The notes under the pieces: generated by a model | Database searches by the model: none | Told to the model about the DNA's origin: nothing | What the model saw: the letters and a program-made list of their open reading frames with translations, nothing else | Made by a program: the position numbers and the translations under genes | Shown: positions 1 to 64,000 of the stretch, in pieces | Layout of the letters: every line of letters begins with the position of its first letter | Numbering within the stretch: the first letter of the stretch is position 1 | From: Candidatus Zixiibacteriota bacterium | GTDB taxonomy: Bacteria; Zixibacteria; MSB-5A5; GN15; FEB-12 | Direction of reading: 5' to 3' | Length of the DNA: 64,000 nucleotides | Assembly (NCBI GenBank): GCA_034003725.1 | Contig: JAVEYB010000001.1 | Span: forward strand, 154,466 to 218,465

Positions 1-131
1 AGCTGGGAACGATGTCGGCCGGCGACCACGAGGTGGAGTACGATGCTTCGCGGCTGTCCAGTGGTGTGTATTTCTACCGGCTGGTGACCGGCGATGCGTC
101 GCTGAGTCGGAAGATGCTCCTGCTCAAATAA
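1..131 (+). CDS. 3' end of a secreted protein with a T9SS-type C-terminal sorting domain (5' truncated by the window edge)
   Basis: Frame 3 reads ...GDHEVEYDASRLSSGVYFYRLVTGDASLSRKMLLLK*. The same terminal motif ends the ORFs at 27953-32248 and 36890-37993. Stop TAA at 129-131, followed by a hairpin. Confidence 0.6.
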   Translation, partial: LGTMSAGDHEVEYDASRLSSGVYFYRLVTGDASLSRKMLLLK

Positions 132-162
132 GTCCCTCTTCCCCTCTCATATAGACCAGGAG

Positions 163-190
163 AAGCCCCGGTTTTCGACCGGGGCTTTTC
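163..190 (+). terminator. Rho-independent terminator
   Basis: 10-bp stem aagccccggt / accggggctt with loop tttcg, running into a T tract. It lies 32 nt after the stop codon. Confidence 0.6.
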
Positions 191-278
191 CCTGTCCGGT
201 ATGCTGTATCCGGTTTGTCCAATATTAAACTTGCACCGGTCTGCGTCGATCGATATAATCGGGGGACGCAGATCAATC

Positions 279-1316
279 ATGAAGAACGATAAGGAATTCC
301 ACGTGCCGCTGAGCCTTCAGGTTGCAGGAAAATCCGATCGTGGTCTCGTTCGCCAGGGCAATGAAGATTCACTTTCGATAGACAAACGCAACAACGTCTA
401 CGCAGTATGCGACGGCATGGGCGGCCATCAGGCCGGCGAGGTCGCCTCGCGGCTCGCCGTCGAGACGATCGAGGCCGCGTTTAACGCCTTCGCGCGGGAG
501 ATGCTCAGCGACCCCGGACTCGCACTCGGCCGCACCCTGCCGGCTCAGGCCGAACTGCTCGTCAAAGCCATACGGCTCGCCAACCGGGCGATTCACAACG
601 CCGCGCGCGCCGATACCGGCAAGGCGGGGATGGGCACCACCGTCGTCGCGACCGCCTTCGAAGCCGATATCATGTCGGTCGCGCACGTCGGCGACAGCCG
701 CGCCTATAAGCTGCTGCCCGACCGCCTCCAGCCGCTGACCGAAGATCACTCCTGGGTGGCCGAAATCCAGCACACCCAGAATCTCTCGAAAGAGGAAGCC
801 GATAACCTGGTCGGCAAAAACATCATCACCCGCGCGCTCGGCGTCAAAGAACTCGTCGAAGTCGATCTCTCGATCGTCAAAGTTCGCCCCGGCGACACGT
901 TTATCCTGTGTTCCGACGGCCTGTGCGGATATGCCGACGACGATGAAATCTTCCAGGTCGCCCATGCCGCCAACGACGACATCAACCGGATCACCGGTGA
1001 TCTGATCCAGATGGCGAACGATCGCGGCGGGATGGACAACGTCACCGTTATCACGATCCGGGTCGCCCACGCCGAGGACTCTCCGCTGCCGGATCTCGAG
1101 AAAATCACCCTGCCGGGCGAGTCGGCGAACCTCTTGTCGCACGAGGACGAGTGGTTGCAGAAACTGGCCGAGGCTAAAAAAAAAGCCTCTGACGATACTG
1201 AGACCGTAGCGCTGGCGGCCGACAACAAGGCCAACCCGCTGCTCTTGATCGGGATATTCGCGGCGTTTATTATCATCGCGGCCGCGATCATCTACCTGAC
1301 CCAGCGACCCCACTGA
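279..1316 (+). CDS. PP2C-family Ser/Thr protein phosphatase with C-terminal membrane anchor
   Basis: PP2C motifs DGMGGHQAGEVAS, GMGTT, VGDSRAY, CSDGL and GGMDNVTVI. C-terminal hydrophobic helix LLLIGIFAAFIIIAAAIIYL. ATG at 279 (MKNDKEF) chosen over the longer ORF start at 201. Confidence 0.85.
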   Translation: MKNDKEFHVPLSLQVAGKSDRGLVRQGNEDSLSIDKRNNVYAVCDGMGGHQAGEVASRLAVETIEAAFNAFAREMLSDPGLALGRTLPAQAELLVKAIRLANRAIHNAARADTGKAGMGTTVVATAFEADIMSVAHVGDSRAYKLLPDRLQPLTEDHSWVAEIQHTQNLSKEEADNLVGKNIITRALGVKELVEVDLSIVKVRPGDTFILCSDGLCGYADDDEIFQVAHAANDDINRITGDLIQMANDRGGMDNVTVITIRVAHAEDSPLPDLEKITLPGESANLLSHEDEWLQKLAEAKKKASDDTETVALAADNKANPLLLIGIFAAFIIIAAAIIYLTQRPH

Positions 1317-1392
1317 CACCGACCGGCCGAAAAGATGGTTGACAAATCAGACCGTGGTTCCGTATTATTAGTGCCTCGAAAAAAGCATAAAT

Positions 1393-1466
<74 letters not shown>

Positions 1467-1579
1467 TTTTTTTAAGGCAATCCCCCGACCATCTCCTCGC
1501 CCCACTTTCCCTTGCCAAACGCCGATCTCCCTGCTATCGTATGTGTGACACACACATCGACGCGCCACAGGAGGGATGT

Positions 1580-1864
1580 ATGGCAACCTTTATCATGGCC
1601 ATGACGATCAATCCGAACGCCAAGAAAGCGCACCCCAACCTGTCTTTCACCGTCTCTGAGACTCTTGACGTTTTCAAACGGAATCACGTAAAGGTGACGA
1701 ACCTGTTCGCCACGCTGGGCCGCTATGACTATCTGGCGGTGTTTGACGCCCCCGATCAAAGTCTGGCGTTTAAGCTCGCCTCGGACATCAACAACTCCGG
1801 CATTCTGGAGACCGAGACCTGGCCGGTTATTCCGTACGAGGATTTCTCGCGCATTATCGGGTAG
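1580..1864 (+). CDS. GYD-domain protein
   Basis: About 94 aa starting MATFIMAMTINPNAKK, with the TLGRYDYLAVFDAPD (GRYD) signature. AGGAGGGA Shine-Dalgarno 5 nt upstream of ATG 1580. Confidence 0.7.
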   Translation: MATFIMAMTINPNAKKAHPNLSFTVSETLDVFKRNHVKVTNLFATLGRYDYLAVFDAPDQSLAFKLASDINNSGILETETWPVIPYEDFSRIIG

Positions 1865-1865
1865 C

Positions 1866-2310
1866 TCACGCAGGGCGGGTCCGTCTTCGAACCCGCCAGA
1901 GATCGGCCGACCCCCGCACGCCACGGGCGCACCGGTCGGCCTCGGCGGGCTGGCGTCCCGAGCATGTTGAAAAAGCCTATATAAGTGCGGTCAGGCGACC
2001 CCGCCTGACCGCACACGCTACACCGAGTAGCCCACCCGTCCCGGGTGGGATTGACTTGAGGTGTAAAAAGTCCCCGTAGGGCGGGTCCGTCCTCGAACCC
2101 GCCAGAGATCGGCCGACCCCCGCACGCCACGGGCGCACCGGTCGGCCTCGGCGGGCTGGCGTCCCGGGCATGTTGAAAAAGCCTATATCAGTGCGGTCAG
2201 GCGACCCCGCCTGACCGCACACGCTACACCGAGTAGCCCACCCGTCCCGGGTGGGATTGACTTGAGGTATAAACAATCCCCGCAGGGCGGGTCCGTCTTC
2301 GAACCCGCCG
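1866..2310. repeat. Tandem direct repeat, 206-bp unit, 2 full copies plus about 30 bp of a third
   Basis: The motif gggcgggtccgtc(t/c)tcgaacccgcc recurs at 1873, 2079 and 2285 (period 206). Copies are about 97% identical. Each unit holds 4 GC-rich hairpins, e.g. gtgcggtcaggcg-acccc-gcctgaccgcac and cccacccg-tcc-cgggtggg. Confidence 0.85.
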
Positions 2311-2747
2311 ACTTCCCACCGTGCGTGCCGTTCGTCCCCGTGCGCCGCGCGCCCCGCACACTTTCCCCATCACATCGATGGAGAAAATGCCCGCACCCCC
2401 TTAGTAAAGACTCCTCTCACATGAGGTGCAAAAACGATGGTACTTGTGTATCGCGACAGATTGTCAAATACCCGGTCAAACATGGGTTACTCCCCTGCCG
2501 GATATCAAGATCGGGGAAAAAGTAAAAAATGGGGTCCCCATAAAAATGACAAAACGAACCTATTTCGCTGTAATCGACACGCGGGCACACTTGTACGATG
2601 ACTTTTTTAATTTCGACACCCCGCATCGGGTGGGACCGTCTTCCAACTTGCCACCCGGCCATCCGCCCGCCACACCGGAAGTGTTTTAGTTGACGCCCGG
2701 CGGCCCGGCGGTTAGTTATCGCCGTCAACCGGTTATATGAGGCATTC

Positions 2748-3332
2748 ATGCGGCAGATTTCCAGCGAAGAACTTTGGGTCTGGGCGATCCTGATCGTGAC
2801 GGGGCTGGTGCTCGCGCTCGTTGTGCGATCCACTCGTCCGGTGCGCCGCGAACTGGACCGTCAGCAGCAACTGACCCGCCAGCGTTTCAAACACGTTATC
2901 GATCCGCTGGCCGGTGATTCTTACTGGGGTTCGGTCCGCCCGCCGGTCTACCTCCCGATTACGTTTCTGGTGATGGGCGCGTTCGCGCTGCGATGGTTCT
3001 TCAACCCGGTTCCGGGAATCTTCTTGCTGGCATGGGCGTGCGTGCTGGGGCTCGCTGTTTACCTGGACCGCCTCAGTCGTCGTCGCGCCAAAAGCGTGGA
3101 CGATCAGACGCCCGACATGGTCGTCCGCTGGATTCGTGTCGCAACGCTGTTCGTGGCGGGACTCGCGATTCTGCTGTTCATCCACGAATTGATGGGAATC
3201 GCCCTGATGCTGGCCGCGCTCGCCATGGTATCGGTCACCTGGCGCGACCATCGACGCCTGCTCGCCGAAGAAGCCCGGCGGCAGGAGGAAAGCCGGGCGG
3301 TCATCCGCGATGTCGGCCGAAGCGCCGGGTGA
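2748..3332 (+). CDS. Hypothetical integral membrane protein (about 4 TM helices)
   Basis: ORF with hydrophobic segments (WVWAILIVTGLVLALVV, ITFLVMGAFALRWFF, GIFLLAWACVLGLAVYL, VATLFVAGLAILLFI..ALMLAALAMV). No recognisable family. An antisense ORF overlaps it, so coding status is uncertain. Confidence 0.45.
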   Translation: MRQISSEELWVWAILIVTGLVLALVVRSTRPVRRELDRQQQLTRQRFKHVIDPLAGDSYWGSVRPPVYLPITFLVMGAFALRWFFNPVPGIFLLAWACVLGLAVYLDRLSRRRAKSVDDQTPDMVVRWIRVATLFVAGLAILLFIHELMGIALMLAALAMVSVTWRDHRRLLAEEARRQEESRAVIRDVGRSAG

Positions 3333-3345
3333 CGCAGGCGTTCGC

Positions 3346-4494
3346 CTACAACCACTTCTTCCGCCAGAACCACACCAGCGACCCGCCACCCACGAGTGCG
3401 ACCAGCACCCAGAACAACGGGTAACCGTAGCGCCATCCCAGCTCGGGCATGTTGAACGGACTGACAGCCCGGTCGAAATTCATTCCGTACACGCTCGCCA
3501 GAAACCCCAGCGGGATGAAGATGGTCGCGATAATCGTCAGCACCTTCATCACGGCGTTCATCCGGTTGCTGACACTGGTGAGGTAGATGTCGAGCATGCC
3601 CGAGACCGTCTCCCGTAGCGACTCTACGGTGTCGAGCGACACAAGGGAATGTTCGTAGAGGTCGCGAAGATAAACCCTCGTCTCCGCGCGGATAAGCGCC
3701 GAGTCGGCGCGTTCCAGCATCCCGATCGTCTCCCGCATGGGCCACACCGCGCGACGAATCAAGGCAAGCGCCCGCTTGACGTCGAGAATGTCGGCCAGCC
3801 GGTCGCGGTCCGCGCCCTGCACCAGGCTGTCTTCGATGTCCTCGATCTGGTCGCCGAGTTGCTCGAACGCGAGATAGTACTGGTCGACAATCAGGTCGAG
3901 CAGCGCATAGGCGAGGTAGTCGCTCTGATGCATCCGCTGACGTTGCCCGAGCCGTTCTATCCGATCCTGAATGGGCGCGAAGATGCTATCGGGGCCTTCC
4001 TCGAACGAAATCACCCACGATCGGCCCCAGACCACGGTCACCTGCCGGGTCGTCAGCAGTTTCGACTCACTGTCGTAGGCGAGCGTCTTGGCCACGACCG
4101 ACAAATACTCGCCGACGTCTTCGAACCGGGGCCGCACGTTCGTGTTGAGCGCATCCTCGATCGTCAGCGCGTGAATCTGGAAGTGCGAGCCGATTTGCCC
4201 CACTGTTCGCGTGTCGTGGACGCCGACCACACGAATCCAGCTGGTGGGTGCGCTGTCCCGGCACGTGAATGTATCGGACGCCTGCACCGCCTGCCGGACG
4301 GAGAAATCGGCCTGGTCTACGTCTACGATGGTGATCGATGCCTCACCCTCGCGCGGCTCGCCCACGTACACGAGCGAGCCGGGCTCCATGCCGACTTTGC
4401 GCCGCGCTGCCGGCCGCCCGGCACGATGACGCTTCTTGCGCGTCTGGCTGTTGAGCGCGCGGGCCGGCTCTGTCGGATCAGTTTCCGGAATCAT
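3346..4494 (-). CDS. corA: CorA-family Mg2+/Co2+ transporter
   Basis: C-terminal YGMNF (GMN) motif between two TM helices. GGAGGA Shine-Dalgarno 7 nt upstream of ATG 4494 (MIPETDP). Confidence 0.85.
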   Translation of the reverse strand: MIPETDPTEPARALNSQTRKKRHRAGRPAARRKVGMEPGSLVYVGEPREGEASITIVDVDQADFSVRQAVQASDTFTCRDSAPTSWIRVVGVHDTRTVGQIGSHFQIHALTIEDALNTNVRPRFEDVGEYLSVVAKTLAYDSESKLLTTRQVTVVWGRSWVISFEEGPDSIFAPIQDRIERLGQRQRMHQSDYLAYALLDLIVDQYYLAFEQLGDQIEDIEDSLVQGADRDRLADILDVKRALALIRRAVWPMRETIGMLERADSALIRAETRVYLRDLYEHSLVSLDTVESLRETVSGMLDIYLTSVSNRMNAVMKVLTIIATIFIPLGFLASVYGMNFDRAVSPFNMPELGWRYGYPLFWVLVALVGGGSLVWFWRKKWL

Positions 4495-5389
4495 GTACGG
4501 TTCCTCCACCGTCCATGGCGACTCGAAGCGGCGCTGATTCGCCCTTCTTCCCCGCACCGATGTAGAGGGTCACGTGCGGGAACGGTATCTCGATACCCCG
4601 CGCGTCAAATGCGAGTTTGAGACGACGATTGAATTCGCGGCCGACTCGCCACTGTTTAATAGGCACGGTCTTGATGCGCGCCTTGATGATCACCGCGGAA
4701 TCGGCAAACTTGTCGACGCCGAGAACCTCGAGCGGCTCGAGTATGTCGTCCTTGAATGCGGGGTCGTTTCGCAGTTCTTCGGCAACGCCTTTCGCGACGG
4801 CGGCGACCTCATCGGTGTTCTCCCGGTACGCGACCCCGATGTCAATCGGGTAATACGAGTAGTCCATGGTCATGTTGGTGACCAGGTCGATCTGCCCGTT
4901 ACGCACGTAGTGGACGCTGCCGGACGTATCGCGCAGCACGGTCATGCGAAGCGTCACGCGTTCGACCAGCCCGCTTTTGCCGGCAACCTGCACGACATCC
5001 CCCACCCGGATCTGGTTTTCCATGAGGATGAAAAATCCGCTTATCACGTCCTGCACCAGCTGCTGGGCGCCGAATCCCACCGCGAGGCCGACGATTCCGG
5101 CGGCGGCCAGGATCGGCCCGATCTGGATTCCAAGTTCCGGAAGTACCATCATCATCGCCACGGTAATGATGACAATGCTGGTCGCCCACCGAACGACGGA
5201 TCTCAGCGTGACGAGGCGTTTCTTGCCCTCCTCTGTCGACTGTCTCGACGCCAGCACCGAAAAAATCCGCCGCACGACGAGTCGCGTGATGAACATCGCG
5301 GCGAGCATCATCAGCAGAATAACAACTACCCGCACACCGCCGGTCAGCAACCAGTCCTTCAACGTCAACCACAGATCCTGTATGTTCAT
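4478..5389 (-). CDS. Small-conductance mechanosensitive channel (MscS family)
   Basis: TM helices followed by the MscS signature AQQLVQDVISGFFILMENQIRVGDVV and a beta-domain. Start set at ATG 5389 (MNIQDLW). It overlaps the corA start by 17 nt. Confidence 0.8.
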   Translation of the reverse strand: MNIQDLWLTLKDWLLTGGVRVVVILLMMLAAMFITRLVVRRIFSVLASRQSTEEGKKRLVTLRSVVRWATSIVIITVAMMMVLPELGIQIGPILAAAGIVGLAVGFGAQQLVQDVISGFFILMENQIRVGDVVQVAGKSGLVERVTLRMTVLRDTSGSVHYVRNGQIDLVTNMTMDYSYYPIDIGVAYRENTDEVAAVAKGVAEELRNDPAFKDDILEPLEVLGVDKFADSAVIIKARIKTVPIKQWRVGREFNRRLKLAFDARGIEIPFPHVTLYIGAGKKGESAPLRVAMDGGGTVHDSGN

Positions 5390-5504
5390 GTCGAGCCTCA
5401 CTTTCTCTGGCAGCAGAGCGACTTGTGCGATCCACATTCGACTATCGTAAAACAAGGGTGCATCGGCAGGTTTGTCAAGGAACTGCGGCAATCGATCGGG
5501 AGCG

Positions 5505-5544
5505 GCAAAAAGAAGCGGGCGGGCGCCATCACGGCGCCCGCCCG
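5505..5544 (-). terminator. Rho-independent terminator after the 5582-6376 gene
   Basis: 12-bp GC stem cgggcgggcgcc / ggcgcccgcccg, followed on the minus strand by CTTCTTTTTG. Confidence 0.6.
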
Positions 5545-5581
5545 TCAGCGGTCACGTTGTCCGGTCAGAAATCGAGCGCGG

Positions 5582-6376
5582 TTACTCGCCCATACCCGGC
5601 ATCGACTTTCCAAAGCTCTCCTTGGTGTAGCCCTCGGGAACTTCGTAAATGCCGGCGGGAGCGTCCTTGGTCGATAGCTCAATCACCTCAAAGGTGCTGG
5701 TCATTTTCTGGCCCATCATGGTGGTGGTCGTGATGGTTCTCACCGGCATGCCCTCGATGGCCTTCATCTTTGCGATCATATCATCGAATCCCGGCAGGAT
5801 GGCGAGCATGGCGTTGGTCGCGGACCACAGCGCCTCGTAGTTGATGTCGACGTCTTTGGTTACCCACATGTCCGAGACGGTGGTCCCCATGGACATCGTG
5901 ATCTCGGCGACATACTTGCGGGTGTCCCAGTCGCGAATTTTCTGCGTTGAATCGGTCGGGGTAACGGTCATCTTGACTTCGCCCATCATCTGTTTCATCA
6001 TCTCTTTAGCCTGAGCGAGCTGAGCGTCGTCGGAGTCTTCCGCAGCCTCGGCCATTATGGAATCGACCATGTCATTGAAATTGACCGGCAGTTCCGTGTA
6101 CTTCTTGGCGCCGTGATCGATCATGTACATCTTGCCAAGATCAGCGCGAACGATAATCGACGTGTTGTCGCCGGTCAGCGACGCCACTTTGTCACTGGTG
6201 ACCCATACCGAACCGGTATCGGTCCGCGCAGGCTGGGTCTGTCCCATCATCTGCAATTCCGGCGTATGATGCACCTGCACCATGTAGATGTCGGCCGATG
6301 CGGCACCGGCCAGGGCGCAGATCAGCGCCGCAAACATGGCAACGCGCACAACTACGGTTCCCGTAAAGCGTGACAT
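5582..6376 (-). CDS. Secreted Met-rich protein, possibly DUF4412/LolA-like fold
   Basis: Signal peptide MSRFTGTVVVRVAMFAALICALAGAASA. GGAGGAA Shine-Dalgarno before ATG 6376. About 26 Met in 264 aa, in clusters such as EMMKQMMGEVKM, TMMGQKM and SMPGMGE. Confidence 0.6.
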   Translation of the reverse strand: MSRFTGTVVVRVAMFAALICALAGAASADIYMVQVHHTPELQMMGQTQPARTDTGSVWVTSDKVASLTGDNTSIIVRADLGKMYMIDHGAKKYTELPVNFNDMVDSIMAEAAEDSDDAQLAQAKEMMKQMMGEVKMTVTPTDSTQKIRDWDTRKYVAEITMSMGTTVSDMWVTKDVDINYEALWSATNAMLAILPGFDDMIAKMKAIEGMPVRTITTTTMMGQKMTSTFEVIELSTKDAPAGIYEVPEGYTKESFGKSMPGMGE

Positions 6377-6590
6377 GTGATTCCTCCAGAGCGCCTGTGA
6401 AGCGCGTCTCAAACAGGCGACCATGCGGTCGCCCTCGGTGATTAAAGAGTTACGTTCTGTTCGTCCGTCAATTATGCGGATCCTTCCCGAGAGCCCGGAT
6501 AGAATAGGTGAGACGCCCGGATGATACAAGCAAAAAGTCGCAATGAACGGATATATGAGATTAAACTTCACTCGTATGCGGACAGGCGCC

Positions 6591-6623
6591 GAAAAAAAAA
6601 ACGGCGGAGAAGTTCTCCGCCGT
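6591..6623 (-). terminator. Rho-independent terminator of the MCP gene
   Basis: 10-bp stem acggcggaga / tctccgccgt with a 3-nt loop, followed on the minus strand by a run of 9 T. Confidence 0.7.
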
Positions 6624-6648
6624 GTAAATGCACTTTCGGGTATACCGA

Positions 6649-8775
6649 TCAGGCCTTGATACGGAATTTCTCCACCATGCGATTGAGGCCGTCGGCCTGT
6701 CGACTCAGTTCTTCGGCTGCGGCGGCCGACTGTTCGGCACCGCGAGCGGTTTCTTTGGTGACCGAGGAAATGTAGTCGATGTTTTTCAGGACACCCTCGG
6801 CGGAGGCCGACTGCTCTTCGGTGGCAGTGGCGATCTGCTGAATCATCGCCATGACTTCCTGTGTCATCGTGACGATCTCGTTGAGGCTGGCGCCGGCCTG
6901 GTCGGCCAGTTGACGACCGGTTTCCACTTCCTTGATACCGGACTCCATCGACGACACGGCGTCGCCGGTCTGGTTCTGAATGCCTTTGATCATTTCAGTG
7001 ATCTGGCCCGTTGCTTTGCCGGTACGCTCGGCGAGTTTGCGGACTTCGTCGGCCACGACGGCGAATCCTCTTCCCTGCTCACCGGCCCGCGCGGCTTCGA
7101 TCGCCGCATTGAGCGCAAGCAGGTTGGTCTGGTCGGCGATGTCGTCGATCACATCGATGATTTCACCGATCTTGTCGGCAGCCTCAGCGAGCTGGCCGAT
7201 AGACCCGGCGGACTGCCGCACGACTTCGGCAATCTTGTGCATGCCGTTGATTGTCTCACTGACAATACACCCGCCCTGCGAGGCGTTGTCGGAGGCGCGC
7301 TTGGAGGCCTCTGAAACGGAGCCGGCGTTTTTGGCGGACTCCGCTATGGCCGCGTTCATCTCTTCAATCGCCGCGGAGACCTGTCCGACCTGGTCGGACT
7401 GGTCTTTGGCGCCACGGGGCATTTCCTCGGAGGACGACGCGATCTCGGTTGCCGCGCTGACCAGTTCCTGGGCATTCTGAGACAGTTGGCGGATCATATC
7501 GGTGAAGTTGGCCAGCATTTTCTTGAAAGCGTGGCCGAACGTGTCTTTATCCGAGCGGGGTTCCACGGTGACGGTGAGATCGTTGGCGGCGATTCTCTCC
7601 GCGGCGGCTGCCGCACCCTGCAGATAGTTGATCATGGCGTTAAACGACCTCGCGAGCACGCCAATCTCATCCTTGGAGTTGATATGGACGGTGCGGGAGA
7701 GGTCGCCCTGCGCCATAGATTCGGCGATGCGGGCTACTTCCTTGATCGGACCGGCAATCGACCGGGCCATAAAAAAGCCCGCTATCAGCGAGACGACCAG
7801 ACAGATGATGCCCAGCAGGAGAATGGAGTTCCGGACGGAGTTGGCCGGGGCGGTGAATTCATCGAGATAGCTGCCAACACCTATAATCCAGTCCCATTCG
7901 GGGAAGTACGCGTAAGCAACGATTTTGGTGCGCGCTTCCGTCTCACCCAGTTCCTTGTTGATCCAGTCGTAGTACACCCATCCGATTTCATCCGCGGCCA
8001 GGGTGGGCGCCTTCGCCACCATTTCCTTGGCGAAATCATGCGTGGTCAAGTCGGAACCTTCTTTTGCCGGGTGAATCTGCAGGATGCCCTGTGAGTTCAT
8101 CGTGTAGATGTACCCGGTCTTGCCGACTTTCTCTCTCAGCAGGGCGGTACGCAATGTGGCGGACCGCTCCTCGACGCCGACGAAGTAACAGCCGACGACG
8201 CTTCCGGAGACGTCGCGAATCGGCTCGTAGGCGGTGACAAGCCAGCGATCCACGACAAAGGCGCGCCCGTTGAACGACTTGCCATCACGTATGACGGCGT
8301 CGTAGACTTCCTGCGACAGGTACGTTCCCACGGCACGCTTGCCCTGATTGTCGACAACGCTGGTGGAGATCCGCCGGGCCCGGTTACCGTCTTTCATAAA
8401 GATCGTGCAGTAAGCACCGGTGTTCTGGTTGACCCAGTCGACGAATTCCGTGTTGTCATTGACCGTCCAGCCGGTCCCGATACCGCCGGCATACATGATG
8501 CCGTCCTGCAGCACGACACTGCTGCCGCCGCGCGCATCGAATACCTTGCGCGTGGAGGACAACAGGCCCTGCACGGCGGATTTGGACTGCTCTGCGCTGA
8601 CCTGGCACAGGTTCTTGGCCATGGCCGTCATGTGCGCGAGATCGTTCTGGGCGAGTTCGGTCAAGTACTTCTCGGACTGATACACGCTGATCATGGTCAC
8701 ACCCGCCATCGAAATGACCAGGATGACGAACATCATCAGCATGAGCTTTTGGGTGAGTTGAAAACTGAGTTTCAT
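6649..8775 (-). CDS. Methyl-accepting chemotaxis protein with a periplasmic Cache-like sensor and HAMP domain
   Basis: The signalling hairpin [37 protein letters not shown] is diagnostic. Two TM segments flank a periplasmic domain of about 290 aa. HAMP ([18 protein letters not shown]). AAGGAG Shine-Dalgarno before ATG 8775 (MKLSFQL). Confidence 0.9.
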
Positions 8776-8928
8776 GAACGCGTGCTCCTTTCCATCCCCC
8801 AGCCCGGTCTTTGGCAGGCGGCACTCCCCCCGGCAGTGAGCATACACTTCTCCCGGTGCCATCTCCCGGTGCAAGACCGTTGGCGCCCGATGGGCGCCTG
8901 GAATTGTTTACATCGGTGCTTCTTAGAG

Positions 8929-8955
8929 TTATCGGCCCATTTTCTTGACCCTTCA
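8929..8955 (-). promoter_or_regulatory. Candidate sigma-28 (FliA) promoter upstream of the MCP gene
   Basis: The minus strand reads TGAA-N15-GCCGATAA, against the consensus TAAA-N15-GCCGATAA. That is a perfect -10 element and 3/4 of the -35. It lies about 155 nt upstream of the MCP start, and fliA is encoded in this window. Confidence 0.4.
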
Positions 8956-9136
8956 CTGGGGTGGTGGCCGATGGCCCGGCTCGGCCGGAGTGCCCGAAGG
9001 TCAACGCTTTGAGAAACAACGGATTATAAACGCGCCACGATCGGCGGAAGGAGCGATCAAGTTGTGCATTCTTTCAGCAGAAAGCTAGCCCATTCGCAAA
9101 CGTAAGCGACTCGTCCTGCCGCCTAAAACCTTCACG

Positions 9137-9173
9137 TAATAGAAAACCCGGTCGCGGAGTGGCGACCGGGTTT
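9137..9173 (-). terminator. Rho-independent terminator after the porin gene
   Basis: 12-bp stem aaacccggtcgc / gcgaccgggttt, followed on the minus strand by TTTTCTATT. Confidence 0.55.
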
Positions 9174-9200
9174 GGCGTCGGTTCTGCCGACGTGCGAAAC

Positions 9201-10394
9201 TTAGAAGTTCAACTGGAAGGACGTCTGCGCGCGCATGGTCTTGGCCTGCTCGCCGTCGAGATAGTCCGTCTGCCACTGGCTCAGTTCGAAGCCGACCGCA
9301 ACGGGATCAACCAGCTTGTAGGTGATGTTACCGTACACGCACTGGTTGTAGACGCGGTCGCCGGTATTGAGATCTTCGTCTTCCGGATCATCCATGCCGT
9401 AACCGGCGCTGAACTTCACTCTCGGAGAGACCTGCGCCCAGACCGAACCCCAGGCGCCAAACGACGCGACGCCGTCAACTTTGCTGTTGTTGGCGATGCC
9501 GGCGAAGTAGCTACCGCCGTTGGAGCCGGAGTAGACTTCGCCGCTGACACCGAAGGCCTTGGAGAAGTCGATCTGCAGGTGACCCGAGGCAATCCAGCTC
9601 TCGTAGTCTTCGTAGTTGCCCAGGTTGGTTTCGGCTTTCAGCTTGCCCCAGAGACCGGACACGCCCAGCTGCAGCGCGGCGCCCGATGCAAACGAGTGTT
9701 TGACATCAAGCAGACCCTGCACCGAGGGGATACCGGCGTCGGTGCCGTCGTCGGCGCCGTCAGCGGTTTCGCCAAGAGCGAGCGTGAAAGTTGGAGTCAG
9801 GTCGTTGCCGATCGTCCGGAAGGCGCCTCCTGCCATGGTGACATTGGTCTCCCCGGCCTTGAAGGTCTGCCACAGACTGACCTGGGCGCGACGGTAGCCG
9901 ATATTACCCACACCCCAGAGAACCGAGTAGTTGAGGGTGGATGGATTCAGCGGCGAGATCAGATCGGTGCTCTGTCCGGCCAGCAGCTTCGTGCCGCCTT
10001 TCTGCACCGTGAAGTACGCGTGCCTCAGCTGCAACATCGGTTTGTTCTCAGCGATGGTCGCGCCGGTGACTCCCGCATACAGGTCAAATTCAACTTTGCC
10101 GTTGATCTTGACGTCTTCGTATCCCTTGCCCGCAAGGTTCAGTCCGAACCGCGACTGGTTGGCGGTCATGTTGAACTGATCGTCGTCGTCCTCATAGGAT
10201 TGCGGTTTAACCCACATGGCGAAATTGCCGTGGCTGGTCAAATTCTGGTCGTAGGCGCCATCCAGTTTGAAATAACCGTACAGGTTATATTCAAACGACT
10301 TTGTGTTGTCGGCGAGGGTCGATGTGCCTGCAAGCAGCACGCACAGGATCGCTCCAAGCGCAACAGCCACCACGCTTCGTGTCTTGTCTGTCAT
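9201..10394 (-). CDS. Outer-membrane beta-barrel porin-like protein
   Basis: Signal peptide MTDKTRSVVAVALGAILCVLLAGTSTLA. Alternating amphipathic beta-strand pattern rich in Y/G/N. C-terminal ...TSFQLNF with terminal Phe. GGGAGG Shine-Dalgarno. Confidence 0.7.
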   Translation of the reverse strand: MTDKTRSVVAVALGAILCVLLAGTSTLADNTKSFEYNLYGYFKLDGAYDQNLTSHGNFAMWVKPQSYEDDDDQFNMTANQSRFGLNLAGKGYEDVKINGKVEFDLYAGVTGATIAENKPMLQLRHAYFTVQKGGTKLLAGQSTDLISPLNPSTLNYSVLWGVGNIGYRRAQVSLWQTFKAGETNVTMAGGAFRTIGNDLTPTFTLALGETADGADDGTDAGIPSVQGLLDVKHSFASGAALQLGVSGLWGKLKAETNLGNYEDYESWIASGHLQIDFSKAFGVSGEVYSGSNGGSYFAGIANNSKVDGVASFGAWGSVWAQVSPRVKFSAGYGMDDPEDEDLNTGDRVYNQCVYGNITYKLVDPVAVGFELSQWQTDYLDGEQAKTMRAQTSFQLNF

Positions 10395-10668
10395 TCTGTG
10401 TACCTCCCAATGGGTTCTTTTGTCGATGATCGGGCGTTTGCATTGGTATCGGGAGGTTATGGCGGAGCGTTAATGTGGCCGTGACTCGGGGGAACCGGGA
10501 TTGAGCGCCTCGACACCGTACTCCCTTGTCCCACACGCGATTACATCCTGCGTGCGGGTAGGAATAGAACTACCCGCTGCCAAATCTGTGCAATCGCCGC
10601 ACAGGGTCGCGCGGTTCCGATACTGCCGGCGCATCCTCCATCAGGCGTATAGTCGACCTCTCCGTCCG

Positions 10669-11685
10669 TTATCGTCCGGGTGCCACGATAGCGGTATCGA
10701 TTCCCACCAGTTGCCCTTCGGGCCAGACCCCGTATAACTCCACAATCCAGGTTCCGGGATAGACGTCATAGAGGATCGAGCGCAGGTTGTAGAGGCAATA
10801 GCAATCACACATGCCGAGCGAGTCGCCTTCAAAGGCACGGATTACGTTTTCATCGAACTCGAATGTCGTGAAAAATCCAGGGCAGCAGTTCATCCATGCA
10901 CCCATGTGGTGGATGTAGAGATCGTTACCGACGACGTCTACATGCATTGACTCTTCCTGACCGATCCACACCGTATCGATGCCAACCGTATGGCCGTCGC
11001 CGTGAACAAGTTCGACGATATACATGGTCGGCTCCTGGATCTCTATCAGGTAGATGACCGCTTCCAGGTTGAAATAACACATGCAGTAGCAGGGATTGTT
11101 CGTCGTGTCTGCTTCCTGCACGGTGACGTAGTAACCGCCGGGGATGTTCTCGATCTGTGCGGTGACCGCGTACATCATACAGCAGTTGTAGTAGGCGTTG
11201 AAGTGGTGCACGTGAAGATCATCGCCGACGATCTCGGCATACATGTACTCGGTCGAGTCTTCTTCACCAAGTTCCGGAAAAGCGATGCATTCGCCCTGCG
11301 TGACTGACAGCGTGGACATCGAACCGGCAACGCCCGGAACCTTGTCAGTCTGCAAGCACTTACCGTCAGTCGACTCGCGGATGATACCCGGGCAATCGGG
11401 CGCCGGTCCGCCCAGAAACGCGAGATTAACAAGCCTGATAAGATCGGACATGTCAAGCAGCCCATCGGCGTTGCAGTCGGCTGTGTAGGGACAATTCGGC
11501 CCGCTGCCGCCAAGGAAGAGGAAGTTGACCAGATGGATGATATCGCTGAGGTCAGTGGCGGTGCCGTCACCGTTGATGTCGCCACAGAGCGGCTCCGAGA
11601 CAGCGCTCGCGGATACGGCAAAGAAGATGGCGCAGAGACAGGCACACGACACCGCAAGTTTGCTGCGGATAAATGCGCGTGACAT
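10669..11685 (-). CDS. Secreted protein with an N-terminal dockerin-like EF-hand pair and a duplicated Cys/His-rich module
   Basis: Signal peptide. Dockerin-like repeats GDINGDGTATDLSDIIHLVNFLFLGG and CNADGLLDMSDLIRLVNLAFLGG. Two copies of a module L-x-[VI]-HH...NCC...C-x-C-x-C-[FL]-[FY]-NL...IVEL. Confidence 0.7.
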   Translation of the reverse strand: MSRAFIRSKLAVSCACLCAIFFAVSASAVSEPLCGDINGDGTATDLSDIIHLVNFLFLGGSGPNCPYTADCNADGLLDMSDLIRLVNLAFLGGPAPDCPGIIRESTDGKCLQTDKVPGVAGSMSTLSVTQGECIAFPELGEEDSTEYMYAEIVGDDLHVHHFNAYYNCCMMYAVTAQIENIPGGYYVTVQEADTTNNPCYCMCYFNLEAVIYLIEIQEPTMYIVELVHGDGHTVGIDTVWIGQEESMHVDVVGNDLYIHHMGAWMNCCPGFFTTFEFDENVIRAFEGDSLGMCDCYCLYNLRSILYDVYPGTWIVELYGVWPEGQLVGIDTAIVAPGR

Positions 11686-11841
11686 GATTCACCCCGTTTA
11701 TGACGAGAATCTCTTTCGGCGGCCCGACGCTCGTTGGCCGCTGTATGGCTCTGTTGTAAGCCAAGTGAAGTCGAAAGTAATATACCGTCCTGTCCATGTT
11801 ATGCAACCGAATTGGCGGGGAGATCGCGGAGGTAATCTACC

Positions 11842-13602
11842 TCAGTTCTTAAGCTGGTGCGCGACCAGTTCGCGGTACAGGGCGGAACGCTCCATCAACA
11901 CGTCGTGACGACCCTCATCGACAATTCGTCCGCGATCGAGCGCTACGATTCGGTCGACGTGCTTGATCGTAGAGAGGCGATGGGCAATGATAATTGCAGT
12001 TTTGTCAACCAGGACTTGTTCGAGGGCCTGTTGAATCAGGTACTCCGAGTTGGCATCCAGCGCCGAGGTAGCTTCATCGAGTATCACCACGGCCGGGTTT
12101 TTGAGTATGACGCGGGCCAGACACAGTCGTTGTTTTTCGCCTCCGGAGATTGTTACGCCACGCTCGCCGACAATATGTTGGTATTTATCGGGCAAGCTGT
12201 CGATGAACCCGCCGATGTTGGCGATCCGCGCCGCGGCATGTACGTCGGCCTCGGTCGCTGTCGGCACACCGAACGCTATGTTGTCATGGATTGTGGCGCG
12301 AAAGAGCAGCGGTTCCTGATCAACGATGGATATGGCGCTGCGAAGACTGGTGAGCGAGAGGTTGCGAAGGTCGACGCCGTCAAGCGTGACCGTCCCGTCG
12401 TCCGGATCGAAAAACCGCATAATGAGATTGATGATTGTAGTTTTTCCGGAGCCCGACGGTCCGACGATGGCAACCTTCTCCCGCGCCGCCACTCGCAGAT
12501 TGATCCCTTCGAGTCGAAAGCCGTTACTGCCCTCGTAGGCGAAACGCACATGTCGCAACTCGACCTCGCCTCGAGGCTGCGACAGCACGACCGGGTTCGG
12601 CGGCTCGACAACGGTCGCGGGGATATCGAGGTACTCGAAGATGCGGTCGACCGACGCCATCGCGGACTTGACCTCGATATGCAGCGATGCCAGCCCTTCG
12701 ACCGGACTGTACAAATAGGTCAACAGCATATAGAAGGCGATCAGAGCGCCGAGCTGCATTTGTCCCTGTGCGATCAAATACGTTCCCCAGGCGAGTACGA
12801 CAATCGGTCCCAGCATGGAAATGAACTGCACGACATTGACGGAGAGCGAGGTATTGACGGATATCTGGACGTAGAGCCGGGTGATACGGTCGACGATCGT
12901 GCGGAGGCGGCCGCCCTCGCGGTTTTCCTGTCCGAACGCCTTGACCGTCTTTATGCCGGTAAAAGACTCCTGTATTCGCCCGGACAGCGAAGCGATGGCT
13001 TCCTGCAACCACCGGCTGATCCTGTTCAGGCGGCGGCCGTAAAACGAGGTAATCACCACCGTCAGCGGCACGGGAATGATCGCAATAACCGTCAGGTACC
13101 AGTTGACGTTCAGCAGGTAGATCAGAATCGCCACCAGCAGCAGAATGTTGGTGAAGAACATCAGAAGCGTCGAGGTCAGCAGGCTCTGCACGCGGCTGAC
13201 GTCGGAGAGAATCCGCGACATGATCTCCCCCACCTGATTGTTCTGATGGAACTGCAGCGAGAGCGACTGAAGGTGTGCGAAGAGTGCGGTTCGCATGTCC
13301 GCGATGATGTGCGCGCCGATATAACCGGCGAGATAATCACGGACCCAGGAGAACAATACATTGGCCAGATAGACACCGACCAGAAACAGCCCGAACATGA
13401 CGATCGGTGTGATATCGGGGCTGGCGGAGTCTCCGGCAAGCAGCGTCGGAATCAGATCATCGATAAGATACCGGACGGCGCCGGGAAGGACGAGCGCGAG
13501 CGCCGCGATGATCGTCATCACGAACAGCGTCAGCAACTCCAGACCCCAGTAGGGGCGGAGGTAACACCACAGCCTTTGGACTTTGCTCTTTTTCGCCGTC
13601 AT
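11842..13602 (-). CDS. ABC exporter, fused permease/ATPase (MsbA-like half transporter, no C39 peptidase domain)
   Basis: Six-TM N-terminal domain. Walker A GPSGSGKTT, signature LSGGEKQR, Walker B VVILDEATSALD, H-loop IIIAHRL. It lies directly downstream of the rSAM genes. Confidence 0.9.
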   Translation of the reverse strand: MTAKKSKVQRLWCYLRPYWGLELLTLFVMTIIAALALVLPGAVRYLIDDLIPTLLAGDSASPDITPIVMFGLFLVGVYLANVLFSWVRDYLAGYIGAHIIADMRTALFAHLQSLSLQFHQNNQVGEIMSRILSDVSRVQSLLTSTLLMFFTNILLLVAILIYLLNVNWYLTVIAIIPVPLTVVITSFYGRRLNRISRWLQEAIASLSGRIQESFTGIKTVKAFGQENREGGRLRTIVDRITRLYVQISVNTSLSVNVVQFISMLGPIVVLAWGTYLIAQGQMQLGALIAFYMLLTYLYSPVEGLASLHIEVKSAMASVDRIFEYLDIPATVVEPPNPVVLSQPRGEVELRHVRFAYEGSNGFRLEGINLRVAAREKVAIVGPSGSGKTTIINLIMRFFDPDDGTVTLDGVDLRNLSLTSLRSAISIVDQEPLLFRATIHDNIAFGVPTATEADVHAAARIANIGGFIDSLPDKYQHIVGERGVTISGGEKQRLCLARVILKNPAVVILDEATSALDANSEYLIQQALEQVLVDKTAIIIAHRLSTIKHVDRIVALDRGRIVDEGRHDVLMERSALYRELVAHQLKN

Positions 13603-13728
13603 AGTCGTAACCGGTAGTCGGTCACTCCCTCGCTAGATTTCAGCGCCGTATAATACGCACGCCGGGCGTCGATAGCAACGCCCGGCGCACATCAAAAACA
13701 CTCGACATCAGCGGCCGATGGCCGTATC

Positions 13729-14847
13729 TCACTGAGCCGGCATCTCCTCGCCGATCTGCCGATAAACCGCGGTCAGCAGGTTGGTAATCAGCTCATTGTC
13801 CTGGCAATGCAGCCCCTGCCCGTGCTCAATCCGGTATATACAGTAAGGGTTGTCGCCCCGCGACCCGGATGCGGAAACTGCCGTCGTCGCACAGCCGGCC
13901 CGGCACATCGGCAGATACTTGCACTGCTTGCAGAAACCGCCGGCGGACTCTCGCTTGAATTTGCGGTTGTACGCGAAGGCGTCGGGGTCGTTCCAGATCT
14001 CGGTAAGGGAACGCGTGCGGATATTGCCCTCGACGAACTGCTCGGGCATCGACAGGCATCCCTTGATATCGCCGTTGGACTCGATCCCGAGTCCCCGCGT
14101 TCCGGCAAAACATCCCCAGTACGGGTGGCCGTCAGTCAACATCGTTCCCTTACAGCCGTAGTAACCGATATTCTCGCCGACATCGATATCCAGCCGCTTG
14201 TCCTGTTTCAGTTCGAGGATCTTGTCAACGAAACGCGGGAAGTTCTCGATCGACATGACGAGATTGCCGTGTTCCCTCATGCGGCCGGTGGCCGTGGTCA
14301 TCTGGATGCGCCACTGCGGCACACCGCTGTCGATAAGGATATCGCGGATCGTCTCCATCTCGTCGAGGTTGATGTTGGAGATCTGGCTCAGGGCGCAGAA
14401 TTTTTTCAACCGGGGGTTGGCGGCCATCAGATGGAACGCGTTGATCACCCGGTCGTAACTGTCCTCGCGCTGCCGGATGAAGTTGTGGGTCTTTTTGACG
14501 CCGTCGAAACTGACGCCGACATTGCGAAGGCCGACATCGACGAAGGTATCGACAATCTCCGGCGTGACCGCCATACCGTTGGTGATCAGGTACGGTTTCG
14601 CGCCGTTGTCGTTGATTCGTTTAGCCAGCAGGGGCCAATCAGTGCGAAGCAGCGGTTCGCCGCCGGAGAGGGTGATGTCCACCGCCCCGAGCGCGCATAA
14701 CTCGTCGATCAGGGCCAGGGCTTCGTCGGTCGTCAGTTCGTCGGGACGTTTCTTCCCGGCGGCCGTGCCGCAGTGGAGGCAACGCATATTACAGGCAAAC
14801 GTGATCTCCCAGACGACGGCTTGCGGATAAAACTGAAACTCGCTCAT
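13729..14847 (-). CDS. Radical SAM/SPASM-domain enzyme (putative peptide maturase B)
   Basis: CNMRCLHC (CxxxCxxC) cluster motif near the N-terminus. C-terminal SPASM cysteines GC...C...GC and CKQCKYLPMCRAGC (CX2CX5CX3C). ATG 14847 overlaps the upstream stop as ATGA. GGAGGAG Shine-Dalgarno. Confidence 0.85.
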   Translation of the reverse strand: MSEFQFYPQAVVWEITFACNMRCLHCGTAAGKKRPDELTTDEALALIDELCALGAVDITLSGGEPLLRTDWPLLAKRINDNGAKPYLITNGMAVTPEIVDTFVDVGLRNVGVSFDGVKKTHNFIRQREDSYDRVINAFHLMAANPRLKKFCALSQISNINLDEMETIRDILIDSGVPQWRIQMTTATGRMREHGNLVMSIENFPRFVDKILELKQDKRLDIDVGENIGYYGCKGTMLTDGHPYWGCFAGTRGLGIESNGDIKGCLSMPEQFVEGNIRTRSLTEIWNDPDAFAYNRKFKRESAGGFCKQCKYLPMCRAGCATTAVSASGSRGDNPYCIYRIEHGQGLHCQDNELITNLLTAVYRQIGEEMPAQ

Positions 14848-16190
14848 GACTTCTCCTCCACAGCGGCTTGCATCCGCTGCTGTCGTTCGCGTGCGATTAT
14901 TTCGAGCATCGGTTGAAGGTTGTGCTTCCAGCTGTCGCACAGCTGGTCGCCGGAGGCGACGCCTTCGGCGCGGCGGGCGGGACATCCGCCCATGCAGATG
15001 GGCAGTATCGTGCAGTCGCGGCACTTCTCGTCCTCGAATGGATCGAAGGCGAAGAGGCGCTGGAAATTTTCATGATGGAAGTCGATAGGCTCTTTGATGT
15101 TCCCGGTCGCCCTGGACAGGTCGCCGACATAATTGAAGCATCGGTACAGGTAGCCCTCGTGGTCGATCAGAAACGAGTTGACCTGCTGCGACATGCAGAC
15201 GGTCGCTGACGGCGACGGCAGCGACTCGATCCGAAATCCGTTATCGAGCAGAATTCGGTAAAACGCCGCCTCTATCGCGGCGAAATCCCGGTTCTCGTAG
15301 CACTGGTCTGCGATATTGGCGCATGCCGTGGTGGCTGACTCGATCTTGCCGAAATTGACCGCCACCCGCTCTTGCAGCCCGGCTCGCGCAAGCTCGTCGA
15401 GCAACTGCTGCACCATATCGGCGGTGAACGTGCGGTCGACATTAACGCGGACGCTGATCGACATCAGCCCGCTGGCATACGTGATATTCTCGATTATCCG
15501 ATCGAAGCTTTCCTTGCCGTTCTTCAGCGGCCGCTTGCGGTTGTGGATATGCGACGGTCCGTCGAGCGTGACCTGCACCTGCCGAACGTGCAGCTCGGTG
15601 AGTCGATCGACAGTCTCGCGCGTAAGCAGATAGCCGTTGCTGATCATCGATGCGTCGTACGGAATGCCGTGTGACGTGCCGACCTCAAGGAACGCGGCGG
15701 TCAGCCGCTCGATAATATCCATGGCCAGCAAGGGTTCGCCGCCATACCAGCAGACGTCGAGATGCTTGAGCTGCGCAGCCTGACGGTTCACGAAGGCAAT
15801 CAGGCTGTCGATCACCTCGGTCGACATCCGGCCTCGCTTGTTGCCCTCGAAACAGTACCGGCACGCCATGTTACAGGCCATCGTGGGGGCGATGACGAGG
15901 CCGAGCGTGCTGGTTTCAAACCGCGTCCGGCGGTGGAGGAATTTGTAGGAACGGAGTTCGTCGCGCGCGTCGTCGTATAAAAACCGGCCGTAAATCAGCT
16001 GCTGCAGCAACTGCTGCTCGGCCTCGGTAAAGGATGGCGACTCGCCGTTGCCCAGTTTCGCGGCGAGCGCGCAGTAGGCAGCGTAGTTTTCATCGGTCAT
16101 GAGTGCCACCGCACCGCTGCATGCGTTGTACGCTATGTGGTACCCGTTTGGCCCGGACTGAAAGTGATTATACCGCGATACCTTAAACAT
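14844..16190 (-). CDS. Radical SAM/SPASM-domain enzyme (putative peptide maturase A, with an N-terminal extension of about 100 aa that could be a peptide-recognition element)
   Basis: CNMACRYC rSAM motif at about residue 100. SPASM motif CRDCTILPICMGGC plus upstream CMSQQ...YRC. N-terminus KVSRYNHF...YNACSGAVALMTDENY resembles peptide-modifying anSME-like maturases. Start is ATG 16190, or alternatively TTG 16199. Confidence 0.85.
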   Translation of the reverse strand: MFKVSRYNHFQSGPNGYHIAYNACSGAVALMTDENYAAYCALAAKLGNGESPSFTEAEQQLLQQLIYGRFLYDDARDELRSYKFLHRRTRFETSTLGLVIAPTMACNMACRYCFEGNKRGRMSTEVIDSLIAFVNRQAAQLKHLDVCWYGGEPLLAMDIIERLTAAFLEVGTSHGIPYDASMISNGYLLTRETVDRLTELHVRQVQVTLDGPSHIHNRKRPLKNGKESFDRIIENITYASGLMSISVRVNVDRTFTADMVQQLLDELARAGLQERVAVNFGKIESATTACANIADQCYENRDFAAIEAAFYRILLDNGFRIESLPSPSATVCMSQQVNSFLIDHEGYLYRCFNYVGDLSRATGNIKEPIDFHHENFQRLFAFDPFEDEKCRDCTILPICMGGCPARRAEGVASGDQLCDSWKHNLQPMLEIIARERQQRMQAAVEEKS

Positions 16191-16235
16191 GAGTTTCAAC
16201 CAATCAGCTTTCGTCCCTATTCACGTCGTTGACCA

Positions 16236-16265
16236 GGTGCGGGAAAGGTCGCCCCTTCCCGCACC
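16236..16265 (-). promoter_or_regulatory. GC-rich hairpin in the 273-nt spacer between the precursor genes and maturase A (possible attenuator or processing site)
   Basis: 10-bp stem ggtgcgggaa / ttcccgcacc with a loop of about 10 nt. No U tract follows, so this is not a canonical terminator. Confidence 0.35.
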
Positions 16266-16463
16266 GTCGTTTCTCCCGATCGGCACGGCGTGCGGCCGAA
16301 CCGAATACAACCCTCCGCAAATCGGATAATTTGCAGGCACCGATCGCGCCCAGCTGCGCGAGTGATTGCGGTGCAGTTGCCCTTGAATCGTGTGTCTCAA
16401 CCACGGTTCAGACCGACGGTGTCCGAATCGGGCATACAGCCTCGCAAGGCTGTGCAGCGTGCA

Positions 16464-16580
16464 TTAAATCGGAATCGGTGGTACGCCATACAGCGGGTAC
16501 ACGACACCTTTGCACCTGGTCTTGCAATAAATTCTGCAGACCTGCGTCGTCACATCGCTTGGATCGATGAGATAAATCAC
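16464..16580 (-). CDS. RiPP precursor peptide 1 (38 aa): MIYLIDPSDVTTQVCRIYCKTRCKGVVYPLYGVPPIPI
   Basis: GTG start 10 nt after AAAGGAGGTGA. TAA stop. CxxxCxxxC core. Paralogous to the peptide at 16695-16802, with mostly synonymous differences. Too short (under 60 aa) for the supplied ORF track. Confidence 0.7.
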   Translation of the reverse strand: MIYLIDPSDVTTQVCRIYCKTRCKGVVYPLYGVPPIPI

Positions 16581-16694
16581 TCTTGTTTCACCTCCTTTCA
16601 GTGGGTTCAGGTTTCACTCTGCACTGACTGTTCGTGCGATACGGTGATAACGACATTCCATAAGCAATGCCGATCACCTAACGCGGGGTATCGC

Positions 16695-16802
16695 CTAAAT
16701 CGGAACCCCGTACAAAGGATACACGACACCCTTGCACTTCTTGCTGCAATAAAGAATGCAGACCTGGCTGGTCACATCCTTCGGATCGATTAAGTAGATC
16801 AC
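16695..16802 (-). CDS. RiPP precursor peptide 2 (35 aa): MIYLIDPKDVTSQVCILYCSKKCKGVVYPLYGVPI
   Basis: GTG start 9 nt after AGGGAGGTGA. TAG stop. Same CxxxCxxxC-KGVVYPLYGVP architecture. Against peptide 1 there are 13 synonymous and 7 replacement codon differences. Confidence 0.7.
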   Translation of the reverse strand: MIYLIDPKDVTSQVCILYCSKKCKGVVYPLYGVPI

Positions 16803-17215
16803 CCGCAGTCACCTCCCTTCAGTCGGAGTAGCAAAGTGTTTGAGGTACGTCGGCACACATCCGCACGGCGGCGCCGCACATATGCGGCCGGGTTAAGACG
16901 TGTAAATGCGTTTAAAACGTGGTGAATAAATGACTGGACCGTCGATGCCGATTCACCTCCACAGCGGTTAGTCTATCTGAAGGCATATCACTGCGATTGC
17001 GCACGACGTGCACAGCCGCGTTCGGCAATTCCTGGGCGTCGCCATGTTGCGACGACGCCGTCAAAGCTGCTGCTGATAAAATGCGGGTCCCCGGATTGAC
17101 CCCACACCCTTACAACTCGAAAAGTCGTTCCACAACTTCGACCGAGACCATCGCTTGTGCGCGATTTCACACATCTTTATCCAAAAATCGCGTTAGCACT
17201 CTACGATGTGGAAAC

Positions 17216-17244
17216 AAAATAATTTTCGTAGAGTATCTTGTCAA
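17216..17244 (-). promoter_or_regulatory. Candidate sigma-70-type promoter facing the RiPP locus
   Basis: The minus strand reads TTGACA-N17-TATTTT inside a local AT-rich island. It is overlapped by an 8-bp inverted repeat CTCTACGA...TCGTAGAG (17199-17233). It lies about 410 nt upstream of the first precursor gene. Confidence 0.3.
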
Positions 17245-17320
17245 GTATTTTCTGGCGGCGAGTGATCACGGAAGAATCGCACACGCCGCCGCGCAACCGC
17301 GCCGGCTGTGCGGCGAACAG

Positions 17321-17800
17321 TCAGCGTCGACGCCGGTCGCGACGGCCTGATGCGGTGGTGTCTTCCGGGGTGTGAACAACGCTGACATTCGACAACGATG
17401 ACCAGTTGCCCGATTCGTCGACAGCCTTGATTCCGAAGTAGTAGGTCGTGTCCGGCCATAAGGGCAGAACCCTCGTCACGGATACTTTCGAACCCGAGGG
17501 CGACGGTGTGGGAATATTGGAAACCGGTGCGGCCCTGTCCCAGGAGGCGCGGAGTACAGCAGAATCTAACGCGTAGCGGATCTCGTATCGAGCAGCGGTC
17601 CCCACCTCGCCATCGTCGCCGACCGCCGTCCACGACAGTGTGACCCGGACGCCGTTCTGCCGTTCGGGGATATGTTCGGTCGCCTGCGAGCTGTCTGATC
17701 CGGAACCGCAGGCTACGAAAAGCGACATTGTCAAAGCGACAGCCCCTACTGAGAGAGCGCGCGTCACGAATGCGAGGTAATGTGCGTGGCGACGATGCAT
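17321..17800 (-). CDS. Lipoprotein with a fibronectin type III-like domain
   Basis: Lipobox LFVAC-GSG after a hydrophobic signal. FN3-like pattern VTLSWTAVGDDG..ARYEIRYA...YYFGIKAVDESGNWS. Confidence 0.65.
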   Translation of the reverse strand: MHRRHAHYLAFVTRALSVGAVALTMSLFVACGSGSDSSQATEHIPERQNGVRVTLSWTAVGDDGEVGTAARYEIRYALDSAVLRASWDRAAPVSNIPTPSPSGSKVSVTRVLPLWPDTTYYFGIKAVDESGNWSSLSNVSVVHTPEDTTASGRRDRRRR

Positions 17801-17927
17801 GCCGGTAGGTAACAGATTCTCGGTCGCGAAGAAAGAGTAAAAATTCGGAAGCCGAAATCAACGGGCCACTCGCTGTTCAGCGGGTGGCCCGTATGTGGGA
17901 TGCCGTTGACTCTGCGACGGATCACTT

Positions 17928-18590
17928 TCAACAGCCGGGCAGGCATGCCGCCGGAGCGGACCCGCCGAGGAACAGGAAATTGACCAGGTAGATCAGATCG
18001 GACAAGTCAATGTTACAGCCCGCGTCGCCGTTGGTGTTGGCCGATGCCTGACAGACTGGGGACGGACCACCCAGGAAAAGGAAGTTGACCAGATAGATCA
18101 AGTCGGACAAATCGACGTTCCCGCCCGCGTCATCGTTTACGTTCCCCGTATTTCCGGTGCAGCAACCGGACGATCCGCCGGCAAAATCCTGCCAGTATCC
18201 CTGATTGAGCGTATAACTGGCTGACGATGCGACGCCGACCGCTGTCTGGCCGATCGTACCGTTCATCTGGAAGCTGGCCGACGAACCCCAGCCGCCGCCT
18301 CCGCCGATCACCCACCAGTTGATCTGCTCGCCTGCCATCGGCGATTTGACTTGTTCCGTAACGACCGGCGATGTCCCGGCGGGCGAATCCGGGCGGGGTT
18401 CCGGTGACACGACGGCCGACTGTTGTTCGACCGAACCGGGCTGCGGCGCGGCTTGCTGCTGCGCCGGCGGTGCGGGCTTGCGTTTCGATTCGACAGTTCG
18501 CTCGTCAAGCGTACGATCTTTCGCGAATGCGCCGCCGACCGTCAAAGCGGTGATCGCCGCATACATCAGAAGCCGCGCTAGCGTTCTCAT
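17928..18590 (-). CDS. Secreted protein with a C-terminal dockerin-like repeat pair
   Basis: Signal peptide MRTLARLLMYAAITALTVGGAFA. Pro/Gln-rich linker. Repeats NDDAGGNVDLSDLIYLVNFLFLGG and NGDAGCNIDLSDLIYLVNFLFLGG. Confidence 0.7.
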   Translation of the reverse strand: MRTLARLLMYAAITALTVGGAFAKDRTLDERTVESKRKPAPPAQQQAAPQPGSVEQQSAVVSPEPRPDSPAGTSPVVTEQVKSPMAGEQINWWVIGGGGGWGSSASFQMNGTIGQTAVGVASSASYTLNQGYWQDFAGGSSGCCTGNTGNVNDDAGGNVDLSDLIYLVNFLFLGGPSPVCQASANTNGDAGCNIDLSDLIYLVNFLFLGGSAPAACLPGC

Positions 18591-18631
18591 ATTGTGATTT
18601 CCCTCAACAAACGTCCTGATATCGTCATTGT

Positions 18632-19675
18632 CTATTCTGTCTCATTCATTTGCGATTCCGGGATGCCGTAGGTCACCTTGTCGTCCTGGTGCTCCTGCAG
18701 TTTCAGCGGCACGCTCATCTGGAGTTCGCGTGGAGCGAACGTGGCGCTGAAGACGACATAGCCCCAGATACCCAACGCATACGCGGCGTTATTGGTATTC
18801 CCATTAAGCCAAAACGTATAATAGCCCGCACTCGGAATATCTACCGTTCTGGAGAGAGCGAAGTAATGGGTGGGATTATTGGAGCTGGCATTGTCCGCGT
18901 CCTGAGCAAATACACTCTCGTACGTTGTACCGCAATTGGCTGGACTGGAAGTCCCAGGGGCATCGCAGAGGCCGAGTCCGTATGTTACTGTGAGGCTGGA
19001 CGACGAAGTTGCATCCGCATTCAGGTAGGATTGACCGGTGGCGGTAACCCGAAGGTAACCGGGACCGGGCGCCTGGATAGTAACACCGTAAAGAGCAACC
19101 GGCAAGGTGCTGACCGTCAATGCATACCCCGGGCTCGGCGCCAGTTCCCCGATCGCGGTTGCCGCGTTGGGCGCGAGCTTATCGACCGTCACCGCCGAAT
19201 CCCGAATACTGGAACTGATCACGCCATCATCGGTGACGAAATCGGTGACCTGTGACTGAAGGGAAAGCACCGATTGCCATGCATACGGGACAGTGGTCAG
19301 GCGGGTCCGGGGGGATATCTCCGGGTCCGCCCCTACCGTAATGCCGAGAAAAGCAAGACTGTCCGAGATGAAGTCACCGTCGCCGAAGATGCCGAGATTC
19401 AGCGGGTTCATCGGAGGAGCGCCCAGACGGACCGAAAACAGGCCGTCGGTTGTCGTTACCGTGACCGGTCCACTGTCCCACAACTCGTTGGCCGGGGCGC
19501 TGGCGGTTGAATCGTTGTAGATTATGAATCGCATCCCTTTCGGACCGTCCGGCAGCGGATTGCCGCCCGCGTCGGTCAGCCGTCCCTGGTACGAAATTAC
19601 GTTGGGCACTTCGTTGGAGACGGCCGCCGAACAAAACAAAAACACTGCCGCAAGAACGACTGTCGCTTCTTTCAT
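18632..19675 (-). CDS. Secreted protein, paralog 1 of a pair sharing a conserved N-terminal module of about 120 aa
   Basis: Signal peptide MKEATVVLAAVFLFCSAAVS. N-terminal module ISYQGRLTDAGGNPLPDG..FIIYND..LWDSGPVTVTTTDGLFSV.LG, also present in 19984-21501. GGGAG Shine-Dalgarno before ATG 19675. Confidence 0.7.
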   Translation of the reverse strand: MKEATVVLAAVFLFCSAAVSNEVPNVISYQGRLTDAGGNPLPDGPKGMRFIIYNDSTASAPANELWDSGPVTVTTTDGLFSVRLGAPPMNPLNLGIFGDGDFISDSLAFLGITVGADPEISPRTRLTTVPYAWQSVLSLQSQVTDFVTDDGVISSSIRDSAVTVDKLAPNAATAIGELAPSPGYALTVSTLPVALYGVTIQAPGPGYLRVTATGQSYLNADATSSSSLTVTYGLGLCDAPGTSSPANCGTTYESVFAQDADNASSNNPTHYFALSRTVDIPSAGYYTFWLNGNTNNAAYALGIWGYVVFSATFAPRELQMSVPLKLQEHQDDKVTYGIPESQMNETE

Positions 19676-19983
19676 GGTTCCGACTCCCATGTATCAACGC
19701 CAACCAAAATGCCCGGTTGAATAAACTGCGTCTGAATGAAAGTCACATCGGCGAGTGCGTGTACTGCGGCATGCCTATACGCACAGAGTCGGCGTGCGTA
19801 CGTTCGCGGCCGGTGTGAGTATTAATCCGAGATATCCTCTGAAAGACACGCGCCCCGTGTCGAGGCCGGACCGGCGGCGATGTGCGTCGGTCGTTCCTCT
19901 CAGTACACAGTATATATATCACCGATGCTGCCGGCAAGTTAAAAATCTACCAAATGCGTCCATAAACGGTGGGGAAGGTTCCC

Positions 19984-21501
19984 TTACTTGTCGTCGCTAT
20001 CACCCGCGTCACGCATCCGCCGTTCCTGCTCCATTCGCAGGTCCATCTCTGCACGATCAGCCTCAGCCCGGGCTCTTTCCAGCTCCGCCCGTGCGCGAGC
20101 TGCCCGGAGCTCCAATTCACGAAGGTCAACTTCGTACAGGTTGTCCGCGTTCGGCGCCTTGTGGACCGACGGCACATTCGACGGTCCAAGCAGTACGACT
20201 GACTCAAACCCGCCCGTCCCGGACGACGATGCCAGTGTCGTCACCGAACCGTACGACGTCGGCAGGAAGATCGCCGTAAGCGAGGGAAACCAGACCGCCA
20301 CCACACCATTGTTCGTCCAGCGCCTCCCCTCGAGACGGAAGGTGTACGTGCCCGCGCTCTTGAAATACACCCGCTGATTGGAGTTACTATAGTAGTTGGT
20401 TTGCGTACTAAAAAAACCATCGGCCCCACTGAATGAGTAGTACGGCGACTGGATGCTGCCTCCCGCCGTTTCGTCTATCTGAATATAGCCGCCCTGGTTG
20501 GCCGTCGTGTTACTTGATACGACCCAGCAGTGTGCCTGCAGGAAAATGTACCCTTCCGTCGGCGTTGTGATCGTGACGGTTGTCAAATCCTGCATGGTGG
20601 TCGAACTGTTAAGCTCGATAATATTGCCGGACCGATTGGCGGCAAGGCCGGGCTCGTTTACCAGTTCGTTTGAGTTGATAGCGTTGGGCGGAAGCACCGT
20701 GGACGCATCTCCAGACAGAACCCCCAGAAACTGGTGAGTATAGGTTCCCGCGGTGTCTACCATCCGCAGTGAACTCACTCCTGACGGTGATCCCCCGAGC
20801 GCGATAACGCCACCGAGTGTCGTGGGATTGTAGAGCTGAAGAGACCCGCCGAGCGACGCGCCGGAGCTTAAAAACGCCGTATTCTGATCCGAGATGTCAT
20901 ACAGGAAGATCGAGCCATACTGCGAACTGGACAGCCAGGCCTTTATGTTCCCCTGGTACCTCATTGCGATATTGGAGTGGTCGGCCTGGTTCAGCAGCTG
21001 GAGGTTCGCGAGGTGCGCGGGACCGTCAAACTGTAAGTCGCCGGTTATCACGTCACCGGTATCATTGACATACTGATCGTCGGTCAGTTCTTCCGCGGAC
21101 CCGGCATGCATGGCGTACGGTACCGCGGCAACGCGTGTTCTCGGACTTAGCTCAGGATCGGCACCAACGGTGATGCCGAGCCAGGTCATAGAATCCGCAA
21201 ACAGGTCGGACGGAAAGGACGGCATAGGGGCTTCGCCGAGCGTGACCGAGAAAAGGCCGTCAGTCGTCGTCACACTGGTGGGGCCGCTGTCCCAGAGGAC
21301 GTTGACCGGGTTCGAGGAGGTCGGATCGTTGTAAATGACAAAACGAACACCCTTCGAACCGTCTGGCAGCGCCGTCCCCGTCGCGTCCGTCAGTCGTCCC
21401 TGATAGCTGAACCGGTTGGGCACGTCCGCTTTCGACCAATCGAGTGCGGCGACGACCAGAAGCAGTGCGAACGCCGTTTTTCGCAGACAACTCACGATCA
21501 T
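19984..21501 (-). CDS. Secreted protein, paralog 2 (505 aa) with a C-terminal charged coiled-coil tail
   Basis: AGGAG Shine-Dalgarno before ATG 21501 (MIVSCLRKTAFALLLVVAALDWSKA). N-terminal module FSYQGRLTDATGTALPDG..FVIYND..LWDSGPTSVTTTDGLFSVTLG. Tail DLRELELRAARARAELERARAEADRAEMDL. Confidence 0.7.
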   Translation of the reverse strand: MIVSCLRKTAFALLLVVAALDWSKADVPNRFSYQGRLTDATGTALPDGSKGVRFVIYNDPTSSNPVNVLWDSGPTSVTTTDGLFSVTLGEAPMPSFPSDLFADSMTWLGITVGADPELSPRTRVAAVPYAMHAGSAEELTDDQYVNDTGDVITGDLQFDGPAHLANLQLLNQADHSNIAMRYQGNIKAWLSSSQYGSIFLYDISDQNTAFLSSGASLGGSLQLYNPTTLGGVIALGGSPSGVSSLRMVDTAGTYTHQFLGVLSGDASTVLPPNAINSNELVNEPGLAANRSGNIIELNSSTTMQDLTTVTITTPTEGYIFLQAHCWVVSSNTTANQGGYIQIDETAGGSIQSPYYSFSGADGFFSTQTNYYSNSNQRVYFKSAGTYTFRLEGRRWTNNGVVAVWFPSLTAIFLPTSYGSVTTLASSSGTGGFESVVLLGPSNVPSVHKAPNADNLYEVDLRELELRAARARAELERARAEADRAEMDLRMEQERRMRDAGDSDDK

Positions 21502-21877
21502 AGCTGATACTCCTGTACAGAGGTGTGTCCGGCGTTGTGCACGCACACGCCGGAGGTCAGCCGTTCGACGGAACTGCACGGAAGAAATCCGGCCCGTCAG
21601 TCCCGAGCACGGCGCAGTACGACATCGTTTGTGGATCTGTGGGCTGTCTGCCGTCGCCCCCCGGCAAAGTGGATGAGAGTCTTCGATGGCGCCTGTGGTT
21701 AACACCACAGGCGGCCCGCGCGAACCTCCATCAATATACGGGACGCCTGGCTAAAGACAAGTAAATATACCGTATTAGTCCATAAATAAGACCTACCGTC
21801 CCTGGCCCGGTGGGTCGGGCCAGGCGCCTTCGCAGTCTGCGCGAGCCGGTCTTGTCAGGACGGTCTTATCAGTTCGC

Positions 21878-23002
21878 TCAACCAAACGTCGCCAGCAGGA
21901 CGCCGGCGGCGACGGCCGAACCGATCACGCCCGCCACATTGGGCGCCATGGCATGCATGATCAGGTAGTTGAAAGGATCTTCGCGGGCCCCGATCACCTG
22001 GCAAACCCGCGCCGAGTGTGGAACAGCGGAGACGCCCGCCGCACCGATGATAGGGTTGATCTTGTTCTTCAGAAACAGATTCATCAGCTTGGCGAAGAGC
22101 ACGCCCGACGCCGTCGCTAAGGCAAACGACGCCGCGCCAAGCCCGAAAATCTTGATCGAGTCGGGCGTCAGAAACCGACTGGCGTCGGTCGAAGCCCCGA
22201 CGGTCAAACCGAGCAGGATCGTGATGATGTCGATAAAAGCGGTACGCGCGGTGGCGGCAAGTCGCTCGGTGACGCCGGATTCCTTCAGCAAGTTTCCGAA
22301 AAACAGGAAGCCGAGCAGGTTAAGCGCGCCGGGCGCGGCAAACGCCGTGATAAGAAAGGCGATAATCGGAAAAAGTATCCGCAGCCGCTTGCTGACCGGC
22401 TTTGCGGGCGGCATGCGGATGAGGCGCTCCTTCTTAGTCGTCAGCAGCATGATGATCGGCGGCTGGATCACCGGCACCAGCGCCATGTACGAGTATGCCG
22501 AAACGGCGATCGCCCCGAGCAGATGGGGTGCAAGTTTCGACGCCAGGAAAATCGCAGTCGGACCGTCCGCCCCGCCGATAATACCGATTGCCGCCGCATC
22601 GGTAACCGAGAAGCCGAGCATCACGGCCGCGATGATGGTCAGGAATATGCCCGCCTGCGCGGCGGCGCCGAGCAGGATCAGCCGCGGACTGGCGAGCATG
22701 CACGAAAAGTCGGTCATCGCGCCGATCCCGAGAAAGATCAGCGGCGGATACCACCCCTGTGTGACGCCCTGGTACAATATCGACAGCACGCTGCCTTCTT
22801 CGTAGATGCTGAGAAGCTCCCCCCACCGCAGCGGAATATTGCCCACCAGCATGCCGAACCCGATCGGGACCAGCAGGAGCGGCTCATAGTTCCTGGAGAT
22901 ACCAAGGTAGATGAAGCAGCAGCCGATGATGAGCATGCTCAGGTTGCCCCACGTGAAGTTGTATATCGCGCCGGCCTGCAGGAATTCGAGGAAGGTTTCC
23001 AT
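21878..23002 (-). CDS. Na+-translocating decarboxylase beta subunit (OadB/MmdB/GcdB family)
   Basis: Polytopic membrane protein starting METFLEFLQAGAIYNFTWGNLSMLIIG..YEPLLLVPIGFGML, which is typical of this family. Last gene of the decarboxylase operon. Confidence 0.9.
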   Translation of the reverse strand: METFLEFLQAGAIYNFTWGNLSMLIIGCCFIYLGISRNYEPLLLVPIGFGMLVGNIPLRWGELLSIYEEGSVLSILYQGVTQGWYPPLIFLGIGAMTDFSCMLASPRLILLGAAAQAGIFLTIIAAVMLGFSVTDAAAIGIIGGADGPTAIFLASKLAPHLLGAIAVSAYSYMALVPVIQPPIIMLLTTKKERLIRMPPAKPVSKRLRILFPIIAFLITAFAAPGALNLLGFLFFGNLLKESGVTERLAATARTAFIDIITILLGLTVGASTDASRFLTPDSIKIFGLGAASFALATASGVLFAKLMNLFLKNKINPIIGAAGVSAVPHSARVCQVIGAREDPFNYLIMHAMAPNVAGVIGSAVAAGVLLATFG

Positions 23003-23030
23003 AGATTCTCTCGATACGGCCGCGGGGCCG

Positions 23031-23423
23031 TTATTCGAATACCACCAGCATCTGGTTTTCGCGCACCGAATCACCCACGGCTATCGGAATGCTTTTCACC
23101 TTTCCGGCGGCGGGCGCGGCGATTGACGTCTTCATCTTCATCGCTTCGATCATCAGCAGCACCTGTCCCTTTGCGACCGAATCACCAACCTTGCACTTGA
23201 TCTCGACAATGGTGCCCGCGATCGGCGAGGCGACACCACCCTGATTCGACGACGCGGTGTCCGGCGCGGCGGGTCGTGCGGCCGGATCAGCCGATGGCTG
23301 AGGCTGCGCGGATTTCGAGCGGGGCCGGGGGACCGGAGCCGAAGCAGGGAATCCCTCGCCCGCGTCCAGTACATCCACATCGACTTCGTATGCCACACCA
23401 TGAACCGTTATTCTGAGTTTCAC
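23031..23423 (-). CDS. Biotin carboxyl carrier subunit of the decarboxylase (MmdC/OadA-C-terminal type)
   Basis: C-terminal biotinyl domain with the EAMKMKT biotinylation motif. Ala/Pro-rich linker. Confidence 0.85.
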   Translation of the reverse strand: MKLRITVHGVAYEVDVDVLDAGEGFPASAPVPRPRSKSAQPQPSADPAARPAAPDTASSNQGGVASPIAGTIVEIKCKVGDSVAKGQVLLMIEAMKMKTSIAAPAAGKVKSIPIAVGDSVRENQMLVVFE

Positions 23424-23490
23424 GATTGCGCTCCTGGACGAGTCTACATCTTACCGAATTGTTTTCAGCGATACCATCTATCTATGAACG

Positions 23491-23835
23491 TCACCGTTTC
23501 TTGGGAATCACGTGTGAACCATGCAAAATGGCGCGCCCCTGCATCGACCAAACGCCCGTCTGCGCGGTGCTCGGCATGAGGCGGCGGACGCGACGAATAT
23601 AGAACCGTCCCTGGATCATGGTGGCGCATGCCGCAGCGATCAGCACCAGGGTCGTGCTATCGATGGTGGGTTCCCGCTCGGTCGCCTCTTCCTCGGCGCG
23701 TTTTTCGTTTGCCTGCCAGCGCTGATCGACCAGCCGGATCAATGACACCGAGCCGGTTATAATCCACAGGACGCCCAGGACGATGCTCACGCCGATCACG
23801 GTCAGTTCAAGGCCGAATCTCAATTCCTCGCTCAT
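23491..23835 (-). CDS. Small membrane subunit of the decarboxylase (OadG/MmdD-like)
   Basis: N-terminal single TM helix LELTVIGVSIVLGVLWII. Sits between the carboxyltransferase and biotin carrier genes, as in mmd/oad operons. Confidence 0.55.
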   Translation of the reverse strand: MSEELRFGLELTVIGVSIVLGVLWIITGSVSLIRLVDQRWQANEKRAEEEATEREPTIDSTTLVLIAAACATMIQGRFYIRRVRRLMPSTAQTGVWSMQGRAILHGSHVIPKKR

Positions 23836-23847
23836 TGGTCGTCTTCC

Positions 23848-25398
23848 CTACAGCGGAATCAGCCCGTGCTTCTTCTGCGGACGGAGTTCCCGTTTGGCCT
23901 TCAGGACTTCGAGCGCCTGTGCGACATAGGGACGGGTTTCGGCGGGTTCGACGATTTCGTCGACCAGCCCGTGACCGGCCGCCACATACGGGTTGGCGAA
24001 TATGTCTTTGTATTCCTGAATCTTGTCCTTGCGCGCCTGCTCCGCATCGGCAGCGTCGGCGATTTCCTTGCGATATAACACCCCGACCGCGCCTTCCGCT
24101 CCCATGACGGCGATTTCCGCCGACGGCCACGCGATCAGCGTGTCCGCTCCCATGCTTTTCGCGCACATGGCGAGGTACGCACCACCGTACGCCTTGCGGA
24201 CCACGGTCGTGATTTTCGGTACGGTTGCCGATGCGTACGCGAACAGCATCTTGGCGCCGTGCCTGATGATGCCGCTGTACTCCTGCTGCACGCCGGGCAT
24301 GAAGCCCGGTACATCGACAAACGTCAGGATCGGAATATTGAACGCGTTGCAGAAGCGGATAAAGCGCGATGCTTTGTCGGAGGAGTCGATGTCAAGCACC
24401 CCGGCCTTGACCATGGGCTGGTTCGCCACGATGCCAACCGTGTACCCGGTCAGTCGACCAAACCCGACAATGATGTTCGGAGCGAAATGCTCCTGGACTT
24501 CGAGGAAATCTCCCTGGTCGACGATGCGGGTGATGACGTCATGCATGTCGTATGGCTCGGACGAGTCCTCCGGGACGACGCTGTTGAGCGACTCATCCGC
24601 AAACACCTCTTCCTCGTGCAGGTCCGCCCGGAACGGGGGATCCTCGGTGTTGTTGCTGGGCAAAAACGACAGAATGCGCCGAGTCAGATTTATCGCATCT
24701 TCGTCGTCCTCGGCGACGAAATGCACGACGCCCGAATAGTGGGCGGTACTTTCGACGCCGCCGAGTTGCTCGGCGGTAATCTCCTCGCCGGTCACCTGTT
24801 TGATTACCAGCGGACCGGTGATGTACATCTGCCCTACGCTGCGTACCTGGATGATAAAGTCAGTGAGCGCGGGCGAATATGCAGCGCCGCCGGCGCACGG
24901 GCCCGCGATAATGCTGATCTGCGGCACCACGCCCGAGAGCAGCACGTTGCGGTAGAAGATTTGACCGTATCCGGAAAGCGAATCAACCCCTTCCTGGATA
25001 CGCGCGCCCCCGCCGTCGTTGATCATCACGAACGGGTCGCCCGTCTTCAATGCGGCATCCATCGCCTCACGAATCTTTCTCCCGGTCATTTCACCGACCG
25101 ATCCGCCCGCTACAGTGAAGTCCTGACTGGCCACATACACGGGGCGACCATCACAGATTCCGTGGCCGGTCACTACGCCCTCTCCCGGGAAGTCCTTGTC
25201 GGCCATGCCGAATGCAGTACATCGGTGTTTTATCCACAGCAGCGACTCGCGAAACGTCCCTTCCTCGAACAGCAGGTCAATTCGTTCCCTCGCCGTCAGC
25301 TTGCCGATTTCGTGCTGCTTGGCTACGCGGTCGGGCCCCCCGCCCTGGCTGAGTTTCGCCCGTCGTTTTCTCAGATCGGTTATTTTGGACTTCGTCAT
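23848..25398 (-). CDS. Acyl-CoA carboxyltransferase subunit (methylmalonyl-CoA decarboxylase alpha / propionyl-CoA carboxylase beta family)
   Basis: 516 aa. N-terminus LRKRRAKLSQGGGPDRVAKQHEIGKLTARERIDLLFEEGTF and internal GGSVGEM, PQISIIAGPCAGGAAYSPALTDF and GIIRHGAKMLFAY are hallmarks of the family. Confidence 0.9.
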   Translation of the reverse strand: MTKSKITDLRKRRAKLSQGGGPDRVAKQHEIGKLTARERIDLLFEEGTFRESLLWIKHRCTAFGMADKDFPGEGVVTGHGICDGRPVYVASQDFTVAGGSVGEMTGRKIREAMDAALKTGDPFVMINDGGGARIQEGVDSLSGYGQIFYRNVLLSGVVPQISIIAGPCAGGAAYSPALTDFIIQVRSVGQMYITGPLVIKQVTGEEITAEQLGGVESTAHYSGVVHFVAEDDEDAINLTRRILSFLPSNNTEDPPFRADLHEEEVFADESLNSVVPEDSSEPYDMHDVITRIVDQGDFLEVQEHFAPNIIVGFGRLTGYTVGIVANQPMVKAGVLDIDSSDKASRFIRFCNAFNIPILTFVDVPGFMPGVQQEYSGIIRHGAKMLFAYASATVPKITTVVRKAYGGAYLAMCAKSMGADTLIAWPSAEIAVMGAEGAVGVLYRKEIADAADAEQARKDKIQEYKDIFANPYVAAGHGLVDEIVEPAETRPYVAQALEVLKAKRELRPQKKHGLIPL

Positions 25399-26215
25399 AT
25401 GCGCATCACCCTACTGGCTGAATTCTCCAATCCATTCGCCACGGCTTTTCGCTGTAAAATTCGCCGGAGAATAGCATAAACAGCCGACATTCGGAAGGCT
25501 TTTTTTCTTTTTCTGAAGTGCGACCGCAAAATGGACCATTACAGGCCATATTAACACTCGGGCGGTGTTTTCTCGCAGACGGAAAGCTGCCGGCGAGCCT
25601 TCTCCAGGCGGCGGGATAGCGCATCGATACTCCAGGCGCACGTGCTTCAGCGACAGCCCCTTAGCGAGCGGCCGAAATGGCGGTTCAGGTTTGATTAGGA
25701 GGCGTATTGTTTGAGCCGATATACACCTCACACCCGCCAGTGGAAAAACGCCGCCGGCTCAGACCAAACGCATGGTACCGCATCTACCCGTCGTGGATTT
25801 CGCCGCATTCGGACCGGGCTCGTTGTAGCCGTTCGGCGGACAGCGAAGCTGCGCCGACAAGTCCGCCTATCGCTGCAGGAGACCGGTTTTTTCGATGTGC
25901 AGAAGCCTGACTCGCAACTTCAATCTCGGATCGAAACGCCGGCCCCGATACCTGATCGCTCCATCGTCCGACTCACGCACCCGTACCGGGGCATTTGACC
26001 GTCAGTACGATGCGGTACGATCGTTCGATTCAATTGCCGACGTGGTCACGATTCGCCGAGTGGTATCCCTCGACAAAGCCGAGCCGTTTCGGCCCGAACA
26101 GATCACCGGTCCGGCCGACCGAATCGCCTGGCTGCGAGACCGATGGATATGAAGAAAACGCGCGGCCGGGCAGACTGTCCGACCACGCGTTCTGAGGAAG
26201 CTGTCTCGGCAGCTT

Positions 26216-26683
26216 TTACCGGGCCAGCGCCCGGAAATCGAGTTTCCCTTCACCGGGATTCTGAATCCACCCCATAGCGCACCGCTCATCGACACGAACC
26301 GAATCGCGCCAGAAGAAGTCTGCGTCGCTGCCTTCGGCGAACGCCATCCAGACGTTGGTGGCGTTGCCATCGGCCATGCTCCAACCGATCTCTTTCGATC
26401 CGAGCGTGGGATTGTTGATCAACTTGCCGTTATAGTAGACGTCACCGTGGGGAGTCACTTCCATCGGGATAGCATACCGCCACAGGCCGTTGGCGCCGCC
26501 CCAACGGTGATTGGTTACATAGCTGTCGACTGTATTGGCAACCGCGGGATTGATCTGTGCGGCGCCGCCGGAATTAACCGGGTTTTTGTCGTCGTCGCTG
26601 CTGCACGAGACGCACAACATCGAAACTGCGGCCAGGCCGAGCACGAGGGCGGCCGTTCTGGTGATTCGGGTCATTGATTTCAT
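26216..26683 (-). CDS. Hypothetical lipoprotein
   Basis: AGGAGA Shine-Dalgarno before ATG 26683. Signal plus lipobox MLCVSC-SSDDD. No recognisable domain. Confidence 0.55.
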   Translation of the reverse strand: MKSMTRITRTAALVLGLAAVSMLCVSCSSDDDKNPVNSGGAAQINPAVANTVDSYVTNHRWGGANGLWRYAIPMEVTPHGDVYYNGKLINNPTLGSKEIGWSMADGNATNVWMAFAEGSDADFFWRDSVRVDERCAMGWIQNPGEGKLDFRALAR

Positions 26684-26902
26684 GATCGTCTCCTTTTTTT
26701 CAGTTTGTCGGGTCTGTTTTTTGTTCCTGCCCAGTACGCGCAGGATGTCCGCAGAGGCGATCATGGATTTAATCAGGAGATGTTAGAAAAAGAGCGGAGG
26801 CGGACGCCTCTCGCTCTTCAAAACCGGATTCGGCGCCAATTCAGGGGCTTGCCCTGCCGGGCGATCCCGAACCGAATGGCAACTGCGGAGGGCTGTGGGG
26901 TG

Positions 26903-27544
26903 CTACTGCCCCGCTCGGTACTGTTCTATTACCCGCTGATCCTGGTCAGGTACCCCGGGCTGGTTCGTATCCGGTACCTGCGGCAGACTGGTCGGCGGGA
27001 CCGGCGGCTTAGCGGAAGGATCGCCCTCACTCGCGCCGGCCGTTCCATAGACAAACACCGGACGTTTGTGCGCGAATGTGTTTTTCACCCGCCTCGATCT
27101 GACCATGTACGGAATCCACACGACCGCACCGCCCAGGGCCCGCGTCACTTTATGAAGTCCGTCGAGTCCCATCTGCGCGTCAAGCGGGATAATCGCACGC
27201 GCCCACATGAGGTCTACAACGGTGAAGAGAGCGTTAAAAGCGAGAAAGCAAATGAACAGAATGGGGAATCGCGGCGACTCCATGAAAAACAGGCCCACCA
27301 ACACAAGATCGAGCACTATCAGAAAGACGTTGCCCATGATTTCGAACAGCAGGAGGGCTCCCCATCCCGGCAGGTAGTACTCCGATCCGGGATTCGTCAG
27401 GGCCGTCCACGTTCCGTCGGTGAACAAGGGCAGAAAATCGCTGAAAAGCCGCGAGCCGATCAGAAACGGCGTCAGAAAAAGACCCAGCGCAGGTAGTATC
27501 AGCCAACCGCCAAGTCCTTTGGGTCCCGTAGTGTCATTAAGCAT
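26903..27544 (-). CDS. DUF2569-like integral membrane protein
   Basis: N-terminus GLGGWLILPALGLFLTPF and 4 TM helices are typical of DUF2569. The family is recalled from memory and not verified. Confidence 0.55.
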   Translation of the reverse strand: MLNDTTGPKGLGGWLILPALGLFLTPFLIGSRLFSDFLPLFTDGTWTALTNPGSEYYLPGWGALLLFEIMGNVFLIVLDLVLVGLFFMESPRFPILFICFLAFNALFTVVDLMWARAIIPLDAQMGLDGLHKVTRALGGAVVWIPYMVRSRRVKNTFAHKRPVFVYGTAGASEGDPSAKPPVPPTSLPQVPDTNQPGVPDQDQRVIEQYRAGQ

Positions 27545-27952
27545 GGTCGATTTCTCCTCCAGCCGCGATTTGAATCAGTCCGAAGGACGGGAAGGCACTA
27601 AGCGGGCCGTCGTTTCCCCCATCAGTCGGCATACACTGGCATTATATCGACGGGGGCGGGCGTTCTCTGAACCCAATGATTCCCGGCCGGTTGAGCGGTC
27701 ATCTTTCACCTTTTCGCTGGATGGCAGCCCTGTATGCGGCATGTACATGCCACAGTTTGTGCATACCGATGCATAATGACCTGTCGGTCAATCGCCCAAT
27801 GGGCACGGGCGTGCAATCCTGCACCGTATCAAACAGGAATACAACGAGTTAGCGCGTATTATCAATTTCTGACGATCGTTGCGCGTGGGAGCGCTACTTG
27901 CTACATACCTGCCTTTACTTTCGCAATGCACCGAGAAACCAGAAGGAGAGGT

Positions 27953-30900
27953 ATGTCCAAACGGAATTGTTCACGTTCGATCCTGCTGACCATTGCACTG
28001 CTTGGAACGCTGGTGGTTGGCATCAGTCAAACCGGATCGGCTCAGGTTCCTGAGATTACGAATCTGTCAGTTTCTTCGTCGGGCGGAACGAACAGCATCG
28101 ACGAAACCGTTTCAGCGACCTATCAACTCAGCGGCAGCGCGACAACATCGGCCACCGCGTGGTACCACAACGGTCTTCCGATCATGACCTTTCACATGCC
28201 GTTTGAAGGCGGCGCGGCGGCCGCGTACGATGACTTGTCCGGCAACGGCGTCGCGGCCATTCCCGTCGGCGCGCCGGTCTGGTCGGCTACTTCCGGTCGC
28301 GACGGCTTCGGTGCCATGACCCTCTCCAGTACCAGCTATATCCGGGCCGCCACCGGATTCCCGACTTCGTCGTCGTACACGGCGTCCGCCTGGATCAACC
28401 GGTCGACAACCAGCGGATACGCGTTTATCGTCGGAAGTGACCAGGCGACCGGCGGCCACGGACTTCGCGTGACCTTCGACGGTCGCATCTCTGCCGGGCA
28501 CAACGGCAACTGGCGGATTACCGAAAGCGACCGCCCGAGGGAAATAGCCGCGAACACGTGGTACTTTGTAGGCGTGACCTACGATTACGACTCGGGAGCA
28601 CTCACGCTGTATCTCAACGGTAAACCCGTGGACACGGCGTTCGTGGCTGTCAACGAAGCCAATGTTACGGATCCGACGATTCAGGTCGGTGCCGTGCAGG
28701 GCGGAACCAACCTCGTCGGCCGTATCGATGACGTTCGAGTATACTCGCGCGCACTCACGAAAGAACAGATGGCCGCGCTATACCAGTCGAGCGGACCGAA
28801 TACGATCGCTCCCGCGCAACTGTCAGTTGGAGACACCTGGCAGGCCCGGGTCACGCCGTTTTCGGCGACGGCCAAAGGAACGACATACGAGTCATCGCCG
28901 CTGTCCGTTCTCGCCACGTCGCCGGTTATTACATCAACTCCGGAGACGTCGGCCATTGCCGGCAAACGGTACTTCTACGATGCCGCCGCGACCGGCGGTC
29001 CCCGGCCGACCTTCAATCTGGTCAGTGGACCCGCGGGGATGACGATTGATCCCCTGACCGGACTGCTCTTCTGGGTCCCGGCGACGACCGGCTCGTTTCC
29101 GGTCACGATAGCGGCAGCCAACAGCGAAGGAACCAGCGAGCAGAGTTTCGTCGTTTCCGTCGCTGCGCCGACAGTCGGCGTGGCAAATGTGGCGCTCCAG
29201 CAGCTCGGCACCGGCGATCTGCAGGCGTCGTACGACTTGACCCTCGCGTCGACAACCGCGTCGACGGCCTGGTACAAAGAGGGCCAGCCGTTGATGACGC
29301 TGTACATGCCGTTCGAAGGCGGGCCGACCTTCGCTCTCGAGGACTACTCGGGCAATCAACATGACGCCATTGTCTCCGGCAACCCGGTGTGGGTCGCCGG
29401 TGGCGGTCATGACGGCAACGGCGCGTTCGAATTCGACGGTTCGAGTTTCCTCAATTGCGGCAGCATCTTCCCCACGTTGTCGTCGTACACCAAAACCGCC
29501 TGGTTCTACCGGACCGCCAGCCGCGAATTCACGCACATCCTCTCCGGATGGGACCACAATAACGCCAGCACCGGCGGGCACGGCCTGCGGTGCAGTTTCG
29601 ATGACCGGCTCGGTGCAGGGCAAAACGGTGACTGGCGAATCGTGCAGTCCGAAGCGGGGGCGGCGACCCTGAACACCTGGCATTTCGCCGCTGTAACATT
29701 CGATTACGTGAGCGGCATGATGACGCTCTATCTGGACGGCGTCATCGTCGACACCGCCACGGTCCCGCTGAACATGCGCGACGTAACGGACGCCGGCGTG
29801 CTGGTCGGCGCCACCCGTGGCGAATACGCGTGGAAAGGACGGATCGACGACGCCCGCGTGTACAATCACGTGCTCTCCCCCGAACAGATTGCGTCGATGT
29901 ATGCCGGCGGAGAAGATATCGTGGTCGCCGCTGAGACGCACGACGGTGAGCACTGGCAGGCAAAAGTGACCGGGTTCTCGTCCACCGAAGCCAGCGTCGC
30001 CTACGAATCGGCTACGATCACTGTCGGCGCCGCGAACCAGCCGCCGTCGCTGGCGACCATCGGCCCGCGAGCCGTCAACGAGAACGACAACCTCGCCTTC
30101 ATCGTGTCGGCGTCCGACCCCGACCTCACGATACCGTCCCTGTCGGCCGCCCCGCTCCCGGAAAACGCGACATTCGTTGATAACGGTGACGGCACCGGCG
30201 CCTTCAGCTTCACGCCGTCGTTCGATCAGTCCGGCTCGTACGATATTACCTTCGTCTGCAGCGATGGCATCGACAGCGATGACGAAGTGGTGACTATCAC
30301 GGTTGCGAACGTCAATCGCTCCCCGGTCATGGCAGCCGTTGCCGATCAGTTCGTGGCTGAAGGCGAGTTGCTGGAATTGACCATCACGGCCGATGACCCC
30401 GACGGCGATGCGCTGGCACTGTCTGCGGCCGACCTGCCGGAAAACGCGCTGTTTACGGACAACGGCAACAATACCGCGAGCTTTTCGTTTACCCCGTCGT
30501 ATTTGCAGGCCGGTTCGTACACGGTCCGGTTCCGGGCGATTGATGCTTCGTCGGCGGGCGATTCTGCCGACGTGATGATCACGGTCACCGATATCCCGGT
30601 GAATTCGCTTTGGTCCGCGGCCATGCACGTGCAGGGTGAAACCGATGGCACCGCGGTGACGAATGGATCGGTCATCATCGGCGTCAACCTCGCTGCGCAG
30701 ACAACGTCGGCCAGCCCGCTGCCACCCGTATATACGGCGAGCCTGCAGTTGCGCGGCGCGGATCTCGGCGGACCGTTCTACCGAGATATACAAGAGGTCG
30801 GCGACCAGTGCTACTTCTGGACGCTTGAACTGGATCCTCACGGCAATTCCGGTTCACCCGTGACATCGCGCTGCGCCACGTTGAGCTGGAACCCGCTCGA

Positions 30901-32248
30901 GTTCAGCCCCGATCACCACTACGTACTTCGCGAAGGCGCCGACCCGAACGGGCCGGTGGTCGTTGCCGATATGCGTACGGTCACGACATATGAGGTCTGT
31001 GACGTTCAGACCTCGCGTTTCTACACGGTCCACTGGGAGTCCGATGCCTGCGCATCGCAGGCATGGGCAACGCTGTCGCTGTCGGCCGGCTGGAACCTCG
31101 TCTCGCTGCCGGTCGTGCCGCAATCAACCGATCTGCAGCAGATCATCCCCACTGCCGAAGTGGCGTTCGAGTTCAACGGCACGTACGTCGAAACGACCGT
31201 GTTGCAGCCCTGCACTGGATACTGGATCAAAGTGCCGACCGCGATCGATGTCGTGTTGTCCGGAACGCCGGTCCCGGATTGTGACATGATACTTGGCGAC
31301 GGGTGGCATCTCGTTGGTGCGCCGAACTGCGCGAGTACACCGTCGACACTGCCGCTGGGCGCCCTGCAGGCGATGTTTGGATTTGACGCGAGCTATCAGC
31401 CGGCGACTCAAACGGCCGCCGGCAGCGGCTACTGGGTGGAGATCAGCCCCGACGCAGAACTGGAGATGAGCTGCGGAGGAGGATCGGCGCCGGCGCAGCC
31501 CGCGGCGGCGATCACCCAGGCGGCAAGCAGGCTCGTGCTGCACGCCGTACGCGCGGTCGACGGAATGGTTACACGCGCGTCAGTTGAACTCGGCGCCGAT
31601 AACATCGCGTCCTCGCTGATCGCCCCGCCCCCCGCGCCCGAGTATGCCGTCAGGTTAAACCTGTATCGCGACGACATGTCCCGGCCGTACTACCGAGACA
31701 TTCGTTCATTCGATGACCACGGTGACTCCTGGGTTGTTGCGATCAATCCGCATGGAAACGACCCGCTTCGCGGTGCGGTGACCGCGAGCCTGGCGTGGGA
31801 CGTTTCGCTCATGGGCGAAGATACCTACGAATTGCGCGAGGGAATCGGCGCCGACGGCCCGGTTGTAGTCGCCGACATGCGCGATTTGACCGGTATCGAC
31901 GTTACCGGCGACAATCGGGACGTGTTTTTCACCATAGTCAGGACTGCGTCGAGCGCCCATGGCTTGCCTGAGCAGTTCGAACTGAGCCAGAACTACCCGA
32001 ACCCGTTCAACCCGAGCACGCAGATCTCGTTCACCGTCCCGGTGGCGCAGGACGTGCGGCTCGACATATTCAATGTCCTTGGACAGCGCGTGACAACGCT
32101 CGTTGATGGCCGCGTCGAAGCGGGCGGTCATATTGTGACCTGGGACGGACGGGATCAGTCCGGCAGTTTGGTGTCAAGCGGTGTCTACTTCTACCGACTC
32201 CAAAGTTCGGAATTCGCCGAGACCCGCAAGATGATGCTATTGAAGTAA
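27953..32248 (+). CDS. Giant secreted adhesin-like protein: 2x LamG (concanavalin-like) domains, Ig/cadherin-like repeats, 2x novel repeat, T9SS C-terminal sorting domain
   Basis: AAGGAGAGG Shine-Dalgarno before ATG 27953, then a signal peptide. LamG_3-type signatures (LTLYLNGKPVDT...GRIDDVRVYSRALTKEQM, duplicated as MTLYLDGVIVDT...GRIDDARVYNHVLSPEQI). Cadherin-like repeats NxPPS..ASDPD. C-terminus QNYPNPFNPST...SGVYFYRL...KMMLLK. Confidence 0.85.
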   Translation: MSKRNCSRSILLTIALLGTLVVGISQTGSAQVPEITNLSVSSSGGTNSIDETVSATYQLSGSATTSATAWYHNGLPIMTFHMPFEGGAAAAYDDLSGNGVAAIPVGAPVWSATSGRDGFGAMTLSSTSYIRAATGFPTSSSYTASAWINRSTTSGYAFIVGSDQATGGHGLRVTFDGRISAGHNGNWRITESDRPREIAANTWYFVGVTYDYDSGALTLYLNGKPVDTAFVAVNEANVTDPTIQVGAVQGGTNLVGRIDDVRVYSRALTKEQMAALYQSSGPNTIAPAQLSVGDTWQARVTPFSATAKGTTYESSPLSVLATSPVITSTPETSAIAGKRYFYDAAATGGPRPTFNLVSGPAGMTIDPLTGLLFWVPATTGSFPVTIAAANSEGTSEQSFVVSVAAPTVGVANVALQQLGTGDLQASYDLTLASTTASTAWYKEGQPLMTLYMPFEGGPTFALEDYSGNQHDAIVSGNPVWVAGGGHDGNGAFEFDGSSFLNCGSIFPTLSSYTKTAWFYRTASREFTHILSGWDHNNASTGGHGLRCSFDDRLGAGQNGDWRIVQSEAGAATLNTWHFAAVTFDYVSGMMTLYLDGVIVDTATVPLNMRDVTDAGVLVGATRGEYAWKGRIDDARVYNHVLSPEQIASMYAGGEDIVVAAETHDGEHWQAKVTGFSSTEASVAYESATITVGAANQPPSLATIGPRAVNENDNLAFIVSASDPDLTIPSLSAAPLPENATFVDNGDGTGAFSFTPSFDQSGSYDITFVCSDGIDSDDEVVTITVANVNRSPVMAAVADQFVAEGELLELTITADDPDGDALALSAADLPENALFTDNGNNTASFSFTPSYLQAGSYTVRFRAIDASSAGDSADVMITVTDIPVNSLWSAAMHVQGETDGTAVTNGSVIIGVNLAAQTTSASPLPPVYTASLQLRGADLGGPFYRDIQEVGDQCYFWTLELDPHGNSGSPVTSRCATLSWNPLEFSPDHHYVLREGADPNGPVVVADMRTVTTYEVCDVQTSRFYTVHWESDACASQAWATLSLSAGWNLVSLPVVPQSTDLQQIIPTAEVAFEFNGTYVETTVLQPCTGYWIKVPTAIDVVLSGTPVPDCDMILGDGWHLVGAPNCASTPSTLPLGALQAMFGFDASYQPATQTAAGSGYWVEISPDAELEMSCGGGSAPAQPAAAITQAASRLVLHAVRAVDGMVTRASVELGADNIASSLIAPPPAPEYAVRLNLYRDDMSRPYYRDIRSFDDHGDSWVVAINPHGNDPLRGAVTASLAWDVSLMGEDTYELREGIGADGPVVVADMRDLTGIDVTGDNRDVFFTIVRTASSAHGLPEQFELSQNYPNPFNPSTQISFTVPVAQDVRLDIFNVLGQRVTTLVDGRVEAGGHIVTWDGRDQSGSLVSSGVYFYRLQSSEFAETRKMMLLK

Positions 32249-32272
32249 CCTCTCTTTCCATATCCCTGAGTC

Positions 32273-32311
32273 GCGGCCCGGCGCTGACAAGCAGCGTCGG
32301 GCCGCTTTTTC
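32273..32311 (+). terminator. Rho-independent terminator of the adhesin gene
   Basis: Stem of about 13 bp gcggcccggcgctg / cagcgtcgggccgc with loop acaa, followed by TTTTT. Confidence 0.65.
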
Positions 32312-32429
32312 GTCTCTCTCCGGGTGAAAAGTGGAGAATGTTGGGTGTTTATTTTTCGCCTTGCTCCGCCGATAGAGTACTAAAAGGCAATGACATAGCC
32401 GGTCTTCTCCCGGCACGAACAGGGGTACA

Positions 32430-32993
32430 ATGAACATGGATTCCACAAATAAAGGCATTCACAATTCGCCGAGCGAGTCGGCGCCGATCAAACGGCCGTG
32501 GTACAAAAACACCGTAACTCTGGGCCAGACCCTCCACGTGGCGCTTACGCTCGCGGCGTTTGGTCTCGGATGGATGGCCTCTCGGCAGAGCGAACAGGCC
32601 AGGGTTATGACCCTCCAGCTCTGGGACAATTACTACAGCTATCTGATGGTTGATGCTGATACCAGGAGTTTCTCCGCCAAGACCACGGTGGACTTCGAGG
32701 AACGCGGCCTGCAGCCGGTTGGCGAACACCTCTATCTGAGAGACGCATCGGTAACGAAGTCTTCGGACGGCTACCGGTTAGCCGGCGAGATCGTTAACAG
32801 CGCCTCTATCCCTCTCGATGGAGTGGAAATGCGCCTGTTCCTTGCTGGCGGCGTACATGATATCGCGGTGGGCAACATAGCCGCCGGCAACGGCAGGAAA
32901 TTCAAGATCGACCTGGTCGGTATCGCCCCCGATGAGTTCCGCACCGCCAAGTTGATCACCCGCTGCGCAGACATCGCGTACGCCAAGAAGTAG
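32430..32993 (+). CDS. Hypothetical membrane-anchored protein
   Basis: One N-terminal TM helix (LHVALTLAAFGLGWMA) followed by a soluble domain. No recognisable motif and only a weak Shine-Dalgarno. Confidence 0.45.
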   Translation: MNMDSTNKGIHNSPSESAPIKRPWYKNTVTLGQTLHVALTLAAFGLGWMASRQSEQARVMTLQLWDNYYSYLMVDADTRSFSAKTTVDFEERGLQPVGEHLYLRDASVTKSSDGYRLAGEIVNSASIPLDGVEMRLFLAGGVHDIAVGNIAAGNGRKFKIDLVGIAPDEFRTAKLITRCADIAYAKK

Positions 32994-33078
32994 AGACCCG
33001 CGCTGCGGCGAACGCCGGAAGAGGCATTCGGCAACAATAACCGCCCCGGCTGCCCCGCGAGAGAACGTCACCGAGGAA

Positions 33079-33270
33079 TCAGGAAGAATCTCGCCTGGTT
33101 CCTCCCCTTCCCTCAGCCGGGCTCTTGGATCGTCCCGAATCACGAAGCGCCTTGCGAAGCAGAAATTCAATTTGCCCGTTCAGACTTCGCAACTCATCGT
33201 CGGCCCATCGCTGCAGCTGCTCGAGTACTTTCGGATCGATCCGTATGAGAAAAGACTTCCGTTCCGCCAC
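33079..33270 (-). CDS. Arc/CopG-type ribbon-helix-helix protein
   Basis: 63 aa. KSFLIRIDPKVLEQLQRWADDELRSLNGQIEFLLRKAL fits a beta-strand-helix-helix RHH pattern. It starts 2 nt after the SPFH stop. Confidence 0.55.
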   Translation of the reverse strand: MAERKSFLIRIDPKVLEQLQRWADDELRSLNGQIEFLLRKALRDSGRSKSPAEGRGGTRRDSS

Positions 33271-33272
33271 GA

Positions 33273-34130
33273 TTACTGGTAGATCGTCCCGGTATTGATC
33301 ACCGGTTGCGTGGCCGACTCACCACACAATACGACCAGCAGGTTGGATACCATGGCGGCTTTTCGCTCATGGTCGAATTCTATGATCTGCTTCTTCTGCA
33401 GTTCATCGAGCGCCATCTCAACCATGCCAACCGCACCCTCAACGATCAACTGCCTCGCCGCGACGATCGCCCCCGCCTGCTGCCGACGAAGCATCGCCTC
33501 GGCGATTTCCGGCGCGTACGCCAGATGACTGATCCGCGCTTCGATTACCTCCACCCCCGCCTGGTCAAGCCGGTCCTGAATCTCGGCCTTGAGCTGCTCG
33601 GAGATGGTGAGCGTGTTGCCGCGGAGGGACGTGATCTCGTCGGAATGAGAATCATAGGGGTATTGCGTGGCGAGATTCCGTACCGCAGACTCCGACTGGA
33701 TCTTGACGAATTGCTCATAGTTGTCAACCTGGAAGCTCGCCTCGGCGGTGTCGACGACTTTCCAGACGACGATCGAGGCAATCTCGATCGGGTTGCCGTC
33801 GATATCGTTCACCTTCATGCGGCCGGTTTCGAAATTGCGAACCCGCAGCGAAATCTTCCTCTTGCTGTAGAACGGATTCGCCCACCGCAACCCCTCGTTT
33901 TTCGCGGTGCCGACGTACTTACCGAACAATTGCAGCACCCGCGCCTCGTTTGGGTTGACCATAAACAAACCCGCCAGCAGAAAGAAAAACAGGATTATAC
34001 CCACCGCCGCTGCGATTTTGACAACCGGTGGCGCGATTATCATCAACGCAACCATCGCCAGTATCCCGATCACCAGCAACACCAGCGGCGCCCAGCCCGA
34101 CATCACGGACCGTTCACGTTCTTTAATCAT
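33273..34130 (-). CDS. SPFH/Band-7 (stomatin/prohibitin-like) membrane protein
   Basis: N-terminal TM helices then an SPFH core (LQLFGKYVGTAKNEGLRWANPF...VRNFETGRMKVNDIDGNPIEIASIVVWKV...) and a C-terminal coiled coil. Confidence 0.85.
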   Translation of the reverse strand: MIKERERSVMSGWAPLVLLVIGILAMVALMIIAPPVVKIAAAVGIILFFFLLAGLFMVNPNEARVLQLFGKYVGTAKNEGLRWANPFYSKRKISLRVRNFETGRMKVNDIDGNPIEIASIVVWKVVDTAEASFQVDNYEQFVKIQSESAVRNLATQYPYDSHSDEITSLRGNTLTISEQLKAEIQDRLDQAGVEVIEARISHLAYAPEIAEAMLRRQQAGAIVAARQLIVEGAVGMVEMALDELQKKQIIEFDHERKAAMVSNLLVVLCGESATQPVINTGTIYQ

Positions 34131-34560
34131 ACAAGCCTCCGTATAAGTGATATCATATTGATATTACGATGATACCACAGCAAAGATTCAATGCCAACCC
34201 TTTTTTTTAAAGTTCCTTTTACCCCGGTTACCAGGACCAGTCCCGTGGCTATCGACGCGAGAACCTGCTCCGGGCTTCCGGCAATGGACTGCTCTGTATT
34301 CGGCAGAGGTGTTTCGGAATTGAATGGATCGGCGTGGAACGATTGTGTCGACCGGCGACCGACGTCGAAATAACAAACTCTGAACAGCGATGCGCAACAG
34401 TCGAACAACTGTACGCAGTCCCGCCTATTTATGGATTTCGATTACTATCTTCAGAAACATCTTCTCCGGCCCGTCGTATACTCCTCTGTACCGGGCACAA
34501 TACTCAACAACATCGAAGATCACCTGACCCGAACACGAGACATTAACCTCGGAGGTTGCC

Positions 34561-35430
34561 ATGTCACGTCCGTCTATACATACGCTCGGAATCGTCCTCG
34601 TCGCCGCGCTGGTCCTGCTTGCGGCTGGCGCTGCCCAGGCCGGGCGCATTCCCTCGGCGGCGGCGCTGTTGAACCCGGATGGTTCGGTTTCCGCACCTGC
34701 ACTGATCGGCTCCGCGTACACCGGCCCCGTAGCGATCGACGAGTACGCGATTACTCTCGATCCGGCCCTCGGTCCTGTCTTTCATCGCGCGCACTCGAGC
34801 GTGCCCATGCAGGCGGTGACCGGCTCACCGCGCGTACTGGCGGCAGCGCTGTTCGACAACATGCTCGTGCTTGCCGGTTCGTTTGATCCGGTTGCCGGCA
34901 CCCGCTCCTGCAATATCGTCGCCTGGGACGGCACTCAGTGGGTGTCTCTCGGGCGGTTCGGCACCAACGGAACCGTTTTTGAGCTGTCCGTATTCCACGA
35001 TCGGTTGATTGTCGCAGGCGACTTTTCGTCGGCCGGGAACGACAGGATCTTCCACATCGCGTCCTGGGACGGTGAGTACTTTTCGCCCATGTCCCGCGGT
35101 CTCGAGGCTCCGGTGTTTGCGCTCGCTGTCCACCAGAACCTTCTGATCGCCGCCGGTCTCAACGGGCTGGGCTCCACGTACGGGATGGGATGTTCAGGCG
35201 TGATCGCCTGGGATGGTCATCGCTGGTCATGTCACGGTTACATGATTCAGGGTATCGTCAGGGAAGTCGAGAGTACCGGCGACCGCCTCGCGGCGACCGG
35301 TCAGTTTTTCGGTCTGCCGATCGGACGTCCGGATACAACCCTGTACTTCGACGGTAACCGCTGGGGCGCAACTTCGAACGCCAATGCCGGCATAGCGTCG
35401 CTCGGCGCGGCGGCCGACGCCGCAAAGTGA
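34561..35430 (+). CDS. Secreted beta-propeller-like repeat protein
   Basis: GGAGG Shine-Dalgarno and a signal peptide. Repeated blades of about 50 aa with [IV]AxWDGxxW...L[IV]xAGxF (VAWDGTQW, IASWDGEYF, VIAWDGHRW, YFDGNRW). Confidence 0.6.
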   Translation: MSRPSIHTLGIVLVAALVLLAAGAAQAGRIPSAAALLNPDGSVSAPALIGSAYTGPVAIDEYAITLDPALGPVFHRAHSSVPMQAVTGSPRVLAAALFDNMLVLAGSFDPVAGTRSCNIVAWDGTQWVSLGRFGTNGTVFELSVFHDRLIVAGDFSSAGNDRIFHIASWDGEYFSPMSRGLEAPVFALAVHQNLLIAAGLNGLGSTYGMGCSGVIAWDGHRWSCHGYMIQGIVREVESTGDRLAATGQFFGLPIGRPDTTLYFDGNRWGATSNANAGIASLGAAADAAK

Positions 35431-35566
35431 AAAGCTCTGAGGGGTCACTCCGGACGACCCTTGGTGATCTGTCGAATTGCCCCCGGCGTCACCCTGAGCA
35501 TGTCGAAGGATGACACGAGCGGACTTTGATCCTGCACGGTGGTGTCAGGCCGACGGCCTGACACCA

Positions 35567-36103
35567 CTATCGCTTCTCTTTCACCGTCTCCCAGATGCGC
35601 TCGAGTTGCCGGTAGTGCAGCAGGTCGTGACCGGCCCAGCGCACCATTAACTGCGCGACCGTCTCATTCCCGCGTTTGCTGTGTACGCCATAACGCTGTT
35701 TTTGATCCGTGGTGAGGGAGCGAAGAAACGCGACATTGATCGCCCGTGTCGCATCAAGCGCCGACAACAGCTCAGTCAGGGATACCCCGCGATACCAGTG
35801 CTGGTCCACCCACGCATCTTGGTCCATGTTCAGAAACTGCGGGGCGTCTGATGTCACGATCATCCGGGTCCGATACCCGTAGATCAGCTCGACATCGTAC
35901 ATATGATCGACCACATCGCGCATCGACCACTTCCCCTCTCGCTCCGGCGTCATCAGCCTGGCCGGCGCGACGCCGCTGAAGAACGAGCTGAGTGTCTCGT
36001 AGACGCGGTCCAGTATCTCGAGCGGATCGCGGTCGCCCACCAGGGCGTCAACGGCGCTCATATAGGCCTGTGCATCGCTGCCGGAATACGGGCTTTCGGT
36101 CAT
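35567..36103 (-). CDS. DinB-superfamily protein
   Basis: Four-helix-bundle pattern with conserved His positions (VVDHMYDVE..., WAGHDLLHYRQL) typical of DinB_2. Confidence 0.65.
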   Translation of the reverse strand: MTESPYSGSDAQAYMSAVDALVGDRDPLEILDRVYETLSSFFSGVAPARLMTPEREGKWSMRDVVDHMYDVELIYGYRTRMIVTSDAPQFLNMDQDAWVDQHWYRGVSLTELLSALDATRAINVAFLRSLTTDQKQRYGVHSKRGNETVAQLMVRWAGHDLLHYRQLERIWETVKEKR

Positions 36104-36193
36104 GTGTCGCTCCTTCGAATGATTCCTGTTGATCGATGTTTGAGTATGCTGCTGTCCGGTGCACTCGCGCGTGTTCTCGTCGGCGTACCCACG

Positions 36194-36631
36194 TCAATAC
36201 CTCACCACTCTTGTAGCGGCGACCCGGTCGCCGAATCGCGCGCCCTCGGATGATCGCAGGATGAGCACAACTCCCAGAATATTCAGCGCCGGCAGCCCGT
36301 CCACCAGCCGAAGCAGATTGCGGACGACCGCCTGCCGGAAATCAATCGGTGATCCGTCGGCCCCCACCACCCGAATATGCACCGCACGTTTCCCTACGGT
36401 AGCTCCAAACAAGCCCTCGGCGACAATGAAGTACAAAAAGATCGCACCCAGGAAGATAATGCAGAGAGGATCGGTGACGAGCCGGCCCCATCCCCAGAGA
36501 TGATCGGAACGCTCCATGAGCCAGACGCCTTTCACGACCCGCGTGACCGGAAAAAAGACGGCGCTCAGCACGGCGAAATCGATCACCAGGGCCGCACAGC
36601 GCGACCCGAGTCCAGCGAAAGGCCGTAACAA
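36194..36631 (-). CDS. RDD-family membrane protein
   Basis: G-x-RxxAxxIDxxV start, TM helices, G-x-T-x-GKR and R-x-x-D-x-x-A-x-T-x-VV motifs (ATVGKRAVHIRVV, RFGDRVAATRVV). Confidence 0.75.
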   Translation of the reverse strand: MLRPFAGLGSRCAALVIDFAVLSAVFFPVTRVVKGVWLMERSDHLWGWGRLVTDPLCIIFLGAIFLYFIVAEGLFGATVGKRAVHIRVVGADGSPIDFRQAVVRNLLRLVDGLPALNILGVVLILRSSEGARFGDRVAATRVVRY

Positions 36632-36889
36632 GCTCTCTTGTACCTCCCTGTTTTACCGTCCGGTCCGGTAAGGTGTAAATGGACTGCGGGCGAAGGTACA
36701 TTCATACGACGGTTCCCGGCCGGACGCCACCGAATTTTCCCCGCCGGCTGCCGCGCCCCATTATAATCATTGACAAGTACGCCCTATAATGTATTTATTA
36801 GTCCGGCCGGGGCGTTCACTGCAGGGCGCGTCTTCGGGATCCGGTCGTTGACATCTCATTCACGTACAAACTCAAATCGGAGCGCTCGT

Positions 36890-37993
36890 ATGGCAAGAAT
36901 GTTCACGTGGCCTCTTTGTCTGGTCGTCGCCATGATAATGGTGTCGGCCGCCAACGCCCAGATTACCGTCGCAACCAACGACTTTCAACCGCCCGTCGGC
37001 ACCGTGGTGGACTATGCGGACGCAAACGGCGTGAACATGACCCTGTTCAACAGCGTCACCTCAGGGAGCGGTGGCGGCTTCACCTGGGATTTCTCCGCTC
37101 TCGCCTACTCTGCGCCGGTCGGCGGGTTGTCGGTCGATCCGGCCGCCGCGCCGGCGACCGATTCGTTCCCGACAGCAACCGTCGTGCTGCGCTATATCTT
37201 CGCGAACGACACGACCTGGTCGTTTCTGCGATCGACATCGTCGGAGTTCGGCGATCTGGGCACGGTACTTCACTCTGCGATGAATCCCGAGTATGTCGAC
37301 GTTCGCGCTCTGCCGGTACCTGAATACAGCTTTCCGCTCGACTACCAGGACAGCTGGACGATTGTTCGCGACCGCGTCGATTCCACCGAGGAAACGTTTT
37401 GGACCAGGTACTATGACACCACAGATTATGATATCGATGCGTACGGCGACGTCGTGTACCACGGCAATTCCCTGCCCTGCCTTCGCATACGCTCATCGCG
37501 ACGCATAACGAGCGTCATGTATTTCAACGGCCTGCCGTTCTCGACCACGCTCGCCACGACCGAAAAGGCGGAGTTTGTCACGCACGGATTCGACATTCCC
37601 GTTCAGGTCGGCTATATCAGCACGAGCGGTTTTGATTCCTTTTTCGGCAGTGTGTTGCATTCGTTTGTGAACGCGCCCACCGACATTCGCGAAAACGACA
37701 CGGGGACACTGCCGAATGCCTTCTCGATCGCCCAGAACTATCCCAATCCGTTCAATCCGACCACCAGTATAGGATTCAGCCTGCCCGCAGCGTCACATGT
37801 CAGGCTGGTCGTCTATAATTCGCTCGGGCAGGAAATCTCGGTGCTTGCTGACGAGTCGCTGCCCGCCGGATCGTTTACGGTCGACTGGGACGGCACCGAT
37901 CATTCGGGGCGCAGGGTGGCATCGGGCGTCTATTTCTACCGATTCGAGACACCACAGTTCAGCGACACGAGAAAAATGCTCTTGCTGAAGTAA
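36890..37993 (+). CDS. Secreted protein with a T9SS C-terminal sorting domain
   Basis: Signal peptide MARMFTWPLCLVVAMIMVSAANA. C-terminus QNYPNPFNPTTSI...SGVYFYRFETPQFSDTRKMLLLK. Confidence 0.75.
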   Translation: MARMFTWPLCLVVAMIMVSAANAQITVATNDFQPPVGTVVDYADANGVNMTLFNSVTSGSGGGFTWDFSALAYSAPVGGLSVDPAAAPATDSFPTATVVLRYIFANDTTWSFLRSTSSEFGDLGTVLHSAMNPEYVDVRALPVPEYSFPLDYQDSWTIVRDRVDSTEETFWTRYYDTTDYDIDAYGDVVYHGNSLPCLRIRSSRRITSVMYFNGLPFSTTLATTEKAEFVTHGFDIPVQVGYISTSGFDSFFGSVLHSFVNAPTDIRENDTGTLPNAFSIAQNYPNPFNPTTSIGFSLPAASHVRLVVYNSLGQEISVLADESLPAGSFTVDWDGTDHSGRRVASGVYFYRFETPQFSDTRKMLLLK

Positions 37994-38162
37994 TGCCCGG
38001 GCATAGGCAAGCTAATCGAACGCCCTGCACCTGGGTGAGGGGCCGTCGCGGTGGCTTCGGCAGCGCCGCTGCGGTCAGTCTTTGAGATCGAGATAGAGAC
38101 GTACGCCCTGATCGCGACAGAATGCGGCTGATACGGAATCAGTCCTCCCGCCCCGTATCAAG

Positions 38163-38252
38163 CGGAGAGGCAGGGATTCGAACCCTGGATAGAGCTTAAC
38201 ACCCTATAACGGATTAGCAATCCGCCGCCTTCAGCCTCTCGGCCACCTCTCC
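38163..38252 (-). tRNA. tRNA-Ser (anticodon GCU), class II with a long variable arm
   Basis: Manual fold of the minus strand: acceptor GGAGAGG/CCTCTCC, anticodon stem GCGGA/TCCGT with loop TTGCTAA, variable arm of about 21 nt, T arm CAGGG-TTCGAAT-CCCTG, discriminator G. Confidence 0.85.
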
Positions 38253-38414
38253 GTCGATCTCTTTTGGAGGCAAAAATATAGCCCGTCGGCCGGACTTCGC
38301 CAAGCGATTTTTCCATCCCCTTGCACGTCGACTTCTCACGGCCTCAAAGGCGGGGGTGGAGTACTGAATTGGGAATTGGGGATAGGACCGGAAGGCGGGA
38401 GTGCCCCGCGGGCG

Positions 38415-39818
38415 TCATTCGCGGATCGCGGACACCATCACCTGGCCGTTGTCGCAGGTCACTTTCACCCGCTCGCGCTCTTCCACAAACTCGCGGTAGA
38501 CGACGCCAAACTGCACCCTCACTCCGGGGTAAATGATGGTATCGGCGATGACATTCGCGTTTTCAAACTGCTTGAGTTTCTCTTCGAGTTCGGCTTTCTG
38601 CTTGCCGAGTTCTTCAATGCTGCCGGGGATCGCCTTCTGGACGGTTTCGAGCTTGGCGAGGGCGGCCTTTTTGTCGGCCGGAAGCTTGCCGTCCATTTGC
38701 AGCCGGTACAGGGAGTACAAAGCCTCTTTGATACGCTTGGCGTCCTCGGCCAGGCGCATTATCTCTTTGACCGTGTCGTTGTAGCGGGCGATGAGCTCGG
38801 GGTTGTAGCCGGCGATGACCACCGTTTTGGTGCCGGCATCGGAGCCGAATACCGAGGCACGAACCGATTTCCCGGCACGGACCATTCCACCGATAATCTT
38901 GCCGCGGTTGCCTTTGACCTCGATATTGTGGGCTGCCGTTACCGTGCAGTTGATGATCTCTCCGCCGACCGTAACGGTACCGCCGGCTTCCAGGCGCTGA
39001 CCTTCGGCATATTTGACGACAATGTCGTTTTCGGCTCTGAGGATTCCCTTGCCCTCACCGAAAAAGCCGCCCTTTATGTAGACCGAGCCGGCGACTTCGA
39101 TCGTAGAATCCTCCACGTTGCCCTCGACCTCGAGATTCCCGTCGACTTTGATCGTGAATCCGGTCTTGACGCTGCCGGACACTTTGACCGATCCTGCGCA
39201 ATCGATATTGCCGACGTTGAAGTCTACATCACCCCGAATTACCGTCACGTCGTTGACGGATACCTTCCCCTTCTGGAATACGATAGCGCCGGAGGCGGTC
39301 GCTATGAGGGTCATGCCGTCATCGGAGACCCTGGTGTTTGTGCCGCGTTTGAACGGGATGTCACGACCCATCGGACCCTGGATTTCCTTGCCGAACACGT
39401 TTTTCCCCGGCGTCCCGCGGGTCGGCGGGATCTTCGTGACAAGGACATCCCCCACGTGGGTATTTTGAATGAAACTGATGTCTTTGTAGTCGATTCGGCC
39501 GTCCTGGTCTTCCTTCGGGGTGCGTTGATTGGTCGTGTCGAAATGGTAGTCGAACCGGGCGGACACACCGGGGTTGGGCAGGTCGCCGCCGGCGACTTTG
39601 ATCGGCGTGACATAGATCTGCTCTTCCACGCCGCGAGCGATTTCCTTTTCGTCGATCCCGTAAATGACGCCTTCGGCCTCAAGCGCTTCCTTGACCTCGT
39701 CAACCGTTACCGGCGGGTCCGCCTGTTCCGGCTTGTACAGCACCATCGTCGCCGACATCGAGTCTCCCGAGACGGTAATGCGGACGCGTTTGCGCGTTGA
39801 GACCGACGAGCCGGCCAT
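38415..39818 (-). CDS. FapA (DUF342) flagellar-assembly-associated protein
   Basis: 467 aa. N-terminal ...ITVSGDSMSATMVLYKPE...EVKEALEAEGVIYGIDEKEI and a long beta-helix-like G-x-V repeat region are typical of DUF342/FapA. Confidence 0.75.
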   Translation of the reverse strand: MAGSSVSTRKRVRITVSGDSMSATMVLYKPEQADPPVTVDEVKEALEAEGVIYGIDEKEIARGVEEQIYVTPIKVAGGDLPNPGVSARFDYHFDTTNQRTPKEDQDGRIDYKDISFIQNTHVGDVLVTKIPPTRGTPGKNVFGKEIQGPMGRDIPFKRGTNTRVSDDGMTLIATASGAIVFQKGKVSVNDVTVIRGDVDFNVGNIDCAGSVKVSGSVKTGFTIKVDGNLEVEGNVEDSTIEVAGSVYIKGGFFGEGKGILRAENDIVVKYAEGQRLEAGGTVTVGGEIINCTVTAAHNIEVKGNRGKIIGGMVRAGKSVRASVFGSDAGTKTVVIAGYNPELIARYNDTVKEIMRLAEDAKRIKEALYSLYRLQMDGKLPADKKAALAKLETVQKAIPGSIEELGKQKAELEEKLKQFENANVIADTIIYPGVRVQFGVVYREFVEERERVKVTCDNGQVMVSAIRE

Positions 39819-39825
39819 AACTGGA

Positions 39826-40239
39826 CTACTCCTGGATTTCGGCGTCCATCGCCCGCCCTGAGGCGGAGAGGATTCGCCAGTATGCTCGTTCGACTATCAG
39901 CGATACCTCGAAGCTCTTGAACGGCTTCGTCAGATACTCGTCGGCGCCCAGAAGCAGAGCATCCTTCACCGTGTACGTATCGCCGTAGGCGGTCATCATG
40001 ATCATGCCGATCGACGGATGCTCCTTCTTGACGATTTTGAGCAGATCAAAACCGTTCATCCGGGGCATCTTCATGTCGGAGATGATGAGGTCGACCTGGT
40101 GTTTGTCGAGCATGTCCAGTGCGGCCTGGCCGTCCTCAGCCATCAGAATCTTGTACCCGTCGCGGGACAGAATTTTCGCCAGCAGATCCCGCATCATCTG
40201 CTCGTCGTCAACCACGAGAATGGTAATCGAGTTCTTCAT
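39826..40239 (-). CDS. Single-domain response regulator (CheY-like receiver)
   Basis: ILVVDDE, phospho-acceptor DLIISDMKMP, MMTAYG and YLTKPF motifs. ATG 40239 (MKNSITI). The longer ORF in the track is an upstream artefact. Confidence 0.85.
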   Translation of the reverse strand: MKNSITILVVDDEQMMRDLLAKILSRDGYKILMAEDGQAALDMLDKHQVDLIISDMKMPRMNGFDLLKIVKKEHPSIGMIMMTAYGDTYTVKDALLLGADEYLTKPFKSFEVSLIVERAYWRILSASGRAMDAEIQE

Positions 40240-40307
40240 CGTGTGTACGTCTCTCGCTTCACTCGCCCCACAAGCCGCACTCGCCGGCCGTGCCGAAGGG
40301 CAGTCCG

Positions 40308-40724
40308 TTATCGCACCAACGCCCGGGTCAGTTCTCCGATAAATTCGTCCAGCTGCACGGGCTTGTACATGACCCGGCACGCCCCCAGCACGCCGGCCTC
40401 GCGAACCAGTTTGTCGGTGGCGTTGCCCGTTATCACCATCACTGGCACGCGCGGTGATTTCTTCTTGATGTCGATCAACGCATCGAGACCCGACATCTCG
40501 GGCATGATCAAGTCCAGCGTGATCAGATCGTACTCGGTATCGGTCACCTTCTGCAACGCCTCGGCGCCGCTCTTGGCTATATCGATATCGAACGCACTGG
40601 TCAAGGCACAGAAATCCCTGAACACCTCGCGCACCCACTTCTCGTCGTCAACGATCAGAATCTTGAACGGATTTCCCCGCTCCTGGGCTCGCTGCGTAAG
40701 CTTCTGCAGGTTACCGGTGGTCAT
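40308..40724 (-). CDS. Single-domain response regulator (CheY-like receiver)
   Basis: ILIVDDE, LITLDLIMPEMSG, VMVITG and MYKPV motifs. Confidence 0.8.
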   Translation of the reverse strand: MTTGNLQKLTQRAQERGNPFKILIVDDEKWVREVFRDFCALTSAFDIDIAKSGAEALQKVTDTEYDLITLDLIMPEMSGLDALIDIKKKSPRVPVMVITGNATDKLVREAGVLGACRVMYKPVQLDEFIGELTRALVR

Positions 40725-40848
40725 GAGATACGTCCCTTTGTTTCAACCAAGTGATCCATCGACCGCCGGAACCAGGGGCAGTCGACCATATATAAGGTAT
40801 CGTCATTATGTGTGGATTCTCCAGTCTCTCACCCTTGGACCCGTGCCT

Positions 40849-41220
40849 TTAACCGACCGTTCCGCGGTTTTCCCCCAGGTCTTCAAGGATTTTGGCGCAC
40901 TGACGTGCAATCGCCTGAAGCCGCACCGATAAATGGTCCTCGAGCTGCCTGTCCGACGGTACGTCGTACGCCATAACCTCCCGGTTTTTGGCGGCGTTGA
41001 GAAGCACCGTCATCTCCTGAACCACCTTGACCGTACCGTTGACGAGCCGGATGAAGTCGGGTTCGAGCCGCTCCAGCCTGCTCGACGGATTGTTGCTTTT
41101 CGCTTTGGCGAGGTAAATGGCCAGGTTCAGCGCCAGTGTTTTCACCTGCTCGTTGAGCTGATCGACCTCGGAGACCAGATCACGCGCCTGCGGCGGCGCC
41201 TGTTTGCCGGTCGATTTCAT
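40849..41220 (-). CDS. Small helical protein resembling an isolated MCP signalling-hairpin tip
   Basis: 123 aa. EQVKTLALNLAIYLAKAKSN...DFIRLVNGTVKVVQEM aligns by eye with [20 protein letters not shown]...[20 protein letters not shown] of the MCP at 6649-8775. No TM, HAMP or sensor. Confidence 0.5.
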   Translation of the reverse strand: MKSTGKQAPPQARDLVSEVDQLNEQVKTLALNLAIYLAKAKSNNPSSRLERLEPDFIRLVNGTVKVVQEMTVLLNAAKNREVMAYDVPSDRQLEDHLSVRLQAIARQCAKILEDLGENRGTVG

Positions 41221-41221
41221 C

Positions 41222-42127
41222 TTAGTCCTCCATCGAGGGATAGACCGGGGTGAGCCATTCCACCTCGGCGCCGGGGTGCCGGTACCAGTCTGACGCCGTA
41301 TCCAAGAAGTCCTCGGCCGTCAGGTGATCGATCTCGAGCAATTTGCGATTGATTGCACCGACATGCAGAGCAGCCGCTTCAATCCGCCGCAGCCGGGACA
41401 GCACCTTCTGATTCGGCACCTCTCCCTCGGCGAACAGGCACTGGATATTACCGACAATCACCGCCAGCGGATTATTGATCTGGTGATTGATGACGGCAGC
41501 CATCTTGAGTACGACCCGGAGTTTCTCGGCGGCGACCTTCTGTGAGTGCGCCAGCAACAGTTGGTTGTGCGCCTCGGCGAGGGCATTGTTCTTACGTTCG
41601 ATTTCCTGCTGGAACAACTGCCGCTCGATCGATATCGCCAGCTGGTCCGCAACCACCGTCATGAGCCGGACGTCTTTCTGCTCGAACGCTTTCGGACGAC
41701 GGCAGCCAAGATTGACCACACCCAGGACATCGCCGTCGATCAGGAGCGGAAGCGACATGAAGCTGCGGAACAGGACGTCGCCCTCGAAGTCGGTGGACTC
41801 GGGTCGGTCCGCGAGCAGCACCGGTTTCTTGCTGGCCGCGGCCCATCCGGTCAGCCCTTTCCCCTGGCCGATTCGGAGAAAACTGATCGGCTCGACTCGC
41901 TCGCCCAGCGAGGCGACCTCGTCGTACCTGTCTGCGCGGTCATTCTTGAGATACAGCGTCGCGCCGTCGAAGGGCAGTATCGTCTTGATCATCTTGAGGA
42001 CTTCGACGAAGGTCGACGGCGTTGGCGCCTTGCCGCGGCAATAGGCGGCAATGTCCGCAACCAGGCCGATCTTCTGCCAGAAGCGCGTGGGGTCAGGATC
42101 CGTCGGGATTTTGCGCTGTGTCGCCAC
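41222..42127 (-). CDS. GAF domain protein with a histidine-kinase DHp (H-box) domain but no ATPase domain
   Basis: GAF-like core (FDGATLYL...GKGLTGWAAASKKPVLL...SFMSLPLLIDGDVLGVVNL). Coiled coil, then H-box VINHQINNPLAVIVGNIQ. The protein ends about 60 aa later with no N/G1/F/G2 boxes. Confidence 0.7.
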   Translation of the reverse strand: MATQRKIPTDPDPTRFWQKIGLVADIAAYCRGKAPTPSTFVEVLKMIKTILPFDGATLYLKNDRADRYDEVASLGERVEPISFLRIGQGKGLTGWAAASKKPVLLADRPESTDFEGDVLFRSFMSLPLLIDGDVLGVVNLGCRRPKAFEQKDVRLMTVVADQLAISIERQLFQQEIERKNNALAEAHNQLLLAHSQKVAAEKLRVVLKMAAVINHQINNPLAVIVGNIQCLFAEGEVPNQKVLSRLRRIEAAALHVGAINRKLLEIDHLTAEDFLDTASDWYRHPGAEVEWLTPVYPSMED

Positions 42128-42733
42128 TCAGCGGCCTCCTGTAAACTGCGCCGTCAGCTCGAGAAGCTGCCGCGCGCTTTCGTCGTACAACTTCGCGAAC
42201 AACATGCCCTTCTCGTCGGGGCGAAGGTGTATGTCGGGATCGTACTTGTTGTCGTCCATGGTCGCCTGAAACACCCGCTTCGCGGGCAGTTCTGTCGTGA
42301 ACCGATCACCCGCCAGCAACCGGCCGCGGCGCAGATCGACAAACCGGTACTCGCCTTCCAGCACCCCCACTGTCTCCCACTTGTGGAAGACCAGCGGCAA
42401 ATGAAACGACTTGCGGCGCTCGATCCGCTGGCTTTTCACCACCAGGCTCAGGAGGTACCGGCCGCCTCGTTCGACTCCCCAGTTGGTCAGGCTGTCCAGA
42501 TCCAGCGAGGCGTTCGGAAACGGCGGGTATGCCGGATCGCCGGGATCGACTACGATGACGCGGATGCTCTGGTCCCGTGTGAGACGGGTCACCAGGGCGT
42601 CCTCGAGACCGTCCGTCGTCCATGCGTTGGGCACGGATTGCACGCGGAGGATGAAATCACGCTCACCGGCGGCAAGTCCGCCCGCCGCCAGCCAGAGCGC
42701 GGCGACTGCAGTGAATAGACGAATCATGTCCAC
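42128..42733 (-). CDS. Hypothetical secreted protein
   Basis: Signal peptide MDMIRLFTAVAALWLAAGGLAAG. No recognised domain. Tightly packed between the PilZ and GAF-DHp genes. Confidence 0.5.
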   Translation of the reverse strand: MDMIRLFTAVAALWLAAGGLAAGERDFILRVQSVPNAWTTDGLEDALVTRLTRDQSIRVIVVDPGDPAYPPFPNASLDLDSLTNWGVERGGRYLLSLVVKSQRIERRKSFHLPLVFHKWETVGVLEGEYRFVDLRRGRLLAGDRFTTELPAKRVFQATMDDNKYDPDIHLRPDEKGMLFAKLYDESARQLLELTAQFTGGR

Positions 42734-42738
42734 CGACC

Positions 42739-43260
42739 TTACGCGGTGACTGTCGCGTTCTCTTCAAAGAGGTAACGGTTCAAGACACGCCGAACGGTGT
42801 GTTCGAAATCGTCGAGCGACTCCGGCAACAGGTCGACCTGCCCCTGCGACAACAGGTCCGTCACGTCGTCACGGGTGATAAACGCTATGCCGGCAAGGAT
42901 GCCCGAGGGATCGATCTCGACTCTCTTGACCAGACCGAGTACGTCGTTGAGCGCCTCGGTCTCCTGCATGATGAAGTGCAGGGCGACCACATCGCCTTCG
43001 AACACCTGCTGGTCGAGCTCCACCAACAGACCGCCGGCGGAAATATTGAGGATCGTTCCGTTGATAACGTGCCACTCCCCTTCGGGCCAGAAGTGCCCGC
43101 CCGCGTCGCGGATCTTGTTCAGCGTAACCGGCGATGCGATCTCGATTCGCACGAAGCGGCGGCGGTTGTCGCTCTCTACGCGGAACGGACGGCGCGCGGC
43201 CACGGCGGTCCCGTTGGTCGGCACTTCCTGGATGAATTTCACTTTGCCCTTTGTTGCCAT
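42739..43260 (-). CDS. PilZ-domain c-di-GMP receptor (single domain)
   Basis: RRRFVR (RxxxR) and NISAGG (D/NxSxxG) motifs with correct spacing. Confidence 0.75.
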   Translation of the reverse strand: MATKGKVKFIQEVPTNGTAVAARRPFRVESDNRRRFVRIEIASPVTLNKIRDAGGHFWPEGEWHVINGTILNISAGGLLVELDQQVFEGDVVALHFIMQETEALNDVLGLVKRVEIDPSGILAGIAFITRDDVTDLLSQGQVDLLPESLDDFEHTVRRVLNRYLFEENATVTA

Positions 43261-43278
43261 GTTAGTACCCCTTCCCGT

Positions 43279-44043
43279 CTACCGGGAGACATCGGATTGC
43301 ATCCATGCTTCTATTTCGTGATTTTTGCGTTCGCGATCGGCGGCGGTGTAGCTGAATACGGAGTCCGGAAGGTGGCTGAGCCGCTGCTGCGGGACGTGCC
43401 GGTTGCCGGCCTCACGGACGACAAACTCCACCCCGACGTTGTATCGGGAATAGTCCAGTTGGAAACAGTGGCGGACACGCGCCAGAACGAGGTCCGGAAG
43501 AATCTTTTTCGGCAGATCGAAATGCATCAGTAGTAAAATGTCCGGCTGAACGAAACTGGAGAAGTGCACGAGGGCTCCGCCGCTGGAGAAATTGACCGTG
43601 TCGGTCTTGATCCACCGAAGGCGCGCGATATCGACCGGCGAAAAGGTGCGGCTCGGGTAGGCGGCGAGATCGACCGGCCGCATCATCGGCATGCGCGCGA
43701 ACCGTCGCTGCGCCAGCGGGACCACGCGCTCATCGAGCTCGAGAAAACATCGACCGCCCTGCGTGCGCTTGAGCTTCGCCCGGACCGCGATATACTGGCC
43801 CTTGTATTTGAATTTCACGACCAGGGTTTGTCGGCTGACCAGGTTGTCGACCAGGCCTTCCCCCCCGGCGTTGCTGATCCGGATCTCTCGACCGGCGCAC
43901 GCCATGACGCGGGTGACGAGCTGTTTGCCGGGGAACTGCTGCGAGTACAGTTTTACGTCATGCCCGACCAGGGTAGACAAATCGAGACGCAATGCGTCGA
44001 TCTCCGTCCCAAAAGCGGCCAACTCGAGCGCGGGGCGTGACAT
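43279..44043 (-). CDS. YcgR/MotI-like PilZ protein (N-terminal PilZN-like domain plus PilZ)
   Basis: QRRFARMPM and NFSSGGALV motifs in the C-terminal half. The N-terminal beta-barrel region of about 110 aa matches flagellar brake proteins. Confidence 0.7.
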   Translation of the reverse strand: MSRPALELAAFGTEIDALRLDLSTLVGHDVKLYSQQFPGKQLVTRVMACAGREIRISNAGGEGLVDNLVSRQTLVVKFKYKGQYIAVRAKLKRTQGGRCFLELDERVVPLAQRRFARMPMMRPVDLAAYPSRTFSPVDIARLRWIKTDTVNFSSGGALVHFSSFVQPDILLLMHFDLPKKILPDLVLARVRHCFQLDYSRYNVGVEFVVREAGNRHVPQQRLSHLPDSVFSYTAADRERKNHEIEAWMQSDVSR

Positions 44044-44044
44044 C

Positions 44045-44797
44045 TTACAATAACCCCTTGTTTCGCAATTCTATCTGCCGGTCGAACAAATGCCGCGAGA
44101 GACGCTCCTGCACCATGTCCGAGAACCGCTTCACGCTACCCGGCAGTGCTTTCACCTGCGTATCGTTGAGGTGGTCGGGCAAGTCGTACGTGCGAATGAA
44201 CTCGACGCCGGCCGTATGACCGGTCTCGGTCTTTAATGCGCGGCGGCAGATCGCGGCGACGGCGTCGGGCAGACCGATTTCCACGAATAATTCCATCTGC
44301 AGAAGCATCAGGTCGTTGCGGTGGATTTCGCCGTTGGTCGTGATCAGTGCGCCGCCGGCGCTGACATCGACCGTGCGGCTCTGTATCCATTGAATTTGAT
44401 CGTTCTCGTCGCGCGGTGCGGCGCCATTCTGCAGCACGACATATTTGACGCCGCTGCTGAGGTCGATCCGGCAAAAACTGCGACGCTGGACGCGGCGGAT
44501 CTTCCTGGGCGGGGTAAGGATCGCATAGGAGGCTCCCCCGCCGTTGCGCTGCGTTATCTTCGACTCGAACTCGTACGCCGCGTCGTCTCGCGTCACCTGC
44601 ACCGTCACCACGACACCGTCGCGCAGCAGGGTGCGACCCTGGATGTACTCCGGATTCGTGATGACGATCCCCCCGTTGATGAAGTCCTCGATGCGGGCGG
44701 AGTACGTGCCTGCCTCGCGTTCCTCGCCAACCTTGAGCGTGACCTTCTCCCAGATCTTCAGCTCCTGGTTGTGCGGTAATGGTATCGTCTGCGCCAC
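44045..44797 (-). CDS. YcgR/MotI-like PilZ protein (N-terminal PilZN-like domain plus PilZ)
   Basis: QRRSFCRIDL and VDVSAGGALI motifs. The stop lies 1 nt before the next PilZ gene start. Confidence 0.7.
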   Translation of the reverse strand: MAQTIPLPHNQELKIWEKVTLKVGEEREAGTYSARIEDFINGGIVITNPEYIQGRTLLRDGVVVTVQVTRDDAAYEFESKITQRNGGGASYAILTPPRKIRRVQRRSFCRIDLSSGVKYVVLQNGAAPRDENDQIQWIQSRTVDVSAGGALITTNGEIHRNDLMLLQMELFVEIGLPDAVAAICRRALKTETGHTAGVEFIRTYDLPDHLNDTQVKALPGSVKRFSDMVQERLSRHLFDRQIELRNKGLL

Positions 44798-44821
44798 CGT
44801 TTTGTTCGCTTTCGTGCCTGT

Positions 44822-46003
44822 TTATGCCGGTTTCAACACGGCGAGATTCGAACGTCCCTGTTCGATTGCAAGTTCCAGTATCTTGCGCGCCAGAATTGTC
44901 CGCGATTGATCGTGACGATTCTGGTAAATGAACTCCTGGCCCGCCTTGATGGTGCTGGCGAAGTATTCCTTCGCGGTTTCGTGATCGCCCACTCGACGAG
45001 ACAGCTCCGCGATCAGATACGACGCCTGTATCTGCTGGTTGCCCGGCGAAATGTCGCGACCCTTCGCAAACGCCTCTCGGTAATACGCCACCGCCTTGCG
45101 AAGCGCGTCGGGTTCGTTACACACGGCGCCCGACCAGATGCTCTTGAGATCCACCAGGAAGTTCTCGAACGACGGATACTGGCCGAACCCCGGTCCGGCG
45201 CCGTCGGCGCCGCCAACCAGCGCGGTCCGATGGTCGTACAAGAGCTGGCGCACGGCCGCAAGGTGTGCCTCGCATCCGGCAATATCGTTTTTGAGAGCGT
45301 TGATCTCCGCGTTGTACAGCTCGCGGTGCGACAGCATTTCGGACTGCATGTGCGCCGACAGGTGCGGCGACTCAAAGTGCGAATCCACTGTCGTCGTGAA
45401 GTCGGAAACGTCTCTCGTCAGTGACTCCACCGTCGACTTCATCTGGGCGTACCGCGTGTCGATCTCGTGCATCATGCCCCGGAGAAGCGCGATGCCGGCG
45501 TCTTCGCCGCGCGACAAGTCCCGGAATACCCACGCGATGCGCAGATAGAAGCGGCCCAGATCGAGCGCGTGCGGACGGTCCGAAAGCGATTCGTCGAACA
45601 CCGCCAGCAGAAGCTTCACGATCGCCGTCTCGTTGGGATGGCGGCCGTGATGAATCGCGTTGCCCAGACGCTTCACCGGCGAATCAGCCAGCGACAGTTG
45701 CTCGAGATGCTGGTCTTTGATCGCCTTCAACCGGTATGTCTTGAAGTGAGTGTCGTCCTTCCAGTCGCGGAACTGGTTGTTCATCTCGCGGGTGTAGAAA
45801 CAATTGCTGCAGGTTGCCGTGAAATACAGCAGCGGGTTGTGTCCTTCGTATCGCGGGAACCGCCACTTGATGTCGACCGGACAGAAATCGGTATCTCTGC
45901 CCTGTTCCGTGTAGGCGCCGACCCGCACGGTCTCGAATTCGTTAACCGTCTTGCAGATGGGACATTCGATCTTGAATGTCAGAAAGGGACTCTGCGTGGG
46001 CAT
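44822..46003 (-). CDS. DUF2225-like protein (N-terminal zinc ribbon, C-terminal TPR-like helices)
   Basis: CPICK...(about 45 aa)...CSNC zinc-ribbon pattern, then helical repeats. The family is recalled from flagellar loci of other phyla and not verified. Confidence 0.5.
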   Translation of the reverse strand: MPTQSPFLTFKIECPICKTVNEFETVRVGAYTEQGRDTDFCPVDIKWRFPRYEGHNPLLYFTATCSNCFYTREMNNQFRDWKDDTHFKTYRLKAIKDQHLEQLSLADSPVKRLGNAIHHGRHPNETAIVKLLLAVFDESLSDRPHALDLGRFYLRIAWVFRDLSRGEDAGIALLRGMMHEIDTRYAQMKSTVESLTRDVSDFTTTVDSHFESPHLSAHMQSEMLSHRELYNAEINALKNDIAGCEAHLAAVRQLLYDHRTALVGGADGAGPGFGQYPSFENFLVDLKSIWSGAVCNEPDALRKAVAYYREAFAKGRDISPGNQQIQASYLIAELSRRVGDHETAKEYFASTIKAGQEFIYQNRHDQSRTILARKILELAIEQGRSNLAVLKPA

Positions 46004-46023
46004 ATATCTCTCCGATCTTCTGT

Positions 46024-46446
46024 TTATTTCCCGGTTAACAGGGCCAGTTCACCATCGCTGATCGGCACCGCCGCCTTGACCGCATCCGTCGAGGCGCCTT
46101 TCTCCAGCATCGTGCGAGCCAGCGCGAATACTTCGCGGTGATTGCGGCGAACTCCCGCCGCGGCGACCGGCCGGCGACCGCCGGGGTTGGCCGCGTTGGT
46201 TACCGCCGGCACGGACCGCAGGTCCAGAAACTCCGCATCGGCGGCGGCCGCCGCCAGCGCACCCGAGACCGCCGGCGTAACCGGCGACTGCGCGGCGGAT
46301 GCACCCACCTCGCGCTCATGTGCGCGCGCAATACGATTGCGCCAGGCCGAGTACACTACCAGCCAGAAGGCGCCTCCCGCCAGATAGCCCAGTACGTTCA
46401 GGGCGATATCAATCAGCTGTTCCTGGTAAGCTTCCATGTCGTTCAC
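46024..46446 (-). CDS. Hypothetical membrane-anchored protein (possibly DUF2802-like)
   Basis: One TM helix (LNVLGYLAGGAFWLVVYSAW), an Ala-rich linker and a C-terminal helix-turn-helix-like tail. It lies downstream of fliA, as DUF2802 does in proteobacteria. Confidence 0.4.
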   Translation of the reverse strand: MNDMEAYQEQLIDIALNVLGYLAGGAFWLVVYSAWRNRIARAHEREVGASAAQSPVTPAVSGALAAAAADAEFLDLRSVPAVTNAANPGGRRPVAAAGVRRNHREVFALARTMLEKGASTDAVKAAVPISDGELALLTGK

Positions 46447-46460
46447 TCCTATGTGCTCGA

Positions 46461-46790
46461 TCAGGCGGTCAGGTCGATGTGCTCGCCCGATTGACTCGAC
46501 TTATCTTCCTCTTCGACGTCCTCGTCGGTTGTCTCCTGCTCGGCTCCTTGAGGCGGCACGGTCTCCGCCGACTGTCTATCCTCATCCTCGGTCGGCGGCA
46601 GGTCGGCCCGGTCGATGATGATTTCATCCTTCTGCTGCTGCCGTCGCCTCCGCTGCTCGTCGTCCATTCGCTCCTTCAATTCCTGTGCGAACTTCTGCCG
46701 ACGGTCCGGAGAGGACTGCTGGCTCGGTTTCACGCGATCGGACCGCCGGTACGGGTCGATCCGGTCGACGCCGTCAAATGAATCATCCAT
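46461..46790 (-). CDS. Hypothetical highly charged low-complexity protein
   Basis: 109-aa ORF rich in D/E/R/Q, placed 27 nt after the fliA stop. The sequence alone cannot establish coding status. Confidence 0.35.
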   Translation of the reverse strand: MDDSFDGVDRIDPYRRSDRVKPSQQSSPDRRQKFAQELKERMDDEQRRRRQQQKDEIIIDRADLPPTEDEDRQSAETVPPQGAEQETTDEDVEEEDKSSQSGEHIDLTA

Positions 46791-46817
46791 GGCATTCCTC
46801 GCCTGCCGGGTGGACGG

Positions 46818-47684
46818 CTACCCTGTCAGGGCGAACTTCTCGCGGACCATGCTCCGAAGCTTCTTGACGGCCCGGGTATGGATCTGCGAGACGCGCGATT
46901 CCGAGATCGACATGACCTCGCCGATCTCTTTCAGGGTCAGCTCTTCGTAATAGTACAGCGCGATCACGAGCTTCTCCTGTTCGGTGAGGCGGTCCATGGC
47001 GACCACCAGAAACGATCGCAGTTCGCCTTTTTCGATTTCGCCCAGAACCGAATTCCCGTTCTGGTCGGTGATGGTTTCGATCCGCGGTACCTGCCGGTTG
47101 TCGTCATCGGGATAGATGATTTCATCCAGCGACAGCATGTTGGTGCTTGATACGTCGTCGAGCGCCACGTGCAGTTCCTCCACGGTTATGTTCAGGTGGG
47201 CGGCCAGTTCGGATTTCTCCGGCGGACGGCCCAGTTCGTTTTCCAGCGACGTCATGGCGCGGTCGATCTCGCGCGACTTGGCGCGGGTCGAGCGGGGCAC
47301 CCAGTCGAGTGCGCGAAGTTCGTCCAGGATGGCGCCGCGGATTCGCGGCACCGCATAGGTCTCAAACTTCACACCGCGGGCCGGGTCAAAGTGACCGAAC
47401 GCCTCGATCAGCCCGATAACGCCCGTGTTGATCAGATCGGACAACTCCACCGACCGTGGAAAACCCATCGCCATCCGGGCAGCAACATTGCGCACCAGCG
47501 GCAGATACGTGTTCAGCAGGCGCTGGCGGGATTCATCCGTCGGGTTCTTCTGGTAACGGACCCAATCACGCGCCGAAACTTCCCACTTCTTGGCCCGGCG
47601 TGGAGTGACCGACAGATCGCTCGCGTCGACGGGTACGGTTTGTTTTGCCCGTCCTCTGGTCGTTGCCTTTGTCGTGCTAACCAT
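46818..47684 (-). CDS. fliA: Flagellar sigma factor sigma-28 (FliA/WhiG)
   Basis: Sigma-70 regions 2, 3 and 4: YLPLVRNVAARM, DLINTGVIGLIEA, YAVPRIRGAILDELR and LYYYEELTLKEIGEVMSISESRVSQIHTRAVKKLR. It follows flhF-flhG. Confidence 0.85.
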   Translation of the reverse strand: MVSTTKATTRGRAKQTVPVDASDLSVTPRRAKKWEVSARDWVRYQKNPTDESRQRLLNTYLPLVRNVAARMAMGFPRSVELSDLINTGVIGLIEAFGHFDPARGVKFETYAVPRIRGAILDELRALDWVPRSTRAKSREIDRAMTSLENELGRPPEKSELAAHLNITVEELHVALDDVSSTNMLSLDEIIYPDDDNRQVPRIETITDQNGNSVLGEIEKGELRSFLVVAMDRLTEQEKLVIALYYYEELTLKEIGEVMSISESRVSQIHTRAVKKLRSMVREKFALTG

Positions 47685-47691
47685 ATGAATG

Positions 47692-48540
47692 CTATCCCTT
47701 TGTATCGGCCGTGGCCGGGTTTTCCTTATCTTCGAATTTGACCGCATTAGATCGCCGGATTTCAGCTGCCGAAGCGCTCCCGCTCAGCATCCCGGCAATC
47801 GAGGTAAGTGTCTGACAGACAGCAGATTGTTCGTCGATCCGGAAGATCGGCACCTGCCGGGCCAGCGCGGCCCGAACCTGGTCCGCCTCCGGCAGGAATC
47901 CGAGCATCGACGGCGATTGCCCCAAAAATCGTTCAGCCAGCGCCCGAAACTTCCGGTCGATATAGTCCGCCTCTTCATCGGACTGGCAGCGATTGACCAG
48001 CAACCGGCAGTCGATCGACTTGTTCGTCTCGACGAGGTACTTGTAAAGACCGTAGGCGTCGGCAATCGAGGTTAACTCGGGGACGATCACCAGCAGGGTG
48101 AGGTCCGACGCATGAGCCATGACGGTCGCGGGCTTCGAAATACCCGAGCCGTGGTCGATGATCACATGATGGTATCCGCCGCTTTGCTCGCGGATGATTC
48201 TCACGAGGTGTGCCGTCGGCATGACCCCGAAGTCGTCGACCACCGAACCGCCCCATGACGAGGCGAGCAGGTCGATATGCTCGCTCACCGGTGTCACGGC
48301 CTCCGCGAGCGACAGCTCTCCTGCGGCAAACTGGCGCACGCCGACATCACAGCGCACGTTCGCCAGTATGTGCAGATTGCCCGACGAAAAATCTGCGTCG
48401 ACAAGGAGCACGCGATTGCCGCGGGCACCCAGGCGGTCGGCAAGATTGTAGGAAATGACCGACTTGCCCACGCCCCCTTTGCCGGACAACACCGAGATCA
48501 CGCGGCTGCCGGCTGTCTGGACCAGTGTCAGCCTATTCAT
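47692..48540 (-). CDS. flhG: MinD/ParA-type ATPase FlhG (FleN/YlxH)
   Basis: Deviant Walker A SGKGGVGKS. Position between flhF and fliA. Confidence 0.85.
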   Translation of the reverse strand: MNRLTLVQTAGSRVISVLSGKGGVGKSVISYNLADRLGARGNRVLLVDADFSSGNLHILANVRCDVGVRQFAAGELSLAEAVTPVSEHIDLLASSWGGSVVDDFGVMPTAHLVRIIREQSGGYHHVIIDHGSGISKPATVMAHASDLTLLVIVPELTSIADAYGLYKYLVETNKSIDCRLLVNRCQSDEEADYIDRKFRALAERFLGQSPSMLGFLPEADQVRAALARQVPIFRIDEQSAVCQTLTSIAGMLSGSASAAEIRRSNAVKFEDKENPATADTKG

Positions 48541-49720
48541 TGGTCGCCTCCTCCGAAATCAGCGTGGCGGCAATGCGGGCGGGATCGGGTGCGTGGATCG
48601 TACCGACGCCCGCCGGTGACTCAGCGACCCAGGCGAGCCGGGCGCCGGAAGCTTCGCAAGCGGCGACAATCGCCCCCCGCCGCGTGGTGACGTCGAGCAT
48701 GCTCAACGCGATATGGGTCGGCTGTATCGTGCGAAGCCGTTCGGCGATATCGACAATGTCGCTGGAACGCATGAGGCTCGAGAAAACGCAGATTCGGTGC
48801 GTGGCGTTTACCCCGGAAACCCGCCCGGCGAACTCAGCGAACTTCGAACCGTCGACCGGAAGCCCCGGCGTGTCGATCAGCGTGACGCAGTCGGCGTACC
48901 GGGACAGCTTTTCGTTAGTGCCGGTCGGGTCGGTGAGTTCGACGCCGAGAATGGCGGCATAACTGAGAATCTCGTCGTGCGCGCCGATCTTGACGTCGTC
49001 AAGCGATACCAGACGGACCTTCTTCTTTTCGGTTCCGACAAGATGCGCGGCCAGTTTGCCCACCAGCGCCGTCTTGCCCGCACCGGCCGGTCCACAGACG
49101 ACAACCGTGTCGCCGGGCGTGAGCGTCACCGATGGTTCCATCATCTCGGCAAGCAGCGCGGTGAGTGAGCGCCGTGCCCGCTGCACAATCGGTTCGCCCC
49201 CGTCATCGGTCATCGCGAGCGACGACAAAAACGCCGTGACAAACGTGTCAAGGACGTCCGCATCCGCCAGCATCATGTGCAGGCGAGTCAACTGCCCGTC
49301 GGCGTCGGTCGGCCGGGAGGATCCCGCCAGCGAGTCGAGCATGGCGTTGATCTGCGTCACGGTCGACTTGTTCGCCGTTTCGATCAACTGCGCCAGCCGG
49401 GCTTCCAGCTCGGCCAGCTTCGCGTCGGCCGCCGGTACTCCGTGAGTTTCTTTCGCGCTCTCGGGCGTCGTCCCGGCGGGTGCATCGGTTGACCGTGCAG
49501 ACTCGAGTGCATCCGCGAGCCGGTTCGAACGGTCAGACAGGATGCGCGACGTCTGGGCGACCGACGGCCGGTCGATGCAGGCCGTCACCTCGATCCCCGG
49601 GCGTCCCAGGTCGTCGACGACCTTGCGCGTTTTGAGCACCACGGCGTCGCCGCCCATCTGGGAGCGGACCTGCTTGAGCGCGGCCGCAGCCGATTCGGCG
49701 GTGAATGACTTAATTATCAT
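48533..49720 (-). CDS. flhF: SRP-like GTPase FlhF
   Basis: N-terminus MIIKSFTAESAAAALKQVRSQMG. G1 GPAGAGKT, G3 DTPG. Position after flhA. Confidence 0.85.
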   Translation of the reverse strand: MIIKSFTAESAAAALKQVRSQMGGDAVVLKTRKVVDDLGRPGIEVTACIDRPSVAQTSRILSDRSNRLADALESARSTDAPAGTTPESAKETHGVPAADAKLAELEARLAQLIETANKSTVTQINAMLDSLAGSSRPTDADGQLTRLHMMLADADVLDTFVTAFLSSLAMTDDGGEPIVQRARRSLTALLAEMMEPSVTLTPGDTVVVCGPAGAGKTALVGKLAAHLVGTEKKKVRLVSLDDVKIGAHDEILSYAAILGVELTDPTGTNEKLSRYADCVTLIDTPGLPVDGSKFAEFAGRVSGVNATHRICVFSSLMRSSDIVDIAERLRTIQPTHIALSMLDVTTRRGAIVAACEASGARLAWVAESPAGVGTIHAPDPARIAATLISEEATNE

Positions 49721-51794
49721 CGTTTAACCTCACCACTCCGGTGGAGACTACTTCTGCACTGGGCATCACTTCGTTGTAGGAAATGACCGCGAGGCCCGGG
49801 AAGCTGGCTTCGACCAGCCGGCGAAGGGCCAGGCGTATATTGGGAGAGCAAATACAGACCGGCGTCAATCCGGCGTTTTGCATCCGTTCGACCTGCGCGC
49901 CGATCCTCGCGAGCAACAGCTCGGTCAGCGACGGGTCCATGACCAGCATCAAACCCTGTTTCGTATTCTGGACCGACTCCGACAGCTGATGCTCGATTGC
50001 CGGATCCATCGTGAAGACGTTGATCCGTCCGGCGCCGTCCTTGTACAGCTCGCTGATCTGTCGCTTGAGCGACATGCGGACGTACTCGGCGAGCACGTCG
50101 GTTTCCTTCGTGACCGGCGCATAATCGGACATCGTCTCGACGATCGTCGCGAGGTCGCGCACGGGAATTCGCTCGCCGAGCAGCGACTGCAGCACCTTCT
50201 GGAGCATGCCGAGCGAAACGTGCTCGGGGATGACGGATTCGACGAGAGCCGGGTAATCTTCCTTGAGGGTGTCGATCAAATGCTGCACGTCCTGACGCGT
50301 GAGAATCTCCGACGCGGCGCCCCGGATGGTCTCCGTTAGATGCGTAGCCAGCACGGCCGACGGCTCCACGACCGTATAGCCCTGAGCCTCGGCGACCTCT
50401 TTCAGGGTCGGGATGATCCAGCTGGCATTCAGGGCGTAGGCCGGGTCTTTGGTCTCGAATCCGTCGAGCTTCTCTTCGACGAAGCCCGGATTGATCGCCA
50501 GCAGATGGTCGATCATCAGTTCGTACGACGCGACCGCGATACCTTTGATCTTGATCAGGTACTGATTCGGTTTCAGCTGCACGTTGTCGCGGATGCGTAC
50601 CGGCGGCACCACGATCCCCAGTTCGGCCGCCAGTTGCTTGCGGATCGTACCGACCCGGTCGAGCAAATCGCCGCCCTGGTTGGCGTCGACCATCGGGATC
50701 AATCCGTAGCCGATCTCGAGGCCGATGGTATCGACTTTCAGCAGGTCTTCGGTGCGCTCTTTCGGCGGCGGCTGCTGCTGTTGCTTCGCGCGCGCCTCCT
50801 GCTCGCCGGCAAGCGCCTGCTGCTTCGCGGCCTTGCGCGTGAGCATCCCGATCCCGCTCACCGCCGCGCCGATCGCCACAAAAGTCATCGTGGGAAGTCC
50901 CGGCACGATCCCGAACAGGATCAGCACGAGACCGGTGATCAGTATCGCCCGGGGCTGACGCGAAAGCTGGCGGGTCAGGTCGGTGCCCATGTTGGAGTCC
51001 GACGCAGCGCGAGTCACGATAATGCCCGATGCCGTGGACACCAGCAGCGCGGGAATCTGGGTGACCAGGCCGTCGCCGATCGACAGCAGCGAGTACGTGC
51101 GAAGCGCCTCGGCGAGCGGCATGCCGTTGAGAGCGATACCGATAATGAAACCGCCGATGACGTTGATAAGCGTGATGAGAATGCCGGCGATGGCGTCACC
51201 GCGAACGAATTTCGACGCGCCGTCCATGGCGCCGTAGAAGTCGGCCTCGCGGGCGATCTCCGCGCGACGCTCCCGGGCTTCCTGGTCGTTGATAATGCCC
51301 GCGTTCAAGTCGGCGTCGATCGCCATCTGCTTGCCGGGCATGGCATCGAGAGTGAATCGTGCCGCGACTTCCGATATCCGCCCGGCGCCCTTGGTGATGA
51401 CGACGAACTGAATAATGACGAGGATGACGAAGACGATAAATCCGACGACGTAGTTGCCCTGCACGACAAAATTGCCGAACGAGTTGATCACCTCGCCGGC
51501 GTACCCCTGCCCAAGGATCAGGCGTGTCGACGCCACGTTGAGCGACAGTCGCATCAGCGTGACGATCAGCAGCATGCCGGGAAACACGGACAGATCCAGC
51601 GGCTTGGTGATGTACAGCGTGGTCAGGAGCACCACCAGCGAGAAAGTGATATTGAACGCGAGAGCGAAGTCCAGCATCGCCGCCGGCAGCGGAATCACCA
51701 GCACCACGATGATGCCGATGACGCCGAAAGCGAGCACGATATCGGACCGCGTCATGATGCGCGACAGCAGGGTATCCTGGGCGGCGACAGCCAT
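49710..51794 (-). CDS. flhA: Flagellar export apparatus protein FlhA
   Basis: 694 aa. FHIPEP-type TM region and cytoplasmic domain, with unmistakable family motifs (VFPGMLLIVTLMRLSLNVASTRLIL, ARFTLDAMPGKQMAIDADL). Confidence 0.95.
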   Translation of the reverse strand: MAVAAQDTLLSRIMTRSDIVLAFGVIGIIVVLVIPLPAAMLDFALAFNITFSLVVLLTTLYITKPLDLSVFPGMLLIVTLMRLSLNVASTRLILGQGYAGEVINSFGNFVVQGNYVVGFIVFVILVIIQFVVITKGAGRISEVAARFTLDAMPGKQMAIDADLNAGIINDQEARERRAEIAREADFYGAMDGASKFVRGDAIAGILITLINVIGGFIIGIALNGMPLAEALRTYSLLSIGDGLVTQIPALLVSTASGIIVTRAASDSNMGTDLTRQLSRQPRAILITGLVLILFGIVPGLPTMTFVAIGAAVSGIGMLTRKAAKQQALAGEQEARAKQQQQPPPKERTEDLLKVDTIGLEIGYGLIPMVDANQGGDLLDRVGTIRKQLAAELGIVVPPVRIRDNVQLKPNQYLIKIKGIAVASYELMIDHLLAINPGFVEEKLDGFETKDPAYALNASWIIPTLKEVAEAQGYTVVEPSAVLATHLTETIRGAASEILTRQDVQHLIDTLKEDYPALVESVIPEHVSLGMLQKVLQSLLGERIPVRDLATIVETMSDYAPVTKETDVLAEYVRMSLKRQISELYKDGAGRINVFTMDPAIEHQLSESVQNTKQGLMLVMDPSLTELLLARIGAQVERMQNAGLTPVCICSPNIRLALRRLVEASFPGLAVISYNEVMPSAEVVSTGVVRLNDDN

Positions 51795-51797
51795 GGC

Positions 51798-52871
51798 TTA
51801 CTTCACCGCCTTTCCCTTGAGTCGGTACACGTAGGCCAGAACCTCGGCAACCGCGCGGTAGAGGTTCGCGGGGATCGCCTGCCCGATATCGCACAGCTTG
51901 AACAGGGCGCGCGCGAGCGGCTTGTCTTCGATCACCGGGATGTCGTGCGCGTATGCGATTTCCTTGATCTTCTGCGCTATCAGGCGCTCGCCCTTGGCAA
52001 TCACGATCGGAGCGCCGCCGATTGCGACGTCGTACTTCAACGCCACCGCGATGTGCGTCGGGTTGGTGATTACGACATCGGCCGTGGGGACTTCGCTCAT
52101 CATGCGATTGCGGGCCATCTCGCGCTGTATCTGGCGCACCCGCGCCTTCACCTGCGGCGAGCCCTCGGTGTCCTTCATTTCATCGCGGATGTCCTGCTTG
52201 GACATCTTGATAGACTTTTCGAATTCGTACCGCTGGTAGGCGTAGTCGAGTGCGGCCAGTACGAGCATCGCGGCGCCGATCTTCAACGCGATCACCAGCG
52301 CCATCGTCCCCATCGTCGTGGCGATCTGGGCAACCGTCATATCCGGCAGCAGGAAAAACTCGTCGAACTCCGACTTGATCGCGTAGTAGCCGATCACCCC
52401 CACGATCAGCAGCTTGACCGAATCGCGCACCAGCGTGACCAGCGAGCGCACCGCGAACAGCCGCTTGAGCCCGTTCACGATATTCAGCTTGTCGAACTTC
52501 GGCTCCAGCGCCTTGTTGGAGATGTGAAATCCTACCTGGGCGATGTTGGAGCCGAGCCCGATCACCATCATCACGACGAAGACCGGCCCGACAACCGAGA
52601 AAAACGCATACATTGAGTCGGTCCATGACTTCGTGAAGGTCGGATCCTGGGCGGCGATACCGGGTGCGTTCGCCATCGTCGTGGACATCAGCAGGCGAAG
52701 CTGCGTGGAAAGGGTCGGGCCCAGCAGAAAAATCGCGGTGCAGCCCAGCACGATTATCAGCGCCGAGTTCAGCTCCATCGACTTCGCCACCCGACCTTCT
52801 TCGCGGGCCTTCTGCCTCCGTCGCGGAGTTGCCTGTTCCGTTTTTTCCTGGAATCCCTGTTCGTCGGCCAT
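51798..52871 (-). CDS. flhB: Flagellar export switch protein FlhB
   Basis: N-terminus QEKTEQATPRRRQKAREEGRVAKS. NPTH autocleavage site (VVITNPTHIAVAL). Confidence 0.95.
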   Translation of the reverse strand: MADEQGFQEKTEQATPRRRQKAREEGRVAKSMELNSALIIVLGCTAIFLLGPTLSTQLRLLMSTTMANAPGIAAQDPTFTKSWTDSMYAFFSVVGPVFVVMMVIGLGSNIAQVGFHISNKALEPKFDKLNIVNGLKRLFAVRSLVTLVRDSVKLLIVGVIGYYAIKSEFDEFFLLPDMTVAQIATTMGTMALVIALKIGAAMLVLAALDYAYQRYEFEKSIKMSKQDIRDEMKDTEGSPQVKARVRQIQREMARNRMMSEVPTADVVITNPTHIAVALKYDVAIGGAPIVIAKGERLIAQKIKEIAYAHDIPVIEDKPLARALFKLCDIGQAIPANLYRAVAEVLAYVYRLKGKAVK

Positions 52872-52877
52872 ATGCGC

Positions 52878-53666
52878 CTACGCCTTTCCCATCGCGAGCA
52901 GGAGACGACCCAGTTCGGTATTCAGATGCGTCAGTGATTTTTCGACGATGTAGCCGAAAATCGGCAGCGACAGCGCGATGACCGCGATGCCGGCGGCCAC
53001 CTTGATCGGAAACCCGATAAAAAACACGTTCATCTGCGGCATCATTTTCGCCACCGTGCCGAGCGTGACGTCCACGAGAAACAACGTCACCATCACGGGC
53101 GCGGCGATCTTGAGCGCGATCACAAACACGTACGCGCTGTGCTTCATGATTGCTTCGCCGACTCCACCCTCAAGCGTGATCTGCCCCGGCGGCATGACCG
53201 CATAGCTGTCGCGGAACGCCTGAATGATCAGGTGGTGTCCGTTGAGCGTGAGAAAAATCAGCGTCGCAAGCATCAGCCAGAACGTGCCGATTATCGATGA
53301 CTGCGTTTCGGTGGAGGGATCGAGTACTTCGGCGAGCGCAAAACCGATCTGGTATCCGATCATCGATCCGGCCCCCTGAACCGCAAGAAAGATCAAAAGA
53401 AAAACGAACCCGATAATGGCGCCGACCATCAGCTCCAGAAACGCCAGCCCCGCCAGGACAACTACCGAATCGGTTACCGGCACGGCGGGTGTGGGGATGG
53501 TCATCATGGTGATCAGCGACAACAGAATGACCAGCCCGGCCTTGATCGGCTTGGCGATCGCCCGGTGGGAGAAAATCGGCGAGAGGATGAACAGACCGGA
53601 GGCCCGTACGAGCACGAGCAGAAACAATTCGAGCCGGGCCGTTCCGAATGCAACGAAGTCAAACAC
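52878..53666 (-). CDS. fliR: Flagellar export protein FliR
   Basis: Polytopic membrane protein with a typical FliR N-terminus (LELFLLVLVRASGLFILSPIF). GTG start with AAGGA upstream. Confidence 0.9.
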   Translation of the reverse strand: MFDFVAFGTARLELFLLVLVRASGLFILSPIFSHRAIAKPIKAGLVILLSLITMMTIPTPAVPVTDSVVVLAGLAFLELMVGAIIGFVFLLIFLAVQGAGSMIGYQIGFALAEVLDPSTETQSSIIGTFWLMLATLIFLTLNGHHLIIQAFRDSYAVMPPGQITLEGGVGEAIMKHSAYVFVIALKIAAPVMVTLFLVDVTLGTVAKMMPQMNVFFIGFPIKVAAGIAVIALSLPIFGYIVEKSLTHLNTELGRLLLAMGKA

Positions 53667-53880
53667 CTGGAAATCCTTACACCTCGGGTTAATCGCCCAA
53701 TCCCTATTTCAAACCGTGTGCCAGAGTGAAACACCGCGTGACGACCTTATAACACACTGCGAGACAATGGGATAAAAACGGGCGGTTTTTTCGGGGGAGC
53801 GAAGGAGCCGGCGGCTGTGGAAATTATTACCAGCGTTGTGGGAAATTAGTTCAGAAGGGCGCTCAAGACGCGCCCCCCGT

Positions 53881-54150
53881 TCAGCCGACTAGAGTGGGGA
53901 TAAGCTCGAACATGTGGCGCGTAAAATCCGTCAGGTAATTGATCATCCACGGCAGAAAAATCAGCAATGCTGCCGCCACCGCCAGGATCTTCGGCACGAA
54001 CGTCAGCGTCATCTCGTTGATCTGCGTCACGGCCTGAAAGATGGCGATCGCCAGACCAACCACCAGGGCGAACCCCAGCATCGGCGCCGATACCATCAAC
54101 ACCGCCATCAGCGCTTCCCGTCCGATCGTTACTACCATTTGTGGCGTCAT
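53881..54150 (-). CDS. fliQ: Flagellar export protein FliQ
   Basis: 89 aa, two TM helices, ...LVVGLAIAIFQAVTQINEMTLTFVPKI. ATG 54150 (MTPQMVV). Confidence 0.9.
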   Translation of the reverse strand: MTPQMVVTIGREALMAVLMVSAPMLGFALVVGLAIAIFQAVTQINEMTLTFVPKILAVAAALLIFLPWMINYLTDFTRHMFELIPTLVG

Positions 54151-54163
54151 CTGCACGTCTTCC

Positions 54164-54916
54164 TTACACTCTGAATGACTCGACAAGCGACTTGACTAAC
54201 AGGTACCAGCCGTCCACCAGCACGAACAACAAAAGCTTGAACGGCAGCGAGACGATAATCGGCGGCAGCATCATCATACCCATCGACATCAGCACCGATG
54301 CCACCACCATATCAATCACCAGAAACGGAATGAAAATCACGAACGCGATCTGAAATGCCGTGCGAAGTTCCGAGATCACGAATCCCGGAATGAGCACATG
54401 AAGCGGGATGTCTTCGGGCTTCTCCGGCTCCGGCAGCTGGGCGATATCCACAAACAGGGCCAAATCCTGTTCGCGCGTCTGCGCAAGCATGAAATGGCGG
54501 AACGGCCCCACGGCCTTCTCGAACGCCTCCTCCCCCTTGATCTGCTCGTCGAGATAGGGTTTGATCCCCTCGTTGTACGACTGATTGATCACCGGCGACA
54601 TCACGAAAAAGGTCACGATCAGCGCGAGGCCGACCAGCAACTGGTTGGGCGGCATCTGCTGCGTCCCGATCGCATGCCGCAGAAACGACAGCACGACCGC
54701 GATACGGATGAACGACGTGATCATGATCAGGATCGACGGCGCGAGCGCCAGTACCGTGATCAGGATGACGATTTGAAGGGTGGTGGACAACTCCGACGGA
54801 TTGGCGGATTCGCCCACTTCGATCGATATTTTCGGTATCGACTGGGCGAGCGACGATCCCGTCTGAATGCCGAGAGCGAGCCCGGCCGCGACCAGAGTGC
54901 GAAACAGTTTTTTCAT
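54164..54916 (-). CDS. fliP: Flagellar export protein FliP
   Basis: Signal peptide plus conserved LAPSILIMITSFIRIAVVLSFLRHAIGTQQMPPNQ. Confidence 0.9.
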   Translation of the reverse strand: MKKLFRTLVAAGLALGIQTGSSLAQSIPKISIEVGESANPSELSTTLQIVILITVLALAPSILIMITSFIRIAVVLSFLRHAIGTQQMPPNQLLVGLALIVTFFVMSPVINQSYNEGIKPYLDEQIKGEEAFEKAVGPFRHFMLAQTREQDLALFVDIAQLPEPEKPEDIPLHVLIPGFVISELRTAFQIAFVIFIPFLVIDMVVASVLMSMGMMMLPPIIVSLPFKLLLFVLVDGWYLLVKSLVESFRV

Positions 54917-54995
54917 ATCCTATACGTCTTGTTCGCCGCACCATCCGTGTGCGGTCACCAACCGTCGGCCTCCTGGCGACGGTTTCCGTCGGGCC

Positions 54996-55556
54996 TTACG
55001 CCCGCGCCAGCGCTTCGCGACCGCGAAGCTTCTTTACACGATCAACGGCCGAGTTCAAAAGCGAGCCGAAAGTCTCCTGACTCGGCTGCGGCTGTTCGGC
55101 CAAAATGCGCGCCGTTTCCGGCTCGCTCAACTCCGTCAGCACGGAGATCTGGTTGTCCGTCACTCCGATCAGCACCGCCCGGTCGGCCACGCGCACCAGC
55201 GATACGGTCTTCTTGGGACCCACAAACGCCGTCTCGAGTACGTCGAGCGAACGTCCGCCCGTCCGACCGTACTGCCGGCGCTTCATCTGCCGGTTCAACA
55301 GGTACAGACCACCGTAGATGCTGGCGATCACCACCACCAGCGCGGCGATCATCTTTACGAGCGCGCCGTACGGCGAAACCGGCTGTGCCGAGATGGTTGC
55401 TGCTCCGTGGTCGGCCTTCTGCTGCAACGCCGCCAGCGAACTGTTGTCAGCCGATGCGTCGCCAACCGTCAGCATCACCAGCCCCGACAACGCCACCACC
55501 AGGACCAGCGCCACGGTCGTGTACACGCGCCGATTATGTGGTTTAATCGCGACCAA
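54996..55556 (-). CDS. fliO: FliO-like flagellar protein
   Basis: Position between fliN and fliP. A TM helix IAALVVVIASIYGGLYLL followed by LDVLETAFVGPKKTVSLVRVADRAVLIGVTDNQIS, which is typical of FliO. Confidence 0.6.
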   Translation of the reverse strand: MVAIKPHNRRVYTTVALVLVVALSGLVMLTVGDASADNSSLAALQQKADHGAATISAQPVSPYGALVKMIAALVVVIASIYGGLYLLNRQMKRRQYGRTGGRSLDVLETAFVGPKKTVSLVRVADRAVLIGVTDNQISVLTELSEPETARILAEQPQPSQETFGSLLNSAVDRVKKLRGREALARA

Positions 55557-56172
55557 GGCTCTTTAACCTCTCTTCCGGCGTCATCAATTGCGTGATGCGA
55601 AGACCGAAGTTTTCGTCAACCACAACTACCTCACCGCGCGCCACCATCTTGTTGTTTACCATCAGGTCCACCGGTTCCCCGGCCAGCTTGTTCAACTCGA
55701 CGACCGACCCCGGACCAAGCGCCAGAATGTCCGCGATAGACATTTTGGTGCGACCTAGTTCAATCGACACCGGCAGATCGACATCCATCAGCAAATCGAT
55801 GTTCTGTGGTGATTTGCCGCCGGCCGGCTCCTGAAGCTGCTGGAACTCGGCTGCCGAGACGTCGGCGCTGCCGAAATCGATGTCATCGGGCGACCGCTTC
55901 GAGTCGTCCTCCGGCAAATCCTGCAGCATCGCCAGCATGGCCGCCTCGGCCTCGTCTTCCGGCACGTCGTTGCTGTTGACCACCTTGTCGAATCCGGGCG
56001 CCTCGACGTCGTCCAGCGTACCGTCGATCTCACTCAGCGCGTCGTTGATGTCCTGCGGCGGGCTCTGTGCATTGTCACCGGCGGCGCCGTCCGCCGACGC
56101 AGCTGCCCCGGGATCGCCCGCATCCGATTGCGCGGCCCCGGTTGACAGATCAAGATCCTTCTCGTCCGGCAT
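55543..56172 (-). CDS. fliN: Flagellar motor switch protein FliN with an acidic N-terminal extension
   Basis: C-terminal SpoA domain VDLPVSIELGRTKMSIADILALGPGSVVELNKLAGEPVDLMVNNKMVARGEVVVVDENFGLRI. GAGGAGAAGAG Shine-Dalgarno before ATG 56172. Confidence 0.85.
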   Translation of the reverse strand: MPDEKDLDLSTGAAQSDAGDPGAAASADGAAGDNAQSPPQDINDALSEIDGTLDDVEAPGFDKVVNSNDVPEDEAEAAMLAMLQDLPEDDSKRSPDDIDFGSADVSAAEFQQLQEPAGGKSPQNIDLLMDVDLPVSIELGRTKMSIADILALGPGSVVELNKLAGEPVDLMVNNKMVARGEVVVVDENFGLRITQLMTPEERLKSLGRD

Positions 56173-57172
56173 ACTTTCTCTTCTCCTCGGCATATTGATC
56201 GTAGATTTCCAATACCTGGAATGCGCGTTTCTTGCCGGCCAGACCCGGGTGCGCCGTGTACTTCTTCTGACGGTTCACCCAGATATCGATCGGCTGCGAT
56301 ATCTTCTTCTCCGATGGAATCACGTCCCCCAGCTTCAAGCGGAGAAAATCGCGCATTTTGATTCGCGACTGCAGCAATACCGCGGCGACATCGGCCTGGA
56401 CGTCCTTCAGGTTGTCCGAATTGACGTCGCGGTCGACCGCCAGATTCTTCTTCTTGGTGGCGTCGATCCAGTTCTGCGCCGACAGCTTCGAAATGACCGG
56501 CTCCAGCGACACGTACGGATAGCAGATCGTCAGCAATCCCGTCGACTGAAACAGCTTTATCTGCAGGGATATCACCACCACCGTCTCGCCCGGCGGCACG
56601 ATCTGAATGAACTGCGGATTCGTTTCGAAACTGATCTGCTCGATCTCGATCTGCACCAGGTGCTCCCACGACCGGGCCAGCTCCCGGTACAGCCGCTGCA
56701 CGAGCCGGCCCATCACCGATCGCTCGATACCGGTCAACTCCCGCTCCGACTCCAGAATCTTGCCGTGACCGCCGAACATGCGGTCGATCAGCGAAAACGT
56801 CAGCGTCGGATTGAAGTCGACCAGACACACGGCCTCCAGCGGTCGCGCCGAAAACGTGTACGTACTCGACGGGCTCACCAAAGACATGATGAACTCCGAA
56901 TAGGTGATCTGGTCCACCGAGACGAGATCGACGTCGACGATCGAACGCAGCACGGTTGACAACGACGAGCCGAAATGGCCCGCGAAGTTGTCGTGCATGT
57001 TTTCGAGCGTGCGGATCTGATCCTTGGACACCCGGTTCGGGTGCTTGAAGTCGTAGGCGACGATCGACCGAAGTTTCTCGTCGTCGAAATCCGCCGCACT
57101 CGCCTCTGAGTCGCCCGACGTCACCGTCGTCAACAGGGCATCGATCTCGTCCTGTGAAAGAATCTTGGCCAC
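56150..57172 (-). CDS. fliM: Flagellar motor switch protein FliM
   Basis: N-terminal CheY-P binding motif MAKILSQDEIDALL. Central FliM domain and C-terminal SpoA domain. Confidence 0.9.
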   Translation of the reverse strand: MAKILSQDEIDALLTTVTSGDSEASAADFDDEKLRSIVAYDFKHPNRVSKDQIRTLENMHDNFAGHFGSSLSTVLRSIVDVDLVSVDQITYSEFIMSLVSPSSTYTFSARPLEAVCLVDFNPTLTFSLIDRMFGGHGKILESERELTGIERSVMGRLVQRLYRELARSWEHLVQIEIEQISFETNPQFIQIVPPGETVVVISLQIKLFQSTGLLTICYPYVSLEPVISKLSAQNWIDATKKKNLAVDRDVNSDNLKDVQADVAAVLLQSRIKMRDFLRLKLGDVIPSEKKISQPIDIWVNRQKKYTAHPGLAGKKRAFQVLEIYDQYAEEKRKYAGREGS

Positions 57173-57184
57173 GGTATCACGTTC

Positions 57185-57745
57185 CTATTGCAGCACGAAA
57201 TCCGTATAGTACACGCCGACCAGTTGATCGGTCTTGAGCAGCTGCTCGAGCCGTTTTTTCACCTGGTAGCGCATGATCTCTTTTTCCCGCGCATCGGTCA
57301 GCTGGGCGACCGACTTGGACGACAGGATGGTAATCAGCGCGTCCCGCACCAGCGGTTCCCGCACCTCGAATTCGCTCGCGAGCGCCGAACTGGCAAGCTC
57401 GAATCCGAACGATACCGACAGGAAGCGCGAGCCGCCCGTTCCCGAGGGGTTCACCACGATGTCGTCGATCGCATACATGATGGCGTTGCCCATCTTCGTG
57501 GCATGTGAGCCTTTCGACTTCTCGCCGTGTTCGCCGGCGGCTTCGGCCTTCTCCTCGTGAGTGGCGCTGGAGACCGGTGCGCTGGGGGCATCGTCTCCGC
57601 CCATCATGAAAAACGCACCACCCGCGCCGCCCAGCACGACCACGGCGCCGATAATGATGAACAGCATCAGGTTCGACTTCTTCTTCGGCGCCTCATGCGC
57701 ATCGTCCGACACTTCAACTGTAGTCTTCTCTTCTTCTGGCGGCAT
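57185..57745 (-). CDS. fliL: Flagellar basal-body-associated protein FliL
   Basis: One TM helix, then IVVNPSGTGGSRFLSVSFGFEL...ITILSSKSVAQL, typical of FliL. Position upstream of fliM. Confidence 0.8.
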   Translation of the reverse strand: MPPEEEKTTVEVSDDAHEAPKKKSNLMLFIIIGAVVVLGGAGGAFFMMGGDDAPSAPVSSATHEEKAEAAGEHGEKSKGSHATKMGNAIMYAIDDIVVNPSGTGGSRFLSVSFGFELASSALASEFEVREPLVRDALITILSSKSVAQLTDAREKEIMRYQVKKRLEQLLKTDQLVGVYYTDFVLQ

Positions 57746-57879
57746 GGCTGCCTCCTGATTATGCGTCGGCCGACGGCCGGGATGAACCCGGCCGGTCGAC
57801 CGTTGTTTGTACGCGGCCGGTCACACGCTCGAAGCGTACGGCTTCGTTTCCGTATGTGCGAACGGCCTCCGTCATCTCA

Positions 57880-59889
57880 TTATCTCTTCAGATTCACCAG
57901 CTCGTCCAGCATGCTGTCCGAGGTGGTAATTATCCGTGAATTCGCCTGGAATCCGCGCTGCGTCGTTATCATCGTCGTGAACTCCTGCGAGATGTCCACC
58001 GACGACGCCTCCAGCGCGCCCGATGTTATCTCGCCCGAGACGGTCGACCCGGCGACGCCCTGAACCGCCTGCCCGGAGTTCGCCGACTCCTGGTACAGTG
58101 ACCGCCCTGCCTTGCGCAGACCGGCCTGGTTGTTGAAATCGGCCAGCATGATCTGCGCCAGAACCCGGGTGACACCGTTCGAGAATATCCCCGAGATATT
58201 CCCGGCCTTATCGATCGAGATCTTCTCAAGGATACCCAGACCGTATCCGTCCTGGCCGATGATCGACGCCGTATGCGGCGACCCGAACTGCGTGAGACCG
58301 CTGAATTCGAACGGCGTGCCCGCATCGAACGCGATTCGCATCGTCTCCGCGCCGTTGTTCGGCTCGATCGTCATACCGTTCGCCCCGGCCGAATACTCGA
58401 ACGCGTTCAGCGATCCGTCGGCGTTGAACTGCACGTAGCCGCGGCCCCCGACCGTAATCGTCTCGTTGCCGAGCATCGTTGCCGTCCACTCCCAGCGGCT
58501 CTGGACATTGGACTTCGAGAATTCAATCGTCAGCGTGTGCTTCGTTCCCTGCGAGTCATACACGTTGATCGACGTCGAGTGGATGGTCGGCTCCGTGCTG
58601 ATCACGAGCGGATCATCGCTCGCCGGATCGGCCGGGTTCGCCAGGGTCGTCGTGATCCCGTCGCTGCCCGCCTTGATTTCCACGCTGTCGTCGCCGCCCA
58701 GTCCCGTCAGCCCGGTGACGATACCGGTATTCTCGTCAATGACATAATCGAGATTGGTCGTGAACGGCCCCACTGCCGCCCCGGTCCCGCGGTCCGGCGT
58801 GAAGGTATCGGTCGCCACGAACGTGTGCGCAATACCGTTGCTGGCGCCGAACGTCGAACCGTTCGCGCCGAACAACACGCCGATCATGTTGCCGCTGACC
58901 ACACCGGTCACCGCGTCGGTCGTCGTCGTGCCGGTCCCCGATTCGAAGCTGTACAATCCCGCCTTGTTGCGGGTGATCTGCAGCTCGCCGCCAACCAGGT
59001 CAGCCGTCAGACCTTCAATTTCAGTGATCGCGTTGATGACATCCTGGATGGTTGACGTCGCCGAGAGCCCGCTGACGTTTTGCGTCGTTGAGTCCCCGTC
59101 GATCCGGAAACCGAGCGAGAAATCGGTGATATGCAGCGAACCGAGCGTATCGGTCAGCGACAGCCCGCCGATCGGGACGCCGGCGTCGTCGGTCGCGACA
59201 TTTGCACCCGTGGCGACGGAGTTGGTCGCCTGGTTGCCCGTAATCGAAATCGAGTGCGTTCCGCCGACACCGTCAAGAGCGATACCGGATACCGATACGA
59301 CGCTGGACAGGCCGGACGACTCGAGCGTGGTGCGGGCGTCGGTCGCCGATGCGTCGAGATTGTTGGCCAGCGTCACCAGTTCGGTCGCCTGGGCCGGGTC
59401 CTGCTGCCCGAACGGCAGCTGGATCGGGCCGGTCGTCGCCAGCGACGGTATCTGGCCGGTCGCGTCGGCCATGCGGCCGAGTACGTACAGACCGGTCGCC
59501 GGATCTACCAGAGTCGAGTCGGCGTCAAAACCGAATGCACCGGCGCGCGTGTAAAAACGATTGTTGTTGTTATCGCCAAGAATGAAAAATCCGCTTCCCT
59601 GAATCGCCAGATCGGTAATCTGGCCCGTCGTCTCCAGACCGCCCTGCTGGAACAGGTTGTCCACTGAGGCTACCTGCATGCCCAGCCCGAGCTGAACCGG
59701 ATTGGTACCGCCGGATACGGTTGAGGGCCGTCCCGCGCCCCGCGTCGTCTGCACAAGTGCTTCCTGAAAATTCACACGACCGGCTTTGAAACCGATAGTG
59801 TTGATGTTCGCGATGTTGTTACCGATCACGTTCATCTTGACCTGATGATTCTTCAGGCCCGAGACACCTGCGTACAGTGATGCCATCAT
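57880..59889 (-). CDS. flgE: Flagellar hook protein FlgE (long form, 669 aa)
   Basis: N-terminus MMASLYAGVSGLKNHQVKMNVIGNNIANINTIGFK and C-terminus FTTMITTQRGFQANSRIITTSDSMLDELVNLKR. Confidence 0.9.
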   Translation of the reverse strand: MMASLYAGVSGLKNHQVKMNVIGNNIANINTIGFKAGRVNFQEALVQTTRGAGRPSTVSGGTNPVQLGLGMQVASVDNLFQQGGLETTGQITDLAIQGSGFFILGDNNNNRFYTRAGAFGFDADSTLVDPATGLYVLGRMADATGQIPSLATTGPIQLPFGQQDPAQATELVTLANNLDASATDARTTLESSGLSSVVSVSGIALDGVGGTHSISITGNQATNSVATGANVATDDAGVPIGGLSLTDTLGSLHITDFSLGFRIDGDSTTQNVSGLSATSTIQDVINAITEIEGLTADLVGGELQITRNKAGLYSFESGTGTTTTDAVTGVVSGNMIGVLFGANGSTFGASNGIAHTFVATDTFTPDRGTGAAVGPFTTNLDYVIDENTGIVTGLTGLGGDDSVEIKAGSDGITTTLANPADPASDDPLVISTEPTIHSTSINVYDSQGTKHTLTIEFSKSNVQSRWEWTATMLGNETITVGGRGYVQFNADGSLNAFEYSAGANGMTIEPNNGAETMRIAFDAGTPFEFSGLTQFGSPHTASIIGQDGYGLGILEKISIDKAGNISGIFSNGVTRVLAQIMLADFNNQAGLRKAGRSLYQESANSGQAVQGVAGSTVSGEITSGALEASSVDISQEFTTMITTQRGFQANSRIITTSDSMLDELVNLKR

Positions 59890-59991
59890 GATCCAGTTTC
59901 CTTCTTTCTGTCACACGTGGCTTCCCCATCTCCAATGGGGTCCGGCCAGGTATGAATGGTTCCGCGTATTGACATTGCTTCCTTCGTTTCC

Positions 59992-60387
59992 CTACAGGAT
60001 CACTGCGGAATCGATCGACGTAACCACGCCTTCGCGAAGGTTTTCGCGATCGAACGCCGTGATGACCGTGCGATTCTTCACCGAAACCACCAGCGCGGCA
60101 TCATCGGTGAGGATCAGCGTTTCCTTCGACCCTTTCAGCTCCGCTTTGTCGATGGCGCCCGCGATGCGACCCATCAACTCGTTGCCGATTTCGATGCCCC
60201 GTGAGTACAGCCGCTCGCTGGCGTGTTTCGAAAACGTCACGCCGCGCGACCCGGCCAGTTCCTGCGAGAACATCTGCTCGAACGAGTTCTTCCCGGATAC
60301 CGACTCGGTCGGCTGCTTGCCCCGTCGCGAGATTTCCAGCAAATCCACGGGACGCTGGTAGTTCGAGATTTTCAGCGCGTTTGCCAT
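59992..60387 (-). CDS. Small flagellar operon protein (TIGR02530-like, between flgD and flgE)
   Basis: VTFSKHASERLYSRGIEI motif. Its position between flgD and flgE matches Firmicutes and Spirochaete operons. Confidence 0.6.
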   Translation of the reverse strand: MANALKISNYQRPVDLLEISRRGKQPTESVSGKNSFEQMFSQELAGSRGVTFSKHASERLYSRGIEIGNELMGRIAGAIDKAELKGSKETLILTDDAALVVSVKNRTVITAFDRENLREGVVTSIDSAVIL

Positions 60388-60423
60388 GTTCTTTCCCTCG
60401 TCGCCTCTCACCCGATCGTAGTC

Positions 60424-61128
60424 CTATCCGTCGTCCTCGTCACCGGCCAGCGCGCCCGCCTCACCAACCGAGACGATATCACCCAGCGAAATCTCCATGC
60501 CGCCGGCGTTGAGATACGCGGCGCCGTCGCGATAGGTGATACTGTCCACGCGGGCAATCAACTTGACCGGCGGCGTGTAGCTGACGCCATCGGCGTCCAT
60601 ACCGCTCGCTTCAACTTCATAATATCCCGCCGGCACCCGGTTGCCCTGGTTGTCCTTGCCGTCCCAGGACACCGTCTGCGGACCCTCGGCGACATTCTCC
60701 ACCGTAATGCGGCGAATCACGTCCCCGGCGTCGTTGCGTATGAGAAACTCGATCTCGGTCGCATACCGATCGTTGGTGAAATTCATTTTGGCGTCGTTCT
60801 CGCCGTCGAAGTAAACCCCGTCGAGATCGGTCTGCACGTCACGCCCCAGCAGATTCGTCGCCAGCGCGTTGTTCAGAGACTGCATCTGGAGAAAGTCCCA
60901 CTCGTTGGCCTGCGCGATTCCCTCGGAAATATTGTTCATCTGCTCGAGCGATGAAAACTGCGCCAGCTGCGCGATGAAATCCTCGTCGGCCATCGGCTCC
61001 AGCGGATCCTGGTACTGAAGTTTCGTAACCAGCAGCGACAGGAAGTCATCCTTGCCGAGGGACTGGGTCGCGCCGGTCATCTTCGCGTTTCCCGATGCGT
61101 CCGTGGCGATTGGCGATATAAAACCCAT
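60424..61128 (-). CDS. flgD: Flagellar hook capping/assembly protein FlgD
   Basis: LGKDDFLSLLVTKLQYQDPLEPM motif plus a C-terminal FlgD Ig-like domain. Confidence 0.85.
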   Translation of the reverse strand: MGFISPIATDASGNAKMTGATQSLGKDDFLSLLVTKLQYQDPLEPMADEDFIAQLAQFSSLEQMNNISEGIAQANEWDFLQMQSLNNALATNLLGRDVQTDLDGVYFDGENDAKMNFTNDRYATEIEFLIRNDAGDVIRRITVENVAEGPQTVSWDGKDNQGNRVPAGYYEVEASGMDADGVSYTPPVKLIARVDSITYRDGAAYLNAGGMEISLGDIVSVGEAGALAGDEDDG

Positions 61129-61139
61129 ATCATATGCTC

Positions 61140-62822
61140 CTATGCGTACACGTTGACTCCGCGCGGTCCGATTGTGCCGCGCATCCGCCTGGTGGCGTCA
61201 GCCGCCATCGAGCCCTCAACGACCGATACGTCGTTTTCGTCGAAAAATCGCGCGCGGACCCTGCCGCGCATCCCGAAGTTTCTCTCGAAGAACTGGTGCC
61301 GGGGCTGATCGCCGGCCACGTTTACCTCGATCAGATCTACCTTTATGCCGGCCCGCTGCAGTTGCGCCGTCAACTGGTCGAGCGACTGCTCAACCACCGT
61401 CCGCGCCTGCGGTGTATCAACCGTCACACGGGCCGTCAACGCACCCTCGCGCATCGCCAATCGAACCCGCGCCGGACCGAGATGCTCGGGGTCGATCATG
61501 ATCGTCAAGGCCCGCCCGTCCGGCTTCAACGCCGTCCGAATGTCGTCAGGAAGCGTAAACCGTACGCCGCCGGTCGGCACCCGGTCCGGGTTGACACGAG
61601 CCGCGTCGACTGACTGAATCGACTGCTGGCCCGGTAACGTTGTCTCGTCGGAGATGTCCGATTCCAGCGCTACCAGATCCATCCGTCCGGTCTTTTCGCT
61701 GAACCTGCGTGTGAGCGGATCAAACACTGCACCCCGGAACTGATCCTCGGCAACGACTGAGCGGGCCACATTCATTGGGGTTAAAAACTCATTTTCGGGC
61801 GGCTCACTGTGCGGCATGGAGTGCTGCGACGCGCGCTGCGTGACGAGCCTGCGGGCTCCGACCGACTCCTGCGGCAGTTCACGCCGCACACTGACGATCT
61901 GCGACTGGCGTTCACCTGTGACGACAATCGCCAGCTTCCCGTCGTCCACCCGCCCCGTCTGCACATAGTCAGTCTTTGCGTTGTTGACATTGCTGGTTCC
62001 GTCATCGGCATTACGCGAGATCCGCAGTTCCCTGATGTTCAGTTGAGCCAGCAAGCGGGCAATGTCGCCGGTTTGGTTTGGTGTGTCGTTGAGCGCCACC
62101 CGTGCCGCCGCCTGCTTCATGGGCTGTTCGGTCGGACGGGTTACGTCGACGGCAAAATCGTCCAGCAACTCCAGCGGAGCCGATATCTTCACGACCTCGA
62201 GCGGAGCATCTTCGGAAACCACGGTGAACTCGACCGTATCCGCCAGGACTGTCGTGTCAAGCACTCGATAAACACCCGCCTCGACCGGCACCTGCTGAGA
62301 CGTCGCAACCGCGCCGCCGCGCGATGCCAGAAGCGACGCAACCTCTCGTGACGTCAGCCGCGCGATAGATTCCATCGAAAGCTCACCCCGGACCTCCTCC
62401 GGGACGGACAAGAGCACATCTTCATCGAAAGCGTCGGCTGCCGACATGCCGTGCACTCGGACTTGTTCCGGCGAAAGACTCTGCACCGTCGCATCGAACA
62501 GCCTTTCGGAATCGGGCGTCAATGAAGACGCGACCGGGATTTGCGGCTGAGCGACAGCTGTCGCCGGAGTGAGCCCGATACCCAGCCCGAGAGGCGTTGG
62601 GAGAACCTCCGTCCCCCGCTGTCCCTCATTCGCCTGACTGTGCAACAACGCCTGCCAATCGACCGGGGCGCCCCCGTCCGGCTCCTGCTGCCGGCTCATG
62701 ATCAACTGCAGCAGCGCGCCGAACGGTCCTCCTTGAATAGGATCGGACGATCGCGTCGCGGCTGAGTCGGGACTCATTGGTCCCAGCAGCAAATCGAATA
62801 TGGAAGCGTTGTTCTGTATCAC
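61140..62822 (-). CDS. fliK: Flagellar hook-length control protein FliK
   Basis: C-terminal Flg_hook domain LTIMIDPEHLGPARVRLAMREGALTARVTVDTPQARTVVEQSLDQLTAQLQRAGI. Low-complexity N-terminal ruler. Position upstream of flgD. Confidence 0.75.
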   Translation of the reverse strand: MIQNNASIFDLLLGPMSPDSAATRSSDPIQGGPFGALLQLIMSRQQEPDGGAPVDWQALLHSQANEGQRGTEVLPTPLGLGIGLTPATAVAQPQIPVASSLTPDSERLFDATVQSLSPEQVRVHGMSAADAFDEDVLLSVPEEVRGELSMESIARLTSREVASLLASRGGAVATSQQVPVEAGVYRVLDTTVLADTVEFTVVSEDAPLEVVKISAPLELLDDFAVDVTRPTEQPMKQAAARVALNDTPNQTGDIARLLAQLNIRELRISRNADDGTSNVNNAKTDYVQTGRVDDGKLAIVVTGERQSQIVSVRRELPQESVGARRLVTQRASQHSMPHSEPPENEFLTPMNVARSVVAEDQFRGAVFDPLTRRFSEKTGRMDLVALESDISDETTLPGQQSIQSVDAARVNPDRVPTGGVRFTLPDDIRTALKPDGRALTIMIDPEHLGPARVRLAMREGALTARVTVDTPQARTVVEQSLDQLTAQLQRAGIKVDLIEVNVAGDQPRHQFFERNFGMRGRVRARFFDENDVSVVEGSMAADATRRMRGTIGPRGVNVYA

Positions 62823-62824
62823 GA

Positions 62825-63631
62825 TCAGTTCTCTGCGATAGTTATCATCTGCTTGGAGAGTTTTGCCGCCCGCACCGCCGGCATCAGCGACAGCACCTGC
62901 GATGCATTCTTCTGCTTCATGCGCGGCAGAATCGACACCACGGTCTCGTCATCGAGGTTCGCCACCAGTTTCGCAACCGAACGCGGGTCCATCCCGTCAT
63001 AAAGCTTGGCCAGATCCGTCACCCGGGCCGACTCCGCTTGCTCGATTCGAAGTATTTTCTGCGAGACCTTCTTATCAAGTATCTCAAGCTCGCGCTGTCG
63101 GGCATTGAGTTCCTCTTCCTTTTTCGCGAGTCGGTCCGTTTCCTGCTGAATCCACTGCGCCGCCTCGATCGAGTCCTCCTTCGACATTCCTTCGGATTCC
63201 CCCGACAACTCGTCGGCGGTGACTTCCGGGTCATAGTCAAGGAATTCGAGGTTCGCCATGATATCGCCAAGTACACCGGAGTCGTCTTTGATGGTAATCG
63301 GATCGAATGGCTCAAAATCGGGTATATCCGGTTCGGTATACGGCTCCGGGCTCACGGCCTGTTCTCCGTGGCCGGGTGTGGCTGTCTGGGTAGTCTGCGG
63401 GACTTCGGCTACCACGGCAGAGTCACTCGAAGCGGACTCGGAAGGCGTCGGCTCGCCGCCCATTAATAGAGCGGTGGTGGTAATCGCGAGCGCGATCACC
63501 AGGATCCCGATTACTCCGAAAAGCAGATAAATCCGCGGAAATCCCGGCTTTCCGCCGCTGTCGGCAGCGGCCGTCGCCGGTGTAGCAGGCTCTGACATTT
63601 CGCGCAACTCGTCGTTCACGATATACTCCAC
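62825..63631 (-). CDS. YlxF/MotE-like flagellar protein (TM anchor, coiled coil, MgtE-N-like C-terminal region)
   Basis: TM helix IYLLFGVIGILVIALAI. Coiled coil (AKKEEELNARQRELEILDKK). C-terminus LYDGMDPRSVAKLVANLDDETVVSILPRMKQKNASQVLSLM. The start is uncertain: GTG 63631 or ATG 63598. Confidence 0.5.
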   Translation of the reverse strand: MEYIVNDELREMSEPATPATAAADSGGKPGFPRIYLLFGVIGILVIALAITTTALLMGGEPTPSESASSDSAVVAEVPQTTQTATPGHGEQAVSPEPYTEPDIPDFEPFDPITIKDDSGVLGDIMANLEFLDYDPEVTADELSGESEGMSKEDSIEAAQWIQQETDRLAKKEEELNARQRELEILDKKVSQKILRIEQAESARVTDLAKLYDGMDPRSVAKLVANLDDETVVSILPRMKQKNASQVLSLMPAVRAAKLSKQMITIAEN

Positions 63632-63788
63632 ATAGTTGCAGTTTTCCGAGGAGTCTCATCGCAAGGCGCATGCCGAATGTGGTTATCACACGATATCACG
63701 CTATCACACAATAGATTACGCCAACCGTGACGGTCCCTCGGGAACTGCGGCCGCATCCCCCTTCAGAAAAATTTTCCGTCACACCCGG

Positions 63789-63815
63789 AAAAAAAAACGG
63801 CCCCGTACGGCGCCG
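63789..63815 (-). terminator. Orphan terminator-like hairpin plus T9 tract on the minus strand
   Basis: The minus strand reads cggcgccgtacggggccg followed by 9 T. It lies between the divergent cmk and the first flagellar gene, with no annotated minus-strand gene upstream of it. Confidence 0.35.
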
Positions 63816-63880
63816 TCTGCGGTATCAAAGGTATGGCTTTCCAATTGCGGGTGCGGAGTGCATCGGTTACTTTGGGTCGC

Positions 63881-64000
63881 ATGACTCAACGTATCCCGGA
63901 CCATTCAAAGCACGACTGCCGCGTGGTGGCGATCGACGGACCCGCGGGGTCAGGCAAGTCGACCACCGCCAAACTCGTGGCCGCCCGCCTCGGCTACCGA
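63881..64000 (+). CDS. cmk: Cytidylate kinase, N-terminal fragment (3' truncated by the window edge)
   Basis: MTQRIPDHSKHDCRVVAIDGPAGSGKSTTAKLVAARLGYR. The IAIDGPAGSGKST-AK-LA--LG P-loop region is characteristic of Cmk. Confidence 0.75.
   Translation, partial: MTQRIPDHSKHDCRVVAIDGPAGSGKSTTAKLVAARLGYR

What the first reader, a model, noticed from the sequence alone, without database searches (positions are those of the whole stretch)
11842..17244. Complete two-peptide / two-rSAM / ABC-exporter locus: thuricin-CD-like architecture in a Gram-negative-type, T9SS-bearing lineage
Minus-strand order is candidate promoter (17244-17216), peptide 2, peptide 1, a 273-nt structured spacer, rSAM/SPASM A (CNMACRYC; CRDCTILPICMGGC), rSAM/SPASM B (CNMRCLHC; CKQCKYLPMCRAGC; coupled by an ATGA overlap at 14844-14847), then the ABC exporter. 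From established knowledge, thuricin CD is a two-peptide sactibiotic. Both of its peptides carry Cys at core positions 5, 9 and 13 (CxxxCxxxC), thioether-linked to alpha-carbons nearer the C-terminus. Its locus has two rSAM genes (trnC, trnD) and ABC transporter genes. The present locus copies that logic: two peptides, identical Cys spacing, a 12-15 residue acceptor tail, two SPASM maturases and an exporter. It differs in three ways. The apparent leader is very short. There is no C39 peptidase domain or other protease. The host appears diderm (porin, T9SS CTDs). Alternatively, the aromatic YPLYG tail could be a substrate for rSAM cyclophane formation, with each enzyme installing a different crosslink type. 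Either way this looks like an uncharacterised RiPP family.
Basis: partly seen in the sequence, partly recalled or inferred. Interest (0 to 1): 0.85.

Follow-up and report, generated by a model that had tools for sequence, protein, structure and literature searches.

The report
Zixibacterial two-radical-SAM peptide gene cluster
This is a real, conserved and so far unnamed gene cluster of uncultured Zixibacteria that makes small modified peptides; one enzyme probably bridges their cysteines and the other probably cuts a tyrosine out of the backbone to leave a protease-blocking ketoamide, so it is not a thuricin-CD-like two-peptide antibiotic.

Summary
The locus is not a chance arrangement. In 51 of 52 related loci, nearly all from Zixibacteria-type MAGs, 1-5 similar small ORFs lie upstream of the same A-B pair.

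The family comparison changes the interpretation. Precursor number varies from 1 to 5. CxxxCxxxC spacing is not conserved. The invariant features are an N-terminal M-I-Y-L-I-D-P, a first Cys near position 15, and P-[L/M/C]-Y-G-[V/I] near the C-terminus.

rSAM A has a CteB-like build (RRE + rSAM + SPASM) and is closest to Cys-rich-peptide maturase models. rSAM B's closest named models are the GDL-motif maturase TIGR03913 and TIGR04103, which I take to be the PlpX tyramine-splicease family. The invariant X-Y-G with its flanks resembles experimentally used splice sites (PIRPGYGLPI; AAMYGVV).

Best model: a hybrid RiPP carrying Cys cross-links (probably thioethers) plus an α-keto-β-amino acid, which is then exported. 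The thuricin-CD analogy is only superficially supported. Neither enzyme reaches any NCBIfam cut-off and the precursors match no model, so I rate it a new variant of a known kind. No chemistry was tested.

The parts
17216..17244 (-). Sigma-70-type promoter-like site, TTGACA-17 nt-TATTTT, about 414 nt upstream of the first precursor gene
   Evidence: Found by the scan, though the count in the region is not above chance. TTGACA and a TAT(TTT/ACT/AGT) -10 hexamer are conserved in register in L002, L007 and L054.
16803..17215 (-). Long 5' leader with conserved blocks of unknown role (for example CCTTCAGATAG..AACCGC..TGGAGGTGAATCGGCAT around 16940-16985, and GTAAGGGTGTGGGG around 17100-17115)
   Evidence: The blocks are conserved in the alignments with L001/L002 and with L002/L007/L054. 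There is no Rfam match.
16695..16802 (-). Precursor peptide 2, MIYLIDPKDVTSQVCILYCSKKCKGVVYPLYGVPI (35 aa, GTG start, GGAGGTG Shine-Dalgarno sequence)
   Evidence: Its ortholog in L002 differs at 13 synonymous and 1 non-synonymous codons. It is a member of an 84-sequence family.
16464..16580 (-). Precursor peptide 1, MIYLIDPSDVTTQVCRIYCKTRCKGVVYPLYGVPPIPI (38 aa, GTG start, GGAGGTG Shine-Dalgarno sequence)
16191..16463 (-). Structured spacer between the precursors and the enzyme genes. It holds a hairpin just after the stop codon, a three-way junction (conserved GCACCG..CGCGCAGCTGGGCGCG..CGGTGC and CTGCAAAT..ATTTGCGGAGGG), and a strong 3' hairpin. It probably sets the precursor:enzyme expression ratio (inferred).
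   Evidence: Fold z = -2.6. The hairpins are kept in L002/L007/L054 with different sequences, and the CTGCAAAT/ATTTGCGGAGGG hairpin is invariant. There is no Rfam family.
14844..16190 (-). rSAM/SPASM maturase A (448 aa): an N-terminal RRE-like domain of about 95 aa, the CNMACRYC radical SAM core and a full 7-Cys SPASM domain. Predicted to cross-link Cys, probably by forming thioethers.
   Evidence: Best NCBIfam hits are TIGR04334 (343 bits, cut-off 600), TIGR04463 (315 of 525), CefB and PapB. The AF2 model has pLDDT 87.6, with N-terminal strands followed by three helices. The best structural match is CteB, 5WHY/5WGG, over the full length. Orthologs are found in about 53 GTDB genomes.
13729..14847 (-). 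rSAM/SPASM maturase B (372 aa, no RRE), translationally coupled to A by an ATGA overlap. Predicted tyramine splicease acting on the X-Y-G motif.
   Evidence: Best NCBIfam hits are TIGR03913 (245 bits, cut-off 592) and TIGR04103 (224 of 725). It is 34% identical to a Nostoc TIGR04103 enzyme that sits next to a ...IALYGLPPELF precursor. It is 37% identical to an Agathobacter rSAM that sits next to a ...PVMYGTGVRM peptide. It directly follows A in every locus whose sequence extends far enough.
11842..13602 (-). ABC half-transporter (586 aa, TMD+NBD, MsbA-like, no C39 peptidase domain). Predicted exporter and/or immunity protein.
   Evidence: Orthologs (53-88% identity) lie downstream of the A-B pair in 34 loci.

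Best explanation
The locus is an operon for a ribosomally made, post-translationally modified peptide of a family that is widespread in Zixibacteria.

Shown by the data:
- One to five short precursors sit upstream of two coupled rSAM/SPASM enzymes and an ABC exporter.
- The precursors share an invariant N-terminal M-I-Y-L-I-D-P, a first Cys near position 15, further Cys at variable spacing, and an invariant P-[L/M/C]-Y-G-[V/I] a few residues from the C-terminus.

Inferred mechanism:
1. The RRE-like N-terminal domain of rSAM A binds the short MIYLIDP leader.
2. rSAM A is built like CteB and is closest to the maturases of Cys-rich peptides. It cross-links the Cys residues to other residues, probably as sactionine- or ranthionine-type thioethers.
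3. rSAM B is a homolog of the PlpX tyramine splicease. It excises a tyramine equivalent from the X-Y-G site. [quoted passage not shown]
4. rSAM B has no RRE, there is no PlpY, and the leader is too short to supply the activating helix known from binary spliceases. B therefore probably works in a complex with A, which fits the ATGA translational coupling.
5. The ABC transporter exports the product.
6. By analogy with characterised spliceotides, the product would be a macrocyclic ketoamide protease inhibitor.
7. About a third of related loci add a B12-dependent rSAM, presumably a C-methyltransferase.
For: - Conservation: 51 of 52 loci with at least 600 nt upstream of an rSAM A ortholog carry 1-5 precursors on the same strand. 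A-to-B adjacency holds in every locus with enough sequence, and ABC orthologs occur in 34 loci.
- Invariant columns across 53 diverse precursors are M1, P7, Y and G. YG is present in 80 of 84 unique precursors, and X is L (58), M (13) or C (9).
- rSAM B: the top NCBIfam hits are TIGR03913 and TIGR04103. PlpX belongs to IPR026482 (PMC11002830), which to my memory is the InterPro entry for TIGR04103.
- rSAM B is 34% identical over its full length to a Nostoc enzyme that NCBI annotates as 'nif11-class peptide radical SAM maturase 3'. That enzyme's Nif11 precursor ends GG|RGSIALYGLPPELF, and a small 71-aa ORF in the position of PlpY follows it.
- rSAM B is 37% identical to an Agathobacter rSAM preceded by an unannotated peptide ending PVMYGTGVRM.
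- Published splice sites resemble the window's ...YPLYGVPI: the PlpA3 core AVAAMYGVVFPWD and the minimal tag PIRPGYGLPI (PMC10533398 supplement). LYG and MYG were spliced by RasX and RcsX (PMC11626197).
- rSAM A: the best HMMs are Cys-rich-peptide maturases (Clo7bot, TIGR04463, CefB, PapB). The AF2 model has an RRE-like N-terminus, and its best structural match is the thioether-forming CteB over the full length.
- Both enzymes have complete 7-Cys SPASM motifs (sequence).
Against: - No chemistry was measured.
- rSAM B scores far below the TIGR04103 cut-off (224 of 725). It scores equally well against the uncharacterised GDL-motif family TIGR03913, so it belongs to the wider clade, not to the PlpX equivalog.
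- Known spliceases need PlpY or a helical leader as an activator (PMC11414181). Neither is present here.
- Two precursors have Y-S in place of Y-G.
- The Cys chemistry of rSAM A rests only on homology at 16-20% identity to solved enzymes.
- I could not read Scott et al. 2022, so I cannot say whether their splicease census already includes this clade.
Confidence: 0.55

Rival explanations
1. One reading: a thuricin-CD-like two-peptide sactibiotic. Both rSAM enzymes install Cys-to-alpha-carbon thioethers from the CxxxCxxxC Cys residues to acceptors in the C-terminal tail, and the two mature peptides act synergistically.
For: The window has two precursors with Cys at i, i+4 and i+8 and tails of 12-15 residues. 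It also has two rSAM/SPASM genes and an ABC transporter. rSAM A is CteB-like. CxxxC repeats are common in the family.
Against: Copy number is 1 in 24 loci, 2 in 16, 3 in 8, 4 in one and 5 in two, yet the A-B pair is always present. Cys number (1-5) and spacing vary, and some precursors have a single Cys. rSAM B lacks an RRE, and its nearest named families are the GDL-motif family TIGR03913 and TIGR04103 (which I take to be the PlpX family), not sactisynthases. The invariant tail residues are P-x-Y-G, not a pattern of acceptor residues.
Confidence: 0.08
2. rSAM B performs a different Tyr-directed radical reaction at the conserved Y-G. Candidates are a C-C or C-O/C-S cross-link to the Tyr ring or beta-carbon (cyclophane- or PqqE-type), or a Cys-Tyr link. 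The Gly would be conserved only for steric access. rSAM A still handles the Cys residues and leader binding.
For: rSAM B also matches the MftC, PqqE, AhbD and NirJ models, although less well. It is below the cut-off of the PlpX equivalog. No PlpY or helical leader is present. A second Tyr or other aromatic residue often lies 3 residues upstream (VVYPLYG).
Against: The X-Y-G motif and its flanks (P-X-Y-G-[VL]-P) resemble validated splice tags closely. The nearest relatives outside the family that have recognisable substrates carry MYG or LYG peptides. No conserved partner residue for a Tyr cross-link exists, because only M1, P7, Y and G are invariant.
Confidence: 0.25
3. The product is not a secreted bioactive peptide but a peptide-derived redox cofactor or an intracellular or periplasmic signalling molecule, as in PQQ or mycofactocin. 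The ABC protein would then serve in trafficking or an unrelated function.
For: rSAM B is related to MftC and PqqE (MftC hits). The system is very widespread within one phylum. No protease or dedicated immunity gene is present.
Against: The cores are hypervariable and occur in multiple divergent copies per locus, which is typical of bioactive RiPPs and not of cofactors. An ABC exporter is conserved in 34 loci. No cofactor-dependent dehydrogenases and no MftB/PqqD/PqqB-type genes are conserved in the neighbourhood.
Confidence: 0.05

Closest known systems
Spliceotides (PlpA/PlpX/PlpY of Pleurocapsa; binary RhaX/RasX-type systems): tyramine-excising rSAM/SPASM spliceases
   Same: There is a PlpX-like rSAM/SPASM enzyme: 34% identity to a TIGR04103-annotated Nostoc enzyme, with TIGR04103 as the second-best HMM. 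The precursors have an invariant X-Y-G with hydrophobic X, and flanks resembling known splice tags, P-X-Y-G-[V/L]-P.
   Different: The precursors are 28-48 aa with a leader of about 14 residues, not the roughly 70-aa Nif11/NHLP or helical leaders. There is no PlpY. A second, RRE-bearing CteB-like rSAM is always coupled to the splicease-like gene. The cores are Cys-rich. The enzyme is below the TIGR04103 cut-off (224 of 725).
Thuricin CD (TrnA/TrnB precursors, TrnC/TrnD rSAM enzymes, ABC transporter): a two-peptide sactibiotic (from established knowledge)
   Same: In this window there are two similar precursors with CxxxCxxxC, two rSAM/SPASM genes and an ABC transporter.
   Different: Across the family the precursor number is 1-5 and the Cys spacing varies. 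The second enzyme is PlpX/GDL-like and lacks an RRE. The conserved tail motif is X-Y-G. The host is a Zixibacteria-type lineage rather than Bacillus.
Ranthipeptide/SCIFF maturases CteB and PapB
   Same: rSAM A shares the RRE + rSAM + SPASM build. CteB is its best structural match over the full length. The PapB and SCIFF-maturase HMMs match it (143 and 99 bits). The substrates are Cys-rich.
   Different: The scores are far below the family cut-offs (340 and 425). The precursors lack the SCIFF or CxxxD/E patterns. The cross-link type here is unknown.
NCBIfam TIGR04334 (Clo7bot peptide maturase) and TIGR04463 (rSAM/SPASM RiPP maturase): bioinformatically defined, uncharacterised Cys-rich peptide systems
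   Same: These are the best-scoring models for rSAM A and align over the full length (343 and 315 bits). Tandem short Cys-containing precursors are a shared theme, as the model names indicate.
   Different: Both scores are below cut-off (600 and 525). The precursors match no NCBIfam or Pfam model. I found no literature on either family.
GDL-motif peptide (DUF1843) / TIGR03913 rSAM system
   Same: TIGR03913 is the best-scoring model for rSAM B (245 bits), and rSAM B is 35-38% identical to annotated members. Several DUF1843 peptides also carry a P-Y-G motif.
   Different: The score is below cut-off (592). The precursors are unrelated, being 55-70-aa helical DUF1843 proteins with the Y-G near the N-terminus. 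There is no partner rSAM A.

Membership tests
Spliceotides (tyramine-spliced RiPPs) | An rSAM/SPASM splicease of the PlpX family (IPR026482; TIGR04103 by my recollection of the mapping) | tested here: inconclusive
   TIGR04103 scores 224 bits (E = 2e-66, full length) against a cut-off of 725. TIGR03913 scores slightly higher. rSAM B is 34% identical to an NCBI-annotated TIGR04103 enzyme. The 10 representative relatives I scanned all have TIGR03913, TIGR04103 or TIGR04133 as best hit, and none reaches a cut-off.
Spliceotides (tyramine-spliced RiPPs) | An X-Y-G motif in the precursor core | tested here: met
   YG is present in 80 of 84 unique precursors. Y and G are invariant in the 53-sequence alignment. 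X is L, M or C. The flanks resemble PIRPGYGLPI and IALYGLPP.
Spliceotides (tyramine-spliced RiPPs) | An activator: a PlpY protein (type I) or a helical leader segment (binary types) | tested here: not met
   No small ORF follows rSAM B; the gap to the ABC gene is 126 nt. The leader is about 14 residues. PMC11414181 describes this requirement.
Spliceotides (tyramine-spliced RiPPs) | [quoted passage not shown] | not testable with these tools
   This needs heterologous expression and MS/MS.
Two-peptide sactibiotics (thuricin CD type) | Exactly two distinct precursors conserved as a pair | tested here: not met
   Copies per locus: 1 in 24 loci, 2 in 16, 3 in 8, 4 in one, 5 in two.
Two-peptide sactibiotics (thuricin CD type) | A conserved CxxxCxxxC donor pattern with matching acceptors | tested here: not met
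   Precursors have 1-5 Cys at variable spacing. Only the first and last Cys columns are nearly invariant.
Two-peptide sactibiotics (thuricin CD type) | Cys-S to alpha-carbon thioethers | not testable with these tools
   This needs MS/MS or NMR.
Two-peptide sactibiotics (thuricin CD type) | Both rSAM enzymes of the sactisynthase type | tested here: not met
   A is CteB-like. B's best hits are TIGR03913 and TIGR04103, and sactisynthase models (StsB 100 bits, SkfB 75 bits) rank far lower.
Ranthipeptides (SCIFF/PapB) | The maturase reaches the TIGR03974 or NF047865 cut-off | tested here: not met
   99 bits against 425, and 143 bits against 340.
NCBIfam TIGR04334 / TIGR04463 Cys-rich peptide maturases | A score above the curated cut-off | tested here: not met
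   343 bits against 600, and 315 bits against 525.
GDL-motif peptide system (TIGR03913) | The maturase is above cut-off and adjacent DUF1843 precursors are present | tested here: not met
   245 bits against 592. The precursors have no Pfam or NCBIfam hit and are unlike the DUF1843 peptides.
Mycofactocin / PQQ cofactor pathways | MftC or PqqE above cut-off, with MftB/PqqD and a C-terminal GVY or ExxxY precursor | tested here: not met
   MftC scores 131 bits against 265, and PqqE 80 against 381. No such accessory genes are conserved. The Tyr is not C-terminal.

The most novel reading that the evidence does not exclude
This is a new RiPP class in which a CteB-like, RRE-bearing rSAM enzyme is an obligatory partner of a tyramine splicease. 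It would bind an unusually short leader of about 14 residues (MIYLIDP) and take over the activator role of PlpY or the leader helix, perhaps through its long C-terminal helix (residues 414-447 of the model). The two enzymes together would build thioether-bridged alpha-ketoamide macrocycles, which would be protease inhibitors made phylum-wide by uncultured Zixibacteria.
Probability: 0.3. Interest if true: 0.72.

Novelty: new variant of a known kind. Interest (0 to 1): 0.6.

Why it matters
If the model holds, this family combines two radical-SAM chemistries, Cys cross-linking and backbone tyramine excision, on precursors of only 28-48 residues. It would show a third way of recruiting or activating a splicease, through a partner rSAM enzyme with an RRE rather than through PlpY or a long helical leader. 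That would be useful for engineering ketoamide-containing macrocycles from very short genetically encoded tags.

The data also give a concrete, testable natural-product family for an uncultured phylum: 84 unique precursors in the loci studied here, 151 precursor clusters and more than 1000 rSAM A relatives in public data, all annotated as hypothetical or generic. It is a ready set of natural sequence variants around a putative protease-inhibitor warhead.

Tried and rejected
A concatenated query found a single relative. The 53-member profile then found 151 clusters.
- An Rfam scan of 11000-18500 gave only a sub-threshold chance hit inside the rSAM B gene (Rhino_CRE, E = 0.21) and nothing for the spacer or leader.
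- Scott et al. 2022 (Chem), the splicease census, is not held. The supplements of two splicease papers are not held. I therefore had no authentic PlpX, RhaX or RasX sequence for comparison. As a stand-in I used a Nostoc plasmid enzyme that NCBI annotates with TIGR04103, together with its Nif11 precursor.
- Literature searches for TIGR04103, TIGR03913, 'GDL motif', Clo7bot, TIGR04334, TIGR04463, 'Cys-every-fifth' and geopeptide returned nothing relevant. The Mitchell-lab rSAM compendium does not mention spliceases.
- A fuzzy regex search for the promoter timed out. I replaced it with an alignment.
- I considered that the conserved block in the spacer might encode a small protein (ORFs at 16221-16400 and 16204-16404). 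I rejected this because the differences from L002 are not three-periodic, and the region folds into hairpins kept by compensatory changes.
- I considered an anSME-like formylglycine role for rSAM A, because some precursors carry C-S-P-R-F. I rejected it because the motif is out of register with C-x-P-x-R and occurs in only one subgroup.
- I looked for T9SS C-terminal domains in the adjacent genes and found none.
- I did not build a phylogeny.

Full report
**Observation**

On the minus strand the window carries, in order:
- a sigma-70-like site, TTGACA-17-TATTTT, at 17244-17216;
- two small ORFs with GTG starts behind GGAGGTG: pep2 at 16695-16802 (35 aa) and pep1 at 16464-16580 (38 aa);
- a 273-nt spacer;
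- an rSAM/SPASM gene A at 14844-16190 (448 aa from the ATG that public gene calls also use);
- an rSAM/SPASM gene B at 13729-14847, whose ATG overlaps A's TGA;
- an ABC half-transporter at 11842-13602 with no peptidase domain.

The two peptides are 80% identical, with Cys at positions 15, 19 and 23 and a shared ...KGVVYPLYGVP tail. Both enzymes have the full 7-Cys SPASM pattern. The spacer folds better than shuffled sequence (z = -2.6). The one thing I could not verify is T9SS C-terminal domains in the neighbouring genes, which gave only weak dockerin and fn3 hits.

**Is it more than chance?**

Yes, clearly.
- rSAM A has more than 1000 relatives at E <= 1e-20. The best 120 clusters are 53-100% identical, and those with names come from Zixibacteria or FCB-group MAGs under generic labels.
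- In the species-representative genomes, 53 loci encode orthologs at 47-77% identity. Most are labelled Zixibacteria or GN15, or are uncultured bins filed as Ignavibacteria(les).
- In every locus whose sequence extends far enough, an rSAM B ortholog (56-88% identity) follows A directly. An ortholog of the ABC gene follows in 34 loci, either at once or after an extra B12-binding rSAM gene that is present in 18 loci. No protease is conserved.
- Upstream of A, on the same strand, 51 of 52 loci with at least 600 nt of sequence carry small ORFs of the same family, giving 95 genes and 84 unique sequences.
- Against the three closest loci, the window's precursors differ mostly at synonymous codons (13:1, 18:9, 13:6, 11:4, 15:8). 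They are genes under purifying selection.
- A profile of the family finds 151 clusters in the large protein collection. All are 'hypothetical' with no Pfam domain.

**What the family comparison shows**

The copy number per locus is 1 (24 loci), 2 (16), 3 (8), 4 (one) or 5 (two). Having two peptides is therefore an accident of this genome.

The precursors are 28-48 aa long, apart from one 20-residue frameshifted copy in L043. Across 53 diverse members only M1, P7 and a Tyr-Gly pair near the C-terminus are invariant. L4, the first Cys, the last Cys and the Pro two residues before the Tyr are nearly invariant. The first Cys is at position 15 in 55 of 84 sequences and at 14-16 in 76 of 84. The total Cys count is 1-5 with variable spacing. 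CxxxC repeats are frequent but not universal.

YG is present in 80 of 84 sequences. The four exceptions are the frameshifted copy in L043, two with Y-S, and one divergent copy. The residue before YG is Leu (58), Met (13) or Cys (9), and the residue after it is Val or Ile in 75. The family signature is thus M-I-Y-L-I-D-P ... C ... P-[LMC]-Y-G-[VI], not CxxxCxxxC.

**The enzymes**

rSAM A. Its best NCBIfam models are maturases of Cys-rich peptides, all aligned over the full length and all below cut-off:
- TIGR04334 Clo7bot, 343 bits (cut-off 600);
- TIGR04463, 315 bits (cut-off 525);
- the geopeptide maturase, CefB and PapB.

An AlphaFold2 model built from 44 homologs (pLDDT 87.6) shows N-terminal strands (residues 2-32) followed by three helices (33-90), as in an RRE, then the rSAM barrel and the SPASM domain. 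Its best structural match is the thioether-forming CteB (5WHY/5WGG), aligned over about 455 columns. TigE, anSME and SuiB come next.

rSAM B. It has no N-terminal extension. Its best models are TIGR03913 (GDL-motif peptide maturase, 245 bits, cut-off 592) and TIGR04103 (nif11-class peptide maturase 3, 224 bits, cut-off 725). These are well ahead of NirJ2, AhbD, MftC and PqqE. The 10 representative relatives I scanned all have TIGR03913, TIGR04103 or TIGR04133 as best hit, and none reaches a cut-off.

PlpX, the founding tyramine splicease, belongs to IPR026482 (PMC11002830). That IPR026482 is InterPro's entry for TIGR04103 is my recollection, not a tool result.

**Link to splicing**

[quoted passage not shown] They have been reported in 189 genera, mostly as binary enzyme-precursor pairs (PMC10849128; PMC11414181). 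LYG and MYG sites have been validated, and the products inhibit proteases (PMC11626197).

I had no authentic PlpX sequence, so I used annotated plasmid records.
- A Nostoc sp. C057 enzyme annotated as TIGR04103 is 34% identical to rSAM B over the full length. It sits between a Nif11 precursor ending GG|RGSIALYGLPPELF and a 71-aa ORF in the position of PlpY.
- An Agathobacter rectalis rSAM that is 37% identical to rSAM B is preceded by an unannotated peptide, MFNLEELSLEFVKISELKTSKNLFGPVMYGTGVRM, and followed by an MFS transporter.
- The published PlpA3 core is AVAAMYGVVFPWD..., and the minimal splice tag is PIRPGYGLPI (PMC10533398 supplement).

The window's ...VVYPLYGVPI and the family consensus P-[LMC]-Y-G-[VI]-P resemble these sites closely. 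This is the main reason I read the invariant Y-G as a splice site and rSAM B as the splicease.

**Proposed mechanism (inferred)**

1. A's RRE binds the MIYLIDP leader.
2. A cross-links the Cys residues.
3. B splices X-Y-G to a ketoamide.
4. The ABC protein exports the product.

Known spliceases need PlpY or a leader helix as an activator. This system has neither, and A and B are translationally coupled. I therefore suspect that B works in a complex with A.

What is shown is the gene order, the conservation, the motifs, the homologies and the fold. What is inferred is every chemical step, the A-B complex and the product's activity.

**Regulatory parts**

The promoter-like site is conserved in register in L002, L007 and L054. 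TTGACA is invariant and the -10 hexamer is TATTTT, TATACT or TATAGT. By count alone it is not above chance in the window.

The spacer contains three modules: a hairpin just after the stop codon, a three-way junction, and a strong 3' hairpin. Their sequences differ between relatives while pairing is kept. The CTGCAAAT/ATTTGCGGAGGG hairpin is invariant in the four close relatives. With four sequences this is suggestive only. A role in setting the precursor:enzyme ratio is an inference.

**Comparison with known systems and novelty**

- The locus works most like a spliceotide pathway combined with a CteB/PapB-type thioether pathway.
- It is not a member of any curated family I could test, because every NCBIfam score is below cut-off and the precursors match nothing.
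- It fails the defining features of a thuricin-CD-type two-peptide sactibiotic.
- I found no paper describing it. However, I could not read the 2022 splicease census, which may list the clade.

I rate it a new variant of a known kind, with interest 0.6. It is real, widespread and testable, with a plausible hybrid chemistry and an unusual recognition logic. It still lies within the well-populated space of rSAM RiPPs, and no chemistry has been tested.

Noticed in passing
window 16803-17215 (minus strand); L002 4990-5392; L007 5990-6407: The roughly 400-nt 5' leader between the conserved promoter and the first precursor has conserved blocks. One is CCTTCAGATAG..AACCGC..TGGAGGTGAATCGGCAT, which looks like a third precursor-type ribosome-binding region without a canonical start codon. 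Another is GTAAGGGTGTGGGG. These could be a decayed third precursor gene or a regulatory RNA.
   Followed up: partly
L005 8456-9889; L047, L008, L011, L012, L022 and others (18 loci): About a third of related loci carry an extra B12-binding radical SAM gene (about 476 aa) between rSAM B and the ABC gene. The window and its close relatives lack it. I saw no obvious correlation with precursor subtype.
   Followed up: partly
L010 43-3333 and 10 other loci: A protein of about 1000 aa recurs in 11 related loci; in L010 it lies upstream of the precursors. It has not been scanned against any domain library. Its N-terminal sequence looks to me like a PAS-type sensor, so it may be a dedicated regulator. 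It is absent from the window.
   Followed up: no
L086 2802-3257; L089 2168-2881; L090 560-751: DUF1843 'GDL motif' peptides next to TIGR03913 rSAM enzymes carry a P-Y-G motif in several copies, mostly near the N-terminus (VRPYGPAM, VTPYGVAI, IQPYGAGI). Sibling copies have Y-A instead (LYAAG, MYAAS). This may mean that the uncharacterised system also acts on a Tyr-Gly site.
   Followed up: partly
L088 about 2860-2970 (Agathobacter rectalis NZ_CP143948.1): An unannotated 35-aa ORF, MFNLEELSLEFVKISELKTSKNLFGPVMYGTGVRM, lies directly upstream of an rSAM/SPASM gene (37% identical to rSAM B) and an MFS transporter. It looks like a binary spliceotide cluster in a human gut bacterium.
   Followed up: partly
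window 10669-11685 and 17928-18590 (minus strand): Neighbouring secreted proteins carry repeated D-x-N/D-G-D...DLSDLIYLVNFLFLGG segments with only a weak Dockerin_1 match. No T9SS C-terminal domain was detected in the genes flanking the locus.
   Followed up: partly
L009, L010, L011, L030, L035, L048 precursors: One precursor subgroup has C-S-P-[RK]-[FY]-x-P-[LM]-Y-G. This recalls the sulfatase C-x-P-x-R formylglycine motif but is out of register with it. Two other recurrent tail types are C-x-[IV]-K-P-[LCM]-Y-G and C-K-G-V-x-Y-P-[LM]-Y-G.
   Followed up: no
L043 6772-6925; L018 5712-6609; L026: Signs of turnover in the family. L043 has a frameshifted precursor. L018 has two identical precursor copies in a 676-nt direct duplication. 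L026, the second copy of the system in one Zixibacteria chromosome, has no recognisable precursor and only a partial ABC match.
   Followed up: no
window 11857-13617 (+), 13807-14700 (+), 9159-10484 (+): Long ORFs lie antisense to the ABC, rSAM B and putative porin genes. One is a 586-aa mirror image of the ABC gene. They are most likely artefacts of the roughly 59% G+C content, not genes.
   Followed up: no

Follow-up and report, generated by a model that had tools for sequence, protein, structure and literature searches.

Spliceotides, known from Pleurocapsa (PlpA/PlpX/PlpY) and Rheinheimera (RhaA/RasA–RhaX/RasX), are defined by an X-Y-G splice site, of which LYG and MYG are proven natural forms, and their products inhibit serine and cysteine proteases (PMC11414181, PMC11626197, PMC10533398). 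In the Rheinheimera members a disulfide flanks LYG or MYG, and the known spliceases need either a PlpY-like activator or a helical leader. A second group comprises the Clo7bot (TIGR04333 peptides and their TIGR04334 maturase CtpM), CefA/CefB and TIGR04463 systems; we know of no characterisation of the chemistry of these systems themselves. Ranthipeptides, SCIFF peptides and sactipeptides (CteB, PapB, QhpD, huazacin) form a third group, in which an RRE is combined with a radical SAM core and a SPASM domain, and in mycofactocin a short precursor (MftA) is paired with a radical SAM/SPASM enzyme (MftC). The locus described here resembles each of these in part.

The window, by which we mean the whole 64,000-nt stretch of Candidatus Zixiibacteriota DNA that was analysed, carries two short GTG-initiated genes on its minus strand, encoding precursor peptide A (35 aa, 16695–16802) and precursor peptide B (38 aa, 16464–16580). 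Read from 16802 to 16695, peptide A translates as (V→M)IYLIDPKDVTSQVCILYCSKKCKGVVYPLYGVPI followed by a stop codon (also written MIYLIDPKDVTSQVCILYCSKKCKGVVYPLYGVPI), and peptide B, read from 16580 to 16464, as (V→M)IYLIDPSDVTTQVCRIYCKTRCKGVVYPLYGVPPIPI followed by a stop codon (also written MIYLIDPSDVTTQVCRIYCKTRCKGVVYPLYGVPPIPI). Both have the leader MIYLIDP, cysteines at C15, C19 and C23, and the sequence P-L-Y-G-V-P, with the C-terminal end P-L-Y-G-V-P-I in A and P-L-Y-G-V-P-P-I-P-I in B. Each is preceded on the same strand by a Shine-Dalgarno sequence, AAGGGAGG at 16812–16819 for A and AAAGGAGG at 16591–16598 for B, with 9 nt and 10 nt, respectively, from the end of GGAGG to the GTG, and between the preceding in-frame stop and the GTG only non-start codons occur. 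The two GTG frames, their ribosome-binding sites and the lack of any alternative in-frame start had been put forward in a preliminary description of this DNA, and translation found them at these minus-strand positions as claimed.

Downstream on the same strand lie two radical SAM/SPASM genes. The first, rSAM1 (14844–16199), encodes an RRE-like N-terminal domain, a radical SAM core and a SPASM domain, and its true start is likely the ATG at 16190 (MFKVSRYNHF...). The second, rSAM2 (13729–14847), encodes a 372-aa radical SAM/SPASM protein lacking an N-terminal RRE domain; the stop codon of rSAM1 and the start codon of rSAM2 overlap as ATGA. An ABC exporter of 586 aa (11842–13602, minus strand) with fused membrane and ATPase domains and no C39 peptidase domain follows after a gap of 127 nt, in which no small ORF was found behind rSAM2. 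The conserved gene order in related loci is peptides, rSAM1, rSAM2, in some cases a B12-rSAM, and the ABC exporter. Nearly every complete related locus keeps the exporter in synteny, the B12-binding radical SAM enzyme stands between rSAM2 and the ABC gene in about half of the related loci, and two more distant loci (L088 and L089) have an extra, fourth rSAM/SPASM gene.

Related loci were collected with the rSAM1 protein as query and one genome per species, giving 53 loci with rSAM1 at 47–76% identity, whose titles are mostly Zixibacteria or GN15, with some Ignavibacteria(les), Eisenbacteria, FCB group and Deferrimicrobium. A search of the six-frame translations of these loci, with an HMM for which A and B were the seed, recognised A (E=3.6e-22) and B (E=2.8e-21), and recovered 89 peptides (83 distinct) from 49 of the 53 loci, all upstream of rSAM1. 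The four loci without a peptide are either cut off upstream (L030, L043 and L053) or masked by an N-run (L020). As a control for chance matches, the 84 hits at E≤0.01 were all found 60–2755 nt (median 273) upstream of rSAM1 and on its strand, with zero hits at this threshold on the opposite strand and zero in 26 unrelated control loci. The peptides are 31–48 aa long, with one to five divergent paralogues per locus. An SD-like site precedes 88 of the 89, and the start codon (ATG in 76, GTG in 12 and TTG in one) is always at the M of M-x-Y/F-L-I/V-D/E-P.

When 5.8 billion predicted proteins were searched with a profile of 50 aligned members, the first of them 40 aa long, 95 gene-called matches were returned, 94 of them at E<0.1. 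Among these 94 homologues every named one is a ‘hypothetical protein’, and the organism is from Zixibacteria wherever it is given. No Pfam domain is recorded for any gene-called match, the window peptides had no NCBIfam match at E≤1, and three other members had none at E≤10. The exact sequences of A and B are not gene-called in a collection of 15 billion proteins, probably because of their GTG starts. By sequence, A and B thus belong to an unannotated family of putative RiPP precursors that is mainly confined to Zixibacteria. The preliminary description had taken them for two paralogous, Cys-rich RiPP precursors serving the two downstream rSAM/SPASM enzymes and had proposed a homologue HMM search, with co-occurrence of the rSAM genes, as a check; the 83 distinct homologues in 49 syntenic loci, nearly all with an SD site, and the 94 independently gene-called ones support it. 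More than 170 peptide variants that were so far ‘hypothetical’ or uncalled can be placed in this way, and two unannotated genes are recovered. In the literature we found no report of these peptides; surveys of spliceotides may already list the Zixibacteria type. Literature searches on Zixibacteria RiPPs, TIGR04103/TIGR03913, the GDL motif and OhkG/FlmE/CefB/Clo7bot likewise returned nothing relevant.

Across the family the N-terminus reads M-I-(Y/F)-L-(I/V)-(D/E)-P, with M1 and P7 invariant, and the first Cys is at position 15 in 54 of the 83 distinct peptides. Of the 83, 79 have Y-G near the C-terminus, and one further peptide has Y-S. Over these 80 peptides the residue before the Tyr is Leu in 58, Met in 13 and Cys in nine, the residue two before it is Pro in 77, and the residue after the Gly is Val or Ile in 75. 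All 94 gene-called homologues carry the leader and X-Y-G, a motif that the search profile itself favours. The number of cysteines per member ranges from one to six and their spacing varies; CxxxCxxxC is the commonest pattern, found in about half of the members, and in some subfamilies cysteines also follow the Y-G. Because the number and spacing of the cysteines vary, the family signature is the leader, a variable Cys core and P-X-Y-G-(V/I), and not CxxxCxxxC as such. Hence, among the features first regarded as invariant, the MIYLIDP leader holds family-wide in form, whereas the i, i+4, i+8 spacing is the commonest arrangement only. For the same reason, loss of that spacing in homologues, which had been named as grounds for rejecting the precursor reading, is the wrong test of it. 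The hydrophobic, Pro-rich tail of the first account holds the most telling feature, the near-invariant P-X-Y-G-(V/I), which corresponds to the X-Y-G splice site of spliceotides. Comparing by eye the presence of a B12-rSAM with the peptide subtype (IKP-X-YG or VVYP-X-YG), we saw no clean correlation.

The P-X-Y-G-(V/I) motif and the relationships of rSAM2 both point to spliceotides, where, as in the rSAM2 locus, an rSAM/SPASM gene stands beside a conserved X-Y-G with X being Leu or Met. P0001, which carries the annotation ‘radical SAM protein [candidate division Zixibacteria bacterium]’, shares 100% identity with the rSAM2 protein. Among NCBIfam models rSAM2 scores highest on TIGR03913 (‘GDL motif peptide-associated’; 245 bits, cutoff 592), then on TIGR04103 (‘nif11-class peptide radical SAM maturase 3’; 224 bits, cutoff 725), followed by TIGR04133, NirJ2, AhbD, MftC (131 bits on TIGR03962, cutoff 265) and PqqE (80 bits). 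With members of the TIGR04103 and TIGR03913 families it shares 33–38% identity and falls in the same broad clade. A scan of its 100 nearest 50%-identity cluster representatives found none that reached a curated family cutoff. By the architecture of the Nostoc locus described next, though not by the sequence of PlpX itself, TIGR04103 is probably linked to PlpX-type spliceases.

X-Y-G substrates adjoin six of the seven rSAM2 relatives whose neighbourhoods were examined. A TIGR04103 member from Nostoc, which scores 853 bits on that model and shares 34% identity with rSAM2, has a Nif11 precursor upstream, with RGSIALYGLPPELF as its core behind the GG site, and a 71-aa gene downstream at the position of PlpY; its ALYGLPP gives it the signature L-Y-G-(V/I/L)-P in common with the Zixibacteria peptides. 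The GDL-type enzymes of Azospirillum, Burkholderia and Aureibacter (35–38% identical to rSAM2) are preceded by DUF1843 ‘GDL’ proteins with (P/M)YG(V/A/P) about 12 residues before the GDL motif, and an Agathobacter rectalis enzyme (37%) by an unannotated ORF ending in PVMYGTGVRM. Upstream of P0296 (39%; locus L090) is a secreted repeat protein with three copies of TLYGIPFEK and one of KYGVPFET, and upstream of P0314 (40%; L091) a possible DYG peptide. In L088 and L089, where rSAM2 is 55–56% identical to that of the window, the peptides combine KP(C/M)YGVP with the family leader. P0134 (43%), among the two closest relatives of rSAM2 outside the family, has a 29-aa ORF upstream in which Tyr-Gly is absent.

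By these resemblances rSAM2 is a candidate tyramine splicease. The Zixibacteria peptides further resemble RasA and RcsA in having cysteines that flank the Y-G site. Unlike spliceotide precursors, however, they have no Nif11, NHLP or DUF1843 leader or domain, the leader being M-I-Y-L-I-D-P plus about seven residues; their loci have no Y protein or helical leader, and in them rSAM1 is an obligatory second maturase, often joined by a B12-dependent third or a fourth rSAM. The absence of a PlpY-like activator gene, the absence of a helical leader, the P0134 neighbourhood and scores for rSAM2 far under the curated cutoffs of TIGR04103 and TIGR03913 are evidence against splicing, and X-Y-G splicing is here a prediction from the genes.

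The most serious alternative is that rSAM2 is no splicease, and that P-X-Y-G-(V/I) is the site of some other radical chemistry at Tyr, or a docking or cleavage signal only. Candidates for such chemistry are a Tyr-Gly-Val/Ile cyclophane, a Cys-Tyr or other C–C or C–O cross-link, and epimerisation. That rSAM2 lies under the cutoff of every curated family and also resembles MftC, PqqE, AhbD and TIGR04133 would fit this reading, as would the missing Y protein or helical leader, the P0134 neighbourhood with no obvious X-Y-G substrate, and the nearly constant V/I after the Gly, which suits an aromatic-X-X cyclophane motif. Nevertheless, the nearest relatives of rSAM2 with known context (33–40% identity) adjoin X-Y-G substrates in five unrelated lineages, these substrates share L-Y-G-(V/I/L)-P with the Zixibacteria peptides, and the cyclophane maturase models YhhB, AmcB and GrrM are outside the top matches of rSAM2 and weak for rSAM1. 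We therefore consider a non-splicing role for rSAM2 unlikely, while giving it real weight.

For rSAM1 the top NCBIfam model is TIGR04334, the Clo7bot maturase (343 bits, cutoff 600; model positions 1–433), followed by TIGR04463 (315 bits, cutoff 525) and the geopeptide, CefB, FlmE/OhkG and PapB maturase models, all under their cutoffs. Since the PapB score is 143 bits against a cutoff of 340, the relationship of rSAM1 to CteB or PapB is at the superfamily level only. The best match among solved structures is CteB, the thioether-forming SCIFF maturase: a profile of 24 rSAM1 orthologues matches 5WGG with E=1.4e-26, from CteB residue 14 onward and again over the SPASM region. Residue 14 lies in the part of the published structure that contains the RiPP-recognition element of CteB. 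The CxxxCxxC and SPASM cysteines are invariant over the 24 orthologues, and with this full set rSAM1 is probably catalytically active. Taken together, these matches place rSAM1 among the CteB/PapB/Clo7bot-like peptide maturases.

The systems to which its best-matching maturases belong offer close parallels. On a Paraclostridium plasmid (L092), CtpM, 35% identical to rSAM1, stands behind eight ‘Clo7bot family Cys-rich peptides’, for example MKFIKKPARKFEEGYCFLSCSQDCGSLCGMNCG..., which start with MKFIKKP and have Pro at 7, the first Cys at 16 and CxxxC repeats; an ABC gene follows CtpM. The window and its related loci share with this arrangement the tandem paralogous short peptides, the start M-x-(F/Y)-(I/L)-x-x-P, a first Cys at 15–16, CxxxC repeats and a maturase followed by an ABC exporter. 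Similarly, a plasmid-borne TIGR04463 enzyme 33% identical to rSAM1 stands behind CefA (MQYLVQP...), with a gene for a B12 rSAM methyltransferase next in line; such an enzyme is thus found in this Methylomagnum CefA/TIGR04463 cluster and also in half of the Zixibacteria loci. Unlike the Zixibacteria loci, the Clo7bot clusters have no rSAM2-type enzyme and their peptides no P-X-Y-G. Aligned with hhalign, the two peptide families meet over residues 1–8 only (E=0.064, not significant), and the window peptides have no match to TIGR04333 (cutoff 31 bits), on which a genuine Clo7bot peptide scores 44.6 bits. The Clo7bot, CefB and TIGR04463 maturase clade is nonetheless linked in this way to a common N-terminal signature, M-x-Y/F-L/I-x-x-P, and we infer that maturases of this clade recognise their substrates by the N-terminal heptapeptide and that the Cys residues are cross-linked by rSAM1.

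Thioether formation is the reaction to be expected of rSAM1 by its likeness to ranthipeptide-type maturases, which have the same RRE, radical SAM and SPASM domains and whose substrates, like A and B, are Cys-rich with regular spacing. Neither the SCIFF nor the huazacin peptide model matches the peptides themselves (13.6 bits, where the cutoff is 35), and their leader is far shorter than that of ranthipeptide and SCIFF precursors. A different reading is that the cysteines could form disulfides, as in the Rheinheimera spliceotides where a disulfide flanks the splice site, or serve as metal ligands, with rSAM1 carrying out some non-thioether modification or acting mainly as a recognition and activator partner. 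An RRE in rSAM1 and none in rSAM2, and a pairing of the two enzymes by translational coupling here and by gene fusion in P0213, accord with a partner role. Since, however, the full cysteine set of the 24 orthologues speaks for an active enzyme and its whole clade (Clo7bot, CefB, TIGR04463, PapB, CteB) is tied to Cys-rich substrates, we regard this reading as improbable and prefer thioether formation by rSAM1.

In P0213, a predicted protein of 938 aa, the N-terminal half is rSAM2-like and the C-terminal half Clo7bot-like, suggesting that the rSAM1/rSAM2 pairing is functional beyond Zixibacteria. A second protein, P0132 (731 aa), was considered as an rSAM1–rSAM2 fusion and set aside, as NCBIfam models identify two rSAM2/TIGR04133-like halves.

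The two radical SAM enzymes probably turn the peptides into cross-linked, exported products that bear a ketoamide. In the pathway we propose, MIYLIDP, with about seven residues before the first Cys, would be a minimal leader bound by the RRE-like domain of rSAM1, which would then convert the variable set of cysteines into intramolecular thioethers of the sactionine or ranthionine type, each with a mass change of −2.016 Da. Translationally coupled to rSAM1, rSAM2 would act on P-(L/M/C)-Y-G-(V/I) as a tyramine splicease, splicing L-Y-G to a Leu-derived ketoamide (−135.07 Da), and the ABC transporter would export the product. Having neither a Y protein nor a helical leader to draw on, rSAM2 may depend on rSAM1 for presentation of the substrate. 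By analogy with the characterised spliceotides, the product is most likely an inhibitor of serine or cysteine proteases. From the comparisons above we infer leader binding, thioether chemistry and splicing, the order of these steps and the bioactivity; the predicted pathway as a whole, from leader recognition by the RRE through rSAM1 thioethers and rSAM2 splicing to ABC export, is one that we hold with moderate confidence.

The preliminary description had recognised in these peptides no described RiPP family. This stands in so far as no database model covers them, and falls short in that known relatives exist through both rSAM1 and rSAM2. On present evidence the system combines two known kinds, a Clo7bot/ranthipeptide-like maturase and a spliceotide-like one, and is not a categorically new mechanism. 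More tentatively, and as a possibility that we would not yet call probable, the loci may represent a distinct RiPP class, in which a heptapeptide leader recruits the rSAM1–rSAM2 pair to make a thioether-stapled peptide with an embedded β-amino-α-ketoamide, a scaffold not yet described. In such a class substrate recognition, for which other spliceases rely on a Y protein or a helical leader, would come from a domain of rSAM1, and some lineages would decorate the product further with the B12-dependent rSAM and the fourth rSAM/SPASM enzyme. Splicing is among the few routes to β-amino acids and ketoamide warheads in ribosomal products. If the proposal is right, tyramine splicing would extend to a leader-minimal, multi-rSAM context, and both peptide engineering and the search for protease inhibitors could profit from a natural substrate of 31–48 residues with a seven-residue recognition tag. 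The proposal also suggests a function for a gene cluster that is conserved throughout an uncultured phylum.

The similarity of rSAM2 to MftC and PqqE raises the question of whether the peptides instead give rise to a redox cofactor or to a peptide-derived small molecule that stays in the cell, as the precursors of mycofactocin and PQQ do. Like MftA, the Zixibacteria precursors are very short; they have a conserved Tyr close to the C-terminal end and a tail that contains Val-Tyr, and the rSAM/SPASM enzymes are distantly related. The Tyr is, however, internal and not C-terminal, the exporter is syntenic, and a hypervariable core with one to five divergent paralogues per locus is what bioactive RiPPs, and not cofactors, typically show. 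Moreover, the MftC score of rSAM2 is under the model cutoff, the MftB/PqqD, MftD/E and PqqB/C genes are absent, and no MftB, MftD, MftE or MftF gene was found among the neighbours in the window and related loci. A cofactor role is accordingly very improbable, and an exported RiPP remains our preferred reading.

Comparison of the two copies bears on the coding status of A and B. Their codons differ by 13 synonymous and seven replacement changes over 34 shared codons, the figures of the first account on recounting, and the replacements are at positions 8, 12, 16, 17, 20, 21 and 22, that is at position 8, at position 12 or between the cysteines, as had been described. By the Nei-Gojobori method, dN/dS is 0.10 for A against B, where synonymous sites are saturated, and 0.075–0.10 for the window peptides against their orthologues in L001 and L048 (that of A at 5417–5524 in L001; those of B at 5626–5742 in L001 and 5545–5661 in L048). 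Outside the stretch that runs from SD to stop codon, the two DNA copies cannot be aligned. A and B are therefore coding genes under purifying selection, as first claimed from the paralogues and now seen in orthologues as well. The overlapping 167-aa antisense ORF (16290–16793), earlier dismissed as spurious, does exist, with no Pfam match, and it is not kept in L001, the closest locus, where antisense ORFs reach 44–49 aa at most. That A and B are instead a non-coding direct repeat or RNA element and the antisense ORF the real gene, a reading to which their GTG starts, a length under standard ORF cutoffs and their absence from the 15-billion-protein gene calls might lend colour, has a negligible probability, being refuted by the comparative sequence data: a dN/dS of about 0.1, similarity limited to the SD and ORF, 177 homologues that keep the reading frame, an antisense ORF with neither domain nor conservation, and no Rfam family matching window positions 16000–17300.

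A scan of the intergenic regions for sigma-70 promoters and terminators gave nothing above the expectation from shuffled sequence. The 265-nt spacer between peptide B and rSAM1 contains a hairpin with 13-bp arms (16236–16265, minus strand); it has no U-tract and was not called as a terminator, and may be a processing or attenuation element.

The N-terminal start M-x-(Y/F)-(L/I)-x-x-P is common to the Clo7bot peptides (MKFIKKP...), to CefA (MQYLVQP...), which is 680 aa long, and to the Zixibacteria peptides (MIYLIDP...). The pattern (seen at L092, 484–2138, for Clo7bot and at L093, 373–2412, for CefA) may be a shared tag by which maturases throughout the Clo7bot/TIGR04463/CefB clade recognise the N-terminus of their substrates. 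The more distant family members at loci L088 and L089 start with MEYLIDP or MEFLIDP and end with KP(C/M)YGVP. In these two clusters an additional radical SAM/SPASM gene (354 aa, L088 1570–2634; 376 aa, L089 484–1614) lies ahead of the homologue of rSAM1, the Clo7bot/CteB-like maturase, bringing the radical SAM enzymes to as many as four per cluster.

Several peptides depart from the combination of leader and P-X-Y-G. In locus L023, two peptides, MDYL(V/I)DPKNFETSLTCCTPQGCYLYA... (1806–1924 and 2100–2198), which keep the leader and lack P-X-Y-G, lie upstream of a first rSAM1 copy (2385–3761), whose next gene is not rSAM2, the candidate tyramine splicease. The peptides ahead of the second, paired rSAM1–rSAM2 of the same locus carry YPLYS in place of YPLYG. 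This single case hints that the leader belongs with rSAM1 and the X-Y-G motif with rSAM2. Two leader-bearing peptides ending in ...CPHRF(E/AVIEEETTL) and lacking Y-G (L010, 3139–3246; L022, 3734–3844) may constitute a separate sub-family within the same clusters. Only one of the 89 peptides, that of L037 (5805–5867), is frameshifted, reading MIYLIDPMEPTVEACTSSAS* and then ...IKPLYGVPTETE in a different frame; stops also interrupt the rSAM1 reading frame there (6001–7347). Either this locus is in decay, or the breaks are indel errors of a long-read metagenome-assembled genome.

Candidate X-Y-G substrates also lie beside other rSAM2 relatives. A secreted Cys- and Asp-rich repeat protein of 281 aa (L090, 2135–2980), containing QGTLYGIPFEK three times and GDKYGVPFET once, is encoded 20 nt upstream of P0296, an rSAM2 relative with 39% identity, and looks like a protein substrate with several sites for tyramine splicing. 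On a plasmid of the human gut bacterium Agathobacter rectalis (NZ_CP143948.1), the small unannotated ORF MFNLEELSLEFVKISELKTSKNLFGPVMYGTGVRM (L082, about 2815–2922) is a probable spliceotide-type precursor; genes for a ‘radical SAM protein’ and for an MFS transporter come directly after it. In the predicted single protein P0213 (938 aa), the N-terminal half resembles rSAM2 (TIGR04103, 250 bits) and the C-terminal half the Clo7bot maturase (422 bits); either the two kinds of enzyme are naturally fused here, or gene calling has merged two genes.

Roughly half the related loci have a gene for a third enzyme, a B12-binding radical SAM protein, between rSAM2 and the ABC exporter, as in L002 (8465–9919, 484 aa); it was also found in L005, L014, L017, L025, L035, L038, L039, L041, L042, L044, L047, L049 and L051, with none in the window cluster or in L001. 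Its top matches, each below the cutoff, were TIGR04013, P- and C-methyltransferase families and the RiPP C-methyltransferase TIGR03975. This points to methylation restricted to certain lineages.

On either side of the window cluster lie genes for several secreted proteins with repeats of the dockerin-like type ‘DLSDLIYLVNFLFLGG’ and for a 338-aa protein rich in Cys (10669–11685, 17928–18590, 17321–17800, 18632–19690 and 19984–21708, minus strand). Their synteny extends no further than the closest loci, L001 and L048, so they probably just adjoin the system and do not belong to it. Within the cluster, two GC-rich hairpins without a U-tract, one with 13-nt arms that precedes the start of rSAM1 by about 35 nt (16236–16265, minus strand) and the other, GCGCCGGGCG...CGCCCGGCG, between rSAM2 and the ABC gene (13655–13690), may act as mRNA processing or stability elements fixing the ratio of precursor to enzyme.
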